Translations under genes and position numbers: made by a program | Shown: one piece after another, positions 1 through 64,000 of the stretch | Numbering within the stretch: position 1 is the stretch's first letter | How the letters are laid out: the number at the start of each line of letters is the position of its first letter | Notes under the pieces: generated by a model | Databases searched by the model: none | Seen by the model: the letters and a program-made list of their open reading frames with translations, nothing else | Told to the model about the DNA's origin: nothing | Assembly (NCBI RefSeq): GCF_024502345.1 | Contig: NZ_JALDNN010000001.1 | DNA from: Escherichia coli | GTDB lineage: Bacteria > Pseudomonadota > Gammaproteobacteria > Enterobacterales > Enterobacteriaceae | Length of the DNA: 64,000 nt | Strand: one strand, 5' to 3'

Positions 1-305
1 TTACTTACTAACTCGTCTGGTTGAAAAGTGAATTGATCGACATATTTTTCATTAAAGCACATGACGTTTTGCAGGCCATCGACACCAGTTACCCTAGGCT
101 GTACTGCATCGGGATTAGAACCACGGTATCTAAACGGAAGCAGGTCGCTGAGACCCTGTTCATCCCCGTTTACCGTACACTGAATCGCGCGGGAAATGGT
201 GCTTTTTCCGGTGCCGTTAGGCGCAAATTTAATATTTAGTTTTTTTTCTGCCAGAGTTATATTTGCTTTATCGATGTTATTACAGCAATTAATTTCAATT
301 TCCAT
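1..305 (-). CDS. P-loop NTPase (AAA/ABC-type, PrrC/RloC/AriA-like N-terminus); 5' part only, gene runs off the left edge
   Basis: Not in the ORF track because it has no in-window stop. The reverse complement from ATG 305-303 reads MEIEINCCNNIDKANITLAEKKLNIKFAPNGTGKSTISRAIQCTVNGDEQGLSDLLPFRYRG... and stays open to nt 1. Walker A 'APNGTGKST' lies ~30 aa from the N-terminus. Confidence 0.5.
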   Translation of the reverse strand, partial: MEIEINCCNNIDKANITLAEKKLNIKFAPNGTGKSTISRAIQCTVNGDEQGLSDLLPFRYRGSNPDAVQPRVTGVDGLQNVMCFNEKYVDQFTFQPDELVS

Positions 306-588
306 ACCTAATCCTTTACGGCAAAGACACTGAGCAGGCCCCGTATATTGCAGGCCCGATTAATTATTTAAGCTGAAGCCAGAACATATAAGCACCGTTT
401 CATTTTTGAGTAAAGCACTCCGGGATTCGCCCTTGGTACCGCAGCGCCGGAGCAGTTGTTTTATAGAGCGTATGTACGGCGCTTGTGATGTATGTCCGCT
501 TCGTGCCAAGAGCGGACATTTGCACCCTCAGTACCCGCACCAGACTAAGCCGGCTCAGCAATGTCGGCGTTGCTGATACTGACAGACG

Positions 589-1424
589 TTATGCCGTTTT
601 AAAGCGACGTTTCCGGTGTATCACCATGAGAGCGACAATTACCGCCACCGCAATTGTCGCGGTCCCCCGGAAGACGACTGATGAATCTCCTAGGATGATT
701 TCCATGAATGATGATAAAAACTGGCCGGAGAATATAGCCATAGAAAGCCAGGCAAGGTTACGTCCCCGGACGCGAGCGTGACTCTGCTCGACTGTCATAT
801 GATTCACAAGCGGCACCGACAGACCAAACCCACAACTCATTAAAACCCCGCCAGCGATGTAGAACACTACATTATCAGCGAATGAAAATATGAAATGTCC
901 GGCAGCGTAGCAGCTAAACGCCGTGTACAGATTTCCGTACTCACGTAAACGCGCTATGAGGCGCGGCATCATCGCAGCAGCCCCGACGGCGACCAGTGAG
1001 ATAAACGACAGAAAGTATCCGGTTTCTGCTGCCCCAATAGCCATGCAGCTAAACACCTGCGGAATGATGATAATGCTGGTGAAGAAGCAAATCATGGACA
1101 GCAGGGCTGCAAAAAGCACAGGCGCTAATCGAGTCGCACTCACCGATTCGCTTTCTCCGGCGTTTTCATTCATGTTTTCTGTCCCAGAGGACAATTGTTA
1201 CGGCACAAACGCCAGCTGCATAACCAGAAGAACCTAGGCAAAAAGATGAAGCAAAAACGGCCACTGCCAGCCAAGGGTTGCAAGTAATCCGCCTATAAAC
1301 AGAAAAATGACACCGCCCAGCTCAATCAACATTCCCTGCGAAGGTATCATTTTCAGGCAAGCCTGACCGCTATGAAACGAGGAAATCAATCCGGTTCCTG
1401 CTGACATGACGATGGCGGTATCTG
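589..1424 (-). pseudogene. MFS-type transporter remnant (C-terminal half), with in-frame stops and truncated by an IS
   Basis: ORF 589-1194 is a run of hydrophobic helices after a polar loop, typical of an MFS C-terminal half. The same frame continues upstream (..GMLIELGGVIFLFIGGLLATLGWQWPFLLHLFA*VLLVMQLAFVP*QL..) through TAG (1236-1234) and TAA (1200-1198). It is cut at 1424 by the IS3-family inverted repeat. Confidence 0.5.
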
Positions 1425-1442
1425 TGAATCGCCACGGATAAT

Positions 1443-1909
1443 CTAGACACTTCCGAGCCGTTGATAATACTGGTTTTCATATTCTGTCGGTGACATCTGA
1501 TCGCTAGAACCATGCCGACGCCTACTGTTATAAAACATTTCGATGTAATCAAAAATATCGCTGCGGGCTTCTTCCCGCGTTCCGTAGATCTTTTTCTTTA
1601 TCCGCTCGCGTTTCAGTAACTGGAAAAAGCTTTCTGCAACCGCGTTATCGTGGCAGTTACCACGACGGCTCATGCTGCCCTCCAGTCCGTGTGATTTCAG
1701 GAACGACTGCCACTCATGGCTTGTGTACTGACTGCCCTGATCCGAGTGAACCAGCACCTGTTTTTGGGGGTTACGCCGCCATACAGCCATCAGCAGTGCG
1801 TTCAGGACAATGTCCTTTGTCATCCGGGATTGCATTGACCAGCCGATAATTTTACGTGAGAACAGATCAACAACCACGGCAAGATACAGCCAGCCTTCGT
1901 GAGTCCTGA
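1443..1909 (-). pseudogene. IS3-family transposase OrfB, 3' exon (DDE core and C-terminus)
   Basis: Reads ..[30 protein letters not shown]...HSDQGSQYTS...GNCHDNAVAESFF.., which are integrase-core DDE motifs. It begins exactly at the intron 3' boundary. Confidence 0.85.
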
Positions 1910-1960
1910 GTAGAGTAAGAGGCAGGGCGTAGTCGGACTATTTCCCTGCCTCTCCTCCCC

Positions 1961-1994
1961 GAACCGGACGTGCACCTTTCAGCGCATCCGGCTC
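1961..1994 (-). ncRNA. Group II intron domain V (catalytic hairpin)
   Basis: The minus strand reads GAGCCGGATGCGCTGAAAGGTGCACGTCCGGTTC. This is 34 nt with an AGC triad, an AC bulge and a GAAA-type loop, near-identical in pattern to the Ll.LtrB domain V as I recall it. Confidence 0.9.
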
Positions 1995-1999
1995 TCCAT

Positions 2000-3523
2000 T
2001 TAAATGCTGGCGAACGCCATTGCCACTTCTGTAAAGCGCGATGTATACGTGTTTCTGGTCTCCGTCCTCAGATAGGGATTACCTTCGGGTAGCCGCCAGC
2101 GGAACAGCTTCTTGCCTTGCCCCACCAACCGGTACAGTATTTCGCCGCTGAGCTTGCCGTGATTGGTTTTACCAAATAAAACCCACGTTTTGCTCTGACC
2201 CGGTTTCGGTGATTTACACCACCACCTCATCAGGGAAGCGATACCTGTACGGTATTTGCGGGCCAGCCAGTGAGCCAGCTTCCAGAACACGACACGGTCG
2301 ATATAACTGAAGACTTTGGCCTTAAAATCAACGAACTGATAGAACATAGCCCAGCCTTTCAGTTTTCGGTTGAGTTGTTCAGCCATATCGACTTTGCTTT
2401 CACTGTAGTTGCCTGATAACAGTGCTGTCAGCGATGCGGCGAAGTTTCTGGCTTTCTCCTGCGGGATCGTTGAGACCACTCGCATCTCGCCATAACGACT
2501 GCGTTTGCGAATGATCCTGTGCCCCAGAAAGATAAAGCCGTCATTAACATGGGTGATTTTAGTCTTATCCATGTTCAGCCTGAGTTTCAGACTGCCTTCG
2601 AGCACACCCCGACACTCCTCCCTGATGGCTTCCGCCTGTGCTTTGGTGCCTTTGACGATGAGGACAAAATCATCGGCATAGCGGCAGTACGCCACCGCGG
2701 GTTTCCACTGCCAGTTTTCTCTGACCGCCGTACTTCGGCCCCGTTGGATACTGTTATTCCAGTACCACCGATCTTTTCTGGCTTTCCCGCTCAGGTAGCG
2801 CTCATGCAGGTATTGATCGAACTCATTCAGCATGATGTTCGATAATAGCGGCGATATAACACCGCCCTGTGGCACACCTTCACTGGCCGCCCGAAAGAGA
2901 CCGACATCGATATGTCCCGCCTTGATGGTTTTCCACAGCAGAGTCATGAAACGTGCGTCACTGATCCTGCGGCGTACAGCCTTCATCAGCAGTCGATGAT
3001 GTACGGTGTCGAAGTAACTGGACAGGTCGCCTTCAATCACCCAGCGTCCCCGGGTTTCACCACAGTCTGTGAGCTGTAATTTCACCGTGCGGATCGCGTG
3101 GTGGACACTGCGCTCAGGCCGGAAGCCATATGAGAGCGTATGAAAATCACTCTCCCATATCGGCTCCATCGCCATCAGCATGGCCCGCTGAACAATACGA
3201 TCCCGCAACGCGGGGATACCCAGTGGTCGCAGTTTGCCGTTGCTTTTAGGGATGTAAACCCGTCTGGCGGGCAAGGGCTGGTAGTGGCCTGAGAGTAATT
3301 CATCCCTGAGGATTTGCAGCTCAACAGCCAGTCTGGCCTGTAGCATTGTTTTGTTCACGCCATCAACGCCGGGGGTATGGGCCCCCTTTGATGAAAGCGT
3401 GATCCGCGCCGCTTCAGCCAGCCATTCTGGTTGTGTTATCAGACGCAGCAGCCGTTGAATCCGTAGGGACGGATCGGTGGCTGCCCATGTGGCAAGCTTG
3501 CGTTGCATTTCGCTGATTATCAA
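2000..3523 (-). CDS. Group II intron reverse transcriptase/maturase (IEP)
   Basis: 507-aa ORF with RT motifs LRPLGIPALRDRIVQ, GVPQGGVISPLLSN and RYADDFVLIV (YADD), plus a maturase-like KLKGWAMFYQF region. It is embedded in the intron between the 5' ribozyme domains and domain V. Confidence 0.92.
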   Translation of the reverse strand: MIISEMQRKLATWAATDPSLRIQRLLRLITQPEWLAEAARITLSSKGAHTPGVDGVNKTMLQARLAVELQILRDELLSGHYQPLPARRVYIPKSNGKLRPLGIPALRDRIVQRAMLMAMEPIWESDFHTLSYGFRPERSVHHAIRTVKLQLTDCGETRGRWVIEGDLSSYFDTVHHRLLMKAVRRRISDARFMTLLWKTIKAGHIDVGLFRAASEGVPQGGVISPLLSNIMLNEFDQYLHERYLSGKARKDRWYWNNSIQRGRSTAVRENWQWKPAVAYCRYADDFVLIVKGTKAQAEAIREECRGVLEGSLKLRLNMDKTKITHVNDGFIFLGHRIIRKRSRYGEMRVVSTIPQEKARNFAASLTALLSGNYSESKVDMAEQLNRKLKGWAMFYQFVDFKAKVFSYIDRVVFWKLAHWLARKYRTGIASLMRWWCKSPKPGQSKTWVLFGKTNHGKLSGEILYRLVGQGKKLFRWRLPEGNPYLRTETRNTYTSRFTEVAMAFASI

Positions 3524-4179
3524 AGGTCTTCACCTCGTTAGGTCAGTTAATTCACGTCGCAAACACATTCAAACTGCTTCCCTTCGCCATGTAATGGGCT
3601 TTCCCCATCGCGGACTACTACGGAAGCTCCGCCAGCCAGCGCGTCATCGGAGCCATGCCCCCTTAACATCCGTCGCTGACCTTCCCCGGTTTACCTGCCT
3701 GGACTCAGGCATACTGAGGAGGCTGCCCGTCGCACTCTTTATCCTTGCTTGCCGCAAGTTGGCAGAAGTCAGCAACGCAAGCGTGATAGACGCTGCTGCC
3801 CCGGTGTTTCGCATACATGTCAAAACACCTTCGACCGGCAGTGCTTACGTATCACTGCCAGTTCCTCCTGCACGGCCTGTCAGATCACGTAGGCCGTGGT
3901 GACGTTTTCAACCCACAGAGGCGGATTAACGGGTTCATGTTCTTCAGCCTTTCAGTACTTAACCTTGAGGATCATCTCGGCTTAGTGATCTCGCCTCAAT
4001 CCCCGTTGTCAGCGGGTTACATCACCCTGCGGGCATGCCGCAGGTCACTGCCGCTCAGGTTCTCCACCGTCACACCCGGTGGGATTGTTGGGTTTCTCAT
4101 CGTGAGTTACCGGTTCAATATTCCAGACAGACTCGCGGTTCATTTAAGCATCCATGCCCGCCCTGAACTCCGGGCACAC

Positions 4180-4611
4180 TGTAGGTTATGTCCGTTACCC
4201 AACGCTCATCCGGAGCATCCGGATTGAACTGTCGCTGGAGCCTGTTGGGCGACACAATACTGGCCTCGCCTTTACGTGCCCGCGGGCTCCGGTATCCGAC
4301 CTGAGCCTTTATCCCGACACGTTTCATCAGTCGCCAGACTCTGTTGACTCCGCACTGTTGCCCGCTATCCCGCAGATCCAGATGGATCTTGCGATAACCA
4401 TAGACACATCCCGATTCCAGCCAGAACTGTTTAATCTGTCCTGTCAGTCTCAGGTCTACCTGATGGCGTTGTGAATGCGGCTGCTGAAGCCAGGAGTAAA
4501 AGCCACTGGGATGAACATCCAGCACCCTACAAAGCAGGCGAACAGGCCAGAAACAGGTGTTGTCGCGGATAAAGGCGTACCTCAGTCGGACAGTTTTGCG
4601 AAGTACGCCGC
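4180..4611 (-). pseudogene. IS3-family transposase OrfB, 5' exon (between the IS30 insertion and the intron)
   Basis: Reads LRYAFIRDNTCFWPVRLLCRVLDVHPSGFYSWLQQPHS...ERWVTDITY on the minus strand and ends at the intron 5' splice site. Confidence 0.8.
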
Positions 4612-5832
4612 TGTAGATTCAATTGGTCAACGCAACAGTTATGTGAAAACATGGGGTTGCGGAGGTTTTTTGAATGAGACGAACATTTACAGCAGAGGAA
4701 AAAGCCTCTGTTTTTGAACTATGGAAGAACGGAACAGGCTTCAGTGAAATAGCGAATATCCTGGGTTCAAAACCCGGAACGATCTTCACTATGTTAAGGG
4801 ATACTGGCGGCATAAAACCCCATGAGCGTAAGCGGGCTGTAGCTCACCTGACACTGTCTGAGCGCGAGGAGATACGAGCTGGTTTGTCAGCCAAAATGAG
4901 CATTCGTGCGATAGCTACTGCGCTGAATCGCAGTCCTTCGACGATCTCACGTGAAGTTCAGCGTAATCGGGGCAGACGCTATTACAAAGCTGTTGATGCT
5001 AATAACCGAGCCAACAGAATGGCGAAAAGGCCAAAACCGTGCTTACTGGATCAAAATTTACCATTGCGAAAGCTTGTTCTGGAAAAGCTGGAGATGAAAT
5101 GGTCTCCAGAGCAAATATCAGGATGGTTAAGGCGAACAAAACCACGTCAAAAAACGCTGCGAATATCACCTGAGACAATTTATAAAACGCTGTACTTTCG
5201 TAGCCGTGAAGCGCTACACCACCTGAATATACAGCATCTGCGACGGTCGCATAGCCTTCGCCATGGCAGGCGTCATACCCGCAAAGGCGAAAGAGGTACG
5301 ATTAACATAGTGAACGGAACACCAATTCACGAACGTTCCCGAAATATCGATAACAGACGCTCTCTGGGGCATTGGGAGGGCGATTTAGTCTCAGGTACAA
5401 AAAACTCTCATATAGCCACACTTGTAGACCGAAAATCACGTTATACGATCATCCTTAGACTCAGGGGCAAAGATTCTGTCTCAGTAAATCAGGCTCTTAC
5501 CGACAAATTCCTGAGTTTACCGTCAGAACTCAGAAAATCACTGACATGGGACAGAGGAATGGAACTGGCCAGACATCTAGAATTTACTGTCAGCACCGGC
5601 GTTAAAGTTTACTTCTGCGATCCTCAGAGTCCTTGGCAGCGGGGAACAAATGAGAACACAAATGGGCTAATTCGGCAGTACTTTCCTAAAAAGACATGTC
5701 TTGCCCAATATACTCAACATGAACTAGATCTGGTTGCTGCTCAGCTAAACAACAGACCGAGAAAGACACTGAAGTTCAAAACACCGAAAGAGATAATTGA
5801 AAGGGGTGTTGCATTGACAGATTGAATCTACA
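4612..5832 (+). mobile_element. IS30 (1221 bp) with a 2-bp GC target duplication
   Basis: Ends are TGTAGATTCAATTGGTCAACGCAAC... and ...GTTGCATTGACAGATTGAATCTACA, which are inverted repeats. 'gc' at 4610-4611 is repeated at 5833-5834. The length is exactly 1221 bp. Confidence 0.95.
4674..5825 (+). CDS. insI: IS30 transposase
   Basis: The 383-aa ORF MRRTFTAEEKASVFELWKNGTGFSEIANILG... matches my recollection of IS30 InsI along its length. Confidence 0.95.
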   Translation: MRRTFTAEEKASVFELWKNGTGFSEIANILGSKPGTIFTMLRDTGGIKPHERKRAVAHLTLSEREEIRAGLSAKMSIRAIATALNRSPSTISREVQRNRGRRYYKAVDANNRANRMAKRPKPCLLDQNLPLRKLVLEKLEMKWSPEQISGWLRRTKPRQKTLRISPETIYKTLYFRSREALHHLNIQHLRRSHSLRHGRRHTRKGERGTINIVNGTPIHERSRNIDNRRSLGHWEGDLVSGTKNSHIATLVDRKSRYTIILRLRGKDSVSVNQALTDKFLSLPSELRKSLTWDRGMELARHLEFTVSTGVKVYFCDPQSPWQRGTNENTNGLIRQYFPKKTCLAQYTQHELDLVAAQLNNRPRKTLKFKTPKEIIERGVALTD

Positions 5833-6089
5833 GCGGCTTTTTTTAATATGTCCCGTTCGTCGGTAACCCGCTTCAGCTCTTTCTGAAGGCGGCGGATCTC
5901 GGTCTGAGCATCTGACTGTTCTTTATTAGTGGAAGAATCCGGGCCGTACTTCTTTATCCAGGCGTAAAGGCTGTGGGTGGTGATATCGAGACGTGTTGCA
6001 ACGCTGGCAACAGAATAACCGCGATCAACAACCTGTTTGACTGCTTCAATTTTAAACTCTTCGGGATAACGCTTACCGCTCATGGGCAC
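5833..6089 (-). pseudogene. IS3-family OrfA (HTH), 3' end displaced by the IS30 insertion
   Basis: Reads MSGKRYPEEFKIEAVKQVVDRGYSVASVATRLDITTHSLYAWIKKYG...RVTDERDILKKAA up to the IS30 junction. The natural continuation AYFAKLSD* lies at 4609-4583. Confidence 0.85.
5837..5846 (-). promoter_or_regulatory. Programmed -1 ribosomal frameshift slippery site of the IS3-family element (TTAAAAAAAG)
   Basis: The plus strand 'cttttttt aa' corresponds to minus-strand A AAA AAG within ILKKAA at the orfA/orfB overlap. This is the classic IS3-family motif, and it lies 3 nt from the IS30 insertion point. Confidence 0.7.
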
Positions 6090-6317
6090 CTCTCTTTAAG
6101 CCATCTTAAATGACTCTGAGGTGTCTGTTAAACCCGTGGCGATTCAAGAAGGTTGAATATGATTCCCGACTCATTAATGGAACGCTGCATGATGTTATGC
6201 ATTACGGGTTGACATTACGATGTGACGGGCCGGGTTAGCTGTATGGAGCCTGTACACAAGTTTGTGTAATTGCCTGATTTTGATATGTTCAATTCAACAT
6301 CAAAAGCAGGTTACTTT

Positions 6318-6727
6318 ATGGACGAAAAACAGTTGTAGGCTCTGGCTAACGAACTGACCAAAAATCTCAAAACCCCTGACGATCTCAACCAGTTCGATCG
6401 CCTGCTGAAAAAAATCAACGTTGAGCGCCGCCTCAACGCCGAAATGCTCCATCACCTCGGCTACGGTAAACATCAGTCTAAACCGGGTGCCAACTCCCGC
6501 AACGGCTATTTCACAAAAACCGTTACCACCGGCGATGGCCCGCTGGAACTGCGTACGCCGTGCGATCGTGACGGCTCCTTCGAGCCCCAACTGGTGAAGA
6601 AAAACCAGACCCGGATCACCGGGATGGATAACCAAATCCTGTCACTGTACGCCAAAGGGATGACCACCCGTGAGATAGTGGCTGCGTTCAAAGAGTTGTA
6701 TGACGCGGATGTCTCACCGACGCTGGT
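6318..6727 (+). pseudogene. IS256-family transposase, N-terminal fragment
   Basis: Reads MDEKQL*ALANELTKNLKTPDDLNQFDRLLKK...HHLGYGKHQ...FEPQLVKKNQTRITGMDNQILSLYAKGMTTREIVAAFKELYDADVSPTL. There is an in-frame TAG at 6336-6338, and homology stops abruptly near 6727. Confidence 0.8.
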
Positions 6728-7030
6728 AGTCCTTCATGCTCCGGAAGGTCAGACTGATGTTGTCTTCACTGCCATCATCAGCAAGCGTGTTTTTAACGGT
6801 AAGATTGACTTTTGGGGAATATTCAGAAATGACAGAATCACAATTATTTTTATTCAAATCAACTTTTTTGCGCTCAGACAAGGGGCAGACTCCTGACCAT
6901 TACTGAAGTCGCCCGCCACGAGCAATTTCAGGGGGAGCTCCGTTTTCTTGCTCGCACCACCGGTATGCAAATCAAGTTTTAAATTAATACGCGCTTTAGG
7001 GATTTCGGACTGAAAGGAAGAATTAGACAT
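6725..7030 (-). pseudogene. tssB: Type VI secretion sheath small subunit TssB (VipA/ImpB) remnant, frameshifted and truncated
   Basis: From ATG 7030-7028 it reads MSNSSFQSEIPKARINLKLDLHTGGASKKTELPLKLLVAGDFS.. A +1 shift near 6880 continues PLSERKKVDLNKNNCDSVISEYSPKVNLTVKNTLADDGSEDNISLTFRSMKDYQ. It is cut at the IS256 fragment. Confidence 0.7.
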
Positions 7031-7766
7031 GGCTGTCCCTGTTCTATGGAGTGATAGAAACGGTCAATGCCAGTGAAAAATAAATAAGAAAAAATTACCC
7101 AGCCAGAACAACTTTCCGGTTCGCGTCATCCGACGTAAATAAAAATCCCGGAACCAAAAAAAGCGGGCGCATTCCATCCACCAGCATGTCGACACTGTAT
7201 TTTCTGGGTATTTGTCTGAAATGAAAAATTTCGGATAAGGCCCAATGGCTGGAGTTTGGGAACGTTCCCTGCCAGATCGAAAATGAAAAAATGTAACAAA
7301 GATTTACATTCCTGGCTTTTAACAAAAAAAATATCATCTTTCTGATTTATAAAAATTTTACACCATAACCCTTCAGGCCCCGCGGGATAAGGATGTACAG
7401 AAAATGATCAATTTGGCTTAGGGTGTATATTTGTACAAAATATCACCAGTCACGTGAAATATCTGATTTTGTACTTTTATCAGAAATTGAGAAGCTGGAC
7501 GTGACTGAGCATGTGAAAAACTGGCGACAGTTTCAGGTTTCCATCATTTCTTATTATTCACGTAAACCGGGCTTATTTATTTTTTTTCAGATTAAAGGAA
7601 TTGCAACGCCCGGACTTTACGCATATCTCATACCTGTACCAGCGATATGAATATCTCAGCCGCCGGTGCATTAGCGCGACCAGGAACAACACCCGTTCGG
7701 TTTACAGAAAGACAGACGTGGACAGTGATGAGCTTTGCTGCGGGTTGAGAACGGTTGTTTTACTGC

Positions 7767-8372
7767 TCAAGGTTGTAACACGATCCGATTCGACTCCAGC
7801 ATGACAGCCGACAGTGTATGAGCCGCAAAAACAGCCATACAGGCTGACAAGTCGCCATTCACAAGAAACTCAACCGGCGCAACGAGTTTCCCTCCATCCG
7901 AAAATCCGCAGGTCAGTGCCGACTTCCTTACCAGCAGTGCATTCGCATCGCTGTATTCCAGGGCCAGAAGCGTTTCATTGTCCCAGTCCCTGTCACTCAC
8001 CGCTGCATTGACCCAGCCCCGCGATTTAAGCTGTTCAATTGCGTACGTCAGCCGATACAAATCCGACTGCGCTGACACCGGTCCGGTGCACGAAGACCAC
8101 AGATATTCCAGACGACTGAATAAGCTGGCGGCAAGGCCTTTGTTACGCCCCAGCGTCAGCAATCCCTCAATATCAGATGCGATTGCACGTGGAAACCGTT
8201 TTTGCTTATACGCCACCGTTAACCAGCGCAGTATAAATGCATGCGTGCTGAGTGGCGACAATGCCTGACCATCCTGCTGAGCGGTACGTAAGGCGACAAG
8301 GGCGCACCAGGCGAAATGCGCAAGTGCTGTGACGGTTTGTTCCGGGGGTAAGGTATCGTGAGCTTTTTTCAT
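7767..8372 (-). CDS. Hypothetical protein (201 aa), last gene of the module-A head operon
   Basis: Long ORF co-oriented with and 76 nt downstream of a YfjJ-like gene. I recognise no motif. Confidence 0.45.
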   Translation of the reverse strand: MKKAHDTLPPEQTVTALAHFAWCALVALRTAQQDGQALSPLSTHAFILRWLTVAYKQKRFPRAIASDIEGLLTLGRNKGLAASLFSRLEYLWSSCTGPVSAQSDLYRLTYAIEQLKSRGWVNAAVSDRDWDNETLLALEYSDANALLVRKSALTCGFSDGGKLVAPVEFLVNGDLSACMAVFAAHTLSAVMLESNRIVLQP

Positions 8373-8448
8373 TCAGGGATTATATCGGCGCTGCAGACAC
8401 CGGGGAAGACCTGGATAACTCCCCCATTAATTAGAGAAGCTATTACTT

Positions 8449-9015
8449 TCACGGACAAATCATCCCCGTTCTGGCCGTTGCTATTGGCTCTGACATGGCC
8501 TTAACATGCACGGTAAGCTGGTTAAAGGGTGTTGCGAAGACTCCCTGAGCGACGCGGTTAATAATGATCTGCGTCATACTCGTTACACCGTCAGTGCAGG
8601 CGGTACCGGTCACCTTTTGCCATGCGTCGGCGATGATGGCGTTAAGCCCCGGAGGCGCACTGTCGGTCAGTTGCAGGTTTCGCCCTGTACCCAGCGTATC
8701 GAGATTGAGCAGCAGCACCATTTTGCACTCCGGTGCGCTGGCCGTCTCCCATATCCAGCGTAACAGCGTCGGGAGTGAACGATGTCGTGCCTGCTGACGC
8801 TGGCGCGAATATTCGCCGGTGCGCTGCCAGACTTCAGAGTGAAAACGCAGAATCAATGACCGGTATTCGCTCATGGCTTCACGATACGGTAGCGCCAGCG
8901 TAAAGCTGAATGCCGCCAGTCGCGGGTAATGGTCAACGGCCTGTTGCAGAAATGCACGCGTGCTGACGGCATCCGCGCTGACAGCATCAGACGCCCGTAT
9001 GTAAGAATGATTCAT
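8449..9015 (-). CDS. YfjJ/YagK-family (inovirus Gp2-like) protein, divergent subtype
   Basis: Carries FLQQAVDHYPRLAAFSFTLALP...LLRWIWETAS...MVLLLNLDTL and is paralogous to 30146-30688. Confidence 0.65.
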   Translation of the reverse strand: MNHSYIRASDAVSADAVSTRAFLQQAVDHYPRLAAFSFTLALPYREAMSEYRSLILRFHSEVWQRTGEYSRQRQQARHRSLPTLLRWIWETASAPECKMVLLLNLDTLGTGRNLQLTDSAPPGLNAIIADAWQKVTGTACTDGVTSMTQIIINRVAQGVFATPFNQLTVHVKAMSEPIATARTGMICP

Positions 9016-9090
9016 AATGCAGACTCTCTTTAGGTTAAATCAGGGAGGACACCGCCTCTACGGCGGTATCTGGTTCATAAAGACGGGGAA

Positions 9091-9507
9091 CTATCTGGTA
9101 CTGCAGCAGTAGTTTCTCTGCCAGTGCGCTTCTTCGATGCTGTAGATACCAGTCAGACACCGGGGACAGTGCTTCACGCCCTGGTAATGGTCGCCGCACC
9201 ACACGCAGTACCAGGAGAGCACCATTACCGTCGCTTCCAGCCCGTTGATGAGACTGCGCAGCTTTCGGTGCCGGGCTTCGGTTTTCACTTCCGGGTCAAG
9301 GTGGGCGCAGGCCATCAGCACATGCCGGGCCACGCTCTGCTGGTCATGTTCAAACCACGGCGGCTCCCCGTATGTCCCCGCATGGAGCACCAGTCGACAG
9401 CCGCAGGACGCGCAGCTCCATATCTGCCCCGGCGCACTCACGGCCTCCCCGGCTGTCGCGAAGTGGCCTTCGCGGTCATTGGCCAGATAACATTTCAGCA
9501 TGCGCAT
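9091..9507 (-). CDS. Cys-rich double zinc-ribbon protein (paralog 2)
   Basis: Carries WSCASCGCRLVLH..PPWFEHD in the N-terminal part and WYCVWCGDHYQG..HCPRCLTG in the C-terminal part. It has the same layout as the upstream gene and overlaps it by 13 nt. Confidence 0.6.
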   Translation of the reverse strand: MRMLKCYLANDREGHFATAGEAVSAPGQIWSCASCGCRLVLHAGTYGEPPWFEHDQQSVARHVLMACAHLDPEVKTEARHRKLRSLINGLEATVMVLSWYCVWCGDHYQGVKHCPRCLTGIYSIEEAHWQRNYCCSTR

Positions 9508-9944
9508 GCCGTCACTTCCTCTATCCGGTTGGTATCAGCACGCACATCACTGTGCTCGCCCGTCCGGCAGGTGAGGCAGTAGCGCTCACCGTGGTAATCA
9601 CTGCCGCAGCCGTGACAGTGCCAGTCTGCGTAGAAAACCAGGGGACGGGCTTCCGGTACATAAGACTGCAGTTGCCGGATATGGCGGGTCTCCCTCACCC
9701 CGGGCTTTACATACGGGCAGTGCTGTCGACCGTTCTCCGAAAGCTTTGCTGCATGATGTTCAAACCACGGACGTTCGGTGTCGTATTCAGGATGGTACTG
9801 CAGGGCACTGGCACACAGATGGCAGCTGTAGCGGTCATACGGCGCGGTCTGCGCGGTTATGGCTCCCGTGAGACGGCCGTTGCCGTCCAGAGCCATAAAC
9901 GATTTTGCATACATAGTGGTACTCTCCTTACCGCCAGACGACAC
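9495..9944 (-). CDS. Cys-rich double zinc-ribbon protein (paralog 1)
   Basis: Carries YSCHLCASALQYH..RPWFEHH and WHCHGCGSDYHG..YCLTCRTG. Confidence 0.6.
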   Translation of the reverse strand: MSSGGKESTTMYAKSFMALDGNGRLTGAITAQTAPYDRYSCHLCASALQYHPEYDTERPWFEHHAAKLSENGRQHCPYVKPGVRETRHIRQLQSYVPEARPLVFYADWHCHGCGSDYHGERYCLTCRTGEHSDVRADTNRIEEVTACAC

Positions 9945-10203
9945 GCAGGCGTCAGCCGTCCCGGTACGGGCAGCGTGGCAGGGTGAATGGCGGTTCAGTT
10001 ATGCGTTAGCGGGTCGGTACGGTTGGTGGTCGGCACCGGAATACAGAAAGGTTACGGTTGTGCAGGTGCGTCGGTGGGTCTGAAACAAACGGGACAGGGT
10101 CTGGCGCCACAGTACTGTCGCCGGCAACGGGGACACGTCCAGCGAACCGGGATGGCCTGTGGCTGAGTGCGGCGTCGTTTTTCCATTCAGATATCCTCCC
10201 TGC

Positions 10204-10443
10204 TCAGACGCCACGGGAATCAGCAATACGCTGCTGCATCCAGGCTTCCACCTCGCTTCTGCGCCAGCGGGAGCTGCGCCCCAGCTTGATGGGTTTCGGA
10301 AACAACCCGTCGCCAATCAGTTTGTAAAACCATTTGTCGGTCATCCCGGTAAACGTGGTGATAAAGGTCATGTCGATAAGCGGGTCCTGAGCTGAAAGCA
10401 GTGTGTCAGGGCTGGCATTAATATTCGTATTCAACGTGGTCAT
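10204..10443 (-). CDS. AlpA-family prophage/island transcriptional regulator
   Basis: Carries LIDMTFITTFTGMTDKWFYKLIGDGLFPKPIKLGRSSRWRRSEVEAWM, the AlpA/Phage_AlpA HTH signature. Confidence 0.85.
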   Translation of the reverse strand: MTTLNTNINASPDTLLSAQDPLIDMTFITTFTGMTDKWFYKLIGDGLFPKPIKLGRSSRWRRSEVEAWMQQRIADSRGV

Positions 10444-10595
10444 GGTATTTTTCTCCCTCTGAGGATATGGCTATCGGGAGACGTCCGGTGGTGGTTGAAT
10501 CATGGGGTTACCGGTTCTCCTCAGAGGATAGGGGAACGTTGTAAAAAATTACCCGGCCCGCACAATCAGGCCTGATGAATCGAGATATGTCTGGC

Positions 10596-11201
10596 TCAGC
10601 CACGGCTGCAACCGAAGTTACGCTCACCGTCACCGGTGATTTTGGTCTCCAGCTTGGCTAAATAGGCCGCCTGCGACAGGGCCTGTTGCAGTTGAGCACC
10701 ATCGCCACGTGTCAACCATGAGACTGGACTCGCCGGGAAACGAGCCAGAACGGCATGCGCCTGTGCATCCACCTTCAGGGCGCTGCACCACGCTTGTTTA
10801 ATCATACCTGCAAGCGAATCCGGGTCTTTGTAATCTCCCGGTCCGCACCACGTATCGCGGTTCAGCAACAGCACCGCGTGGTAATGCTTCTTCCCTTTGA
10901 TTTCACCAAACTCCCGCGCCCAGATAAAACGCAGCGTGGTCGGCCAGACGCGTTTGCCCTCGCGACGTTGACGCGTCTGAAGGGCATCAATCCGGGCTTT
11001 CAGGGAATCGGTGAAGCGGGAGATAACAGCAGCATCGGTGGCCGCTGGCGTATCCGGCAGACGGAGGTCAACACGCAGGGCCAGTAAGCGGGTGTAAGCG
11101 TTAAGAGCGCAACTGAAGGTATCAGCGATGCGTTGCTGCCAGTAAGGGTCGTATGTGTAACTCATTAAAATGGACTCCGGTGGGTTATCGTTCATAACCA
11201 T
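10596..11201 (-). CDS. YfjJ/YagK-family (inovirus Gp2-like) protein
   Basis: Carries LRVDLRLPD...ISRFTDSLKARI...LRFIWAREFG..KKHYHAVLLLNRDTW. The true start may be the internal MSYTYDPYW at 11165. Confidence 0.8.
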   Translation of the reverse strand: MVMNDNPPESILMSYTYDPYWQQRIADTFSCALNAYTRLLALRVDLRLPDTPAATDAAVISRFTDSLKARIDALQTRQRREGKRVWPTTLRFIWAREFGEIKGKKHYHAVLLLNRDTWCGPGDYKDPDSLAGMIKQAWCSALKVDAQAHAVLARFPASPVSWLTRGDGAQLQQALSQAAYLAKLETKITGDGERNFGCSRG

Positions 11202-11336
11202 TACCGGTGCTGTTAAAAAAAACTTATTGCCTTCAGCGAGTCCGCCAGTCGATCCCTCAGAGACGGCTGGCTTCAGTAAAATATCGTGGCTGGCAGAATG
11301 ATTGCGTAAAGGGTAATCGCCTCTCAGAAATCGGTT

Positions 11337-11857
11337 CTAATGCCGGGTGACCCGAAGGCTGCGAAAAAACAGTCTTCCCGTTAGACGATGGCGGGTACGC
11401 TTGACATAAGCGGCGTCAACGAGTTCATCGGGTGGCAAATCACGGGTGATATTACAAATCGTCGCCAGTGCTGTATCGGAGAGTTTAAAACTCCGTGACA
11501 AGGCGTAGTAATCCCCGGTTTTTTGGTTACTGATGTTATCGAATAACGCTCTGAAGAAATCCGTCTGTGAAGGTCTGCGGGCGTTGATAATTGCCTCTGT
11601 CGCTTCATCCCTGAATGTTACCTCCACCTCTTCCATCCCCAGTGAGCGAATGATCCCGGCAATGTCAGGCCAGTAGCGAAGATCGAAACTGTTAAGTCGC
11701 TGCAATTCTGGCTTACAGAAGCAGCTGAAGATTGCGATGCCCTTGTATTGACCTGGACCCAAAATAGGTTGTGGTTACCCTGAAAAGCAAATATTACCCC
11801 AGAGGGATGTATATACCCGGGGCAAGAGCCCCTGTACCAGTCCCTCATTGCTGTCAT
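11337..11857 (-). pseudogene. Hypothetical gene, probably frameshifted near 11760
   Basis: ORF 11618-11857 (MTAMRDWYRGSCPGYIHPSGVIFAFQGNHNLF..) runs into ORF 11337-11762 (..GPGQYKGIAIFSCFCKPELQRL...) in another frame with no gap. It could instead be a shorter intact gene starting at MEEVEVTF (11636). Confidence 0.35.
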
Positions 11858-13311
11858 GATATTATTACCCCGTTCAATAAGCCCGATAAATAATCGTTAT
11901 CGGGACTACTGCTAAAACGCCCTGTAACGCATCAGGAGCGCCATATTCATACTAACCACAGATTTCCACTATCGTGTTATTCAATGCGCTTATGCAGGCT
12001 CACAGGAAGCTATGGCGGTATAAGACACTACAGCGCTCAATTACTTATTAAATAGCTTGCGGTGATTACCAGGATAATCACCCTATTCCACGTCACCTCA
12101 ATCGGGTTATTCTGTTTACGATACAATCATGACTATTATCACCAACACGGATAATGCCCCGTTTACAGTCGTTACCAATGGCCTTGTTTACACATATCAA
12201 AAAACTTTCAGGGATAACGGGTCACCGTAGTATCTGTAACTGACAGGTATTGTAAGCGTCAATATCAGGCAGACAGAGCAATACCGACAGGCTTACTACA
12301 GGTTAGTTCACTGACTGAGCATTTAACGCTCATCACTAATACGCAGACCAGTAATAAACCATTGATACTCACCTGCTGATTTTCAGGCATGACCATTCAC
12401 CCAAAACGTTACTGTTAACCAGTAACCACCCTGTCGTTATGATTATTAGATTACTGATGTTAATCATCTTCACTTTTATCCTGACGAGGACTAGTCAATG
12501 GTAATATCGACTCAATTCAATTCTGTTTTCTTAATGATAGATTTTTAATGAGTGCTAAACATTCAGGTTGTGACTACATTGAATGGTGTATTTCTTACCT
12601 GATGGCAATGATTGCTCAATGGATACCATCCAATAGTACTATCCCCTTAGTGAATACCTTCAGATAATAATACCTCCCAGGCATAACCCACTTACTGATA
12701 ACACATCATCGATTACTGTTACAAATGATAAGACCCCTTCTTTAATATATTAATACCAATCCAACACGCCAGGCATAACAATAGCTATGAAGATAACCAC
12801 GCCAGACAGCACTTACCTACAACAAACGCCTGCATCAGTTACTCTGGAATTATCTTTTTTCAATAACATGAAAATAGACACCACGTCATATCAAATAACC
12901 TCAATCAAATTAACCCCGTATCATCACTGCCCGCAGAAGCCCTCAATCCTGATTATGAGCAACAAAATGGAAATACCTCATGGCAGCCCGACCTGATACC
13001 AGAAATGCCCCCTGAAGCGAACCAGGCACCATGATGGGGATGAAAACGAAAGCATGCAGGAGAACAAGATAACCTATTGAGACGATACTCATCCAGTAAA
13101 CAGAGAAGCATCTGAGAGATAAACAAAGAAAATGACAACTTTAAAACCATGGTAAAACCTTGTCAAAACCAGTATAAATCAACAATAAAACCTCACGATG
13201 ACTACCAGATGTGTTTTTAAGTGACGATAAAACCATCATCGTGATACTGTGTAGCTACAACAATCACCACCATAACCACTACTATGTAGTTTACGATTAC
13301 AGGTATCCACA

Positions 13312-14280
13312 ATGGTTGTACATTACGACAATGGCAGACAACATCTTATAAAAACCCGTGACCTGAGAGTCTGTGCTTTTTATGCCGGGTGGCTGGGTGT
13401 TAATAAAATAATTAACACCCGTGACATTCCTCACCAGGATGCAGAAAGTTGTCGACAGGCACTCAACAAACTGATTAATCAGTTCATACCGAATGCAGAA
13501 CAGCGGGCAAGACTTTTTTCTGATATGGAAACAGCCCGTGATGAAAACATCCTTCCGCTGGAAAGTTTTGACTGGCTAGAACAGGATGAACGGGCAACAT
13601 TCTGGTTATGGGCGTATATTTGCAAGGCCGGAGACTACGAACTTGGTATTGACAAACCAGCAAATGCAGAGTTCGGAAAGAACTGGTATCAGCGAATGAA
13701 TCTGAGTGTATCTCCGACAAGCCACCAGGAAAGAATTAATATTATCATCTCTTTTTTCGACAACATTATTATTCCGACCCCACCGGTAAATCATCTCAAG
13801 CGCCAGGTCATGGACAGGCTGAAAGACCAGTGGAAAAATATTTACAGCAAACCAGCTCCGCTGAAATGGTTACCTAATGAAGAAGACGCGGTACTGTGGG
13901 CATGGAACAGCCTCAAATCGCTTCAGGAAGAAAGAAATGCGCCCACTATCGGGCTCTCATTAAATATTTCAACGCCAGGAATGAGTACCTGGTTTACCCC
14001 CCTGAGTCATTCTGAACGCAATTTAGCCCTGCGCACGGCGATCGACTTATGGGACGATGCACCGGATACAAAGCGTTTATTCCTTCTGAACCTGAATAAA
14101 GCCTGGAACCAGCAAAAATTACGTCAGTCCCGTACCGATAAAAAAGCACTCAATACGTACCTGAAGAACGAAACAAAAACTCGACTGGACTTTATGGCAG
14201 AACGTAGCGGAGTTCGCATCAGTGATATGCTGGAAATGCTGATTAATGACCATTACCGAAAAACCTGTGGTGGTGAGTGA
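13312..14280 (+). CDS. YfjH-like island protein with a C-terminal ribbon-helix-helix-like tail (322 aa)
   Basis: Paralogous in layout to 40694-41503 (ATFWLWAYI / AAFWFWLVI; LxWAW; SxxER). The C-terminus KALNTYLKNETKTRLDFMAERSGVRISDMLEMLI looks like an Arc/CopG RHH. Confidence 0.6.
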   Translation: MVVHYDNGRQHLIKTRDLRVCAFYAGWLGVNKIINTRDIPHQDAESCRQALNKLINQFIPNAEQRARLFSDMETARDENILPLESFDWLEQDERATFWLWAYICKAGDYELGIDKPANAEFGKNWYQRMNLSVSPTSHQERINIIISFFDNIIIPTPPVNHLKRQVMDRLKDQWKNIYSKPAPLKWLPNEEDAVLWAWNSLKSLQEERNAPTIGLSLNISTPGMSTWFTPLSHSERNLALRTAIDLWDDAPDTKRLFLLNLNKAWNQQKLRQSRTDKKALNTYLKNETKTRLDFMAERSGVRISDMLEMLINDHYRKTCGGE

Positions 14281-14629
14281 GGGCTTTGCGCTAAAAACAA
14301 GGTGAGCGGAGGCAGTAATACAGACCAGAAATGACATTCAAAATAATTTCAGACCTATATTACCGGTGTGAGAACGGCAGCAGAAGTGCTGCCGTTTTGT
14401 TATTTCACTCACGGAGGTTAATGTGTCCAGTAAGAACAAACGGGGTCCCGATACCCTGTTACCGTCGTTATTCCTTCTCCCGGGTCAACTGTCCCACAAA
14501 ATACCCGTGCGTATGCTTCTCGCGCTAAGTCACAGCTATGCTTTCTGTTCCGGTACCCAGGTCTCTCTGATACACGGTCCGCCAGCTCATGAAGGCGGCT
14601 ATTTATTGCCAGTAATAAGGGAGAAAGAA

Positions 14630-14926
14630 ATGCATTGTCCGAATTGCGGTTCGCAAAACATACGACTGCGCCATGTGGGTAAAAAGACGGGTGGGGTCAT
14701 TGGCGCAACAGCCGGAGGCATTGCCGGGCTTGAAGGAGCCTCCACCGGTGCGCTGATAGGTTCAGTCATTCCGGTTGTCGGTACGATAGCCGGAGGCCTC
14801 ATTGGTTTTCTGTCCGGCGCCTGTGCTGGTGCGGTGGCAGGCTCTCTGGCCGGAGAACAACTGGACGGTACCGTCTTTGATGAATACGGCTGCACGCAGT
14901 GCGAGCATATCTTCAGTGCACCGTAA
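14630..14926 (+). CDS. Small zinc-ribbon plus glycine-zipper protein (98 aa)
   Basis: ATG at 14630 follows GGGAGAAAG. Reads MHCPNCGS...; the GxxxG-rich segment is GGVIGATAGGIAGLEGASTGALIGSVIPVVGTIAGGLIGFLSGACAGAVAGSLAG, and the C-terminal motif is GCTQCEH. Confidence 0.6.
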   Translation: MHCPNCGSQNIRLRHVGKKTGGVIGATAGGIAGLEGASTGALIGSVIPVVGTIAGGLIGFLSGACAGAVAGSLAGEQLDGTVFDEYGCTQCEHIFSAP

Positions 14927-15187
14927 CGTTAATAAGGGTCAGCCCATCCTGCACAAAGCCTGAGCCGCTGACCGTACTCGCTACGGCACGACTGATGACA
15001 GGGCGTGTCAGCATGCTGTCGTCATTTCAGCTACCTGGCACTAACCCTTTGTTAATTCTCCTGTTTACTGAAAGATGAATTTTACTTTTTCTTTTCCGCC
15101 ATTACGGGGGATGGACATAACGTGTCCCTCCCCGCCCGCATAATAACCGCATGAAATATCAACCTATTTATCGCACACGGAGCGTCC

Positions 15188-15916
15188 ATGCAACGACCCG
15201 ATGAAGAGGCCCGCTACGACCGGCTGGCCGTCAGATTGTCGGTCATTATCAGCCGGTTAATGGCCGGAGAAACGCTGACCCTTCAGACACTGTCCGGTGA
15301 GTTTGGTGTATCGATACGCACCCTGCGTCGTGACTTACATCAACGGCTGGTCCACCTCGACATTATCGGGGAGAACGGCACGTATCGGCTCAGTGAGAGC
15401 GCCACGCGTGATCACTCTCCGGGGGCCGTTTCCTTTGCCCGCAGTACCGGTATCGCACGCATTATCCCGTCGCAGAACCGGCAACTGATGCACCTGCTGA
15501 TGAATGAAACGGGCACCTCACCCTGCTTTATCTGGCACGACTTACCGCCAGCATGGACACAGGCTGACAGTTTTCATCGTCTGGCCGAAGCCATTTGTCA
15601 TCACCGGGTGGTCAGTCTGCTGGTCGGCGGTGTCCGTCACGATGAGCAGGAGCCTTACCGCCTGATTTACCGGCATCAGCACTGGTATCTGGTCGTCTGT
15701 TGCCGGGGGAGCCTTCGGGTGTTCCGGCTGGAAGACATTATCTCGGCCTCACTCTCAGAGCAAACCTTCCGTCGCCGGAGCGAAATCAGTTCGCTCATTA
15801 CTGAAGAGGGATTTATCAGCGCACTGCCCCACTTTCGCTTTATCAGTGATGTCATTCACACCTTCAGGGAACAACACCCTGAACATCCATCCAGACCCAA
15901 AGGAGTCAAATCGTGA
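15188..15916 (+). CDS. WYL-domain transcriptional regulator (HTH plus WYL)
   Basis: Has the N-terminal HTH LTLQTLSGEFGVSIRTLRRDL and the central EPYRLIYRHQHWYLVVC motif. Its stop overlaps the next gene's start. Confidence 0.75.
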   Translation: MQRPDEEARYDRLAVRLSVIISRLMAGETLTLQTLSGEFGVSIRTLRRDLHQRLVHLDIIGENGTYRLSESATRDHSPGAVSFARSTGIARIIPSQNRQLMHLLMNETGTSPCFIWHDLPPAWTQADSFHRLAEAICHHRVVSLLVGGVRHDEQEPYRLIYRHQHWYLVVCCRGSLRVFRLEDIISASLSEQTFRRRSEISSLITEEGFISALPHFRFISDVIHTFREQHPEHPSRPKGVKS

Positions 15917-16179
15917 AACCTGTCGAAGGCCCTCTGCTGCTCTTCACCCTGATGTTGTCTGCCGTAACCCTGAGCGGCTGTGGCGACAAAAATGAACGCG
16001 AGTTTATCCGGGGATGCAAATCAGGCGGCGGTACTACCGCCGTCTGCGGATGTATCCGGGATGACCTCAAAACGAAATATACGCACGGGGAGCTGGAGAA
16101 AATGAACCAGCAATACGGTTATGTCCCCCCGCGCTTCATGGACAACATGCTGAGCGCTGCTCAGCAGTGCAGAAAATAA
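15913..16179 (+). CDS. Small lipoprotein
   Basis: Signal peptide with lipobox LLLFTLMLSAVTLSGC. The GTG start overlaps the regulator's stop (GTGA). Confidence 0.65.
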   Translation: MKPVEGPLLLFTLMLSAVTLSGCGDKNEREFIRGCKSGGGTTAVCGCIRDDLKTKYTHGELEKMNQQYGYVPPRFMDNMLSAAQQCRK

Positions 16180-16191
16180 GGAAATCTGAAC

Positions 16192-16503
16192 ATGGCGCTT
16201 GTCATTAAATATTTCGCGATTGCCTTCGCCATCGCGCTTGTGGTCGTGCTGTTTAACGTGTTCGGGAGTACCGGCGAGATACGCAGTTTTGGTCAGGGAA
16301 TGGAATATCTGTTCTGGATGACGCTTGGGCCCGGAGCCGGTATGACGGTCGGTGCTGCTCTTCGACAATGGCTGATGCCGGATGCGGTATACACCCGCGA
16401 AGGAATGACCGGATTACTCAAGGCCCGTCTGTTCTGGCTTGTGGGCCCACAGTATATCGGCTGGCTGGCCGGACTTATCGTCGTGGGTAAACAACTCATG
16501 TAA
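16192..16503 (+). CDS. Small inner-membrane protein (3 predicted TM segments)
   Basis: Hydrophobic segments include IKYFAIAFAIALVVVLFNVF and LFWLVGPQYIGWLAGLIVVG. It lies 12 nt after the previous gene. Confidence 0.55.
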   Translation: MALVIKYFAIAFAIALVVVLFNVFGSTGEIRSFGQGMEYLFWMTLGPGAGMTVGAALRQWLMPDAVYTREGMTGLLKARLFWLVGPQYIGWLAGLIVVGKQLM

Positions 16504-16549
16504 CACGGCTGCCCCCCAACAACATTTTTGACTGAGAAGGAAAAATACC

Positions 16550-17020
16550 ATGCGATTCATGCACGCCATCCTGTCAGCAGGATTACTGACCTTTGCCATC
16601 ACGGCACAGGCGGTCCCCAATATGTGGAGCAGTGGCTTCGGTATGGGCGTCACCGAGTACATCATCACCAGCCCGGAAAACGTGATGATGAACCTGAACT
16701 GCACCGGCAACCCTGACGACCAGAATATCCTGCAGCATCACGTCATGCTCACCCTGCCTGACGGCAGCGGTGCCGATTCACAGGATGAGAAAACCGCCAT
16801 CACCGTCGTCACGGATGACCAGACGTTCCCCCTGCCGTCCTCTCTGGGCTGGCGTAACGGCGACAACGCCTGGCTGTCGTTCATTGATGCCATCAGAAAA
16901 GCAACGTCGTTTGAGATTTACGTCAACGACAAACAGGTGGGGCACTTTACCCCTTCGGCTGGAAACGTTCACAAGGTTCTGGCTGATATGCCCGAATGCA
17001 CGACACTGACCGCCGGGTAA
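16550..17020 (+). CDS. Secreted/periplasmic protein (YfjT-like position)
   Basis: Has the cleavable signal peptide MRFMHAILSAGLLTFAITAQA|VP and an RBS AAGGAAAAA upstream. Confidence 0.6.
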   Translation: MRFMHAILSAGLLTFAITAQAVPNMWSSGFGMGVTEYIITSPENVMMNLNCTGNPDDQNILQHHVMLTLPDGSGADSQDEKTAITVVTDDQTFPLPSSLGWRNGDNAWLSFIDAIRKATSFEIYVNDKQVGHFTPSAGNVHKVLADMPECTTLTAG

Positions 17021-17068
17021 CCCGGCGCATCCCCGGTTTACAGCAAAATCAATCAAGGACAATACGAT

Positions 17069-17581
17069 ATGACCGACATTTCGACACTCAGCCAGCGACT
17101 GACGACGCCAACCCTGCATTTTGTTCTACTCACCGTCGCCACCTGCGGCATCTGGCCGTTACTGTGGCTGTACCGAAAACAGCAGATTATCAGCGACACC
17201 ACCGGATATCCGGTTTGCGGCAATCTGTTTATCATCTGGCTCGCCGTCTGTTTTGGGCTCGGACGACAGTTCGGCGTGATGGCCTCACCGGACCTGGCGG
17301 GCTACTACACGGGCAGCGATACACTGTTGGCCTTAAGCGGCATTCTGTCGCTCACCTGCGGCGTGATGTACATCGTCTGGGCCTTTAAGGCCAGAGCAGC
17401 ACTGCGACACTATGCGCTGAACACCTTCCGGTTTGACCTGAAGATGAATGCGTTTTATACCGTGGTGCTCAACGTCTTCTACATTACATACTGCATCAAC
17501 GATATGCCGCAGGCACTGGCGAAGCACCGCATTATTCATGGTCAGGCCCCTGTGCCGCCGGAGTCTCCGTCACCGCAGTAA
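17069..17581 (+). CDS. DUF4234-like membrane protein
   Basis: Carries the LHFVLLTVATCGIWPLLWLYRK motif and further TM segments. Confidence 0.55.
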   Translation: MTDISTLSQRLTTPTLHFVLLTVATCGIWPLLWLYRKQQIISDTTGYPVCGNLFIIWLAVCFGLGRQFGVMASPDLAGYYTGSDTLLALSGILSLTCGVMYIVWAFKARAALRHYALNTFRFDLKMNAFYTVVLNVFYITYCINDMPQALAKHRIIHGQAPVPPESPSPQ

Positions 17582-17663
17582 CGCAGCTCTCCTCTTATTA
17601 TCCGGCCGGGGCATTCCTGTGTGCCCCAGATTCATCCGGATCCCCCCTCTGAGATTTGACCCA

Positions 17664-17885
17664 ATGACATTACTGAAAATCGTGCTCAACACCCTGCGTC
17701 AGGTGCTGACGTGGTGCGCCAGCAGCCGGGCGCAGCAGTTTGTGGAAGACCACTTCCGCGAAGAAGGCTATGACGAAGACAGTATTTACATCGCCAGACA
17801 GGCGGCAACCCTGCTCGCAGGTGCCTTAATCACAGCGCTCATGGAACAGATACTGCAGCTTATTGCCACACACTTAACCCACTGA
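17664..17885 (+). CDS. Small hypothetical protein (73 aa)
   Basis: Internal ATG of ORF 17448-17885 ([15 protein letters not shown]...). The upstream part of that ORF overlaps the preceding gene. Confidence 0.35.
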
Positions 17886-17940
17886 TGCCCTGCTCACTGA
17901 GCGGGGCATTTTGTTTTATGCCATTCATCAGGAACTGAAT

Positions 17941-18174
17941 ATGCAAGTCACTGACGATACGTCGTTACCGCCAGGGCAATTCACCCGCCGACAGGCTGAA
18001 GCCGTGGTCACGCTTTACCACAACGTCACTATAGAAGATGACCAGGGTACGCACTTTCGGCTGGTTATTCGCGACAGCGAGGGGACGTTAATCTGGCGGG
18101 CCTGGAATTTTGAAGCCAGTGCCGGGGAATGGCTTAACCGCTATCTGCTCAGCCACGGGATCCCCAAACACTGA
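17941..18174 (+). CDS. DUF905/UPF0401 (YkfF-like) small protein
   Basis: Carries [44 protein letters not shown] and is paralogous to 44225-44458. Confidence 0.7.
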
Positions 18175-18212
18175 CACACCACAGCTTAACCCAATAGCGA
18201 CCACACAAAAAA

Positions 18213-18246
18213 GCCATGCTCCCACAGGAGCATGGCTGTTTTGTTT
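18213..18246 (+). terminator. Rho-independent terminator
   Basis: GCCATGCTCC-caca-GGAGCATGGC followed by TGTTTTGTTT. Confidence 0.7.
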
Positions 18247-18277
18247 ATGCCGTTAAATCAACAATAAGGAATTTACC

Positions 18278-18535
18278 ATGAGACTAGCCAGCCGCTTTGG
18301 ACGGACAAACCAGATCCGTCGCGATCGTCCGTTAACCCGCGAAGAACTGATGCAGGTCGTTCCCAGCGTATTCAGTGCAGATCGCCACGGTTCCAGGAGC
18401 GAAAAATACGCTTACATACCCACCATTACTCTGCTCGAAAATCTTCAACGCGAAGGCTTTGAACCCTTCTTCGCCTGCCAGTCACGCGTACGCGACCCTG
18501 ACCGCCGGGAGCACACCAAACATCTGCTGCGCCAT
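18278..18535 (+). pseudogene. DUF932 (YafZ/YfjQ-family) gene, N-terminal ~85 codons only; truncated at the cassette junction
   Basis: MRLASRFGRTNQIRRDRPLTREELMQVVPSVF...EGFEPFFACQSRVRDPDRREHTKHLLR parallels the intact paralog 44557-45375 up to about codon 85, then diverges. Confidence 0.8.
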
Positions 18536-18675
18536 CTTTGTAGACCGGAGAATGATGTTTGGATGAAAGCGAGTTTTGGTACCCTCATCATTGAGGGTAC
18601 CAACAGCAAAATACTCGGCGAATGCTATTGTCTAAGCACAGCGCCAAGCCTTAGCGGCACGAATAGTTGTTAACC

Positions 18676-21414
18676 TTACTCAGCTTTAGCAAACTGCTGG
18701 GTGAAGTAAGCCAATGAATTAGCTTCTTTTACGGCATCATGCGGAATGAGTAAGTATTTCCAAGGTTTGCCACCGTGCTGTGCAAGGTATTCACTGGCAT
18801 GACTACACCATTTCACACCACTGCGGGCTTTTTCGGTGACTTCCTCATTCCAACTGCCGTCTTGGTTTTGATGTTGAGTACTTTTAGTTTCAATCATCAA
18901 TACATAGTCGGCGGTTTCAGCAACGAAATCCGGCACGTATTCAGGATGCTCGCTACCGCGTTTGTAGTACATCTTGAATTGGCCTTTGGCAGGCTTAAAC
19001 CACTTCTCGCAGTCGCGTTCTAAAATCACCGCAAAACGGCGCTCAGTGTCTGAATCAAACTTTTGCAATGGGTATAGACAACGGCTAAAGCCGCCAAAGA
19101 GCATTTGTTTGATGCGACTGACATCGCGTACTGTATCACGGTAGCTTTGCACCGGCTGGTCTTGCGCTATGGTGTAAGCGCAGTCACGTAAGGTACTAAA
19201 GCCACTGCGTACATCGACGACGTACTCGGTTGCTTCTTCAAAGAAGTGGTTGTTCAGTTGCGCATGAATTAACTTCGCAATCGCATCACTCTGGTTTTGC
19301 AGAATGTTCTCAACCACATCGTCGTCGTTTTCAGCGGCCAGTGTATTGACAGCTTGAGTGGCTAGGTCAAACAAAAGTTCAGCTTGCTCGTCGTAAGGAA
19401 TATCGTCGTAATCGAACAGCTTCTTCAAAATATAGTTTTGTTTCACCGGCTCGTAGTTGCCCGAATCGCCTTCGCCACGAATGGTTTGGTGATTGTCTTG
19501 CAGGCTTTGTTGAATCAGAGTTCGGTCGATAGGTTTTAAACCTTTAATGGCAGCAATGTCCAAATCGAACGGGTGATAGCCGGTACGTACTTCACCTGAT
19601 GGTGAAACAATAATACGCGGAATATCTATGGTGTTATCCACCGTGAGCTGGGTGACTTGCTCAACAATCGCCGCAATATCCACCGATTCTTCAGTAAATA
19701 GCTCCCGTTGCTCTTGGGTTAACTGAGCTTTTACTTGTTCGGTGATCTGTGCTTTTACCTCAGTCGTTAACAATGCTTTGCTGGTCGGCGCATCGGTAGG
19801 GCGTGTTTGATATTGCTTGATCACGTCCAATGCAGCGCGGGCAACGGTTTGTTGGTTAGGCGTGGTATAAGTGGCTTTAGGTTCTTGTACCTCACGGTTA
19901 CCGTCTGCACCGGTTGCGGTTACACCTGAACCAGTCAGTTGCTGCTCTAGGTTCGATTTAACCTGCACACTTTGTTTGGTTACATCGTCTTCTGGGCGAT
20001 CTAATACGCGTGTTTTCAGGCGCAGTGGGTTATTCGGGTCGTTAGCCTCATCAACAATTTCTTGGAATTTGTCGTGCGCAACAATGCTCAGCGTATCGAC
20101 GGCTTCAACACCTGTACGTTTGCCATAAGGTAAACGCAAACCACGGCCAATTGACTGTTCAATTAGGGTTCTGGCGTTGGCTGCACGTAGTGGCACAATG
20201 GTGTACAGGTTAGTAACGTCCCAACCTTCTTTCAGCATGTTAACGTGAATGACGATCTCGGTTGGCTCATCGACATGCTCAACATTGAGCAGTGCTTGAA
20301 TAGTTTCTTCTTCTTTTTTACTGCTATCCACTTGAATGACTTTGCCACGGTAGCGGCCGTCAAACACTGTTTCAAGTTTGGTTAAAAGCTCTGCTGCATG
20401 CGTGGTATCACGGGCAATCACCAACATAAAAGGCTTAACTAACTTAGCATCGTTTTCATGTGCATAAGTGATTAAATCCACCTTGGTTTGCTCATGTAAA
20501 CGAATACCGTCCATTAACTTAATGGTTTCTAGTTCGTCTTTATCATATTGGCTGGCATCAAAGTTACGCTGAGTAACAACGGCAGGCTCTTTAACAAAAC
20601 CATCATCCATGGCACAGGCCAATGGGTAATCAATCACCACATTTTTAAAGTGCACAGGGCCACGACTTGATTCGGTAAATGGTGTGGCCGTTAGCTCTAA
20701 TGCGAATAGTGGATTAAGCTCATTGAGCGCACGCATACCGGCATCGGCACGATAGCGATGCGATTCGTCCATCAGCAGCACTAAGTCAGGTAAGTTCGAT
20801 AGATACTCAAAGTAGCTTTCGCCTAGGGTTTCCGCTAAACGCTTAATACGCGGGGCTTTGCCTCCACGTACTTCGGTGTTAATTTTCGCGATGTTAAACA
20901 CATTGATCCGAACCGAACCAAATAGATCGCCCATGACTTGTGCGCCGCGGCTCTCATAGTTATCACCGGTGATCACTTCTGGCGGTGCTAGCACAAAATC
21001 GGTAATGCCTTTAAACACGTACTTCGGTGAGGCGGGCGAGAAATCGCTGATCAGCTTTTCATAAATAGTCAGGTTAGGTGCCAACACAAAATAATTGCGA
21101 ATGCCATGTACCTGATACAAATAGGTAATAAACGCCCCCATCAAACGGGTTTTACCTACACCTGTTGCCAAGGCAAAACACAGTGAAGGAAAGTCACGTT
21201 CAAAATCGCTGAGCTTAGGAAACTGCGCTTTTAAGGTTTCTAATAGCTCCGGCACATCGCGTTTTGGGTTCAGTAGTTTGTGCTCAGAAGCACTAATCGC
21301 CACTGCCAACGCACGCAGCGAATCTTGCTGCGGCTGGCGTAAGCTTAAACGGCCAATAATATTATTAATGGCACGTAATTGGTCGGGTTTTAAGCTTGAT
21401 AAATCCATGGTCAT
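18676..21414 (-). CDS. res: Type III restriction enzyme Res subunit (SF2 helicase plus C-terminal PD-(D/E)xK nuclease)
   Basis: 912 aa with ATGVGKT (motif I), LLMDESHRY (DExH), helicase-C VNMLKEGWDVTNL..QSIGRGLR, and C-terminal PDFVAE...LMIETK. It lies 21 nt downstream of mod. Confidence 0.85.
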   Translation of the reverse strand: MTMDLSSLKPDQLRAINNIIGRLSLRQPQQDSLRALAVAISASEHKLLNPKRDVPELLETLKAQFPKLSDFERDFPSLCFALATGVGKTRLMGAFITYLYQVHGIRNYFVLAPNLTIYEKLISDFSPASPKYVFKGITDFVLAPPEVITGDNYESRGAQVMGDLFGSVRINVFNIAKINTEVRGGKAPRIKRLAETLGESYFEYLSNLPDLVLLMDESHRYRADAGMRALNELNPLFALELTATPFTESSRGPVHFKNVVIDYPLACAMDDGFVKEPAVVTQRNFDASQYDKDELETIKLMDGIRLHEQTKVDLITYAHENDAKLVKPFMLVIARDTTHAAELLTKLETVFDGRYRGKVIQVDSSKKEEETIQALLNVEHVDEPTEIVIHVNMLKEGWDVTNLYTIVPLRAANARTLIEQSIGRGLRLPYGKRTGVEAVDTLSIVAHDKFQEIVDEANDPNNPLRLKTRVLDRPEDDVTKQSVQVKSNLEQQLTGSGVTATGADGNREVQEPKATYTTPNQQTVARAALDVIKQYQTRPTDAPTSKALLTTEVKAQITEQVKAQLTQEQRELFTEESVDIAAIVEQVTQLTVDNTIDIPRIIVSPSGEVRTGYHPFDLDIAAIKGLKPIDRTLIQQSLQDNHQTIRGEGDSGNYEPVKQNYILKKLFDYDDIPYDEQAELLFDLATQAVNTLAAENDDDVVENILQNQSDAIAKLIHAQLNNHFFEEATEYVVDVRSGFSTLRDCAYTIAQDQPVQSYRDTVRDVSRIKQMLFGGFSRCLYPLQKFDSDTERRFAVILERDCEKWFKPAKGQFKMYYKRGSEHPEYVPDFVAETADYVLMIETKSTQHQNQDGSWNEEVTEKARSGVKWCSHASEYLAQHGGKPWKYLLIPHDAVKEANSLAYFTQQFAKAE

Positions 21415-21435
21415 TATAATTATCCTTATTAACCG

Positions 21436-23142
21436 TTAATCTTGCGCTGCATCGTCATCGGCAGACGCATCGTCAGTTAGGTTTGCCACGTTTAACGAAT
21501 AATCGTCCTGACCAAATTGGCACTTGTCTAAAATGGCTTTTGGCAGTTTTTTCAAGGTTAAATTGGTAAAACGACCTGGCTCGCAGCGAAATGCACCACA
21601 CATAACCAGTAAAGTTCGGTCACTGCCAACTTCTTCTGACAGCGCTTCTAATTTATCTACCGATAAGCTTTGTGTGGTGACATAAATATGATCCGTCTCG
21701 GTTGAATAACCGTGATCCCACCAATTCACTTCCGATGGCGCATAGGTAAAACCTTCCAGCTTACAAACGGCTTCGGCGAGCATTTCTGGGTTGTACTCTT
21801 TATTGATCACTTCCAAGCCAAACTTATCTTTCACAATTAAGGTCGGGGCAAGTTTGTAATAGCGGAAGCCACCGCCACCTTGCCAGTTTACAGACTTAGA
21901 AATACCACCTTGATCTTCGCCATCAATCACTTTTTGCAAGCGCGGGATAATATGGGTATGACAATGATCACCTAGCTCGACCGAGATCCAACGTCTTTTC
22001 ATCTTGTGAGCTACAGCAGCAGTAGTTCCCGAACCACCGAATGAATCAAAGACTAAATCGCCTTCTCGCGTACACATTTCGAAAATCCGCTTCAAAAGCG
22101 CTTCGGGTTTTTTTCCATTTTTGAAACTAACGCCGCCTTCATTTGCTATTCCATTCCAACTAATGTCAGTCCAAACATCAGTTATTAGTTCAGCAGGTTG
22201 CATCTCACCGTCAATTTCCAAAAGCCTATTGGAGTAAAAGACCATTTGCCTACCATTTGCGATATAAAAGCCTTCGACATCCTCATTTGGATGTACATAA
22301 ACCTTATCCCTATCTTTCTTTGACTTCTCGATAGTTTCTTTTCTCTTTATTTTAGCACCACCACCAATTGCAACGGATTGAAATACACGTTCTGCATTAT
22401 CAATTGCGAATTGTGCTAATTCATCATCAAATGTATCAGGCAGTTTTTTCTTGGCTTCTTTTGTATCTTTATAGCCATTGGCCTTTGCAAACGCATCGGC
22501 AATACCGCACCACGTCCAACTTTTATAATGGTCATCTGGGTTTAATAGATATTTGTTATATCCCGTATCATATCCTTTAGGTATATAGATTTTGTTAAGC
22601 GGTTTCTGGGTGCGATCTTTTGCGTATACAAGCAAAAAGTTTACTGTGGAGAAAACTGTGGCCCCTGTTGCCTTAAAGCCTGAAGGGTCATTTGTGGTCA
22701 TCGATATGGTATTTAACTGATTTGCACGACCAAAAATCTCGTCCATCAAAACTTTTAAATAAGCCATTTCGCAGTCATCTAAGTGAACGAATATTACTCC
22801 ATCATCACTTAGTAGATTACGAATTATTTCTAACCTATCCCTCATTAAGCCCAGCCAAATGGAATGCTCCAGACCATCATCATAGTGCTCAAAAGCACTT
22901 CCGGTATTGAATGGTGGGTCTATGTAAACACACTTCACTTTGCCTGCATATTCTTGCTCTAGCGCCTTCAATGCCAATAAGTTATCGCCAAAAATCAGTT
23001 TATTATCAAAAATATCGTTTTCGGTCACTTTTTGGCTGGCGTGATAAGACTTGCTCGGGTCTTCTAACAAAATGCGCGGCTCTAACTTTTTGCGCTCGTT
23101 TTTGCCTATCCAGGTCAGTTCTAATTTGGTTTTGCTCATCAT
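21436..23142 (-). CDS. mod: Type III R-M Mod subunit (beta-class N6-adenine/N4-cytosine DNA methyltransferase)
   Basis: 568 aa with VYIDPPFNTG (motif IV) preceding FDSFGGSGTTAAVA (motif I). The N-terminal LTWIGKNERKKLEPRILLED is typical of Type III Mod. Confidence 0.85.
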   Translation of the reverse strand: MMSKTKLELTWIGKNERKKLEPRILLEDPSKSYHASQKVTENDIFDNKLIFGDNLLALKALEQEYAGKVKCVYIDPPFNTGSAFEHYDDGLEHSIWLGLMRDRLEIIRNLLSDDGVIFVHLDDCEMAYLKVLMDEIFGRANQLNTISMTTNDPSGFKATGATVFSTVNFLLVYAKDRTQKPLNKIYIPKGYDTGYNKYLLNPDDHYKSWTWCGIADAFAKANGYKDTKEAKKKLPDTFDDELAQFAIDNAERVFQSVAIGGGAKIKRKETIEKSKKDRDKVYVHPNEDVEGFYIANGRQMVFYSNRLLEIDGEMQPAELITDVWTDISWNGIANEGGVSFKNGKKPEALLKRIFEMCTREGDLVFDSFGGSGTTAAVAHKMKRRWISVELGDHCHTHIIPRLQKVIDGEDQGGISKSVNWQGGGGFRYYKLAPTLIVKDKFGLEVINKEYNPEMLAEAVCKLEGFTYAPSEVNWWDHGYSTETDHIYVTTQSLSVDKLEALSEEVGSDRTLLVMCGAFRCEPGRFTNLTLKKLPKAILDKCQFGQDDYSLNVANLTDDASADDDAAQD

Positions 23143-23196
23143 TTCTGTGCTCTTATCTTGTGTTCGTTACTTAGCGTTATTATTCTACAGCAATCG

Positions 23197-25062
23197 CTAC
23201 GCAGGTTGTGCTTGGCGATTACTCGCTTGGGTGTTTTGCCCTTGTCGGCGTTGCGCTTGCTCGGCTAAGTAACTGAATAAATTCTGGTTGTGTGGGTCGT
23301 TCGCTTGAAGGCGTTCTTGTTTTGCTACAACTGCCGGGCTTTCTGCCAAGTTTAAATGGCTAATCCACACCGTTTGCATTAAACGTGCGGTATCGCCCAA
23401 GCGTTTGAAGTATGCGTGCGGCGCACTGCCTAATACTAATGCCGTAAAACTATCAAAAAATTGCTGACGAAGTTCATCAAAAGCGTGGCTGATTAATCTT
23501 TTAAATGCCGCTTGCTCGGTAATCTCAGGAGCCGTAATAGCGCCTTCAAACTGCGCCATTAATAGCGTGGTTATGCAGTAAGTAAAATGTCGATATACCA
23601 GTTTTTCTGGGCTTGGACTACTGCGCTCTGCGTTTGTACATAAGACTTGAATAGCCAGATAGCAGTTCACCGCGTTAATGGCGACGGCCCCCTGTAAATC
23701 TGTACTAAAAACGGCTTGGTACTCGGCACTTTCTTGGTTAGTGAATTTGCTTGGCTCTACTTTTAGCTGATAAGGCACGCGTACATCACCGTGCATACAG
23801 GCCAATGCTTTGGCCAAGGTGTCGATAGTAATGCTGCGAATACCCGCTGCTGCGCTTTGTTGTGGGCGGTAGAGATATTCAACACCAAACATTTTCATCT
23901 CTTGGCGCAAGCGTTCTTGGGTATCATCCAGCGCGGCAAAGTTGGCTAAATCGACCGGGTTTTGCAGGTTACGCGCTTTGGTTACTTGTTTGTGAAATGC
24001 ATCGTTACCCGTGTTGATAATGGTTACCATCACTTGAGCTTGGCTGATGTCTGCATTTGGGTTTTCACGCATAAACTGTGCAGCACTAGCAATGGTTTGT
24101 GCACCGTTAACGACGGACAGGCCATCGACTGCAACATGCTTGCTACCTGTGTGGCCTCTAATATTCCCTTTTGGTTTTACTGCATTGCCAACCAGAGTAA
24201 TGCCATTGTTAAGATAAATAAAATTTTCCGGCTCATGTAAAAGGGTGTCTTTAATCGCCCTATTTACCCCACGTCTGCCAGCACCAATAAAATAGCGAAT
24301 ATTTTTCTCGTAAAGTTTACGGTCATGAGTAGTGTGCAAGGCAATTAAATCGGTTAGCTTGGCGATACCAAATACGACTTTTCGTGGTTGTTCTTGCACT
24401 CGGAACTTATATACAGCGACACGCTCGTTTACCGTATCAACCGCATGTTCACTGCGAAGAGCCTGCTCAACATCGGTGGCGGTGTATTCTTGATATTCAG
24501 GTGCGATTTGCTCTTCACCTTCATCAATCAGCTCTTGGATCGCTGGTTGTAGGTAGTTTTGTGCTTGTATGGTAATGCCATTACCTGTGTATGCGACAAG
24601 CAGTTGAATTCTTTCGCACTCGTCTAATGCGGCTTCAATATTTGCTTGAAGGTTTTGAACATTTTGATTAAAGCGGTGAAATTGCTTGTTTAAAAGTAAC
24701 TTTACACCCTCAATAAAAGCCTGTGCTTCGCCCAATTGGAATTGCGCATCTTCCTTCATTTTTGACTGTACTAAGTACAGAGTCTGATCAGCTTCGTGAT
24801 AATAAATTGCATCAATACCATGGTCTTCATAGTCGTCCACCACAGCTTTTGCTGCGGTCACTACGTCTAAATCGAATTTTTGCTGTAGTACGAATGCGCT
24901 AAAAGCCCTGGAAATTTGCTTTTTAGGTTTATCTTCTCGCCCACCTTGCCCAAGCAATGGCGGTAAATGCGGCACAAAACGCTGCTGTAGCAGTTCTTTT
25001 AATAGGGTAAGAAATTGTGGTTGTAATGCTGCCAAGTGAGTTGTCCTTATTTTTATTGCCAA
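23197..25062 (-). CDS. AIPR-family (abortive infection phage resistance) protein
   Basis: 621 aa with [31 protein letters not shown]...[11 protein letters not shown], the AIPR signature as I recall it. The first codon is TTG (25062-25060), which overlaps the Abi_2 stop by 10 nt. Confidence 0.7.
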
Positions 25063-25982
25063 ATTGGCCGCGCTTGCCAGTCGGCTGGAAAGCCCATGCG
25101 GTCAATGTCTATTTGGTGATGATTTATCAATTGGATGAGTCGTTGCTTCCAGTGATGTTCACCACTGATCACATCCATGAGGTAGCCCAACATCACCAAG
25201 GTGTTATAAATTTTTCGTAAACGCCGGTCGCTATCGGGCAGGTTTTGCAAGCTTTGAATCAGTGCCGGTTCACCATGGCGTGGCAGTACCGTGGTTTTAA
25301 TAAAATCACGGTTCCATAGCCTAGAATGATGGGCACTTAAATTGCGCACTAGCGACAAATGCTCACAGAATGAGGTAAGAGTTTTTTCATCTAGGCCGTA
25401 GCTTTTGCTTATTACCTGGCGGTCGGCACGCAGCTTGATATTGCTGTACCAACAGGAAAGTTGCCCCATGGTTAACAGCTCAACACAGGCCCAAATAGGG
25501 GGTAGTGGCTCTTGATATTTTTGCGTAAGGTGCTTGATGAACTCTTCACGACTGCACTTTACCTCACCCGTGAGTTTGCCAAGGCTACTGGCGTATTCTA
25601 ATAAATCACCAAAGAGCTCTGGTTTTAAATGAGGGTGCGCGGTTTGGTATTTTTGGCTCAACTGATACGCAATTTGTGTGCGTAATGACACCTCAAAACG
25701 CTCGATGGCATCTAGCACTAACAAACGTAGTTCACGGTCGAAAACATATAGGCTTAGGACTTGGTCAAACTGAGTACCTGTGATAAACGTATGACTGGCA
25801 TGATCTTGCTCATAGGGCAAACAATAAGCCGCAAAACGATAGTAGTTCAGCTGTGCTAAGTAAAACTCAGCTTTCGGGACATCACTGATCACTAGGCCAC
25901 GTTGTTGCAACAAGCGTACTTGATCGCTAAAGCTTGTAGGGGGCTTGGTAAAAGCGACTTTAGGGACTGGTTTGCGGCTCAT
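25053..25982 (-). CDS. Abi_2-family (AbiD/AbiF-like) HEPN protein
   Basis: Carries [12 protein letters not shown]...YYRFAAY...VFDRELR...[16 protein letters not shown] (HEPN R-x4-H). The start is taken at MSRKP (25982); the longest ORF starts at 25994. Confidence 0.75.
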
Positions 25983-26139
25983 TTGACCTCCCATGCAACA
26001 GAAGATCGAATTTTGCGGGCCCCAGAAACGAGTAACCCCTCACAGGGCGCTGATCTGACGGGTAGCGGGAGGGGTGTTGTTGCAGTGATCATAGCCCCAA
26101 ACTGAAAAAAGTCAATGCTGGCGTTGAAATTGATTGTCA

Positions 26140-29034
26140 TCATTGAACCGTCCACCCAATGGTAAATAGGGTCTCTTGGCTGGTTTTTTTATTCAGTTTG
26201 CCTTCTAAGCTTTCAATCAGCTGTTCGCGCTTTTCGTCCACTTCATCTTGTTTATCAAACAGTTCACGGCGGCTTTTATTGCGCTGACTTTCTAACTGGC
26301 GCTGCTGTTTTTGCAGGGCAAGTTTCTCTTCCAGGGTTGGAGCTATTTTGGCTTCGCGGCGTACTTGCTTGATTTGCTTATCAAGCTCTTTTATAGATTG
26401 TTCAAGCCCTTCTTTTAAATCGTCTGCCCAAGAATCTAACTTGTTTACCTCTTGCTCGAAGAAGCTGAGATTACGATCGTTAACTTGCTTTTCGATGCCT
26501 AGTCTCGACTGCTGTAACGCATGCTGCAGCGCATATTGATAGCCAGGATATAAGGCGGCAAGTTCTTGCTCACTTACTTCACTTTGCACACAGGCACTAA
26601 GCTGCATCAGCTTTTGCACGACTTCACTTGGTAGCGGATGACCATGTTCATCTTGCGCGGCGAACAATAAATGGTCTTCGCTACGCTCCAATGATTCGAC
26701 ACTAAATTTTTGTAGGCTTAGTACACCTGACAAACCCACTAAGGGTTCTAGCATACTGATTTTTGTTTGGTGGTTGCTGTAATCAAAAATTACGCTGGCA
26801 ATGGGTAATTCACGTTGAAGCGCGTTGCTGATCACCCATTCACCCAGCGGGTGGGTGATACGATACACATGGGCATTGGCTAGTTTACCGGTTTCAATAC
26901 TGCCGCTTTGCTGTCCTCGGCGTACAAGTTGGTAGCTACCTGTAGGAGCCTGATTGATACTTTGATTAAGCGTAAAACTATGGTTGCTTGGGTCAATGTC
27001 TGCGATAGCTGCAAGTTCATGCGTACTGAGTTGCCAGAACCAACGGCCTACTTTATCGAGGCGTTGCTGCGCGGCATCTAGCTGAATTTTGAGTAAGTCG
27101 TGAATATCTTCATCGAAATTTTCCAGCAGCAGTTGCTGGGTCTCGCGCATTTTTTGGTTGATGTCGGCTTCTAGCTCTTTTTGCAATTGATCAAAAGCTG
27201 CTTCTATTTCCGCCGGTTGCCGACAAGTCTCGTATATATTTTGGATGCGTTTTTCAAAATCAATACCAGATTCAATGCTGCCTAGCACATCGTCCGATGC
27301 ACCAAACACGCCATCGAACAGATGGAATTTTTCAGTCAGTAACTCTAAAACACGCTGATCGGCTTTGTTGGCTTCGTTGAGGAAGTTGATCACCACAACA
27401 TCAAATTGCTGCCCATAGCGGTGACAACGGCCAATACGTTGCTCTACTCGTTGTGGGTTCCATGGTAAGTCATAGTTAATAAGTAACGAACAGAACTGTA
27501 AGTTAACCCCTTCTGCAGCCGCTTCGGTTGCGATCATAACTTCGGCATGATGGCGGAAGTAATCAATTAGGGCAGTACGGCGGTCAATTTGCGGTGAACC
27601 ACTCACCTTATCACTACCTTGGTTTTCAGCTAACCACTGCTGATAAACTTTGGTTGCTTCTGGATGGTTATTGCTGCCACTAAAGGTGACTAATTTATCA
27701 GCAAAGCCATTCGCCTCGAGGAAACGAGCTAGGTATTCTTGCGTGCGCTTCGATTCGGTAAAAATAATGACTTTACGTGGCGCCCCCATTTCCTCCATTT
27801 TGGCAAACCCTTGATTAAGCGCCGTTAGCAAGGCTTGGGTTTTACTGTCGGTGGTAATGGATTTAGCCTGCTCGATATAATGCTCAAGCTCGGCTATTTC
27901 AGCATTGAGTAACTCAAAGTCAATATCACTCTCAGGGGTATTGCTTTGTGTTTCTTCTACATACTCGCTGTACTCTTCTCCTAAATCATCACTCTCAACA
28001 AGCTCACTGATAATATCGAGGTCCGATTTAGCCTGTACTTTCAAGTCAACCAATCGGCGCTTTATAGTTTCGAGTGTGTTGAGCACTGCGTGCGAACTAG
28101 ATGCTAATAGCTTTCTCAGTATAAGGCCGGTTAAATGACGTTGGCTCTTGGGTAGTGCATAGCTCTCGTCCTTTTCCAATAAGGCACTAATACTTTCGTA
28201 AAGTGCCATCTCAGCATTAGAGGGTGTAAACGGTACGGTGAGTGTTTGACGTTGGGTATAGCGGACGTATTCGAGTACATCTTTGCGCAAGGTACGCTGA
28301 ATAAACCCGGTAAGTCGTTTCTTTAAATGCCCTAGCGCACTTTCGTTATTGACAAAGTGTTGTTTGAAGCTTCGCTCATCGCCGAAGATTTGATCGTCGA
28401 TAATGGTTGAAAGTCCATACAATTCCATGAGCGAGTTTTGTAAGGGTGTTGCAGTAAGTAATAGCTTTTTACTGCCATCTAATGCGCGGCGTAGCGTTTG
28501 ACCCATTTTATTGCTGCTACGATGTGCATTACGTAGCTTGTGCGCTTCGTCGATGACGACAATATCCCATGGCTCTAGCATTAGCTGCGTTTCCATTCTC
28601 GCAGCATAGTGATAGGACATAATAGAAACGCAGTGATTAGCTAGCGGGTTAGTTTGACCATTGTTAACACTAATGCGCCACGTTTTTGCATCAAGCACTT
28701 GCGTTGGTAAATTAAACTTATCGCCCAATTCCTGCGCCCACTGGCGTCGCAATGACGCCGGGCAGATGATCAATATGCGGCGTTTACGCTCTGCCCAATA
28801 CTGTGACAGTACTAAGCCTGCTTCAATAGTTTTCCCTAAGCCCACTTCATCAGCGAGTACAACACCTTTGCTTAACGGGTTGTTGAGCGCAAAAAGTGCC
28901 GCATGAATTTGGTGCGGATTGAGATCAACACTGGCATCAAAAAGAGATTGAGACAATTTATCAACGCCATTTTCAGCGTGGCGAATGGTTAATTCCTGCG
29001 CAAAGTATTTTGCTTGATAATCAGTTATTACCAT
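26140..29034 (-). CDS. SNF2-family helicase with a ~330-aa uncharacterised C-terminal region ending in a coiled coil
   Basis: Carries LADEVGLGKTIEAG, VVIDEAHKLRN, LLLTATPLQNS and INYDLPWNPQRVEQRIGRCHRYGQ. The preferred start MVITDYQAKYFAQELT at 29034 follows AAGGGG and overlaps the HTH gene's stop by 14 nt; the longest ORF starts at 29115. Confidence 0.8.
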   Translation of the reverse strand: MVITDYQAKYFAQELTIRHAENGVDKLSQSLFDASVDLNPHQIHAALFALNNPLSKGVVLADEVGLGKTIEAGLVLSQYWAERKRRILIICPASLRRQWAQELGDKFNLPTQVLDAKTWRISVNNGQTNPLANHCVSIMSYHYAARMETQLMLEPWDIVVIDEAHKLRNAHRSSNKMGQTLRRALDGSKKLLLTATPLQNSLMELYGLSTIIDDQIFGDERSFKQHFVNNESALGHLKKRLTGFIQRTLRKDVLEYVRYTQRQTLTVPFTPSNAEMALYESISALLEKDESYALPKSQRHLTGLILRKLLASSSHAVLNTLETIKRRLVDLKVQAKSDLDIISELVESDDLGEEYSEYVEETQSNTPESDIDFELLNAEIAELEHYIEQAKSITTDSKTQALLTALNQGFAKMEEMGAPRKVIIFTESKRTQEYLARFLEANGFADKLVTFSGSNNHPEATKVYQQWLAENQGSDKVSGSPQIDRRTALIDYFRHHAEVMIATEAAAEGVNLQFCSLLINYDLPWNPQRVEQRIGRCHRYGQQFDVVVINFLNEANKADQRVLELLTEKFHLFDGVFGASDDVLGSIESGIDFEKRIQNIYETCRQPAEIEAAFDQLQKELEADINQKMRETQQLLLENFDEDIHDLLKIQLDAAQQRLDKVGRWFWQLSTHELAAIADIDPSNHSFTLNQSINQAPTGSYQLVRRGQQSGSIETGKLANAHVYRITHPLGEWVISNALQRELPIASVIFDYSNHQTKISMLEPLVGLSGVLSLQKFSVESLERSEDHLLFAAQDEHGHPLPSEVVQKLMQLSACVQSEVSEQELAALYPGYQYALQHALQQSRLGIEKQVNDRNLSFFEQEVNKLDSWADDLKEGLEQSIKELDKQIKQVRREAKIAPTLEEKLALQKQQRQLESQRNKSRRELFDKQDEVDEKREQLIESLEGKLNKKTSQETLFTIGWTVQ

Positions 29035-29227
29035 CCAACACCCCTTTTCCTTGAGCTGCTTGCGTACTGATCCATTCTTCAAGATCGGATTGTTTAAAGC
29101 GCCAAGCATTGCCAACTTTAAAAGCAGGAATTTTATGTACCGCTGCTAGACGGTAAACAGTTCTCTCATTTACCTTCAAATACTCAGCTACTTCTTTAAT
29201 TGTCAGAACGGTATCAGTCATTTTCAC
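29021..29227 (-). CDS. Excisionase/MerR-type HTH DNA-binding protein (68 aa)
   Basis: LTIKEVAEYLKVNERTVYRLAAVHKIPAFKVGNAWRFKQSDLEEWI is an HTH_17/Xis-like pattern. It is the first gene of the minus-strand cassette. Confidence 0.75.
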   Translation of the reverse strand: MKMTDTVLTIKEVAEYLKVNERTVYRLAAVHKIPAFKVGNAWRFKQSDLEEWISTQAAQGKGVLDGNN

Positions 29228-29433
29228 TCGGCCACTTTGAAAAGTGCGTCAATTATCTAATGCGAGTGTCAAAATAGTACAAATAAGTACATGAATCAAT
29301 CTTATTCGGCACTTGCCGGAGCTCCTTGGCTTTAATCCTCATCAATTTTAGGTACAGTTTTCAGGCTCGGGGATAAAGTATAAAGAATGTCGTACTGCCG
29401 CTGCCAGAGCAATATTCCCCCCTGCTGGTTGTA

Positions 29434-30093
29434 TCAGAGATGGTATGCCGGTATTTTGCGGGTTGTTCCCGTCAGGTTATCGTGCACCTCCACGGTCGTC
29501 GTTACCACCGGCATTCCGGCCTTTCTCAGCCTCAGGACATCAGCCGCAATACGCTGACTGCCAAACCAGAACAGGCCGTCCAGTGCAGTCACCAGTAAAC
29601 CTGCCTCCAGCGCATACTTCAGCCGTTCACGGGGCGCTTTCACTTCCCTGGCAACCTGCTGATATGGCGATGATGTGCTTTCATTCCCAACCACGCGACG
29701 AATACGGTGAGACAGATGATACCGGTATATATCCGGCACACCAGAAAGACTGGCCTTCAGGCTGTACACGCAGCCAAACCGTTTATCGTTGAACACCACA
29801 TTTTTCTGGCTGATGCCCCATTCTTCACGCAGCGCGGCAATCAGTTGTGGTGTCCGGGTAAGCAGCAAGCGAAAAGGCAGCTCAAAACTGGTGACGTAAT
29901 CCACATTCAACAATGCAATACGCAGTCGTTCTTCTGGCCCGGCCTCTGTCTGCCGACACTCCTCCAGAACATCCTGCCACTGCCGGCGAAGACGGGGCGA
30001 TTCGTTCCGTTCTGTAAAACAGTATTTATCTGCCAGATAATCAATTCGTGTACGCATACTGAAAAGAATTCCGTATAAAGATTCAGCAGACAA
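29434..30093 (-). CDS. Hypothetical protein (219 aa), last gene of the module-B head operon
   Basis: Long ORF co-oriented with and 52 nt downstream of a YfjJ-like gene. It occupies the same position as 7767-8372 in module A. Confidence 0.45.
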   Translation of the reverse strand: MSAESLYGILFSMRTRIDYLADKYCFTERNESPRLRRQWQDVLEECRQTEAGPEERLRIALLNVDYVTSFELPFRLLLTRTPQLIAALREEWGISQKNVVFNDKRFGCVYSLKASLSGVPDIYRYHLSHRIRRVVGNESTSSPYQQVAREVKAPRERLKYALEAGLLVTALDGLFWFGSQRIAADVLRLRKAGMPVVTTTVEVHDNLTGTTRKIPAYHL

Positions 30094-30145
30094 AACTTTA
30101 TCAGTCTGTAAAAATTAACGGAAGAGTCGATATTTCTCCCGGTCA

Positions 30146-30688
30146 TCACCGGATGATTGTTGCAATAACCAGTGGCCTCAGAGACTGAACAGCCGTTTTT
30201 AACGCAACGTATTGCTCTGATGTATCAGGCCGGGTAACCCGAAAACACCTTTCCACCCGACATTGTCCGCCCGTATCCATCCCCCGCCAGGTCTGCTGCA
30301 GTAAATCCACCACTTGCGAACATTGTTCATCAACTGTGACACTGGCTCGCGGGTGACAAATACTCGTCTGGCTGAGCAGCAACAGGCATCGCATTGTTGC
30401 TCCTCCATGTTGTTCCCGCAACCAGCGTAATACCACCGGCGATGATGGACTGGTCGTGTGATTACGCTCAGTAATACGTTCATAAAAGGAAGTACAGAAT
30501 GCATGAATATGTTGCCCGTTGATGTTTCCTTCTGCCGAATGGAGCGTGAAGTGAAATGCCAACAGATGTGGCCAGTGGTCCACCCCCTGCTGAACAAAAC
30601 GCCGGATTTCCCCCGGCGCTGAAAGTAAGGCTTCGGTTATTTGCACTATTTTACCCCTGTGAATTTTGTTAAGCCGGTGCAGACACAC
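30146..30688 (-). CDS. YfjJ/YagK-family protein, divergent subtype
   Basis: FVQQGVDHWPHLLAFHFTLH...VVLRWLREQHGGATMRCLLLLSQ parallels 8449-9015. The start is uncertain. Confidence 0.6.
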   Translation of the reverse strand: MCLHRLNKIHRGKIVQITEALLSAPGEIRRFVQQGVDHWPHLLAFHFTLHSAEGNINGQHIHAFCTSFYERITERNHTTSPSSPVVLRWLREQHGGATMRCLLLLSQTSICHPRASVTVDEQCSQVVDLLQQTWRGMDTGGQCRVERCFRVTRPDTSEQYVALKTAVQSLRPLVIATIIR

Positions 30689-30913
30689 GGAAAGCGCACA
30701 TCAACACCAGCACAGTACGATACAAACACCAGTGACTGACGGGACGAAGGAAATGACGAATCAGTCAGGAAATGATGACAAACAGTTGGCTGACCAGAGG
30801 GTGTCAGCAGAAAGATGAGCGGGAGTGTCGCCAGCACCAGGGACAGGGCTGATTTCCGCAATACCAGCGCCGGCATTTTGCACATTGACAGCGTACTGGC
30901 ATTACAACACGTT

Positions 30914-31144
30914 TCATGCTGCTCCTCGTGATTCCTCAATTCGCTGCTGCATCCACTGCTCCACTTCACTTTTGTACCAGCGGCTGCTGCGCCCCAGTTT
31001 GATGGGTTTAGGGAAATGACCTTCACTGATCAGCCTGTAAAACCATTTATCGGTCATGCCGGTGAAACTGGTGATGTAGTTCATGTCGATCAGGGGATCA
31101 TCGGCACGCAGCAATACGCTGTCGTGGCTTGTTGTGGTCAACAT
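30914..31144 (-). CDS. AlpA-family regulator
   Basis: Reads MLTTTSHDSVLLRADDPLIDMNYITSFTGMTDKWFYRLISEGHFPKPIKLGRSSRWYKSEVEQWM. Confidence 0.85.
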   Translation of the reverse strand: MLTTTSHDSVLLRADDPLIDMNYITSFTGMTDKWFYRLISEGHFPKPIKLGRSSRWYKSEVEQWMQQRIEESRGAA

Positions 31145-31212
31145 GGTCAGAATGTCCTCAGTGAGATTTATGAAGAATGGGGTAATACGGGAAATGGGAT
31201 TGCGTGCTGCTT

Positions 31213-31773
31213 TCAGCACTGCCAACCGGGATTGCCGGCAAGGCAACGGGCTTCCGGATCGCACACTCCACGGCGATCGCGGGCGAAATCACTGAACGCC
31301 CAGATAAGGTCCTTAAACAGGGCTTCGCAGTCCGGTGACCGGCGATCCAGTACCACATCCCGGGTGATCTGCTTCTGGTACAGCTTTGCTTCACCTGGTG
31401 ACGCGAAACCCAGCACATTACTCCAGGCATCCAGTATCAACCGATCCAGTTCGGGGCCGTCGAAATACTCCTGTCTGACGCACAGCACCACGTGGTATTC
31501 CGGCTTTTCCGGATGACGGGTCAGGAGCCAGCAGAGGTCACGCCCGGGCGTTGCATTCATCAGCGCACTGACAGTTTCGATAAAGGCCATACCAAACCAG
31601 GTCTTTCTGCTGCTGAAGGTAGTGTCATATTCACATGGCAGACGAAGCAGGATCCGCCGTACCCGGGAGCCGGACTGCTCACGCAGCGCACGCTCAAGAA
31701 CGCCGATGACTTTGCTCTGATAAGATGGCCAGAAGGGGGCAAGGCTATAGTCGAAATAAGGAATAGCATTCAT
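31213..31773 (-). CDS. YfjJ/YagK-family protein
   Basis: Carries MNAIPYFDYSLAPFW...RILLRLPCEY...EYHVVLCVRQEYF. Confidence 0.65.
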   Translation of the reverse strand: MNAIPYFDYSLAPFWPSYQSKVIGVLERALREQSGSRVRRILLRLPCEYDTTFSSRKTWFGMAFIETVSALMNATPGRDLCWLLTRHPEKPEYHVVLCVRQEYFDGPELDRLILDAWSNVLGFASPGEAKLYQKQITRDVVLDRRSPDCEALFKDLIWAFSDFARDRRGVCDPEARCLAGNPGWQC

Positions 31774-32030
31774 AAGATATGCTCCGTTATGCGCAGCCCA
31801 CAACGCGTCCTGCCCGAGAATGAGCTGACGTGTTATGGTTTGCGGATGGGGTTGATGGAATACGTGAAGAACCGAAACAGAACGGGAAGATCAGGTCACC
31901 GACAAGGGGCGAACACCGGATACAGGTTCAGGATGAATGATCTCCGTTGACTTCGGTTCACATCATTAATCAAGGCGGTAAGGTTTTACCGACGGAGTGT
32001 TTCCAGGAGCGGAGGCTCAGGCCTTAAGCT

Positions 32031-32597
32031 TCAGAAGTGAGGCTTACGAGGACGCCCTGCAGCAGGCCGTTCAGGAACTTCATTGCAACCGTAGGCACAC
32101 AGCCCGTCTTTTTGTTCTTCTTTCGCCAGATAATGCAGGACACCGCGAATATTATCGATGCTCCCGGGATCGTTATGACGCACGGGGATGTTGATGTTGT
32201 ATGTATAATGCGGCTGATATGTACAACGGTGCACCGAACCGCTGTTATGCGTAATAGACCGCCAGCATTCCGTAATCCGCTCCGCAAAGGGATATATTTT
32301 TTTAACTCTCTGACGATCGATCCAGAAAACCGCATGCGCATGAAAACCATGATCAGCCGTCCATTCAATCACCCAGAAGAAGCCAACGATATTTTCAAAT
32401 TGTTCCACCTGCTCCAGCAGCATACGCAACTGCAATTCAAGCCAGCGGTGATCAGGTTGTAAGAAATCAGGCGTATCTTTCCTGTAGAAGAAATCCATCC
32501 GTAAGGCCCGCAGGCAGGAATAGCGTGCCATCATTTGATTGATGTGATGGTCAAGTAAGGCGGTAAAAAACCAGTTTGGTGTGTAAGATTTAGGCAT
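32031..32597 (-). CDS. YfjJ/YagK-family protein
   Basis: Carries LRALRMDFFYRKD...FFWVIEWTADHGFHAHAVFWIDRQ. Confidence 0.7.
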   Translation of the reverse strand: MPKSYTPNWFFTALLDHHINQMMARYSCLRALRMDFFYRKDTPDFLQPDHRWLELQLRMLLEQVEQFENIVGFFWVIEWTADHGFHAHAVFWIDRQRVKKIYPFAERITECWRSITHNSGSVHRCTYQPHYTYNINIPVRHNDPGSIDNIRGVLHYLAKEEQKDGLCAYGCNEVPERPAAGRPRKPHF

Positions 32598-33618
32598 GTT
32601 GATGACTCCTGAAAGTTAATGACGTTTTAAGCTCTGTGAGCGAATTAATGCTTTCGCTCATAATCAGATCTAAAACGGTAATAACTTACAGACGGTATTT
32701 ATCAGGCATGCTGTAGCAGAATGGATACGACGGGTTATTAACGACGCGTAGCGTTGTGCTGAAAGGAATAGGTTATCTGATGGCATTGACTAAAGAAATG
32801 AGATAAACGAGGAGCGAATAAAATACAGACTCAATAAAACATCACGAAATACTGTAAAATACGCGCTAAAACCCCACTAACTGGCGCATTACGGCCAATC
32901 ACATCATAAACTACAAACTTGCTCTCAGTGGTTCTAAAAAAAAACGTGTACAAAGCCAACGCAATAAACTTATACGCCCTCATCCAATCTGTTCTTAAGG
33001 ACATGAACGTTAACCGCACACATTACCAGAGTAAAAAATACCACTGGCATGATTTTTACCCTGCATCTTAAACAATACAACCCGAAACAAACATAATCAG
33101 GAATTCACTCTGTTGATTCTGTTGTTTATCCAGCTCTGTTAAACATGACGGAATCATGGATACTGTATCAAAGAGTAAACATTCAGTTAATCAGTGATGA
33201 CAAAAGAATTGATGTTCACCAGAATAGTTAAAACACTTCAGATAAACAATTATCGTTAAGTAAATACAGTTCATGATAAATAAGATTAAGATCAATTGCT
33301 GTTTCAGTGAAGACTGATAACAGATGGATATTAGCAATAGCGTAGTAGAGAATAGCTTATCTGAATATCATATGAGTTACAGTAATTATGATTGGGGGAT
33401 GGAGTGAATACGATAACAAGAGTAATACTAATGGAATATGTAAAGATTGAGAGTGAGTGAAGACAGGAAATAAATAACAATAGAGATTATATCAAAAAGG
33501 GAGTGAGTATAATAATAGTAATAAACCTAAATTAAAAACATCCATGTTTTATGTAAATACAAATCTGTTTCATAATTATGTACAGAAGTTCGTTATAACG
33601 AATATGTAAATAATTCAG

Positions 33619-34381
33619 TGTAAGTGCTGCCATATTAAAGGTGATCGCTCAGGTGTCAGCGCCAGCGATAATAAGACGGTCACCATTTGGATTGTCCGCT
33701 CCACCCAACATGTTGTTTCCTTAAGGTTCTCACACCAGAAAGGACATCAACATGCTGAGCAGAGAGGACTTTTACATGATAAAGCAAATGCGCCAGCAGG
33801 GCGCGTACATTGTCGATATTGCGACTCAGATTGGTTGCTCTGAACGGACGGTCAGACGCTACCTCAAATACCCTGAACCGCCAGCCAGAAAGACCCGCCA
33901 CAAAATGGTTAAGCTGAAACCGTTTATGGATTACATCGACATGCGCCTGGCAGAGAATGTCTGGAATAGTGAGGTTATCTTCGCGGAGATTAAGGCAATG
34001 GGTTATACGGGCGGACGTTCCATGCTGCGTTACTACATCCAGCCCAAACGTAAAATGCGTCCGTCAAAAAGAACAGTTCGCTTCGAAACTCAGCCTGGAT
34101 ACCAGCTCCAGCACGACTGGGGCGAAGTTGAGGTGGAGGTTGCCGGGCAACGGTGCAAAGTTAACTTTGCGGTTAATACGCTGGGGTTCTCCCGCCGCTT
34201 CCATGTCTTCGCAGCACCAAAACAGGATGCTGAGCATACCTACGAATCACTGGTTCGTGCCTTCCGCTACTTCGGTGGTTGTGTGAAAACGGTGCTGGTT
34301 GATAACCAGAAGGCTGCGGTGCTGAAGAATAACAACGGGAAAGTCGTGTTCAACTCCGGATTCCTGTTGCTGGCCGACCAC
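33619..34381 (+). mobile_element. istA: IS100 (IS21-family) left end with truncated istA (33752-34381)
   Basis: MLSREDFYMIKQMRQQGAYIVDIATQIGCSERTVRRYLKYPEPPARK...NSGFLLLADH matches my recollection of IS100 ORF A, then diverges. The left boundary is placed at TGTAAGTGCTGCC, where G+C rises; it is approximate. Confidence 0.75.
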
Positions 34382-34384
34382 AAC

Positions 34385-34615
34385 CAGAGCAGGAACATCT
34401 GCAGCCGTTACCGAGTTCTGCATTAAGCGCCGTTACGACAGTTAATTTCGTCAGCATACGGGAAAACTGATTGAGGTCGGCCTCGGTTTTGAGGCCTTTA
34501 GCCAGCTCAGCCGCAAGGACTTTAAGCGTCTTTTCGTCCACAATCTACTTGTCTACGTTGTTGGAGCGAACATATCAAAACCGGCAATTACACAATTTAA
34601 ATTACAGTCTCTATG
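34385..34615 (-). pseudogene. IS256-family element, left end plus ~43 N-terminal transposase codons
   Basis: Reads MDEKTLKVLAAELAKGLKTEADLNQFSRMLTKLTVVTALNAEL. The upstream TGTGTAATTGCCGGTTTTGATATGTTC resembles the leader of the 6245-6317 copy. Boundaries are approximate. Confidence 0.6.
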
Positions 34616-34808
34616 AGAACAGTTCAATTTTTTAACTCTCGTTTTCCTCCCTGGCGTTATATGCATAAGCAACTTGAAAGACCCGATGATAGTTATAATT
34701 TCAGGTTATGTCCATGACGACCAATTTGTAACTAAAACAATAAACGGTAACGCTGCCATATAAGCATCAAAAGCGAGCATTACAGCAACATTCAACCGAT
34801 TAGATGTA

Positions 34809-35249
34809 TCACTCATAATCAGAACAAGATGATGATGTGCCCTGAGATATAAGAAAATCATCAAGAGAACCTCCGGCTTTTATTGCTTCTGCAATAACAG
34901 AAGGCCGACGACCTTGTCCACTCCAGTACATTATTTGACCGTTATACTCATACCTGTACTTATTAGACTCTCCTGAATCGTTTTTTCTGCCCGTCTGTAA
35001 TTTTTTGCCAAATTCACGATACACATCTTCCGCCGTTACACCTGCGTCATCCATGTACTTTTTGATAATTGCCAAAGAATCCTTCAACTCATTACGCTGC
35101 TCAATGGCCTTTTCAAGGTTATCCTTAACTTGATTGAAGTCTTCATCAGACATTTCCATGATCAACTTCCGGACAAGGTTGGAATTAAGAAGTGATGTAC
35201 GAACAGTAGCGAGATCTTCATTCTCAACAGAAAACTTCTTCTTGCTCAT
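34809..35249 (-). CDS. H-NS-family nucleoid-associated protein (horizontally acquired paralog)
   Basis: 146 aa with an N-terminal coiled-coil-like region and the C-terminal DNA-binding motif YRYEYNGQIMYWSGQGRRPSVIAEAIKAGGSLDDFLI (H-NS 'TWTGQGRTP' loop variant). Confidence 0.8.
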   Translation of the reverse strand: MSKKKFSVENEDLATVRTSLLNSNLVRKLIMEMSDEDFNQVKDNLEKAIEQRNELKDSLAIIKKYMDDAGVTAEDVYREFGKKLQTGRKNDSGESNKYRYEYNGQIMYWSGQGRRPSVIAEAIKAGGSLDDFLISQGTSSSCSDYE

Positions 35250-35378
35250 CTATCAATACTCTGCTTATCATTAACTTATGATAAATCCTATCAGGTGATT
35301 TTTTATAAAAATAATGGCTACATCACAAAATGTGATACTTAATATTTACTTCATTCAAAGTGAGTGAACTTTCCCGGA

Positions 35379-36256
35379 TAGGCTGGCCCCCTGAATCTCC
35401 AGACAACCAGTATCACTTATTTAAGTGATAATCTTAATATTAGTTTTTAGACTGGTCATTGGAAAACAGATGATTGATGCCTCAGGACCGGAGAAACTCA
35501 GACGGCGTACTGCACAGGAAAAGATCGCTAATGTTCAGAAGAGCTTTGAACCAGGAATGATGGTCTCCCTCGTTGCCCGGCAACATGGTGTAGCAGCCAG
35601 TTACTTCTCTGGCGCAAGCAATACCAGGAGGGAAGTCTTACTGCGGTGACTGCTGGGGAACAGATCGTTCCTGCCTCTGAACTTGCTGCTGCCATAAGGC
35701 AGATTAAAGAACGCCAGCGCCTGCTCGGAACAAAACGATGGAAAATGAACTCATTAAAGAAGCCGTTGAATATGGACGTGCAAAAAGTGGATAGCGCACG
35801 CGCCCTTGTTGCCGGGGTGATGCACTGGGCGGTCACTACCGGCGGCTTCAACAGTGAAACAGCACAGGACGTCATGCCAGGAGCGGTGGAACGCCGCTTC
35901 GGCAACGAGCTTCCGGCGTCTCCAGTGGAGTGGCTGACAGATAATGGTTCATGCTACCGGGCTAATGAAACACGCCTGTCCGCTCGGATGTTGGGACTTG
36001 AATCGAAGAACACGGCGGTGCGGAGTCCGGAGAGTAACAAAATAGCAGAGAGCTTCGTGAAAACGATAAAGCGTGACTACATCGTGTTCATGCCCAAGCC
36101 AGATGTTAATGACGGCATTGCATAACCATGCAGTAGCGATCGAACATTACAATGCAGCATAGCTCTAGGTTATCGCTCGCCGCAGGTATATATGTGGCAG
36201 CGGATCAGTAATGGGTTAAATGATAACAGGAGTCTGGAAATATAGGGAGAAATTCC
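35379..36256 (+). mobile_element. IS2-like element, degenerate (internal deletions and frameshifts, ~878 bp versus 1331 bp)
   Basis: The left end is TAGGCTGGCCCCCTGAATCTCCAGACAACCAGTATCACTTATTTAAGTGATA... and the right end is ...GTAATGGGTTAAATGATAACAGGAGTCTGGAAATATAGGGAGAAATTCC. Contains broken InsC/InsD-like ORFs ([30 protein letters not shown]..). Confidence 0.75.
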
Positions 36257-36403
36257 CTGATGGATCCCCAAAAAATTTAGTAAACCAATATCATATTGGT
36301 ATACCGTTGTTGTAGAACTTTCAGCCCTGCGTCAAGTGACAAGATGTTTAGTATGAGTGAAGAATGTCGGAACCTGTTTAGGATTCTGTGTAAATGCCTT
36401 TTC

Positions 36404-36996
36404 TCAGAAGTGACCGTTCAGGCGGTCACCAAACTCGATAATAAAGCGGCTCATTGCCATACGCCAGTCCTTCAATGGCACTGTCCATTTCTGGGACGCA
36501 GACTGGATTGCCAGCCACACCACTTTTTTCACCGAGTCGTCTGTCGGGAACACTTTACGCTTTTTGATCGCATGGCGGATCACACTGTTTAGTGACTCGA
36601 TGGCATTTGTCGTATAGATCACTTTGCGGATGTCCGTCAGATAAGCGAAGAACGTAGTAAGATTCGGCCAGTTAGCCTGCCAGCGTCGGCTTATCTAGTG
36701 CTTGCTAGCCTGCCTCTTCCGTGGGTGCCTGATTAAATCTCTTTCAGGTCGCGAGTGACGGCTTTGTAGTCCTTCCATGACACGAAGCGCAGACTGTTGC
36801 GCACCATATGCACGATGCATAACTGGATGTGGGTCTCCGAATATACTGTGTTGATGGCATCTGGGAAGCCTTTCAGGCCATCTGCACAGATGATAAGGAT
36901 ATCGTTCAGGCCGCTGTTTTTCAGTTCAGCCAGCACATTGAGCCAGAACTTCGACCCTGTACACGATTTTGTGTGAAACAACGGGGAGCAGGTCAT
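36404..36996 (-). pseudogene. IS256-family transposase, C-terminal part, frameshifted
   Basis: Reads ..KFWLNVLAELKNSGLNDILIICADGLKGFPDAI...CIVHMVRNSL.. and ..WQANWPNLTTFFAYLTDIRKVIYTTNAIESLNSVIR.. in different frames. Confidence 0.75.
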
Positions 36997-37010
36997 CGCT
37001 TCCCAACCCG

Positions 37011-37889
37011 TTATTTCAGCGTGCCGAACTGTTTGTCTTTCAGTGCATATAGTCGGTCGAACTCAGCATAGGGCTCTCCCGTTTCAGCCGCGTGCCGGGT
37101 TTTAGCATCCAGAAGGTCGGGTAAAGGGATCCTATGATTCAGTGAGTGGTAAAGATCATAACCACTGACACAGATAACCCGCTTCCCTTTACCAAAAGCC
37201 GTCAGGCCTTCAGGCGTAAACCCCATCCAACTGATAAAAACACCGCGTGTCCAGGTTGCCTTGGTACTGAGTTTTCCTTCAAATACATGGAGGTCGGCAG
37301 CCGACGTTCTTTTCTGATGCCACTTTGCCTCCATCAGGTAAAATTCATCATTCAGCCGGAAACTTCCGTCAATCTGTTCTCCTGTATTTCGGAAAGACGA
37401 ACGAGGAGCAAGCTTAAAGATACTGAACAGTTCAGCAAGCCAGGCTTCAAACCGAAAACCACGTGGATGTGGCGGCAGAGATTTCATCTCGTTCATTTCA
37501 GCGATAAGTGAATGCCAGTCAACACCATGCCATGCCTGGACAGGCTTAACGCCTTTGGCTTCATCGGTGTCAGCGTTTTCTAAGCGGGAAATCAGTGCAA
37601 GATAGTCATTACGGCTTTGTTCAGCCTGTTCAGGCATGGATTCCGTTTTATACTGCCAGAGCGCACCAAGAACCCGCAGAGCGGTCTCACGATCAACCTG
37701 TTTCAGCAAGCATCTAACTCGTTTGGCTTTTGACGCCCCCTCTTTCTGATAACGTTCATCATCAATATCAATGTTCAATTCTTCATCGAAAAAAGCAGAC
37801 AAGGTGCGGTTAGAGAAATCCAGTATCCAGCCAGGATCGCTCTCGAACACGATATTAAACAGCCTCAAATCCTGCATTTTCAGTTTCAC
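37011..37889 (-). CDS. Mrr-like PD-(D/E)xK restriction endonuclease-domain protein with an unknown N-terminal domain (292 aa)
   Basis: The C-terminal half FEAWLAELFSIFKLAP...GEQIDGSFRLNDEFYLMEAKWHQK...GVFISWMGFT fits the Mrr catalytic fold pattern (D...E-x-K). The N-terminal ~130 aa are unassigned. Confidence 0.65.
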   Translation of the reverse strand: MKLKMQDLRLFNIVFESDPGWILDFSNRTLSAFFDEELNIDIDDERYQKEGASKAKRVRCLLKQVDRETALRVLGALWQYKTESMPEQAEQSRNDYLALISRLENADTDEAKGVKPVQAWHGVDWHSLIAEMNEMKSLPPHPRGFRFEAWLAELFSIFKLAPRSSFRNTGEQIDGSFRLNDEFYLMEAKWHQKRTSAADLHVFEGKLSTKATWTRGVFISWMGFTPEGLTAFGKGKRVICVSGYDLYHSLNHRIPLPDLLDAKTRHAAETGEPYAEFDRLYALKDKQFGTLK

Positions 37890-38216
37890 GCCTACCTCCT
37901 TTTTTCACAGTATAACGGGATGAAAGTGGGGGAGGAAATGAGTCAGAACCTGTACACCAGCATTAGGGGATTCCGCGTCTGGTACAAAGCAGACTATGAG
38001 AAGAGAGACGCTATAACATTTGAGTCCTACCAATCGATCTGTTCATTTCTATGAATGGCAGTAAATGCAAATAACCAGAACAACCAAACGTTTTTCGACT
38101 TATGTGTCACGAACGGAAGTAGATGGCAATCCATTGCATTACTTCAGGACGACTTTTCAGAAAGCGAGCTAAGGGCGTTGGCATAAACTCAGGCATCGGA
38201 TGCTGTTTTACAGGGT

Positions 38217-38948
38217 TCACCTGCCATCCAGTAGACGCCCCGGCCCACGACTGCAACCATAATTACGTTGACCTGAACCATCATGCAACTTCGTTTCATT
38301 TTTCACGAGATAACTGGCTCTGTTCCGGGCTTTCTGCATCGCTTCCACATCACCACGCTTGATCCAGAGAACAGCGGCTTCACCAGACTTTTTGTCTGAA
38401 ACCTTCCTGGTTTCAGAACATCCACCAGGCACAGGCGTATCATCGGAAGAAGGGCGAGCATCAGATGATGTCGGTTTACGGAAAGGCGTCCGCCTGGAAA
38501 AATGAACCAGTCCATTACCCTGCCAGGGCTCAAGATGCAGAGCACTACACCATGCCAGCTTGATCAGTGTCGCCAGCGAAGAAGGAACGGTGAAATCCCC
38601 TGGCGAGCACCAGGTATCTTTGTTGAGCAGTAATATCACGTGATAATGTTTCCTGCCTTTTTCCTTGCCAAACTCCCGACACCAGAAATAACGCAGAGTG
38701 GTTGCACGCACACGCTTGTTGGCACGTCGTTTATGTCGCTGGTAAGCCTGAATTTTTGCTTTCAGGGATGCAAAAAAACGAGAAATCACCGCTGAATCTA
38801 AATCGGTATCCATGATGGTGGCAGGCATATACTCAGGGAAACGTAAATCCACCCGGATTAACGAGACGGCACGGTGTTGCGCCAGGGCACTGTTGAGAAT
38901 ACTTTCAAAACGGGATAACCAGTAAGCATTGTGTATTGGTTGATTCAT
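38217..38948 (-). CDS. YfjJ/YagK-family protein
   Basis: LIRVDLRFPE...ISRFFASLKAKI...LRYFWCREFGKEKGRKHYHVILLLNKDTW is the closest paralog of 10596-11201. Confidence 0.8.
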   Translation of the reverse strand: MNQPIHNAYWLSRFESILNSALAQHRAVSLIRVDLRFPEYMPATIMDTDLDSAVISRFFASLKAKIQAYQRHKRRANKRVRATTLRYFWCREFGKEKGRKHYHVILLLNKDTWCSPGDFTVPSSLATLIKLAWCSALHLEPWQGNGLVHFSRRTPFRKPTSSDARPSSDDTPVPGGCSETRKVSDKKSGEAAVLWIKRGDVEAMQKARNRASYLVKNETKLHDGSGQRNYGCSRGPGRLLDGR

Positions 38949-39820
38949 GATGAGAGATCTCCGTTGATTTGGATTGACTTCACATCATTAATCACCGTGG
39001 TAAAACTTTACGGCATCCCGCCAATAAGCAACGCCAATGGCTCCTGATTGAACGGAACAAACCATCCCGGAACGAAAAGAGAATCCAGCTGACACATAGG
39101 GTAAAAACACCTCTGCAAAACACGCAACAACAGCATGAATGGATTTAAAAACGACATGGACAACGAGAAAAGTCAGAAGGGAAAAGGATCCACAGAACAT
39201 TCGAACAAAACACCAGAAACGCAACCAGAACGCTTCCTGGTAATGCAAATCAACAACAACCCCAAAACCTACAGCTTAATCACACAACTCAATCACGGAT
39301 GCGAATGACACGTTTAAAACCTGTTTACAGATAACCCCGCCACAAGAACAAAAATCATCAATATCAGAATCGATTTTCTTATCCTGAAAATGTTACGTTT
39401 CACTACGCACCATAAAAACGATTAACCATCGATAACGTAAACTTCATCTGAATCAAAACACCAAAACCGTTCATCACACTTTCGCAATGCAAGAAGAAAC
39501 CTCATGACAAAAAGAATGACCTTACACGGAAAAGAAAACGTCAGGAATCGTTAATGCCTCAATCTGATTGTTATCAAAACATCCAGAAAGTCGTTTAACA
39601 GAATCGTCGTAAGCACATCGAAAAAAACGTCAGATTACTTCAGGAAAGTTCGGGTTGATTTAGCGTAAAGATACTTTTCTCATGCTAACGTCGAAACTCG
39701 AAATCTCAGAAAAGGTTAAACGCAACATCAGTAAAATCGAATAGCAGATTGATTGCTTAAACAGAAAGGTTTTACAGCAGCTTTAAACTGATTTTAGCTA
39801 ACGTAAAGATTTACTAAACT

Positions 39821-40012
39821 GGATGTGTATCAGATCAAACAATGTGTACAGCAATGCTTAATGAAAACACGTGTATGTCTGGTAAAACACTTAGTAGAAA
39901 ATACGTGTATAACACTTACTGAAATGCTTAGTAAAAATACTTAGTAAAATATGTGTAGAATTATCTATTTAAAAAGATATGTATATAACACTTAATAAAA
40001 ACATGTGTATAT
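39821..40012. repeat. Iteron-like degenerate direct-repeat array (CTTAnTrAAAA..GTGTA units)
   Basis: Six exact GTGTA cores start at 39825, 39844, 39871, 39905, 39953 and 40005. They are interleaved with six CTTA(A/G/C)T(G/A)AAA units at 39857, 39890, 39915, 39927, 39940 and 39990. Confidence 0.6.
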
Positions 40013-40693
40013 AGTATCATACCGACATTCTCAACATCTTCAGACATCCATGCATACTGGGTGTTGATTTTTCACTTTTACAGCCAGCATAGAGTTTTCT
40101 GCTCTGAAAACAGAGCAGATTTACTCTGGAATTATTTTTCTGTCCCCGTATTTCAGGCCCCAGAAAAGACAATCCGAAGCAAACCGTTTGTCAGCTTCCA
40201 TATCATCTTTTACCCCCGGAAAGTGATCGCGTTTTACAACCAGAATGACAGCCATACTGATTATGTCATCTCCCGGCTCCCTTCACATATAACATGCATG
40301 TCTGTCATTGCTTACTGCTCCACATGACAGGAATTCACATACAGGATGCGCATTCAGTGTTTTTATCGCCACTATAACAGACAGATTACTGTCGCTTTTA
40401 CTTTTCAGATTGTTAATCTGACCACAAGAACAGTCGAACAGTACAACGACACACCCAAGGAGGATATGAGCCGTAGTTGATAGCATGTTTTAATTTATTA
40501 TGAATAGATCAAGAATAGATCGTGAATAGTTAGAGAATAGTTCTTCAGCATCTCACAGAGTGATCAAGCCTTGAAGTGATTACTTTTTGAACACAAGTCC
40601 GGATGCAATGTTTTTTTGTTAACTTCCTTGCATATTCGATTTCCATGTGATAGTGAAAATCACCAGAAGAGAATGCGATTGAGGCGTAATCAG

Positions 40694-41503
40694 ATGAAAC
40701 AATATGAAGATGGTTATAACGTGAATGGATATAGCTGGGAAAATGAAACAATTGAGTATTTGTTGAATGATAAACAACTGACAGATAATCACATACCTGA
40801 ATGGGTTAAAAAAAATGAAATTGCAGCATTCTGGTTCTGGTTAGTTATAATTAACACAGATCCCAAACTCCTTGGGGTTCGTAATGAATTAGGGTTCAAT
40901 ACAGCCATGATGGGGCTGATTCCTGCGGGGAGTATACCCATAACAACAATTCCTTCAGATCATGAAATGAGACTGGATGTTATAAGCAAATGGATTAATG
41001 CATTAATCCTTGACAATCAATCAGATTGGTTCATCTCAACAATGCATCAAAACTGGCTGCAGATCGAAAAGAGAAACGAAGCCAAATGGCTTAAAAAGAA
41101 TACAGAACAACTCGAATGGGCATGGAAATATATCAATGCACGCATCCCGCACACGTATCTTTCCTGGTTTTATCCTGTAAGTGATAACGAAAGATACATT
41201 GCTATCGTAGTTTTACTAAAAATTTTATTCCCCGCAGATACACCATACTTACAGCAGCCAAAAGTACTTCACTATGGGGTTGCCGCAAAAGAAAAATTTT
41301 TCGACAAGATGCACAATGCATTCCGAAAACAGTTTACCGACGGAAAAAAAGATAAGCGGGTACAAATCAACGTTAAAATATCATCAGATGCAAAACGTAC
41401 TCTGGACAGACTGACCAGAGAACTGAAAACAACACAACAGGCTGTCCTGGAACATCTGATTCAGAACCACAGGCTGGTGATTCAGAACCACAGACTGGAT
41501 TAA
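40694..41503 (+). CDS. YfjH-like island protein with a C-terminal RHH-like tail
   Basis: The start is taken at MKQYEDGYN (40694, after GAGG). It is a paralog of 13312-14280, with C-terminus QINVKISSDAKRTLDRLTRELKTTQQAVLEHLI. Confidence 0.6.
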   Translation: MKQYEDGYNVNGYSWENETIEYLLNDKQLTDNHIPEWVKKNEIAAFWFWLVIINTDPKLLGVRNELGFNTAMMGLIPAGSIPITTIPSDHEMRLDVISKWINALILDNQSDWFISTMHQNWLQIEKRNEAKWLKKNTEQLEWAWKYINARIPHTYLSWFYPVSDNERYIAIVVLLKILFPADTPYLQQPKVLHYGVAAKEKFFDKMHNAFRKQFTDGKKDKRVQINVKISSDAKRTLDRLTRELKTTQQAVLEHLIQNHRLVIQNHRLD

Positions 41504-42447
41504 CTTTCACCACTTCTGCTCCTGGCGATTTTCTTCTTTTGGTAGTGTCTCCTGGCTGCGGATATCAGATACTTTTCCGTCATTTTGTTGCAGAACTCTT
41601 CAATGTAGTTAATCATTTTCTGGTGTGCTTTCAGCTTTTCTTCCCCGGGGGACGCTTTCAGATAAATGTCCTCCTTTTCCACAAGCGCATTGACAAACTC
41701 CCCTAAACATCCCTGGTTATAAAGCGACGTGAAAAACAACACATCCCCCAGTCTCTCCAGTAACTGTGGTTTATCCCCGAAATGTTTTTTTATACTTTCA
41801 AAAGGTTTTCTATTTTCCGGATCAAAAAAAACACTTAATCCCAGTCGCTTATATTCCTGGTAAAAAAGTTCAAACGTCGGGGATGCTGAACGGCAAATAA
41901 ACGAAGACTGCGCCCATGGATTAAAATCTGTGACACGCCTCCCCTCCCGCACTTCCTGTCGTGTCAGCGGTGGTTCAGCAAACCAGGCGTCCAGCTCAGC
42001 CGAATCGTTATCCCTGCTCAAAACCTCATACAAACTGCCCGTGAACGGTTGAGCCGTTTGTTTTGTTGCTTCGCCTTCTGATTGTCTGAATCCATCCACT
42101 TTTCTCCGGATATTACGCGGAATCAGCATAAAAGGCGGGACATTAAGTGATAAACGTTTACCCGTCATGCGATACCATTGACCTACCTCAACCTTAATCC
42201 GTGTATCTGACCTTAGCTCAAGTGCCATTATGCTAAGCAGGTACAGATAACGCACCGTATAACGATTAAAATGTTTCTCCGGATCAAACGATTCGGACCG
42301 TTCTCCTCTGTACACGACTCTGCTGCGCTTCAGTATTCGCAGAGTATATTTCCAGGCCGGACTTTTACAAATGGCGGTAACTCTGGCCTTATTAACAATG
42401 TCGCGTAATGCATCAATCTGTTGTGCAGTCATCTCTTCCCTCCACAC
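41500..42447 (-). CDS. Hypothetical protein (315 aa)
   Basis: Long ORF with ordinary codon usage, convergent with the previous gene; the stop codons overlap. I recognise no motif. Confidence 0.5.
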   Translation of the reverse strand: MWREEMTAQQIDALRDIVNKARVTAICKSPAWKYTLRILKRSRVVYRGERSESFDPEKHFNRYTVRYLYLLSIMALELRSDTRIKVEVGQWYRMTGKRLSLNVPPFMLIPRNIRRKVDGFRQSEGEATKQTAQPFTGSLYEVLSRDNDSAELDAWFAEPPLTRQEVREGRRVTDFNPWAQSSFICRSASPTFELFYQEYKRLGLSVFFDPENRKPFESIKKHFGDKPQLLERLGDVLFFTSLYNQGCLGEFVNALVEKEDIYLKASPGEEKLKAHQKMINYIEEFCNKMTEKYLISAARRHYQKKKIARSRSGES

Positions 42448-42538
42448 TTTGCCACTCCAGATTTTTTCACGCCCATATTACCTGAATGATAAACCGGATT
42501 AGTGTGATCCGGTTCAGTGAAATCAACAGGATACCGGT

Positions 42539-43423
42539 ATGTCATTCAGCCATTCTTCCCTCTCCGCACAAGTGAAATCATATCTGACGTTTCTTCCTGA
42601 AGAAATTCGCCAGAAAATCCTTGAACATCTCCACGGTGTTATTCATTACGAGCCCGTAATTGGCATTATGGGTAAATCCGGCACCGGCAAAAGCAGTCTG
42701 TGTAATGCCATTTTTCAGTCCCGTATCTGCGCCACGCATCCCCTGAACGGCTGCACCCGCCAGGCTCATCGTCTTACCCTGCAGCTCGGTGAACGCAGAA
42801 TGACGCTGGTCGATATGCCCGGCATTGGTGAGACACCGCAGCATGATCAGGAATACCGGGAGCTTTACCGTCAGTTACTGCCGGAACTGGATCTGATTAT
42901 CTGGATCCTGCGGGCTGATGAACGTGCGTATGCTGCTGATATTGCCATGCATCAGTTTTTACTGAATGAAGGTGCAGATCCCTCGCGTTTTCTGTTTGTT
43001 CTCAGCCATGCCGATCGCGTGTTTCCTGCTGAAGAATGGAACGACACAGAAAAATGCCCGTCCCGTCAGCAGGCGCTCTCACTGGCGACGGTGACAGCCC
43101 GGGTGGCAACCCTGTTCCCTTCATCATTTCCGGTACTCTCCGTTGCCGCACCTGTCGGCTGGAACCTTCCGGCGTTTGTGTCGCTGATGATCCACGCACT
43201 GCCACCACAGGCAACCAGTGCGGTTTATTCACATATCCGGGGGGAAAACCGCTCTGAACAGGCCCGGAAACACGCACAACAGACTTTTGGTGAAACCATC
43301 GGGAAAAGTTTTGACGACGCCGTTGCCCGTTTCAGTTTTCCGGCCTGGATGTTACAGCTTCTGCGCAAAACCCGGGACCGCATTATCCACCTGCTGGTCA
43401 CGCTGTGGGATCACCTGTTCTGA
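42539..43423 (+). CDS. YeeP/YfjP/YkfA-family GTPase
   Basis: Carries P-loop IGIMGKSGTGKSSLCNAIF, DMPGIGE and LSHAD motifs. Confidence 0.85.
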   Translation: MSFSHSSLSAQVKSYLTFLPEEIRQKILEHLHGVIHYEPVIGIMGKSGTGKSSLCNAIFQSRICATHPLNGCTRQAHRLTLQLGERRMTLVDMPGIGETPQHDQEYRELYRQLLPELDLIIWILRADERAYAADIAMHQFLLNEGADPSRFLFVLSHADRVFPAEEWNDTEKCPSRQQALSLATVTARVATLFPSSFPVLSVAAPVGWNLPAFVSLMIHALPPQATSAVYSHIRGENRSEQARKHAQQTFGETIGKSFDDAVARFSFPAWMLQLLRKTRDRIIHLLVTLWDHLF

Positions 43424-43541
43424 ACGCCCCGGAGTCCCCCGTGGCAACCGTATACCTTTACACGACAACGGATTACGGTAACCACTGCCGTATACCGTCT
43501 GTCATTATCAATAACACGCTCTTTAATTTCAGAGGTCAGTC

Positions 43542-44219
43542 ATGAATACCAGAATTCTTTTTCCCCTGCTGTTCACTGTGGCATCATTCTCCGCCTCCGC
43601 CGGCAACTGGGCTGTCAAAAACGGCTGGTGTCAGACCATGACGGAAGATGGTCAGGCGCTGGTAATGCTGAAAAATGGCACGATTGGTATTACCGGCCTG
43701 ATGCAGGGATGCCCGAATAGCGTACAGACGCTCCTGGGCAACCGTATCAGTATTAACGGTAACCTGATCCCCACATCACAAATGTGTAATCAGCAGACAG
43801 GATTCAGGGCTGTTGAGGTGGAAGTCGGACAGGCGCCGGAAATGGTCAAAAAAGCCGTTCACTCCATAGCAGAGCGTGATGTGTCAGTTTTACAGGCATT
43901 TGGTGTACGAATGGAATTCACCCGCGGTGATATGCTGAAGGTCTGTCCGAAATTTGTCACATCACTTGCCGGTTTTTCCCCGAAACAGACACCCGCCATT
44001 AATAAAGATTCCGTCCTGCAGGCTGCCCGGCAGGCATACGCCCGGGAATATGACGAGGAAACAACAGAAACCGCTGATTTTGGCTCTTACGAAGTAAAAG
44101 GCAATAAGGTTGAGTTTGAAGTATTCAATCCTGAAGACCGTGCGTACGACAAAGTGACCGTCACGGTTGGTGCTGACGGTAATGCCACCGGCGCCAGCGT
44201 TGAATTTATCGGAAAATAG
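43542..44219 (+). CDS. Secreted protein of unknown function (225 aa)
   Basis: Has the signal peptide [20 protein letters not shown]|GN. Confidence 0.55.
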
Positions 44220-44224
44220 CCGGT

Positions 44225-44458
44225 ATGTCGGACTGCCACCCTGTTTTATTGCCCGAAGGCCCTTTCTCACGCGAACAGGCGATGGCTGTCACAACAGCTT
44301 ACCACAATGTGCTTATTGAAGATGATCAGGGAACGCATTTCCGGCTGGTTATCCGCAATGCTGAAGGGCAGCTACGCTGGCGGTGCTGGAATTTTGAACC
44401 TGATGCCGGAAAACAGCTAAATCCGTATCTCGCCAGTGAGGGAATTCTCAGGCAATAA
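44225..44458 (+). CDS. DUF905/UPF0401 (YkfF-like) small protein
   Basis: Carries [44 protein letters not shown]. Confidence 0.7.
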
Positions 44459-44480
44459 ACGTCTTCATTTCATCCATCAG

Positions 44481-44511
44481 GCCACGTCTTCTCCGGGAGA
44501 CGTGGCTTTTT
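44481..44511 (+). terminator. Rho-independent terminator
   Basis: GCCACGTCT-tctccggg-AGACGTGGC followed by TTTTT. Confidence 0.7.
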
Positions 44512-44556
44512 CATTTATTACACCAGTAAATCTTAATCACCAATAAGGAGCAAATC

Positions 44557-45375
44557 ATGCGATTAGCAAGTCGTTTTGGTTATGCGAACCAGATACGCCG
44601 TGACCGCCCCTTAACTCGCGAAGAACTGATGCAGGTCGTCCCCAGCGTATTCGGGGAAAATAAGCACACATCCAGAAGCGAGAACTATACCTGGATCCCC
44701 ACCATCACCGTGCTGGAAAGCCTGCAGCGGGAAGGCTTTCAGCCCTTCTTTGCCTGCCAGACCCGCGTACGTGACCCGGGCCGCCGGGGGTATACCAAAC
44801 ACATGCTGCGTCTGCGCCATGACGGGGAGATAAACGGACAACATGTCCCTGAAATCATCCTACTGAACTCCCATGACGGTACCTCCAGCTACCAGATGCT
44901 GCCGGGTTACTTCAGGTTCGTCTGCCAGAACGGCTGCGTCTGTGGTCAGTCTCTGGGGGAAGTGCGTGTTCCACACCGGGGAAATGTGGTGGACAGAGTC
45001 ATTGAAGGGGCTTACGAGGTGGTGGGCGTGTTTGACCGGATTGAGGAAAAGCGTGATGCCATGCAGTCGCTGGTCCTGCCGCCACCGGCACGCCAGGCGC
45101 TGGCACAGGCGGCGCTGACTTACCGTTATGGTGACGAACATCAGCCCGTCACCACCGCTGACATTCTGACACCACGACGCAGGGAGGATTACGGTAAGGA
45201 CCTGTGGAGTGCTTATCAGACCATCCAGGAGAATATGCTGAAAGGCGGGATTTCCGGGCGCAGCGCAAAAGGAAAACGTATCCATACCCGGGCCATTCAC
45301 AGCATCGGTACCGACATTAAGCTCAATCGCGCATTGTGGGTGATGGCAGAAACGCTGCTGGAGAGCATGCGCTGA
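44557..45375 (+). CDS. DUF932 (YafZ/YfjQ-family) protein, intact
   Basis: 272 aa, from MRLASRFGYANQIRRDRPLTREELMQVVPSVF... to LNSHDGTSSYQMLPGYFRFVCQNG. Confidence 0.8.
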   Translation: MRLASRFGYANQIRRDRPLTREELMQVVPSVFGENKHTSRSENYTWIPTITVLESLQREGFQPFFACQTRVRDPGRRGYTKHMLRLRHDGEINGQHVPEIILLNSHDGTSSYQMLPGYFRFVCQNGCVCGQSLGEVRVPHRGNVVDRVIEGAYEVVGVFDRIEEKRDAMQSLVLPPPARQALAQAALTYRYGDEHQPVTTADILTPRRREDYGKDLWSAYQTIQENMLKGGISGRSAKGKRIHTRAIHSIGTDIKLNRALWVMAETLLESMR

Positions 45376-45466
45376 TGCTGTTTCCCTGAAAGTACAGCCC
45401 TGACTCACGGCTGTACCAGTCTCCGGGCATTCTTCCATTCATTTACTTTTTATAAGGAATAACCTC

Positions 45467-45952
45467 ATGACAACCGTTTCGCATAATTCCACCACACCTT
45501 CTGTTTCCGTAACCGCTGCATCAGGGAATAACCCACCTCAGCTGGTTGCCACTCCCGTCCCTGATGAACAGTGCATCAGCTTCTGGCCGCAGCACTTTGG
45601 CCTCATTCCACAGTGGGTGACCCTGGAGCCCCGTATCTTCGGCTGGATGGACCGTCTGTGTGAAGACTACTGCGGTGGTATCTGGAATCTGTACACCCTG
45701 AACAACGGTGGGGCATTTATGGCACCCGAACCGGATGACGATGATGACGAAACATGGGTACTGTTCAATGCCATGAACGGTAACCGCGCTGAAATGAGTC
45801 CGGAAGCCGCCGGCATTGCTGCCTGTCTGATGACGTACAGTCATCATGCCTGTCGAACGGAGTGTTATGCCATGACGGTCCACTATTACCGGCTGCGGGA
45901 TTACGCCCTACAGCATCCGGAATGCAGCGCCATTATGCGCATCATCGACTGA
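45467..45952 (+). CDS. Antirestriction protein (KlcA/ArdB-like; YfjX/YafX family)
   Basis: Carries FWPQHFGLIPQWVTLEPRIFGWMDRLCEDYCGGIWNLYTLNNGGAFMAPE... Confidence 0.8.
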   Translation: MTTVSHNSTTPSVSVTAASGNNPPQLVATPVPDEQCISFWPQHFGLIPQWVTLEPRIFGWMDRLCEDYCGGIWNLYTLNNGGAFMAPEPDDDDDETWVLFNAMNGNRAEMSPEAAGIAACLMTYSHHACRTECYAMTVHYYRLRDYALQHPECSAIMRIID

Positions 45953-45967
45953 ATGGAGACAGGGACA

Positions 45968-46444
45968 ATGCAGCAGCTTTCCTTTCTGCCCGGAGAGATG
46001 ACGCCCGGCGAGCGCAGTCTCATTCTGCGGGCCCTGAAAACCCTGGACCGCCATCTTCATGAACCCGGCGTGGCCTTCACCTCCACCCGTGCGGCACGGG
46101 AATGGCTGATTCTGAACATGGCGGGACTGGAGCGTGAAGAATTCCGGGTGCTGTATCTGAATAACCAGAATCAGCTGATTGCCGGTGAGACCCTCTTCAC
46201 AGGCACCATCAACCGCACGGAAGTCCATCCCCGGGAAGTGATTAAACGCGCCCTGTATCACAATGCCGCAGCCGTGGTGCTGGCACACAATCACCCGTCA
46301 GGTGAAGTCACACCCAGTAAGGCTGACCGCCTTATTACGGAACGTCTGGTACAGGCACTGGCCCTGGTGGATATCCGGGTGCCGGACCATCTGATAATCG
46401 GTGGCAGCCAGGTTTTCTCCTTTGCTGAACACGGTCTGCTTTAA
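45968..46444 (+). CDS. RadC-like JAB-domain protein (YeeS/YfjY/YkfG family)
   Basis: Reads MQQLSFLPGEMTPGERSLI...VLAHNHPSGEVTPSKAD (JAMM motif). Confidence 0.85.
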   Translation: MQQLSFLPGEMTPGERSLILRALKTLDRHLHEPGVAFTSTRAAREWLILNMAGLEREEFRVLYLNNQNQLIAGETLFTGTINRTEVHPREVIKRALYHNAAAVVLAHNHPSGEVTPSKADRLITERLVQALALVDIRVPDHLIIGGSQVFSFAEHGLL

Positions 46445-46512
46445 CCCGTCACCATCACAACCACATCACACTTGTTTTCACTTTTATCTTCTGTCTTCAG
46501 AGGTATCCCATC

Positions 46513-46734
46513 ATGAAAATTATCACCCGTGGTGAAGCCATGCGTATTCACCAACAGAATCCTGCATCCCGTCTTTTTCCGTTCTGTACCGGTAAGTACC
46601 GCTGGCACGGCAGTGCTGAAACGTATACCGGTCGTGAAGTGCAGGATATTCCCGGTGTGCTGGCCGTGTTTGCTGAACGCCGTAAGGACAGTTTTGGCCC
46701 GTATGTCCGGTTGATGAGCGTCACTCTGAACTGA
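46513..46734 (+). CDS. DUF987 (YeeT/YpjJ/YkfH-family) protein
   Basis: Reads MKIITRGEAMRIHQQNPASRLFPFCTGKYRWHGSAETYTGREVQDIPGVLAVFAERRKD.. Confidence 0.8.
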   Translation: MKIITRGEAMRIHQQNPASRLFPFCTGKYRWHGSAETYTGREVQDIPGVLAVFAERRKDSFGPYVRLMSVTLN

Positions 46735-46752
46735 GTCAGAAAGGGGATTCTG

Positions 46753-47784
46753 ATGAGCAGCATTATCACCACCACAGTGTATACGCTGGATGAACTTTCC
46801 TGCCCTTCTGCACGGGAAAAAGCCCGCGACTGGTACCGTGTGCACCATTCTGACAGCAACTGGTATGAAAACGTGTACGAGGACTTCAGGGCGGTCTGTG
46901 GCATTTTCGGAATTGACCTCCGCCAGCGCGTTTTCCGGCTCAGCAACGGCAGGTTTATGGAAGAGCCGTGCATCTGGTTCAGCGGATTCTGCAGCCAGGG
47001 GGACGGAGCCTGTTTTGAAGGACGCTGGCACTGGCAGTCAGCAACAGCCAGGAGGCTCCGGGAGTATGCCACACAGGACCATGAACTCCATCGTATCGCG
47101 GATGCCCTGCAGGCGGTGCAGAAACGTAACTTCTGGCAACTGCAGGCTGAAATCCACCACCGGGGACGTTACTGCCATCCGTACAGCATGGATATCACTG
47201 TTACCCGGAACAGTCCGACTGGTCAGGCTATGACAGCCGATGCGGAAGCCGCTGTCAGCGAAGCCCTGCGCGACCTGGCCTTCTGGTTGTACCGTCAGCT
47301 GGAAAACGAGTACGACAGGCTGACCTCTGATGCCGCTGTTGATGAGGCCCTTCTCATCAACGAATACACCTTCACCGAAGCCGGTCTGCGCGCCGGCTTA
47401 CCTGAGGACTTTATCGTGTCAGACAAACTCCATGAGACAAATTATCCCGACGACCATAACGACCGCCTCTGGTGGGGACTGCTCTGCACCGTGACGCCCT
47501 GTTTCGGGGCACGTCTGGTGCAGGAGGGTAACCGGTTGCATTACCTTGTCGACCGCGCCGGCATCAGAGGCCTGTTCAGCGATGCAGATGCGTACCACCT
47601 GGACCAGGCCTTTCCGCTGCTGATGAAACAACTGGAGCTCATGCTCACCAGCGGTGAACTGAATCCCCGCCATCAGCATACCGTGACACTGTATGCGAAG
47701 GGGCTGACCTGTGAAGCCGACACCCTCGGCTCCTGTGGTTACGTTTATCTGGCTGTTTATCCGACGCCCGAAACGAAAAAGTAA
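46753..47784 (+). CDS. Extended CbeA/YeeU/YfjZ-family type IV antitoxin: ~221-aa N-terminal domain fused in frame to the antitoxin domain
   Basis: The C-terminal ~122 aa (VSDKLHETNYPDDHNDRLWWGLLCTVTPCFGARLVQEGNRLHYL...LYAKGLTCEADTLGSCGYVYLAVYPTPETKK) parallel YeeU. An internal GTG at 47416 is preceded by GAGGA (47404-47408). Confidence 0.75.
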   Translation: MSSIITTTVYTLDELSCPSAREKARDWYRVHHSDSNWYENVYEDFRAVCGIFGIDLRQRVFRLSNGRFMEEPCIWFSGFCSQGDGACFEGRWHWQSATARRLREYATQDHELHRIADALQAVQKRNFWQLQAEIHHRGRYCHPYSMDITVTRNSPTGQAMTADAEAAVSEALRDLAFWLYRQLENEYDRLTSDAAVDEALLINEYTFTEAGLRAGLPEDFIVSDKLHETNYPDDHNDRLWWGLLCTVTPCFGARLVQEGNRLHYLVDRAGIRGLFSDADAYHLDQAFPLLMKQLELMLTSGELNPRHQHTVTLYAKGLTCEADTLGSCGYVYLAVYPTPETKK

Positions 47785-47873
47785 CTCTCCAGAATAACCT
47801 TCTACTCCGGCCTGGTGCTTTCACCACGCCACTTTTCCATTTTTCATCTCTGCATATCAGGAAAATCTTCAGT

Positions 47874-48251
47874 ATGAAAACATTACCTGTATTACCCGGG
47901 CAGGCGGCCAGTTCACGCCCGTCTCCGGTTGAAATCTGGCAGACACTGCTCACCCGACTGCTGGATCAGCACTACGGCCTTACGCTGAATGACACACCGT
48001 TCGCTGATGAACGTGTGATTGAGCAGCATATTGAGGCAGGCATTTCACTGTGCGATGCGGTGAACTTTCTCGTTGAAAAATACGCACTGGTACGTACCGA
48101 CCAGCCGGGATTCAGCGCCTGTACCCGTTCTCAGTTAATAAACAGTATTGATATCCTCCGGGCACGCCGGGCAACCGGCCTGATGACACGCGACAACTAC
48201 AGAACGGTAAATAACATTACCCTGGGTAAACATCCGGGGGCGAAACAATGA
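47874..48251 (+). CDS. CbtA/YeeV/YpjF-family type IV toxin
   Basis: Reads MKTLPVLPGQAASSRPSPVEIWQTLLTRLLDQHYGLTLNDTPFADERVIEQHIEAGISLCDAVNFLVEKYALVR.. Confidence 0.85.
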   Translation: MKTLPVLPGQAASSRPSPVEIWQTLLTRLLDQHYGLTLNDTPFADERVIEQHIEAGISLCDAVNFLVEKYALVRTDQPGFSACTRSQLINSIDILRARRATGLMTRDNYRTVNNITLGKHPGAKQ

Positions 48252-48670
48252 AACTGGCCCTGACGCTGGAAGCCGACAGCATTAATGCGCAGGCGCTGAA
48301 CATGGGGCGCATTGTCGTTGACGTCGATGGTATTGAGCTCGCTGAACTGATTAACAAAGTCGCTGAAAACGGTTATTCACTCCGCGTGGTGGATGAACGT
48401 GACGCTACCGAAACACCGGCGACTTCTGCCAGCCCTCATCAGTTGCCGGAAGACAATACAGTGATACAGAGCGTGATGCCATTAACCACTGAAACAGCGC
48501 TGGATATCCTCATTGCGTGGCTGCAGGACAATATTGACTGCGAATCGGAAATTATCTTTGACAACAATGAGGACAAAACGGATTCGGCAGCACTGTTGCC
48601 CTGTATTGAACAGGCCAGGGAGGATATCCGTACCCTGCGCCAACTGCAGCTTCTGTACCAGAACCAGTGA
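48248..48670 (+). CDS. YeeW/DUF5983-like protein
   Basis: 140 aa. Its start overlaps the toxin's stop (ATGA), the usual position after cbtA. Confidence 0.6.
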   Translation: MKLALTLEADSINAQALNMGRIVVDVDGIELAELINKVAENGYSLRVVDERDATETPATSASPHQLPEDNTVIQSVMPLTTETALDILIAWLQDNIDCESEIIFDNNEDKTDSAALLPCIEQAREDIRTLRQLQLLYQNQ

Positions 48671-48754
48671 GTCTTACTCACCAGACTTCATTCCACTGAC
48701 GCCAGCCTGAACAGGGCTGGCGTTTTCATTTATCTGCAAAAAGGAATATCGATT

Positions 48755-49597
48755 ATGTCTGAAATCACAGCCCCCCGTCCGGAAGTGGTCAACGGGCATA
48801 CGGACGTTATCTGTTCAACCAGTATCCGCCACATTCTGGCTGTACGAAAGAGTACGCTGCTGCAAATCGACACACTTACCCGGCAACTGGCAGAAATCTC
48901 AGCAATGACAGAAAGTATTGGCGGTAAAACCGCACTGGACTGGGCGATGAAACAGGATTTTCGCTGTGGTTGCTGGCTGATGGAAAAACCTGAAACGGCA
49001 ATGAAAGCCATCACCCGCAATCTCGATCGCGAAATCTGGCGTGACCTGATGCAACGTTCCGGGATGCTGTCATTAATGGATGCGCAGGCCCGTGAGACAT
49101 GGTACCGGTCACTGGAGCACGATAATTTTCCGGAAATCAGTGAAGCGAACATTCTGAGCACATTTGAACAACTACACCAGAATAAGGATGAGGTGTTTGA
49201 GCGAGGGGTGATCAACGTCTTCAGGGGACTGAACTGGAATTACAAAACCAATTGCCCCTGCAAATTTGGCAGTAAAATTATCGTCAACAACCTAGTGAGG
49301 TGGGACCGGTGGGGGTTTCATCTTATCACCGGGCAACAGACTGACCGACTCGTCGACCTGGAAAGAATGCTACATCTGTTCAGCGGCAAACCGATCCCCG
49401 ACAACCGGGAAAACATCACTATTCGTCTGGATGGTCACATCCAGTCCGTTCAGGGTAAAGAGCGCTATGAAGACGAGATGTTCATCATTAAATACTTTAA
49501 GAAGGGATCTGCACACATCACTTTCAAAAGGCTGGAACTGATTGACAGAATTAACGATATAATAGCCAGGTACTTTCCTTCTGTACTCTCAGCCTGA
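48755..49597 (+). CDS. DUF4942-domain protein (typical terminal gene of CP4-like islands)
   Basis: 280 aa with ..FEQLHQNKDEVFERGVINVFRGLNWNYKTNCPCKFGSKIIVNNL.. It is the last ORF before the tRNA-derived direct repeat. Confidence 0.65.
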   Translation: MSEITAPRPEVVNGHTDVICSTSIRHILAVRKSTLLQIDTLTRQLAEISAMTESIGGKTALDWAMKQDFRCGCWLMEKPETAMKAITRNLDREIWRDLMQRSGMLSLMDAQARETWYRSLEHDNFPEISEANILSTFEQLHQNKDEVFERGVINVFRGLNWNYKTNCPCKFGSKIIVNNLVRWDRWGFHLITGQQTDRLVDLERMLHLFSGKPIPDNRENITIRLDGHIQSVQGKERYEDEMFIIKYFKKGSAHITFKRLELIDRINDIIARYFPSVLSA

Positions 49598-49707
49598 TCC
49601 CAAGTGTGATTCCCTTTCGATATCAAAAGGGACTGCGGGTATAATTGAGGGTACATTTTTAATCAAACCAAGTAAATTATATTAATATCAATATGATAAA
49701 AGAAATT

Positions 49708-49729
49708 TTCGATTCCGAGTCCGGCACCA
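49708..49729 (+). repeat. Island-boundary direct repeat: 3' end of tRNA-Phe (pheU/pheV) with a 1-nt deletion
   Basis: TTCGATTCCGAGTCCGGCACCA compares with the tRNA-Phe 3' end TTCGATTCCGAGTCCGGGCACCA. There is no upstream tRNA body, so this is the distal att repeat and not a gene. Confidence 0.85.
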
Positions 49730-49740
49730 AATTCATATAA

Positions 49741-49766
49741 ACGGACCTCCACGGAGGTCCGTTTTT
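49741..49766 (+). terminator. Rho-independent terminator (native tRNA-Phe terminator retained after the att repeat)
   Basis: ACGGACCTCC-ac-GGAGGTCCGT followed by TTTTT. Confidence 0.75.
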
Positions 49767-49876
49767 CGTTTCAGGACGCCACGATTTAAGCGTTCTGCCG
49801 CCAAATCAATTCTACCGAACTCAACCAGATTCTCCCCACATCACCAGCAATTTGCGGGCATGGTAATGACTCCAAC

Positions 49877-50380
49877 TTATTGATAGTGTTTTATGTTCAG
49901 ATAATGCCCGATGACTTTGTCATGCAGCTCCACCGATTTTGAGAACGACAGCGACTTCCGTCCCAGCCGTGCCAGGTGCTGCCTCAGATTCAGGTTATGC
50001 CGCTCAATTCGCTGCGTATATCGCTTGCTGATTACGTGCAGCTTTCCCTTCAGGCGGGATTCATACAGCGGCCAGCCATCCGTCATCCATATCACCACGT
50101 CAAAGGGTGACAGCAGGCTCATAAGACGCCCCAGCGTCGCCATAGTGCGTTCACCGAATACGTGCGCAACAACCGTCTTCCGGAGCCTGTCATACGCGTA
50201 AAACAGCCAGCGCTGGCGCGATTTAGCCCCGACGTATCCCCACTGTTCGTCCATTTCCGCGCAGACGATGACGTCACTGCCCGGCTGTATGCGCGAGGTT
50301 ACCGACTGCGGCCTGAGTTTTTTAAATGGCGGAAAATCGTGTTGAGGCCAACGCCCATAATGCGGGCGGTTGCCCGGCAT
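49877..50380 (-). CDS. insB: IS1 InsB
   Basis: 167 aa, reading [50 protein letters not shown].. Confidence 0.95.
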
Positions 50381-50574
50381 CCAACGCCATTCATGGCCAT
50401 ATCAATGATTTTCTGGTGCGTACCGGGTTGAGAAGCGGTGTAAGTGAACTGCAGTTGCCATGTTTTACGGCAGTGAGAGCAGAGATAGCGCTGATGTCCG
50501 GCGGTGCTTTTGCCGTTACGCACCACCCCGTCAGTAGCTGAACAGGAGGGACAGCTGATAGAAACAGAAGCCAC
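50299..50574 (-). CDS. insA: IS1 InsA
   Basis: 91 aa, reading [45 protein letters not shown].. Confidence 0.95.
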
Positions 50575-50704
50575 TGGAGCACCTCAAAAACACCATCATA
50601 CACTAAATCAGTAAGTTGGCAGCATCACCAATCATTCTTACTCCCTTTGAATTACCCGCCTCATCAGAGATAATGCTTAAGAAATTTGTCACACAAGGAA
50701 GCTG

Positions 50705-52336
50705 ATGAGACATTCATTGCCCTACCGCATGTTACGCAAACGTCCGATGAAATTGAGTACCACTGTGATCTTAATGGTCAGCGCGGTACTGTTCTCGGTG
50801 CTATTGGTGGTGCATCTGATTTACTTCTCGCAAATCAGTGATATGACGCGAGACGGGCTAGCCAACAAGGCACTGGCAGTGGCGCGTACTCTCGCCGACT
50901 CGCCGGAAATCCGTCAGGGCTTGCAGAAAAAACCGCAGGAGAGTGGCATCCAGGCCATCGCGGAAGCCGTGCGCAAACGCAACGATCTGCTGTTTATTGT
51001 CGTTACCGATATGCAAAGTCTTCGCTACTCGCATCCTGAAGCCCAGCGTATTGGTCAGCCATTTAAAGGTGATGACATCCTTAAAGCGCTGAATGGCGAA
51101 GAAAATGTCGCTATCAATCGCGGTTTTCTGGCGCAAGCTTTACGCGTATTTACTCCCATCTACGATGAAAATCATAAACAAATTGGCGTGGTGGCGATCG
51201 GCCTTGAGTTAAGCCGCGTGACCCAACAGATCAATGACAGTCGCTGGAGCATTATCTGGTCAGTATTATTTGGCATGCTGGTCGGACTGATTGGCACCTG
51301 CATTCTGGTTAAAGTACTGAAAAAAATCCTTTTCGGCCTGGAACCCTACGAAATCTCCACGCTGTTTGAGCAACGCCAGGCCATGTTGCAGTCTATCAAA
51401 GAAGGCGTCGTTGCCGTGGACGATCGCGGCGAGGTCACGCTGATCAACGATGCCGCACAAGAATTGCTGAATTACCGTAAGTCGCAGGACGATGAGAAAC
51501 TGTCGACGCTCAGCCACTCATGGTCACAGGTGGTAGATGTCTCGGAAGTGTTACGCGACGGTACGCCGCGCCGCGACGAAGAGATTACGATTAAAGACCG
51601 GCTATTACTGATCAACACCGTTCCGGTGCGCAGTAATGGCGTTATCATCGGTGCCATTTCAACCTTCAGGGACAAAACTGAAGTTCGTAAACTGATGCAG
51701 CGACTCGACGGTCTGGTCAACTATGCTGATGCACTTCGTGAACGATCCCACGAATTTATGAATAAATTGCATGTGATTCTCGGATTATTGCATCTGAAGA
51801 GTTATAAGCAGTTGGAAGATTACATTCTCAAAACAGCCAATAACTATCAGGAAGAGATTGGCTCTATGCTGGGTAAGATCAAATCTCCGGTTATCGCTGG
51901 TTTTTTAATCAGCAAGATTAACCGCGCGACCGATTTAGGCCATACGCTGATTTTAAACAGTGAAAGCCAGCTGCCAGACAGCGGCAGTGAGGACCAGGTC
52001 GCGACGCTGATTACCACATTGGGAAATCTGATAGAAAACGCGCTGGAAGCATTAGGGCCGGAACCCGGTGGCGAAATTAGCGTAACATTGCACTACCGTC
52101 ACGGCTGGCTGCACTGCGAAGTTAACGATGATGGACCGGGGATCGCACCCGACAAAATCGATCACATTTTTGACAAAGGTGTCTCGACAAAAGGAAGCGA
52201 GCGAGGCGTCGGTTTAGCACTTGTCAAACAACAGGTAGAAAATCTCGGCGGCAGCATCGCCGTGGAATCGGAACCCGGGATTTTCACACAATTTTTTGTC
52301 CAGATACCCTGGGACGGGGAGAGGTCGAACAGATGA
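50705..52336 (+). CDS. dcuS: C4-dicarboxylate sensor histidine kinase DcuS
   Basis: The 543-aa ORF MRHSLPYRMLRKRPMKLSTTVILMVSAVLF... matches recalled K-12 DcuS almost residue for residue. Confidence 0.95.
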   Translation: MRHSLPYRMLRKRPMKLSTTVILMVSAVLFSVLLVVHLIYFSQISDMTRDGLANKALAVARTLADSPEIRQGLQKKPQESGIQAIAEAVRKRNDLLFIVVTDMQSLRYSHPEAQRIGQPFKGDDILKALNGEENVAINRGFLAQALRVFTPIYDENHKQIGVVAIGLELSRVTQQINDSRWSIIWSVLFGMLVGLIGTCILVKVLKKILFGLEPYEISTLFEQRQAMLQSIKEGVVAVDDRGEVTLINDAAQELLNYRKSQDDEKLSTLSHSWSQVVDVSEVLRDGTPRRDEEITIKDRLLLINTVPVRSNGVIIGAISTFRDKTEVRKLMQRLDGLVNYADALRERSHEFMNKLHVILGLLHLKSYKQLEDYILKTANNYQEEIGSMLGKIKSPVIAGFLISKINRATDLGHTLILNSESQLPDSGSEDQVATLITTLGNLIENALEALGPEPGGEISVTLHYRHGWLHCEVNDDGPGIAPDKIDHIFDKGVSTKGSERGVGLALVKQQVENLGGSIAVESEPGIFTQFFVQIPWDGERSNR

Positions 52337-53052
52337 TCAATGTATTAATTATCGATGACGACGCAATGGTCGCGGAGCTGAATCGCCGATACGTAGCACA
52401 AATCCCAGGCTTTCAATGCTGTGGAACAGCCTCGACGCTGGAGAAAGCCAAAGAGATTATCTTCAATAGCGATACGCCTATCGACCTGATATTGCTCGAT
52501 ATCTATATGCAAAAAGAGAACGGGCTCGATTTACTGCCTGTCCTGCATAACGCGCGTTGCAAAAGTGATGTGATTGTCATCTCCTCCGCAGCCGATGCGG
52601 CAACCATTAAAGATTCGCTGCATTACGGTGTCGTGGATTACCTGATCAAACCCTTCCAGGCTTCCCGCTTTGAAGAGGCGCTCACCGGCTGGCGGCAAAA
52701 GAAAATGGCGCTGGAAAAACATCAGTATTATGACCAGGCCGAGCTTGATCAGTTAATCCACGGCAGCAGCTCCAACGAGCAGGATCCTCGTCGCTTGCCA
52801 AAAGGCTTAACGCCGCAGACGTTACGCACGCTGTGCCAGTGGATTGACGCGCATCAGGACTATGAGTTTTCAACCGACGAGCTGGCTAACGAGGTTAACA
52901 TCTCGCGTGTTTCCTGCCGTAAATACCTCATCTGGCTGGTCAACTGCCACATCTTGTTCACCAGTATCCATTATGGCGTCACGGGGCGTCCGGTTTACCG
53001 TTACCGTATTCAGGCAGAACACTACTCACTGCTGAAACAATATTGCCAATAA
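52333..53052 (+). CDS. dcuR: Response regulator DcuR
   Basis: 239 aa, MINVLIIDDDAMVAELNRRYVAQIPGFQCCG... The start overlaps the dcuS stop (ATGA). Confidence 0.95.
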   Translation: MINVLIIDDDAMVAELNRRYVAQIPGFQCCGTASTLEKAKEIIFNSDTPIDLILLDIYMQKENGLDLLPVLHNARCKSDVIVISSAADAATIKDSLHYGVVDYLIKPFQASRFEEALTGWRQKKMALEKHQYYDQAELDQLIHGSSSNEQDPRRLPKGLTPQTLRTLCQWIDAHQDYEFSTDELANEVNISRVSCRKYLIWLVNCHILFTSIHYGVTGRPVYRYRIQAEHYSLLKQYCQ

Positions 53053-53622
53053 CGGATCGCTGGTTATCTGTAAGTAATAATTATTACCGTAATGCAAAAT
53101 ATCCCTGGCACAAGTTACATCCTTCATCAGTAAAACTTGTGCCAGATCAAATATAATTATCCCTCCATCATCGTTAAAAATTAATATCTCTTCAGATGAA
53201 CGGTGTTTTTAATTTCAAAACGCTAACAAAAGTTAATTAACTATTATGTCACCCGCATTATGTGTATTTTTACCCACAAATGGGTAGATCAGATTAATCT
53301 TTAAACCTAATGATATCTGCCCTGAGAACAAAAAATAGACCGATAAATATCAATAAGATAACAGCAAACAAAACATTAACATCTGCGCAGTACAAACTAT
53401 AAACCCATCGCCAGAGAGTTTTTCTCTCTGAAAAAGCCGCTTATCACAGTGCATAAATTTGCCGCTGCTTTAATCAGCCAATATTTACTGTGAGGTATTT
53501 GCTAAAGCCGGTAACGACCAAACGGATATTTAGTCAGGCTCTGAAAACAGTTCATACAAAACAGAACGTGACTGTGATCTATTCAGCAAAAATTTAAATA
53601 GGATTATCGCGAGGGTTCACAC

Positions 53623-54963
53623 ATGTTATTTACTATCCAACTTATCATAATACTGATATGTCTGTTTTATGGTGCCAGAAAGGGTGGTATCGCGCTGGGT
53701 TTATTAGGCGGTATCGGTCTGGTCATTCTGGTCTTCGTCTTCCACCTTCAGCCAGGTAAACCACCGGTTGATGTCATGCTGGTTATCATTGCGGTGGTGG
53801 CGGCATCGGCGACCTTGCAAGCTTCGGGCGGTCTTGATGTCATGCTGCAAATTGCCGAGAAGTTGCTGCGCCGCAACCCGAAATATGTCTCAATTGTCGC
53901 GCCGTTTGTGACCTGTACGCTGACCATTCTTTGCGGTACGGGTCATGTGGTTTACACCATTCTGCCGATCATCTACGACGTCGCCATTAAGAACAACATC
54001 CGTCCGGAACGTCCGATGGCGGCAAGTTCTATCGGTGCACAGATGGGGATTATCGCCAGTCCGGTGTCGGTTGCGGTCGTGTCTCTGGTTGCAATGCTGG
54101 GTAATGTCACCTTTGATGGTCGCCATCTTGAGTTCCTCGACCTGCTGGCAATCACCATTCCATCGACGTTAATCGGTATCCTGGCGATCGGTATCTTCAG
54201 CTGGTTCCGCGGTAAAGATCTGGATAAAGACGAAGAGTTCCAGAAATTCATCTCAGTACCGGAAAACCGTGAGTATGTTTACGGTGATACCGCGACGCTG
54301 CTCGATAAAAAACTGCCGAAAAGCAACTGGCTGGCAATGTGGATTTTCCTCGGTGCAATCGCTGTAGTCGCACTTCTTGGTGCTGATTCGGACCTGCGTC
54401 CATCCTTCGGCGGCAAACCGCTGTCGATGGTACTGGTTATTCAGATGTTTATGCTGCTGACCGGGGCGCTGATTATTATCCTGACCAAAACCAATCCCGC
54501 GTCTATCTCAAAAAACGAAGTCTTCCGTTCCGGTATGATCGCCATCGTGGCGGTGTACGGTATCGCATGGATGGCAGAAACCATGTTCGGTGCGCATATG
54601 TCTGAAATTCAGGGCGTACTGGGTGAAATGGTGAAAGAGTATCCGTGGGCCTATGCCATTGTTCTGCTGCTGGTTTCCAAGTTTGTAAACTCTCAGGCTG
54701 CGGCGCTGGCGGCGATTGTTCCGGTCGCGCTGGCGATCGGCGTTGATCCGGCATACATCGTGGCTTCAGCACCGGCTTGCTACGGTTATTACATCCTGCC
54801 GACTTATCCGAGCGATCTGGCAGCGATTCAGTTTGACCGTTCCGGCACCACCCACATCGGTCGCTTCGTCATCAACCACAGTTTTATTCTGCCGGGGTTG
54901 ATTGGTGTGAGCGTATCGTGCGTCTTCGGCTGGATCTTCGCCGCGATGTACGGGTTCTTATAA
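53623..54963 (+). CDS. dcuB: Anaerobic C4-dicarboxylate transporter DcuB
   Basis: 446 aa, [30 protein letters not shown]... Confidence 0.95.
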
Positions 54964-55040
54964 ATGCACTTTGCGTGCCGCCCGTGACTACGCGGCACGC
55001 CATTTTCGAATAACAAATACAGAGTTACAGGCTGGAAGCT

Positions 55041-56687
55041 ATGTCAAACAAACCCTTTATCTACCAGGCACCTTTCCCGATGGGGAAAGACAATACCGAA
55101 TACTATCTACTCACTTCCGATTACGTTAGCGTTGCCGACTTCAACGGCGAAACAATCCTGAAAGTGGAACCAGAAGCCCTGACTCTGCTGGCGCAGCAAG
55201 CCTTTCACGACGCTTCTTTCATGCTCCGCCCGGCACACCAGAAACAGGTTGCGGCTATTCTTCACGATCCAGAAGCCAGCGAAAACGACAAGTACGTGGC
55301 GCTGCAATTCTTAAGAAACTCCGAAATCGCCGCCAAAGGCGTGCTGCCGACCTGCCAGGATACCGGCACCGCGATCATCGTCGGTAAAAAAGGCCAGCGC
55401 GTGTGGACCGGTGGCGGTGATGAAGAAGCGCTGTCGAAAGGCGTCTATAACACCTATATCGAGGATAACCTGCGCTACTCGCAAAACGCGGCGCTGGACA
55501 TGTACAAAGAGGTCAACACCGGCACTAACCTGCCTGCACAAATCGACCTGTACGCGGTAGATGGCGATGAGTACAAATTCCTTTGCGTTGCGAAAGGCGG
55601 CGGCTCTGCCAACAAAACCTATCTCTACCAGGAAACCAAAGCCCTGCTGACTCCCGGCAAACTGAAAAACTTCCTCGTCGAGAAAATGCGTACCCTCGGT
55701 ACTGCAGCCTGCCCGCCGTACCATATCGCGTTTGTGATTGGCGGTACGTCTGCGGAAACCAACCTGAAAACCGTTAAGTTAGCAAGCGCTCACTATTACG
55801 ATGAACTGCCGACGGAAGGGAACGAACATGGTCAGGCGTTCCGCGATGTCCAGCTGGAACAGGAACTGCTGGAAGAGGCCCAGAAACTCGGTCTTGGCGC
55901 GCAGTTTGGCGGTAAATACTTCGCGCACGACATTCGCGTTATCCGTCTGCCACGTCACGGCGCATCCTGCCCGGTCGGCATGGGCGTCTCCTGCTCCGCT
56001 GACCGTAACATTAAGGCGAAAATCAACCGCGAAGGTATCTGGATCGAAAAACTGGAACACAATCCAGGTCAGTACATTCCACAAGAACTGCGCCAGGCCG
56101 GTGAAGGCGAAGCGGTGAAGGTCGACCTTAACCGCCCGATGAAAGAGATCCTCGCCCAGCTTTCGCAATATCCGGTTTCCACTCGTTTGTCGCTCACCGG
56201 CACCATTATTGTGGGTCGAGATATTGCACACGCCAAGCTGAAAGAGCTGATTGACGCCGGTAAAGAACTTCCGCAGTACATCAAAGATCACCCGATCTAC
56301 TACGCGGGTCCGGCGAAAACGCCTGCCGGTTATCCATCAGGTTCACTTGGCCCAACCACCGCAGGTCGTATGGACTCCTATGTGGATCTGCTGCAATCCC
56401 ACGGCGGCAGCATGATCATGCTAGCGAAAGGTAACCGCAGTCAGCAGGTTACCGACGCGTGTCATAAACACGGCGGCTTCTACCTCGGTAGCATCGGCGG
56501 TCCGGCGGCGGTACTGGCGCAGCAGAGCATCAAGCATCTGGAATGCGTCGCTTATCCGGAGCTGGGTATGGAAGCTATCTGGAAAATCGAAGTAGAAGAT
56601 TTCCCGGCGTTTATCCTGGTCGATGACAAAGGTAACGACTTCTTCCAGCAAATCGTCAACAAACAGTGCGCGAACTGCACTAAGTAA
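55041..56687 (+). CDS. fumB: Class I fumarate hydratase FumB
   Basis: 548 aa, [34 protein letters not shown]... Confidence 0.95.
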
Positions 56688-56809
56688 CCTCTTCGGCCCA
56701 GCGCCTGGCAGCATGCTGCCAGGTGATCCCCCTGGGCCACCTCTTTTGCGATTGTAATTTCACGCTTGCTGGTGAATAGTCAGTATTTTCCCTGACTTGC
56801 GAACTCACC

Positions 56810-57439
56810 ATGACCCGCACACTCAAGCCGTTAATTCTTAACACCGGCGCACTGGCGCTAACGTTAATCCTCATTTATACCGGCATTTCGGCCCATGACA
56901 AACTCACCTGGCTGATGGAAGTGACACCGGTGATTATTGTCATGCCGCTACTGCTTGCCACCGCGAAACGTTATCCGTTAACGCCGCTGCTCTATACGCT
57001 CATTTTCTTTCACGCCATCATCCTGATGGTCGGCGGACAATACACCTACGCGAAAGTCCCCGTTGGTTTTGAGGTGCAGGAATGGCTGGGGTTGAGCCGT
57101 AATCCGTATGACAAGCTGGGGCATTTTTTCCAGGGGCTGGTGCCTGCACTGGTGGCACGAGAGATCCTTGTGCGCGGGATGTACGTGCGCGGACGTAAAA
57201 TGGTGGCGTTTCTGGTCTGCTGCGTGGCGCTGGCGATAAGCGCGATGTATGAATTAATCGAGTGGTGGGCGGCGCTGGCAATGGGCCAGGGAGCGGATGA
57301 TTTTCTCGGCACCCAGGGCGACCAGTGGGACACGCAATCCGATATGTTCTGCGCGCTACTTGGCGCATTAACGACGGTGATATTCCTCGCTCGCTTTCAT
57401 TGCCGCCAGCTACGGCGCTTTGGCTTAATAACCGGATAA
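56810..57439 (+). CDS. yjdF: Inner-membrane protein YjdF
   Basis: 209 aa, MTRTLKPLILNT...ISAHDKLTWLMEVTPVII... Confidence 0.9.
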   Translation: MTRTLKPLILNTGALALTLILIYTGISAHDKLTWLMEVTPVIIVMPLLLATAKRYPLTPLLYTLIFFHAIILMVGGQYTYAKVPVGFEVQEWLGLSRNPYDKLGHFFQGLVPALVAREILVRGMYVRGRKMVAFLVCCVALAISAMYELIEWWAALAMGQGADDFLGTQGDQWDTQSDMFCALLGALTTVIFLARFHCRQLRRFGLITG

Positions 57440-57455
57440 CAACGTGCACTTTGTT

Positions 57456-57492
57456 GATGCCGGATGCGGCGTGAATTCCTTATCCGGTCTAC
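57456..57492. repeat. REP (palindromic unit) element; a second REP-like hairpin lies at 57528-57554
   Basis: GATGCCGGATGCGGCGTGAATTCCTTATCCGGTCTAC fits the E. coli REP consensus. The second hairpin is GGCCTGAT..ATCAGGCC. Confidence 0.75.
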
Positions 57493-57577
57493 AAAATTTG
57501 CAAATCCAAAGCATTCCATTAAGACGTGGCCTGATAAACATATCGCATCAGGCCATTTTCGTTAGCTATTGTCCACG

Positions 57578-58999
57578 TCAGGCTTTCACATCACTCACTG
57601 CACCGACCGGAATATCAGCATGAACAAGCTCGGGCGGTACTTTGCGATATTTATCCAGCAGATGAATCTGGATCCTGCGCAGCGTGTCGCCATTGAGGCG
57701 ATAGAAACGGAAGTAGAGAATCAGCGTTACCATGAAAAACAGAGTCGGTAGAGCAATCATAATAAACTGCATACCTAATAGGGCTTGCGTAGACTGTTCA
57801 ACATTCGGTACATAGCCAATCATCCCTAACACAACCGCAATGAAAAAAGCCGCAAAGGCTGAACCGCCCTTCACCACCATAGTCTGCACGGAGTAAGCGA
57901 TGCTTTCACAGCGTACGTGCAGTTTATATTCACCGTAATCAACGGTATCTGCCACCATGATGACCTGTAATACCCAGAAAAGCGCCGTTCCCACATTCAG
58001 CAAAATACCCGCAATCACAATGAGGACGACGTTGTGATAGCTCATTAATGCCATTAACAGGAGAACACCACAGCTTAACACCGGAAGAATAGATGCTCCG
58101 GCCCATAAAATGCGTCGGGATAATGATTTAACTAAGCGTGGGAAGAATACTAACGTCACCAGGTTAGCAGCTCCCGCATACGACAGATAATAGGGGAACA
58201 AATCCGCATCACCGATAACATATGAGAAATAATAGATAGCAAAGCCGGTAATAATGTTGCTGGCTACATTATAAGCAAGAGCCATACCCAAGAGGCATGA
58301 AAGCTGATCGTTTTTATAAATAAGCGCAACGATGGCTTTAAGTGTCAGATGGCTTCCTTCAGCAGACGGTTGATTGTCTGACGAAAAGACTTCATGCACA
58401 TTGCGCAGAGTGATGATGGTTGAAACAATAAAAAAGGCGATCAGTACCAGTGTGAACATCTGAAAGCCAAATCCCCGATCGCCACCGCCGACATAATTAA
58501 CAAATGGTAGCGTCACACCTGCCGTAACAAAGCCCGCCAGACTGGCAAAAAAACGCGGATAAGGAACCAGTTGTTCACGCTCACGTTTATCGAGCGTGAT
58601 GGTTGGAACCAGCGACCAGAAGGGAATATCCATAATGGTGTAAGTCATGCCCCAGAGGATGTAGGTCACGCAAACAAAGACAATCTGAGTAGTACCTTCA
58701 AACAGATGCGCACTAAAGAGGAGAAATAAGATTACAGAGTTTGCCAACGTACCGATCAGGATCCAGGGTTTGAACTTACCCCATCGCGATCGCGTAGCAT
58801 TTACAATCCATCCCATAATCGGATCGTTAATAGCATCCCAGATCCTCGCCACCAGAAACAAAGTACCGACCAAACCCACAGACAGCCCGACGACATCGGT
58901 GTAGTAATACATGAGGTACATATACACAATGCCGATCGCAAAATCCTTCCCGAACGCTCCAAATCCATAACTGAGTTTTGTAGTCATTGAAATGCTCAT
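57578..58999 (-). CDS. melB: Melibiose:cation symporter MelB
   Basis: The start is taken at [20 protein letters not shown] (58999), as in K-12. The longest ORF starts at 59023. Confidence 0.95.
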
Positions 59000-59101
59000 A
59001 GGGTATCGGGTCGCTGTTACCAACGCCCGCCTTCTGTTATTGGTATCGTCAGAGGTGTGCGCCGGAATAAATCCCCCGGCGCAGTAGCGTTTAGTCGCGT
59101 T

Positions 59102-60457
59102 TTAACGGTGCAACCAGCCTGGCAGCCAGTCGCCGTGGGCGGCAATCAGGTCGTCAACAAGAGCATATATTTCGTCAATGCCCAGCACGGCGGCAGTATG
59201 CGGGTCCATCATCGCGGCGTGGTAAACACGGTCGCGATTTTCCGTAAGAATAGCTTCGGTCAGCAGCGTCTGTACGTTAATGTTGGTTTGCATCAGGGCG
59301 GCCAGATGCGAAGGTAGCGTACCGACTTTGGTCGGCTGAATGCCATTAGCATCAACCAGACAGGCTACTTCCACGCAACATCCTTGTGGCAGGTTATCAA
59401 TCAAACCATCGTTACGGACGTTGCCGTAAATCACACTCGGCTCGCCCGTCCAGATAGCGTTCATGATTGTGCTGGCATATTCCCGTGACGGTTTAATATC
59501 AATCCGGGAGGCGTTTTTATACTCCTCCAGCTCTTTATGCCAGTTCGCCAGCTGCTCGACGCAGCGTTTCGGGTACTCATCCAGCGGTACTTTATAACGC
59601 TCAATCAAATCCTCACGACCTGGCTTAATAAACCACGGTGTGTACTCAGCAAAATGTTCTGACGATTCCGTGACGAAATAGCCCAGCTTTTTGAACATTT
59701 CGTAGCGCACAATATTCTGGCAGCGAGTATTGCCATGAATATTCGGCTTCGGTGCCTGCCCTGCGTCATAAGCCGCCAGCAGTTCCGGGTAGAGATTCAC
59801 GTAACTGCCGTCGGCGGTTTTGCGCTCCAGCTCCAGGTAAAACGCCATATGGTTGATACCTGCGCAACGGTAACGCAGCGTAGCCGGGTCGATATTGAGG
59901 TCACGCGCCAGCTCTTCCGCCGTTCCCTGCACCGAATGGCACAGCCCGACCTGTTTGATATGCGGATAGCGGGCATACATCGCCCAGGTATTCATCGCCA
60001 TTGGGTTAACATAGTTGAGCATGGTGGCATCGGGGCAGACTTCCGTCATGTCCTCGCAAATTTGCCACAGATGCGGAATGGTACGTAGCGCGCGCATAAT
60101 ACCGCCCGGCCCCAACGTATCGGCAATGGTTTGTTCCAGACCATGCCGCTTACAGACCTCGAAATCAGTCACCGTGCAAGGTTCATAACCGCCAATCTGA
60201 AATGCCACCACGACAAAATCGGCATCCTCTAAGGCTTCTTTCTGTTGGGTGTGGCAGGTGATTTTGCCGCTGGCCCCTGCTGAATCCATCAGCTTACGCA
60301 CCACAATATGCGACTCTTCCAGGCGGGTGGGGTCAATGTCCATCAGGGCAATATGCGCCGTTTTCAGCGCCTCGCGATGGAACACATCACCAAGAATATT
60401 TTTAACGAAAATCGTCGAACCAGCGCCGATAAATGTAATTTTGGGTGCAGACATCAT
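59102..60457 (-). CDS. melA: Alpha-galactosidase MelA
   Basis: 451 aa, MMSAPKITFIGAGSTIFVKNILGDVFHREALK... Confidence 0.95.
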   Translation of the reverse strand: MMSAPKITFIGAGSTIFVKNILGDVFHREALKTAHIALMDIDPTRLEESHIVVRKLMDSAGASGKITCHTQQKEALEDADFVVVAFQIGGYEPCTVTDFEVCKRHGLEQTIADTLGPGGIMRALRTIPHLWQICEDMTEVCPDATMLNYVNPMAMNTWAMYARYPHIKQVGLCHSVQGTAEELARDLNIDPATLRYRCAGINHMAFYLELERKTADGSYVNLYPELLAAYDAGQAPKPNIHGNTRCQNIVRYEMFKKLGYFVTESSEHFAEYTPWFIKPGREDLIERYKVPLDEYPKRCVEQLANWHKELEEYKNASRIDIKPSREYASTIMNAIWTGEPSVIYGNVRNDGLIDNLPQGCCVEVACLVDANGIQPTKVGTLPSHLAALMQTNINVQTLLTEAILTENRDRVYHAAMMDPHTAAVLGIDEIYALVDDLIAAHGDWLPGWLHR

Positions 60458-60739
60458 GCAGATCTCCTGGCTTGCTTGAATAACTTCATCATGGCAGGCG
60501 AATCTGCAGAAAACCTCCGGCTTCCAGGTTGAGCATTCCCATAAACTCAGATCCTGCGTGAAGCAGCAGTAAATCTGAGTTTATGGGAATAATTTACCTG
60601 AAAAGCAGAGTTTTCGGCCTCATGATGCTCGGACACTCCCCTCGCCCCTCTGGGAAGAGGGTGAAAACCGTGCTCCCACTCGCAGTCATCCTCCCTCACT
60701 CCTGCCATAATTCTGATATTCCAGGAAAGAGAGCCATCC
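60458..60739. promoter_or_regulatory. Divergent melAB / melR control region (MelR and CRP sites expected)
   Basis: Assigned by position between melA and melR. Individual operator sites were not resolved by eye. Confidence 0.5.
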
Positions 60740-61648
60740 ATGAATACAGATACGTTTATGTGCAGCAGCGACGAAAAACAGACCCGCAGCCCGCTGTCGC
60801 TGTATTCGGAATACCAGCGGATGGAGATTGAGTTTCGCGCACCGCATATCATGCCCACCAGCCACTGGCATGGTCAGGTCGAAGTGAATGTGCCTTTCGA
60901 TGGCGATGTGGAATACCTGATCAACAATGAAAAAGTGAATATCAATCAGGGTCATATCACGCTGTTCTGGGCCTGTACACCGCACCAACTAACAGATACC
61001 GGAACCTGTCAGAGCATGGCGATTTTTAATCTGCCGATGCATCTGTTTCTCTCCTGGCCGCTGGATAAAGACCTGATTAACCACGTCACTCACGGCATGG
61101 TGATCAAATCACTGGCCACACAGCAACTTAGCCCGTTTGAAGTGCGCCGCTGGCAGCAGGAATTAAACAGTCCGAACGAGCAAATTCGCCAGCTCGCCAT
61201 TGATGAAATTGGCCTGATGCTCAAGCGATTTAGCCTCTCTGGCTGGGAACCGATTCTGGTCAATAAAACCTCGCGCACACACAAAAACAGCGTCTCGCGC
61301 CATGCGCAATTTTATGTTAGCCAGATGCTGGGCTTTATTGCCGAAAACTATGATCAGGCGCTGACCATCAACGATGTGGCTGAGCACGTCAAACTTAACG
61401 CCAACTATGCAATGGGGATATTCCAGCGGGTCATGCAATTGACGATGAAACAGTACATTACCGCGATGCGCATCAACCACGTTCGCGCGTTACTGAGCGA
61501 TACCGATAAAAGTATTCTCGATATTGCCCTGACGGCAGGCTTTCGTTCAAGTAGTCGTTTTTACAGCACGTTCGGCAAATATGTCGGCATGTCGCCGCAA
61601 CAATACCGCAAACTTAGCCAACAGCGCCGCCAGACGTTTCCCGGCTAA
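60740..61648 (+). CDS. melR: AraC-family melibiose regulator MelR
   Basis: 302 aa, MNTDTFMCSSDEKQTRSPLSLYSEYQRMEIEFRAPHIMPTSHWHGQVEVNVPF... Confidence 0.95.
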   Translation: MNTDTFMCSSDEKQTRSPLSLYSEYQRMEIEFRAPHIMPTSHWHGQVEVNVPFDGDVEYLINNEKVNINQGHITLFWACTPHQLTDTGTCQSMAIFNLPMHLFLSWPLDKDLINHVTHGMVIKSLATQQLSPFEVRRWQQELNSPNEQIRQLAIDEIGLMLKRFSLSGWEPILVNKTSRTHKNSVSRHAQFYVSQMLGFIAENYDQALTINDVAEHVKLNANYAMGIFQRVMQLTMKQYITAMRINHVRALLSDTDKSILDIALTAGFRSSSRFYSTFGKYVGMSPQQYRKLSQQRRQTFPG

Positions 61649-61846
61649 AGACGATATCAGTATCAGCCAAAAAAATAGTTTAGCCGTCGATAATAAGCAG
61701 TGAAAATAATTTAAAATAATCACATAACGCATTGTTTATAAAAATAAATATTTCAAAAATGTTTGTTTTTCACGCGCTTTACAGCCCGAAAAGGCCGGAA
61801 GATACTTGCCCGCAACGAAGATTCCTTCATAACCGGGTAAGCAATG

Positions 61847-64000
61847 ATGAAAGTATTAATTGTTGAAAGCGAGTTTCTCCATCAAGACACCTGGGTCGGT
61901 AACGCCGTTGAGCGTCTGGCAGATGCTTTAAGCCAGCAAAATGTTACCGTGATTAAATCCACCTCCTTTGATGATGGTTTTGCCATTCTCTCTTCAAACG
62001 AAGCCATTGACTGCCTGATGTTCAGCTATCAAATGGAACATCCGGACGAACATCAAAACGTCAGACAATTGATCGGTAAGCTTCATAAGCGCCAACAAAA
62101 CGTGCCGGTCTTCCTGTTGGGCGATCGGGAAAAAGCCCTCGCCGCAATGGACCGGGATCTGCTGGAGCTTGTCGATGAATTCGCCTGGATTCTGGAAGAT
62201 ACCGCCGACTTTATCGCCGGACGCGCCGTTGCCGCGATGACCCGCTACCGCCAGCAGCTGTTGCCGCCACTGTTCAGCGCGCTGATGAAATATAGTGACA
62301 TCCATGAATATTCCTGGGCAGCGCCAGGCCACCAGGGCGGCGTTGGTTTTACCAAAACACCCGCCGGACGTTTCTACCATGACTACTATGGTGAAAATCT
62401 GTTCCGCACCGACATGGGCATCGAACGAACTTCCCTCGGTTCTTTGCTTGACCATACTGGCGCATTTGGCGAAAGCGAAAAATATGCCGCACGCGTATTT
62501 GGTGCCGATCGCTCCTGGTCGGTAGTCGTCGGTACTTCCGGCTCTAACCGCACCATCATGCAGGCTTGCATGACCGATAACGATGTCGTGGTCGTTGACC
62601 GTAACTGCCATAAATCCATCGAACAAGGTTTGATGCTGACAGGCGCGAAACCGGTCTATATGGTGCCAAGCCGCAACCGCTACGGCATTATCGGGCCAAT
62701 CTATCCGCAGGAAATGCAACCTGAAACCTTGCAGAAGAAAATCAGTGAAAGCCCGCTGACCAAAGACAAAGCCGGGCAAAAACCGTCTTACTGCGTGGTG
62801 ACCAACTGCACCTATGACGGCGTGTGTTATAACGCTAAAGAAGCGCAGGATCTGCTGGAAAAAACCTCCGATCGTCTGCACTTTGACGAAGCCTGGTACG
62901 GCTATGCACGTTTCAACCCGATCTATGCCGATCACTATGCCATGCGCGGCGAACCTGGCGATCACAACGGTCCTACCGTTTTCGCCACCCACTCCACCCA
63001 CAAACTGCTGAATGCGCTTTCACAGGCTTCTTATATTCATGTACGTGAAGGTCGTGGGGCGATTAACTTCTCCCGCTTCAACCAGGCCTACATGATGCAT
63101 GCCACCACCTCCCCGCTGTATGCCATCTGCGCATCCAACGACGTGGCGGTGTCGATGATGGACGGCAACAGCGGCCTGTCACTGACGCAGGAAGTGATCG
63201 ACGAAGCGGTTGATTTCCGTCAGGCGATGGCGCGGCTGTATAAAGAGTTCACCGCTGACGGTAGCTGGTTCTTCAAACCGTGGAACAAAGAAGTCGTCAC
63301 CGACCCACAAACCGGCAAAACCTATGACTTTGCTGACGCACAAACCAAACTGCTGACCACCGTTCAGGACTGCTGGGTAATGCATCCGGGCGAAAGCTGG
63401 CACGGCTTCAAAGATATTCCGGATAACTGGAGTATGCTCGACCCGATTAAAGTCAGCATCCTTGCTCCGGGAATGGGTGAAGATGGTGAACTGGAAGAAA
63501 CCGGTGTTCCGGCGGCGCTGGTCACTGCCTGGCTTGGTCGCCACGGCATTGTGCCTACCCGCACCACTGACTTCCAAATTATGTTCCTGTTCTCTATGGG
63601 CGTAACCCGTGGGAAATGGGGGACTCTGGTTAACACCCTTTGCTCCTTCAAACGCCACTATGACGCCAACACACCGCTGGCGCAGGTGATGCCGGAACTT
63701 GTTGAACAATATCCTGACACTTACGCGAACATGGGGATTCACGATCTGGGTGACACCATGTTTGCCTGGCTGAAAGAAAACAACCCTGGCGCACGGTTGA
63801 ACGAAGCCTATTCCGGCCTGCCGGTGGCGGAAATCACCCCGCGTGAAGCGTACAACGCGATTGTCGACAACAATGTCGAACTGGTATCCATTGAAAATCT
63901 GCCAGGACGCATCGCGGCAAACTCAGTTATCCCGTATCCGCCAGGAATCCCGATGCTGCTGTCTGGTGAAAACTTCGGCGATAAAAACAGTCCGCAAGTA
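61847..64000 (+). CDS. adiA: Biodegradative (acid-inducible) arginine decarboxylase AdiA; 3' end beyond the window
   Basis: Not in the ORF track because it has no in-window stop. The frame from ATG 61847 (a second ATG at 61844 is also in frame) reads MKVLIVESEFLHQDTWVGNAVERLADALSQQNVTVIKS...PGIPMLLSGENFGDKNSPQV and stays open to nt 64000. Confidence 0.93.
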   Translation, partial: MKVLIVESEFLHQDTWVGNAVERLADALSQQNVTVIKSTSFDDGFAILSSNEAIDCLMFSYQMEHPDEHQNVRQLIGKLHKRQQNVPVFLLGDREKALAAMDRDLLELVDEFAWILEDTADFIAGRAVAAMTRYRQQLLPPLFSALMKYSDIHEYSWAAPGHQGGVGFTKTPAGRFYHDYYGENLFRTDMGIERTSLGSLLDHTGAFGESEKYAARVFGADRSWSVVVGTSGSNRTIMQACMTDNDVVVVDRNCHKSIEQGLMLTGAKPVYMVPSRNRYGIIGPIYPQEMQPETLQKKISESPLTKDKAGQKPSYCVVTNCTYDGVCYNAKEAQDLLEKTSDRLHFDEAWYGYARFNPIYADHYAMRGEPGDHNGPTVFATHSTHKLLNALSQASYIHVREGRGAINFSRFNQAYMMHATTSPLYAICASNDVAVSMMDGNSGLSLTQEVIDEAVDFRQAMARLYKEFTADGSWFFKPWNKEVVTDPQTGKTYDFADAQTKLLTTVQDCWVMHPGESWHGFKDIPDNWSMLDPIKVSILAPGMGEDGELEETGVPAALVTAWLGRHGIVPTRTTDFQIMFLFSMGVTRGKWGTLVNTLCSFKRHYDANTPLAQVMPELVEQYPDTYANMGIHDLGDTMFAWLKENNPGARLNEAYSGLPVAEITPREAYNAIVDNNVELVSIENLPGRIAANSVIPYPPGIPMLLSGENFGDKNSPQV

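Follow-up and report, generated by a model that had tools for sequence, protein, structure and literature searches.

A rare in-frame fusion of a DUF8835-family gene to a CbeA-type antitoxin gene in Escherichia coli, probably a recent stop-loss allele

Introduction

The CbeA antitoxin of Escherichia coli K-12 and its paralogues neutralise the toxin CbtA without binding it, by bundling FtsZ and MreB, which is a type IV mode of action (PMC5371832). The paralogous antitoxins are also able to cross-neutralise (PMC5371832). Fusion of CbeA-family proteins to Cre does not prevent their recognition by the F transfer system (PMC11288057), which shows that they tolerate a fusion partner with respect to this one property alone.

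Here we consider an E. coli locus where the coding sequence for a CbeA-type antitoxin forms the 3′ end of a much longer reading frame. The locus resides in a 64,000 nt stretch of DNA, termed the window. Literature searches on the fusion, on DUF8835 and on the gene set of the island found no description of this fused architecture. From sequence comparisons we assign a probability of about 80% to the reading that the fusion is a rare and recent E. coli stop-loss allele, and not a designed long form or a new kind of antitoxin.

Results

One reading frame covers an upstream gene and a CbeA-type antitoxin

The locus is part of a CP4-like island operon. The 5′ part of the operon carries genes for a GTPase (42539-43423), a hypothetical protein, DUF905 and DUF932 (44557-45375). 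These are followed by an antirestriction protein (45467-45952), RadC (45953-46444), a DUF987/YeeT-like protein (46513-46734) and a 343 aa open reading frame (ORF), and the 3′ part consists of a CbtA toxin gene (47874-48251), a DUF5983-like ORF and DUF4942. The features that matter here are as follows, each with its basis in brackets.

46513..46734, + strand: DUF987 (YeeT-like) gene, operon neighbour 5′ of the fused ORF (PF06174, E = 2.3e-39)
46753..47784, + strand: fused 343 aa reading frame (ORF list and sequence)
46753..47397, + strand: DUF8835/phrog_5162-family part, 215 codons (a separate 214/215 aa CDS in relatives)
47398..47400, + strand: TTA, Leu216, in place of the former stop codon (aligned DNA, compared base by base)
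47401..47415, + strand: former intergenic spacer of 15 nt, in frame and free of stops (Pro-Glu-Asp-Phe-Ile), which holds GAGGA (sequence)
47416..47784, + strand: YeeU/CbeA-family type IV antitoxin CDS, GTG start, 122 aa plus stop (PF06154 and RefSeq start)
47874..48251, + strand: cognate CbtA-family toxin gene, 125 aa, intact (Pfam CbtA_toxin)

The initial annotation described a single ORF that covers an upstream domain and the antitoxin, and that keeps the Shine-Dalgarno sequence and GTG start of the latter. Both parts of this description are borne out. The ORF list and the sequence agree on one ATG-initiated frame of 343 codons that runs on the + strand from the ATG at 46753 to a TAA at 47782-47784. 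The ATG is preceded by AGGGGA, and the stop codon of the DUF987 gene lies 18 nt 5′ of it. Nested in the same frame is the antitoxin CDS, whose Shine-Dalgarno sequence (GAGGA, 47404-47408) is separated by 7 nt (47409-47415) from the GTG at 47416-47418. The upstream domain had been put at about 221 aa, which is correct as a length, but this segment is made up of 215 native residues followed by Leu-Pro-Glu-Asp-Phe-Ile and is not one domain. The only Pfam domain detected in the 343 aa ORF is CbeA_antitoxin (aa 240-338, E = 1.5e-52). The upstream part had been left without a family, and its 215 aa likewise gave no match in the Pfam copy used, in NCBIfam or in PADLOC.

The antitoxin itself is conventional. 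Its domain places it in the YeeU/CbeA family (profile positions 2-100 of 101 of PF06154), and the last 122 aa of the ORF align over residues 1-121 with K-12 YeeU (PDB 2H28, E = 9e-72), with further matches to PDB 2INW, 2EA9 and 2JN7. When read from the GTG, the CDS encodes 122 aa as in K-12, where cbeA starts at the homologous GTG, while the longest ORF encodes 343 aa; all 120 CbeA homologues listed have 108-140 aa. The antitoxin is located directly upstream of a CbtA-family toxin gene, which begins 89 nt past the antitoxin stop. This gene is annotated as cbtA (WP_000854821.1), and its product covers positions 1-112 of 112 of CbtA_toxin (PF06755, E = 4.2e-59).

A single base change accounts for the fusion

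Alignment with other cbeA loci, which had been proposed with the initial annotation, reveals that the upstream ORF in related loci normally closes with a TGA located 15 nt before the GTG, and the fusion is therefore a one-base stop-loss allele. Specifically, base 47399 is a T in the window and a G in relatives, which converts TGA to TTA (Leu). In strains F2_407_2_2 and UMNF18, a separate CDS of 214/215 aa ends in TGA and is followed by the 15 nt spacer and by a GTG-initiated YeeU-family antitoxin of 122 aa. The junction reads GGC TGA CCT GAG GAC TTT ATC GTG in these two strains and GGC TTA CCT GAG GAC TTT ATC GTG in the window; the 15 nt spacer has the same sequence in the stop-bearing loci. 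F2_407_2_2 matches the window at all bases from 46400 to 47398, with its first mismatch (G versus T) at 47399, and residues 1-215 of the window protein are 100% identical to WP_032216527.1 of that strain. Because the former TGA codon and the spacer together form 18 nt without an in-frame stop, the two cistrons have merged.

An independent stop loss, TGA to TGC, gives an equal fusion in one metagenome contig (P0017), which is what one would expect if the two genes become fused whenever the stop ahead of this spacer is lost. Three fusions of 342 aa (P0015, P0022 and P0025) share the Leu codon and have more diverged N-terminal parts; these may be recombinants.

The arrangement that permits such a fusion is not general. 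In the common L012-type allele (P0021, 501 members), the upstream gene has extra codons, and its stop overlaps the Shine-Dalgarno sequence and is out of frame with the GTG. The K-12 stop is likewise out of frame with the GTG. We also considered a conserved, programmed read-through and rejected it because the in-frame spacer is confined to one allele, as the L012-type and K-12 sequences demonstrate.

In E. coli, few contexts terminate translation as weakly as a UGA codon followed by C. The parental stop (L002, 2499-2501; about 430 E. coli records with the equivalent position) is a UGA followed by C and is in frame with the antitoxin. To judge from this context, it is conceivable that low-level natural read-through of the parental allele leads to the same fusion, and some fusion protein might already be made from the roughly 430 records with an in-frame TGA.

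The fused allele is genuine, rare and young

A single-base difference from the closest stop-bearing allele is also what would be seen if an error of sequencing or assembly had deleted the stop. However, the same T recurs in 24 complete-genome records that span different laboratories, hosts and countries, and the exact 343 aa protein is encoded by 99 contigs across NCBI, ENA and Logan. Given this recurrence in 24 independent complete records and 99 contigs, the read-through is not an artefact, and we consider an error to be extremely improbable.

The initial annotation also allowed for the fusion being widespread, and it is in fact infrequent: the exact 61 nt fused junction occurs in 24 of 20,395 complete E. 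coli records. The in-frame type of junction was found in 454 records, the T allele being carried by 24 of these, whereas the upstream gene (at least 80% coverage) is present as a separate gene in 1942 of 5426 complete E. coli genomes, or about 36%. Identity over window positions 46400-48300 is at least 99.6% in 23 of the 24 fusion records. The window, NMBU_W05E18 and SC516 share an identical fused ORF, from which that of 730V1 departs at a single residue (I5T). This near-identity among the genomes read indicates, at the sequence level, that the allele is young. It occupies two chromosomal sites, one beside cadC and one beside yghD/gsp, which means that it has moved or recombined, and there is no obvious selection against it. 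Overall, the fusion allele has the appearance of a near-neutral variant that is tolerated, and not of an evolved bifunctional antitoxin.

Public annotation treats the locus in two ways. RefSeq/PGAP, in the annotations read for three fusion genomes, marks 46753-47397 as a pseudogene ('incomplete; missing C-terminus'). The RefSeq antitoxin WP_032216526.1 starts at GTG 47416 in genomes that are 99.6-100% identical over 46400-48300. In GenBank, the 343 aa protein is named either 'antitoxin of the YeeV-YeeU toxin-antitoxin system' (BBP40105.1) or 'hypothetical protein'.

The upstream protein is a member of a protein family of mobile elements

The protein encoded by 46753-47397 is a full-length member of the family that PGAP labels DUF8835, with a match to phrog_5162 (E = 4.6e-35 over aa 3-211), whose annotation is 'unknown function'. 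The family name is misleading: most members have no neighbouring toxin-antitoxin genes, and elsewhere the label is applied to RelB. The only proteomics mention of the product name found in our literature searches concerns RelB and not this family. The family is large, with 3580 homologous clusters at 90% identity and 3207 clusters at 50% identity (E ≤ 1e-3), and nearly all members in the list of the best 150 have about 200-225 aa.

Similarity places the upstream protein in DUF8835 by the signature SGFxSQGDGAxFEG and the C-terminal motif YTFxxxGxR. Members are stand-alone genes of about 200-225 codons with their own stop; here that stop, a TGA, is replaced by TTA at 47398-47400. Alignments of the family reveal as conserved features the signature, H142, W178/Y180 and a C-terminal N..YTF...G. 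The last 20 or so residues are strongly conserved (D197, Y205-T206-F207, G211 and R213), the C-terminus reading ...YTFTEAG-R-G. Pfam applied to ten distant members returned only noise, and sequence and profile searches of the PDB with the upstream protein found no solved structural relative. An AlphaFold2 model of the protein has a pLDDT of 89.8.

The genomic contexts of the family were read in the 80 best species-representative loci. No CbeA or CbtA is encoded within 5 kb in 79 of the 80, and nearly all of these 79 are from Alphaproteobacteria or unclassified Proteobacteria metagenome-assembled genomes. The conserved block in these loci consists of a ParB_N protein (about 700 aa), small ORFs, the family gene, a Sno-like helicase (AAA_34/Helicase_C_4) and DUF7146/Toprim. 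In the loci read, the small ORF immediately upstream overlaps the start of the family gene. A relaxase and a coupling protein are encoded close by in L004, the one locus examined for this. The family is also represented on 112 plasmids, 41 of which are predicted to be conjugative, and in 49 phage genomes. Several homologues (H135-H147) are located in or near the terminal repeats of the Caulobacter jumbo phages CcrColossus, CcrPW, CcrSC and CcrBL9.

Because these contexts are mostly integrative and conjugative elements, plasmids and phages that lack CbeA/CbtA, the DUF8835 family is not specific to toxin-antitoxin modules. The position in phage terminal repeats and the conserved conjugative-element block hint at an early role: the upstream protein may be an entry or establishment type of mobile-element protein.

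The K-12 layout is derived, and adjacency is a weak guide to partnership

In the initial annotation, the K-12 layout served as the reference state. This is misleading, as a deletion has left K-12 with no more than a remnant of the upstream gene. The spacer between yeeT and cbeA in K-12 holds ATGAGCAGAATTATCGCCACTACC...GCCGATTTTCTGTAA, which encodes MSRIIATTGPFLADFL*, a mini-ORF of 16 codons (L094, E. coli K-12 NC_000913.3, 2553-2603). The mini-ORF consists of the first 25 nt or so and the last 18 nt or so of the L012-type upstream gene, and it is followed by the same GGATTTTATC GTG antitoxin start. As both ends of the upstream gene remain in the spacer, the K-12 layout is a derivative, by a deletion of about 640 bp, of the arrangement with the upstream gene.

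In Enterobacteriaceae, the DUF8835 gene is consistently located inside a CbeA/CbtA module, in variable order. In E. coli and Citrobacter (L098, 3501-4985) the order is DUF987-[214 aa]-CbeA-CbtA; in Klebsiella michiganensis (L008-L010, 5610-6996) it is CbeA-[214 aa]-CbtA; and in Salmonella diarizonae (L097, 2793-4584) it is CbeA-CbeA-[215 aa]-CbtA, with a 4 nt overlap with the second CbeA. From this embedding, a functional link between the DUF8835 protein and CbeA/CbtA is possible.

The strongest form of such a link would be a Rosetta-stone relationship, in which the DUF8835 protein is a third partner of the enterobacterial CbtA/CbeA pair and the fusion is a functional, perhaps even advantageous, tethered form that leaves the locus with two antitoxin isoforms. 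Its constant place within the module in Enterobacteriaceae, in differing gene orders, is in keeping with this proposal, as is the persistence of the fusion allele at two chromosomal sites with an intact toxin. The weak parental UGA-C stop could moreover mean that traces of the fusion protein already form. Against this, 79 of the 80 species-representative loci have no CbeA/CbtA within 5 kb, and the family extends to plasmids and lytic phages. The fusions are rare, near-identical and young, and the in-frame spacer is not conserved, being out of frame in the L012-type allele and in K-12. In addition, K-12 has lost the gene, and its CbtA/CbeA pair works nonetheless (PMC5371832). As synteny extends over the entire island backbone, adjacency alone is weak evidence. 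We therefore judge partnership with a functional fusion to be unlikely. We give slightly less credence still to the complete proposal that DUF8835 is a true third partner and that the TTA allele is a Rosetta-stone fusion which yields both a tethered DUF8835-CbeA protein and free antitoxin. The initial annotation also suggested that CbtA neutralisation could be coupled to a further activity at this locus. This found no direct support, and the family occurs largely apart from CbeA and CbtA.

Predicted products of the fused locus

According to the stop-loss reading, a G to T change at 47399 would have joined two adjacent cistrons of the CP4-like island operon. Ribosomes that initiate at ATG 46753 would then run on to the antitoxin stop and produce a two-domain protein of 343 aa. 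In this protein, a DUF8835 fold (to G215) and a CbeA fold (from about W240) would be joined by some 24 hydrophilic residues, namely the six read-through residues LPEDFI and VSDKLHETNYPDDHNDRL, the variable 18-residue N-terminal tail of the antitoxin. Because this tail is not part of the Pfam domain and YfjZ lacks it, the two domains likely fold independently. An AlphaFold2 model of the whole fusion is of low confidence (pLDDT 58, pTM 0.49) and is for that reason uninformative on domain packing or interference.

Internal initiation at GTG 47416 would probably still give the antitoxin of 122 aa, since its Shine-Dalgarno sequence GAGGA and its GTG are unchanged, and this short form would probably still neutralise CbtA. 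Production of both the long and the short protein is thus plausible on sequence grounds. Ribosomes that elongate through the Shine-Dalgarno sequence and the GTG could lower internal initiation. RNA folding of the junction predicts a hairpin that partly pairs the Shine-Dalgarno sequence, but for either allele its z score, about -1.6, falls short of significance. Among the 23 fusion genomes listed, 4 gave no second near-identical DNA locus in the search; taken with the intact toxin, this suggests an antitoxin that still functions in the fusion allele.

The fate of the N-terminal domain is the point at which another explanation enters. The C-terminal extension might destroy the function of the DUF8835 domain and leave the long protein unstable or inert, so that only the short antitoxin matters. 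The PGAP label 'incomplete; missing C-terminus', given in all three fusion-genome annotations that were read, fits this explanation, the strong conservation of the last 20 or so residues of the family indicates that an extension at the C-terminus could matter, and K-12 demonstrates that the upstream gene is dispensable. Yet all 215 native residues are encoded, and what follows them starts as a hydrophilic linker (about 24 residues), so that folding and activity of the domain are quite conceivable; no fusion allele seen has secondary frameshifts or stops. Every fusion allele examined has kept an intact upstream gene, an observation to which the youth of the allele lends little weight. Inactivation differs from the stop-loss explanation solely in the fate of the N-terminal domain. 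We regard it as rather doubtful, though less so than partnership.

The explanation that we favour, with good confidence from the sequence, is a recent join by stop loss that constitutes a near-neutral variant from which the short antitoxin is probably still made. A selective benefit of the fusion allele is conceivable.

Surroundings of the island operon

The same operon contains a second in-frame fused ORF, which encodes 140 aa (48248-48670, + strand). It combines the N-terminal 50-75 aa or so of a DUF5983/YeeW-like protein with a complete DUF957-like protein of 65 aa. The L012-type allele has a separate gene for each (162 and 65 aa, respectively), and PGAP splits the 140 aa ORF into a truncated pseudogene and a DUF957 CDS.

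Directly after the island, the window carries an IS1 copy (InsA/InsB ORFs; 49877-50574, - strand), and the next gene encodes a DcuS-type sensor kinase (50705-52336, + strand). In the closest E. coli genomes, the island instead adjoins an integrase remnant and cadC. The junction between island and IS1 as found in the window is absent from the complete E. coli genomes in the collection. This sequence arrangement suggests an IS1-associated deletion of the cadC side, and such deletions are known in Shigella and enteroinvasive lineages.

Further upstream, positions 18676-29115 (- strand) carry a defence-type cluster that encodes a ResIII helicase/restriction subunit (912 aa), an N6_N4 DNA methylase (568 aa), AIPR (621 aa), Abi_2 (313 aa) and an SNF2-family helicase (991 aa). 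The window also contains an ORF for a group II intron reverse transcriptase/maturase (2000-3523, - strand), a transposase ORF with HTH_38 and rve integrase-core domains (4674-5825, + strand), and a second, partial DUF905-DUF932 pair (17965-18532, + strand) with 70-79% aa identity to the copies at 44225-45375. Taken together, the intron reverse transcriptase, the transposase and the second partial pair point to a mosaic of two CP4-like island remnants.

Discussion

The fused allele is of limited importance in itself, as it is a rare point-mutation variant and the type IV toxin-antitoxin locus concerned is well known. Public annotation already accommodates it, in some entries by calling a pseudogene followed by a normal antitoxin and in others by calling one long 'YeeU antitoxin'. 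Of wider relevance is that about one-third of E. coli genomes have an uncharacterised gene between yeeT and the antitoxin, and that the K-12 layout derives from this arrangement by deletion. The fused allele also provides a natural construct for testing whether CbeA tolerates a large N-terminal fusion, and could be used to probe the relation of the DUF8835 protein to CbtA/CbeA.

Two in-frame products that arise through internal initiation are made from E. coli infB (IF2-alpha/beta), clpB and cheA. The fused locus resembles these genes in having an upstream start and an internal start with its own Shine-Dalgarno sequence, such that the long and short forms would share their C-terminus. In contrast to those cases, which are conserved and demonstrated, the allele in the window is accidental and rare, and is known from its sequence prerequisites.

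Three-gene toxin-antitoxin modules also exist, such as the toxin-antitoxin-chaperone (TAC) systems. The enterobacterial loci are like TAC, by analogy only, in that a third gene is located within the toxin-antitoxin operon in Enterobacteriaceae, in variable order.

When compared with the DUF8835 family, residues 1-215 of the window protein are a full-length member with the signature, H142 and the C-terminal YTF..G. Members normally stop at about 215 aa, whereas the stop has been lost in the window.

The closest described system is the CbtA/CbeA (YeeV/YeeU) pair of the K-12 cryptic prophage CP4-44, with its paralogues YkfI/YafW and YpjF/YfjZ. The antitoxin is of the same family, with a homologous GTG start, and the window and CP4-44 have in common a backbone of antirestriction protein, RadC, DUF987, antitoxin, toxin and YeeW-like genes. 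The two differ in what precedes the antitoxin: K-12 has no gene there but a 16-codon remnant, while in the window the antitoxin CDS doubles as the 3′ end of a 343 aa ORF.
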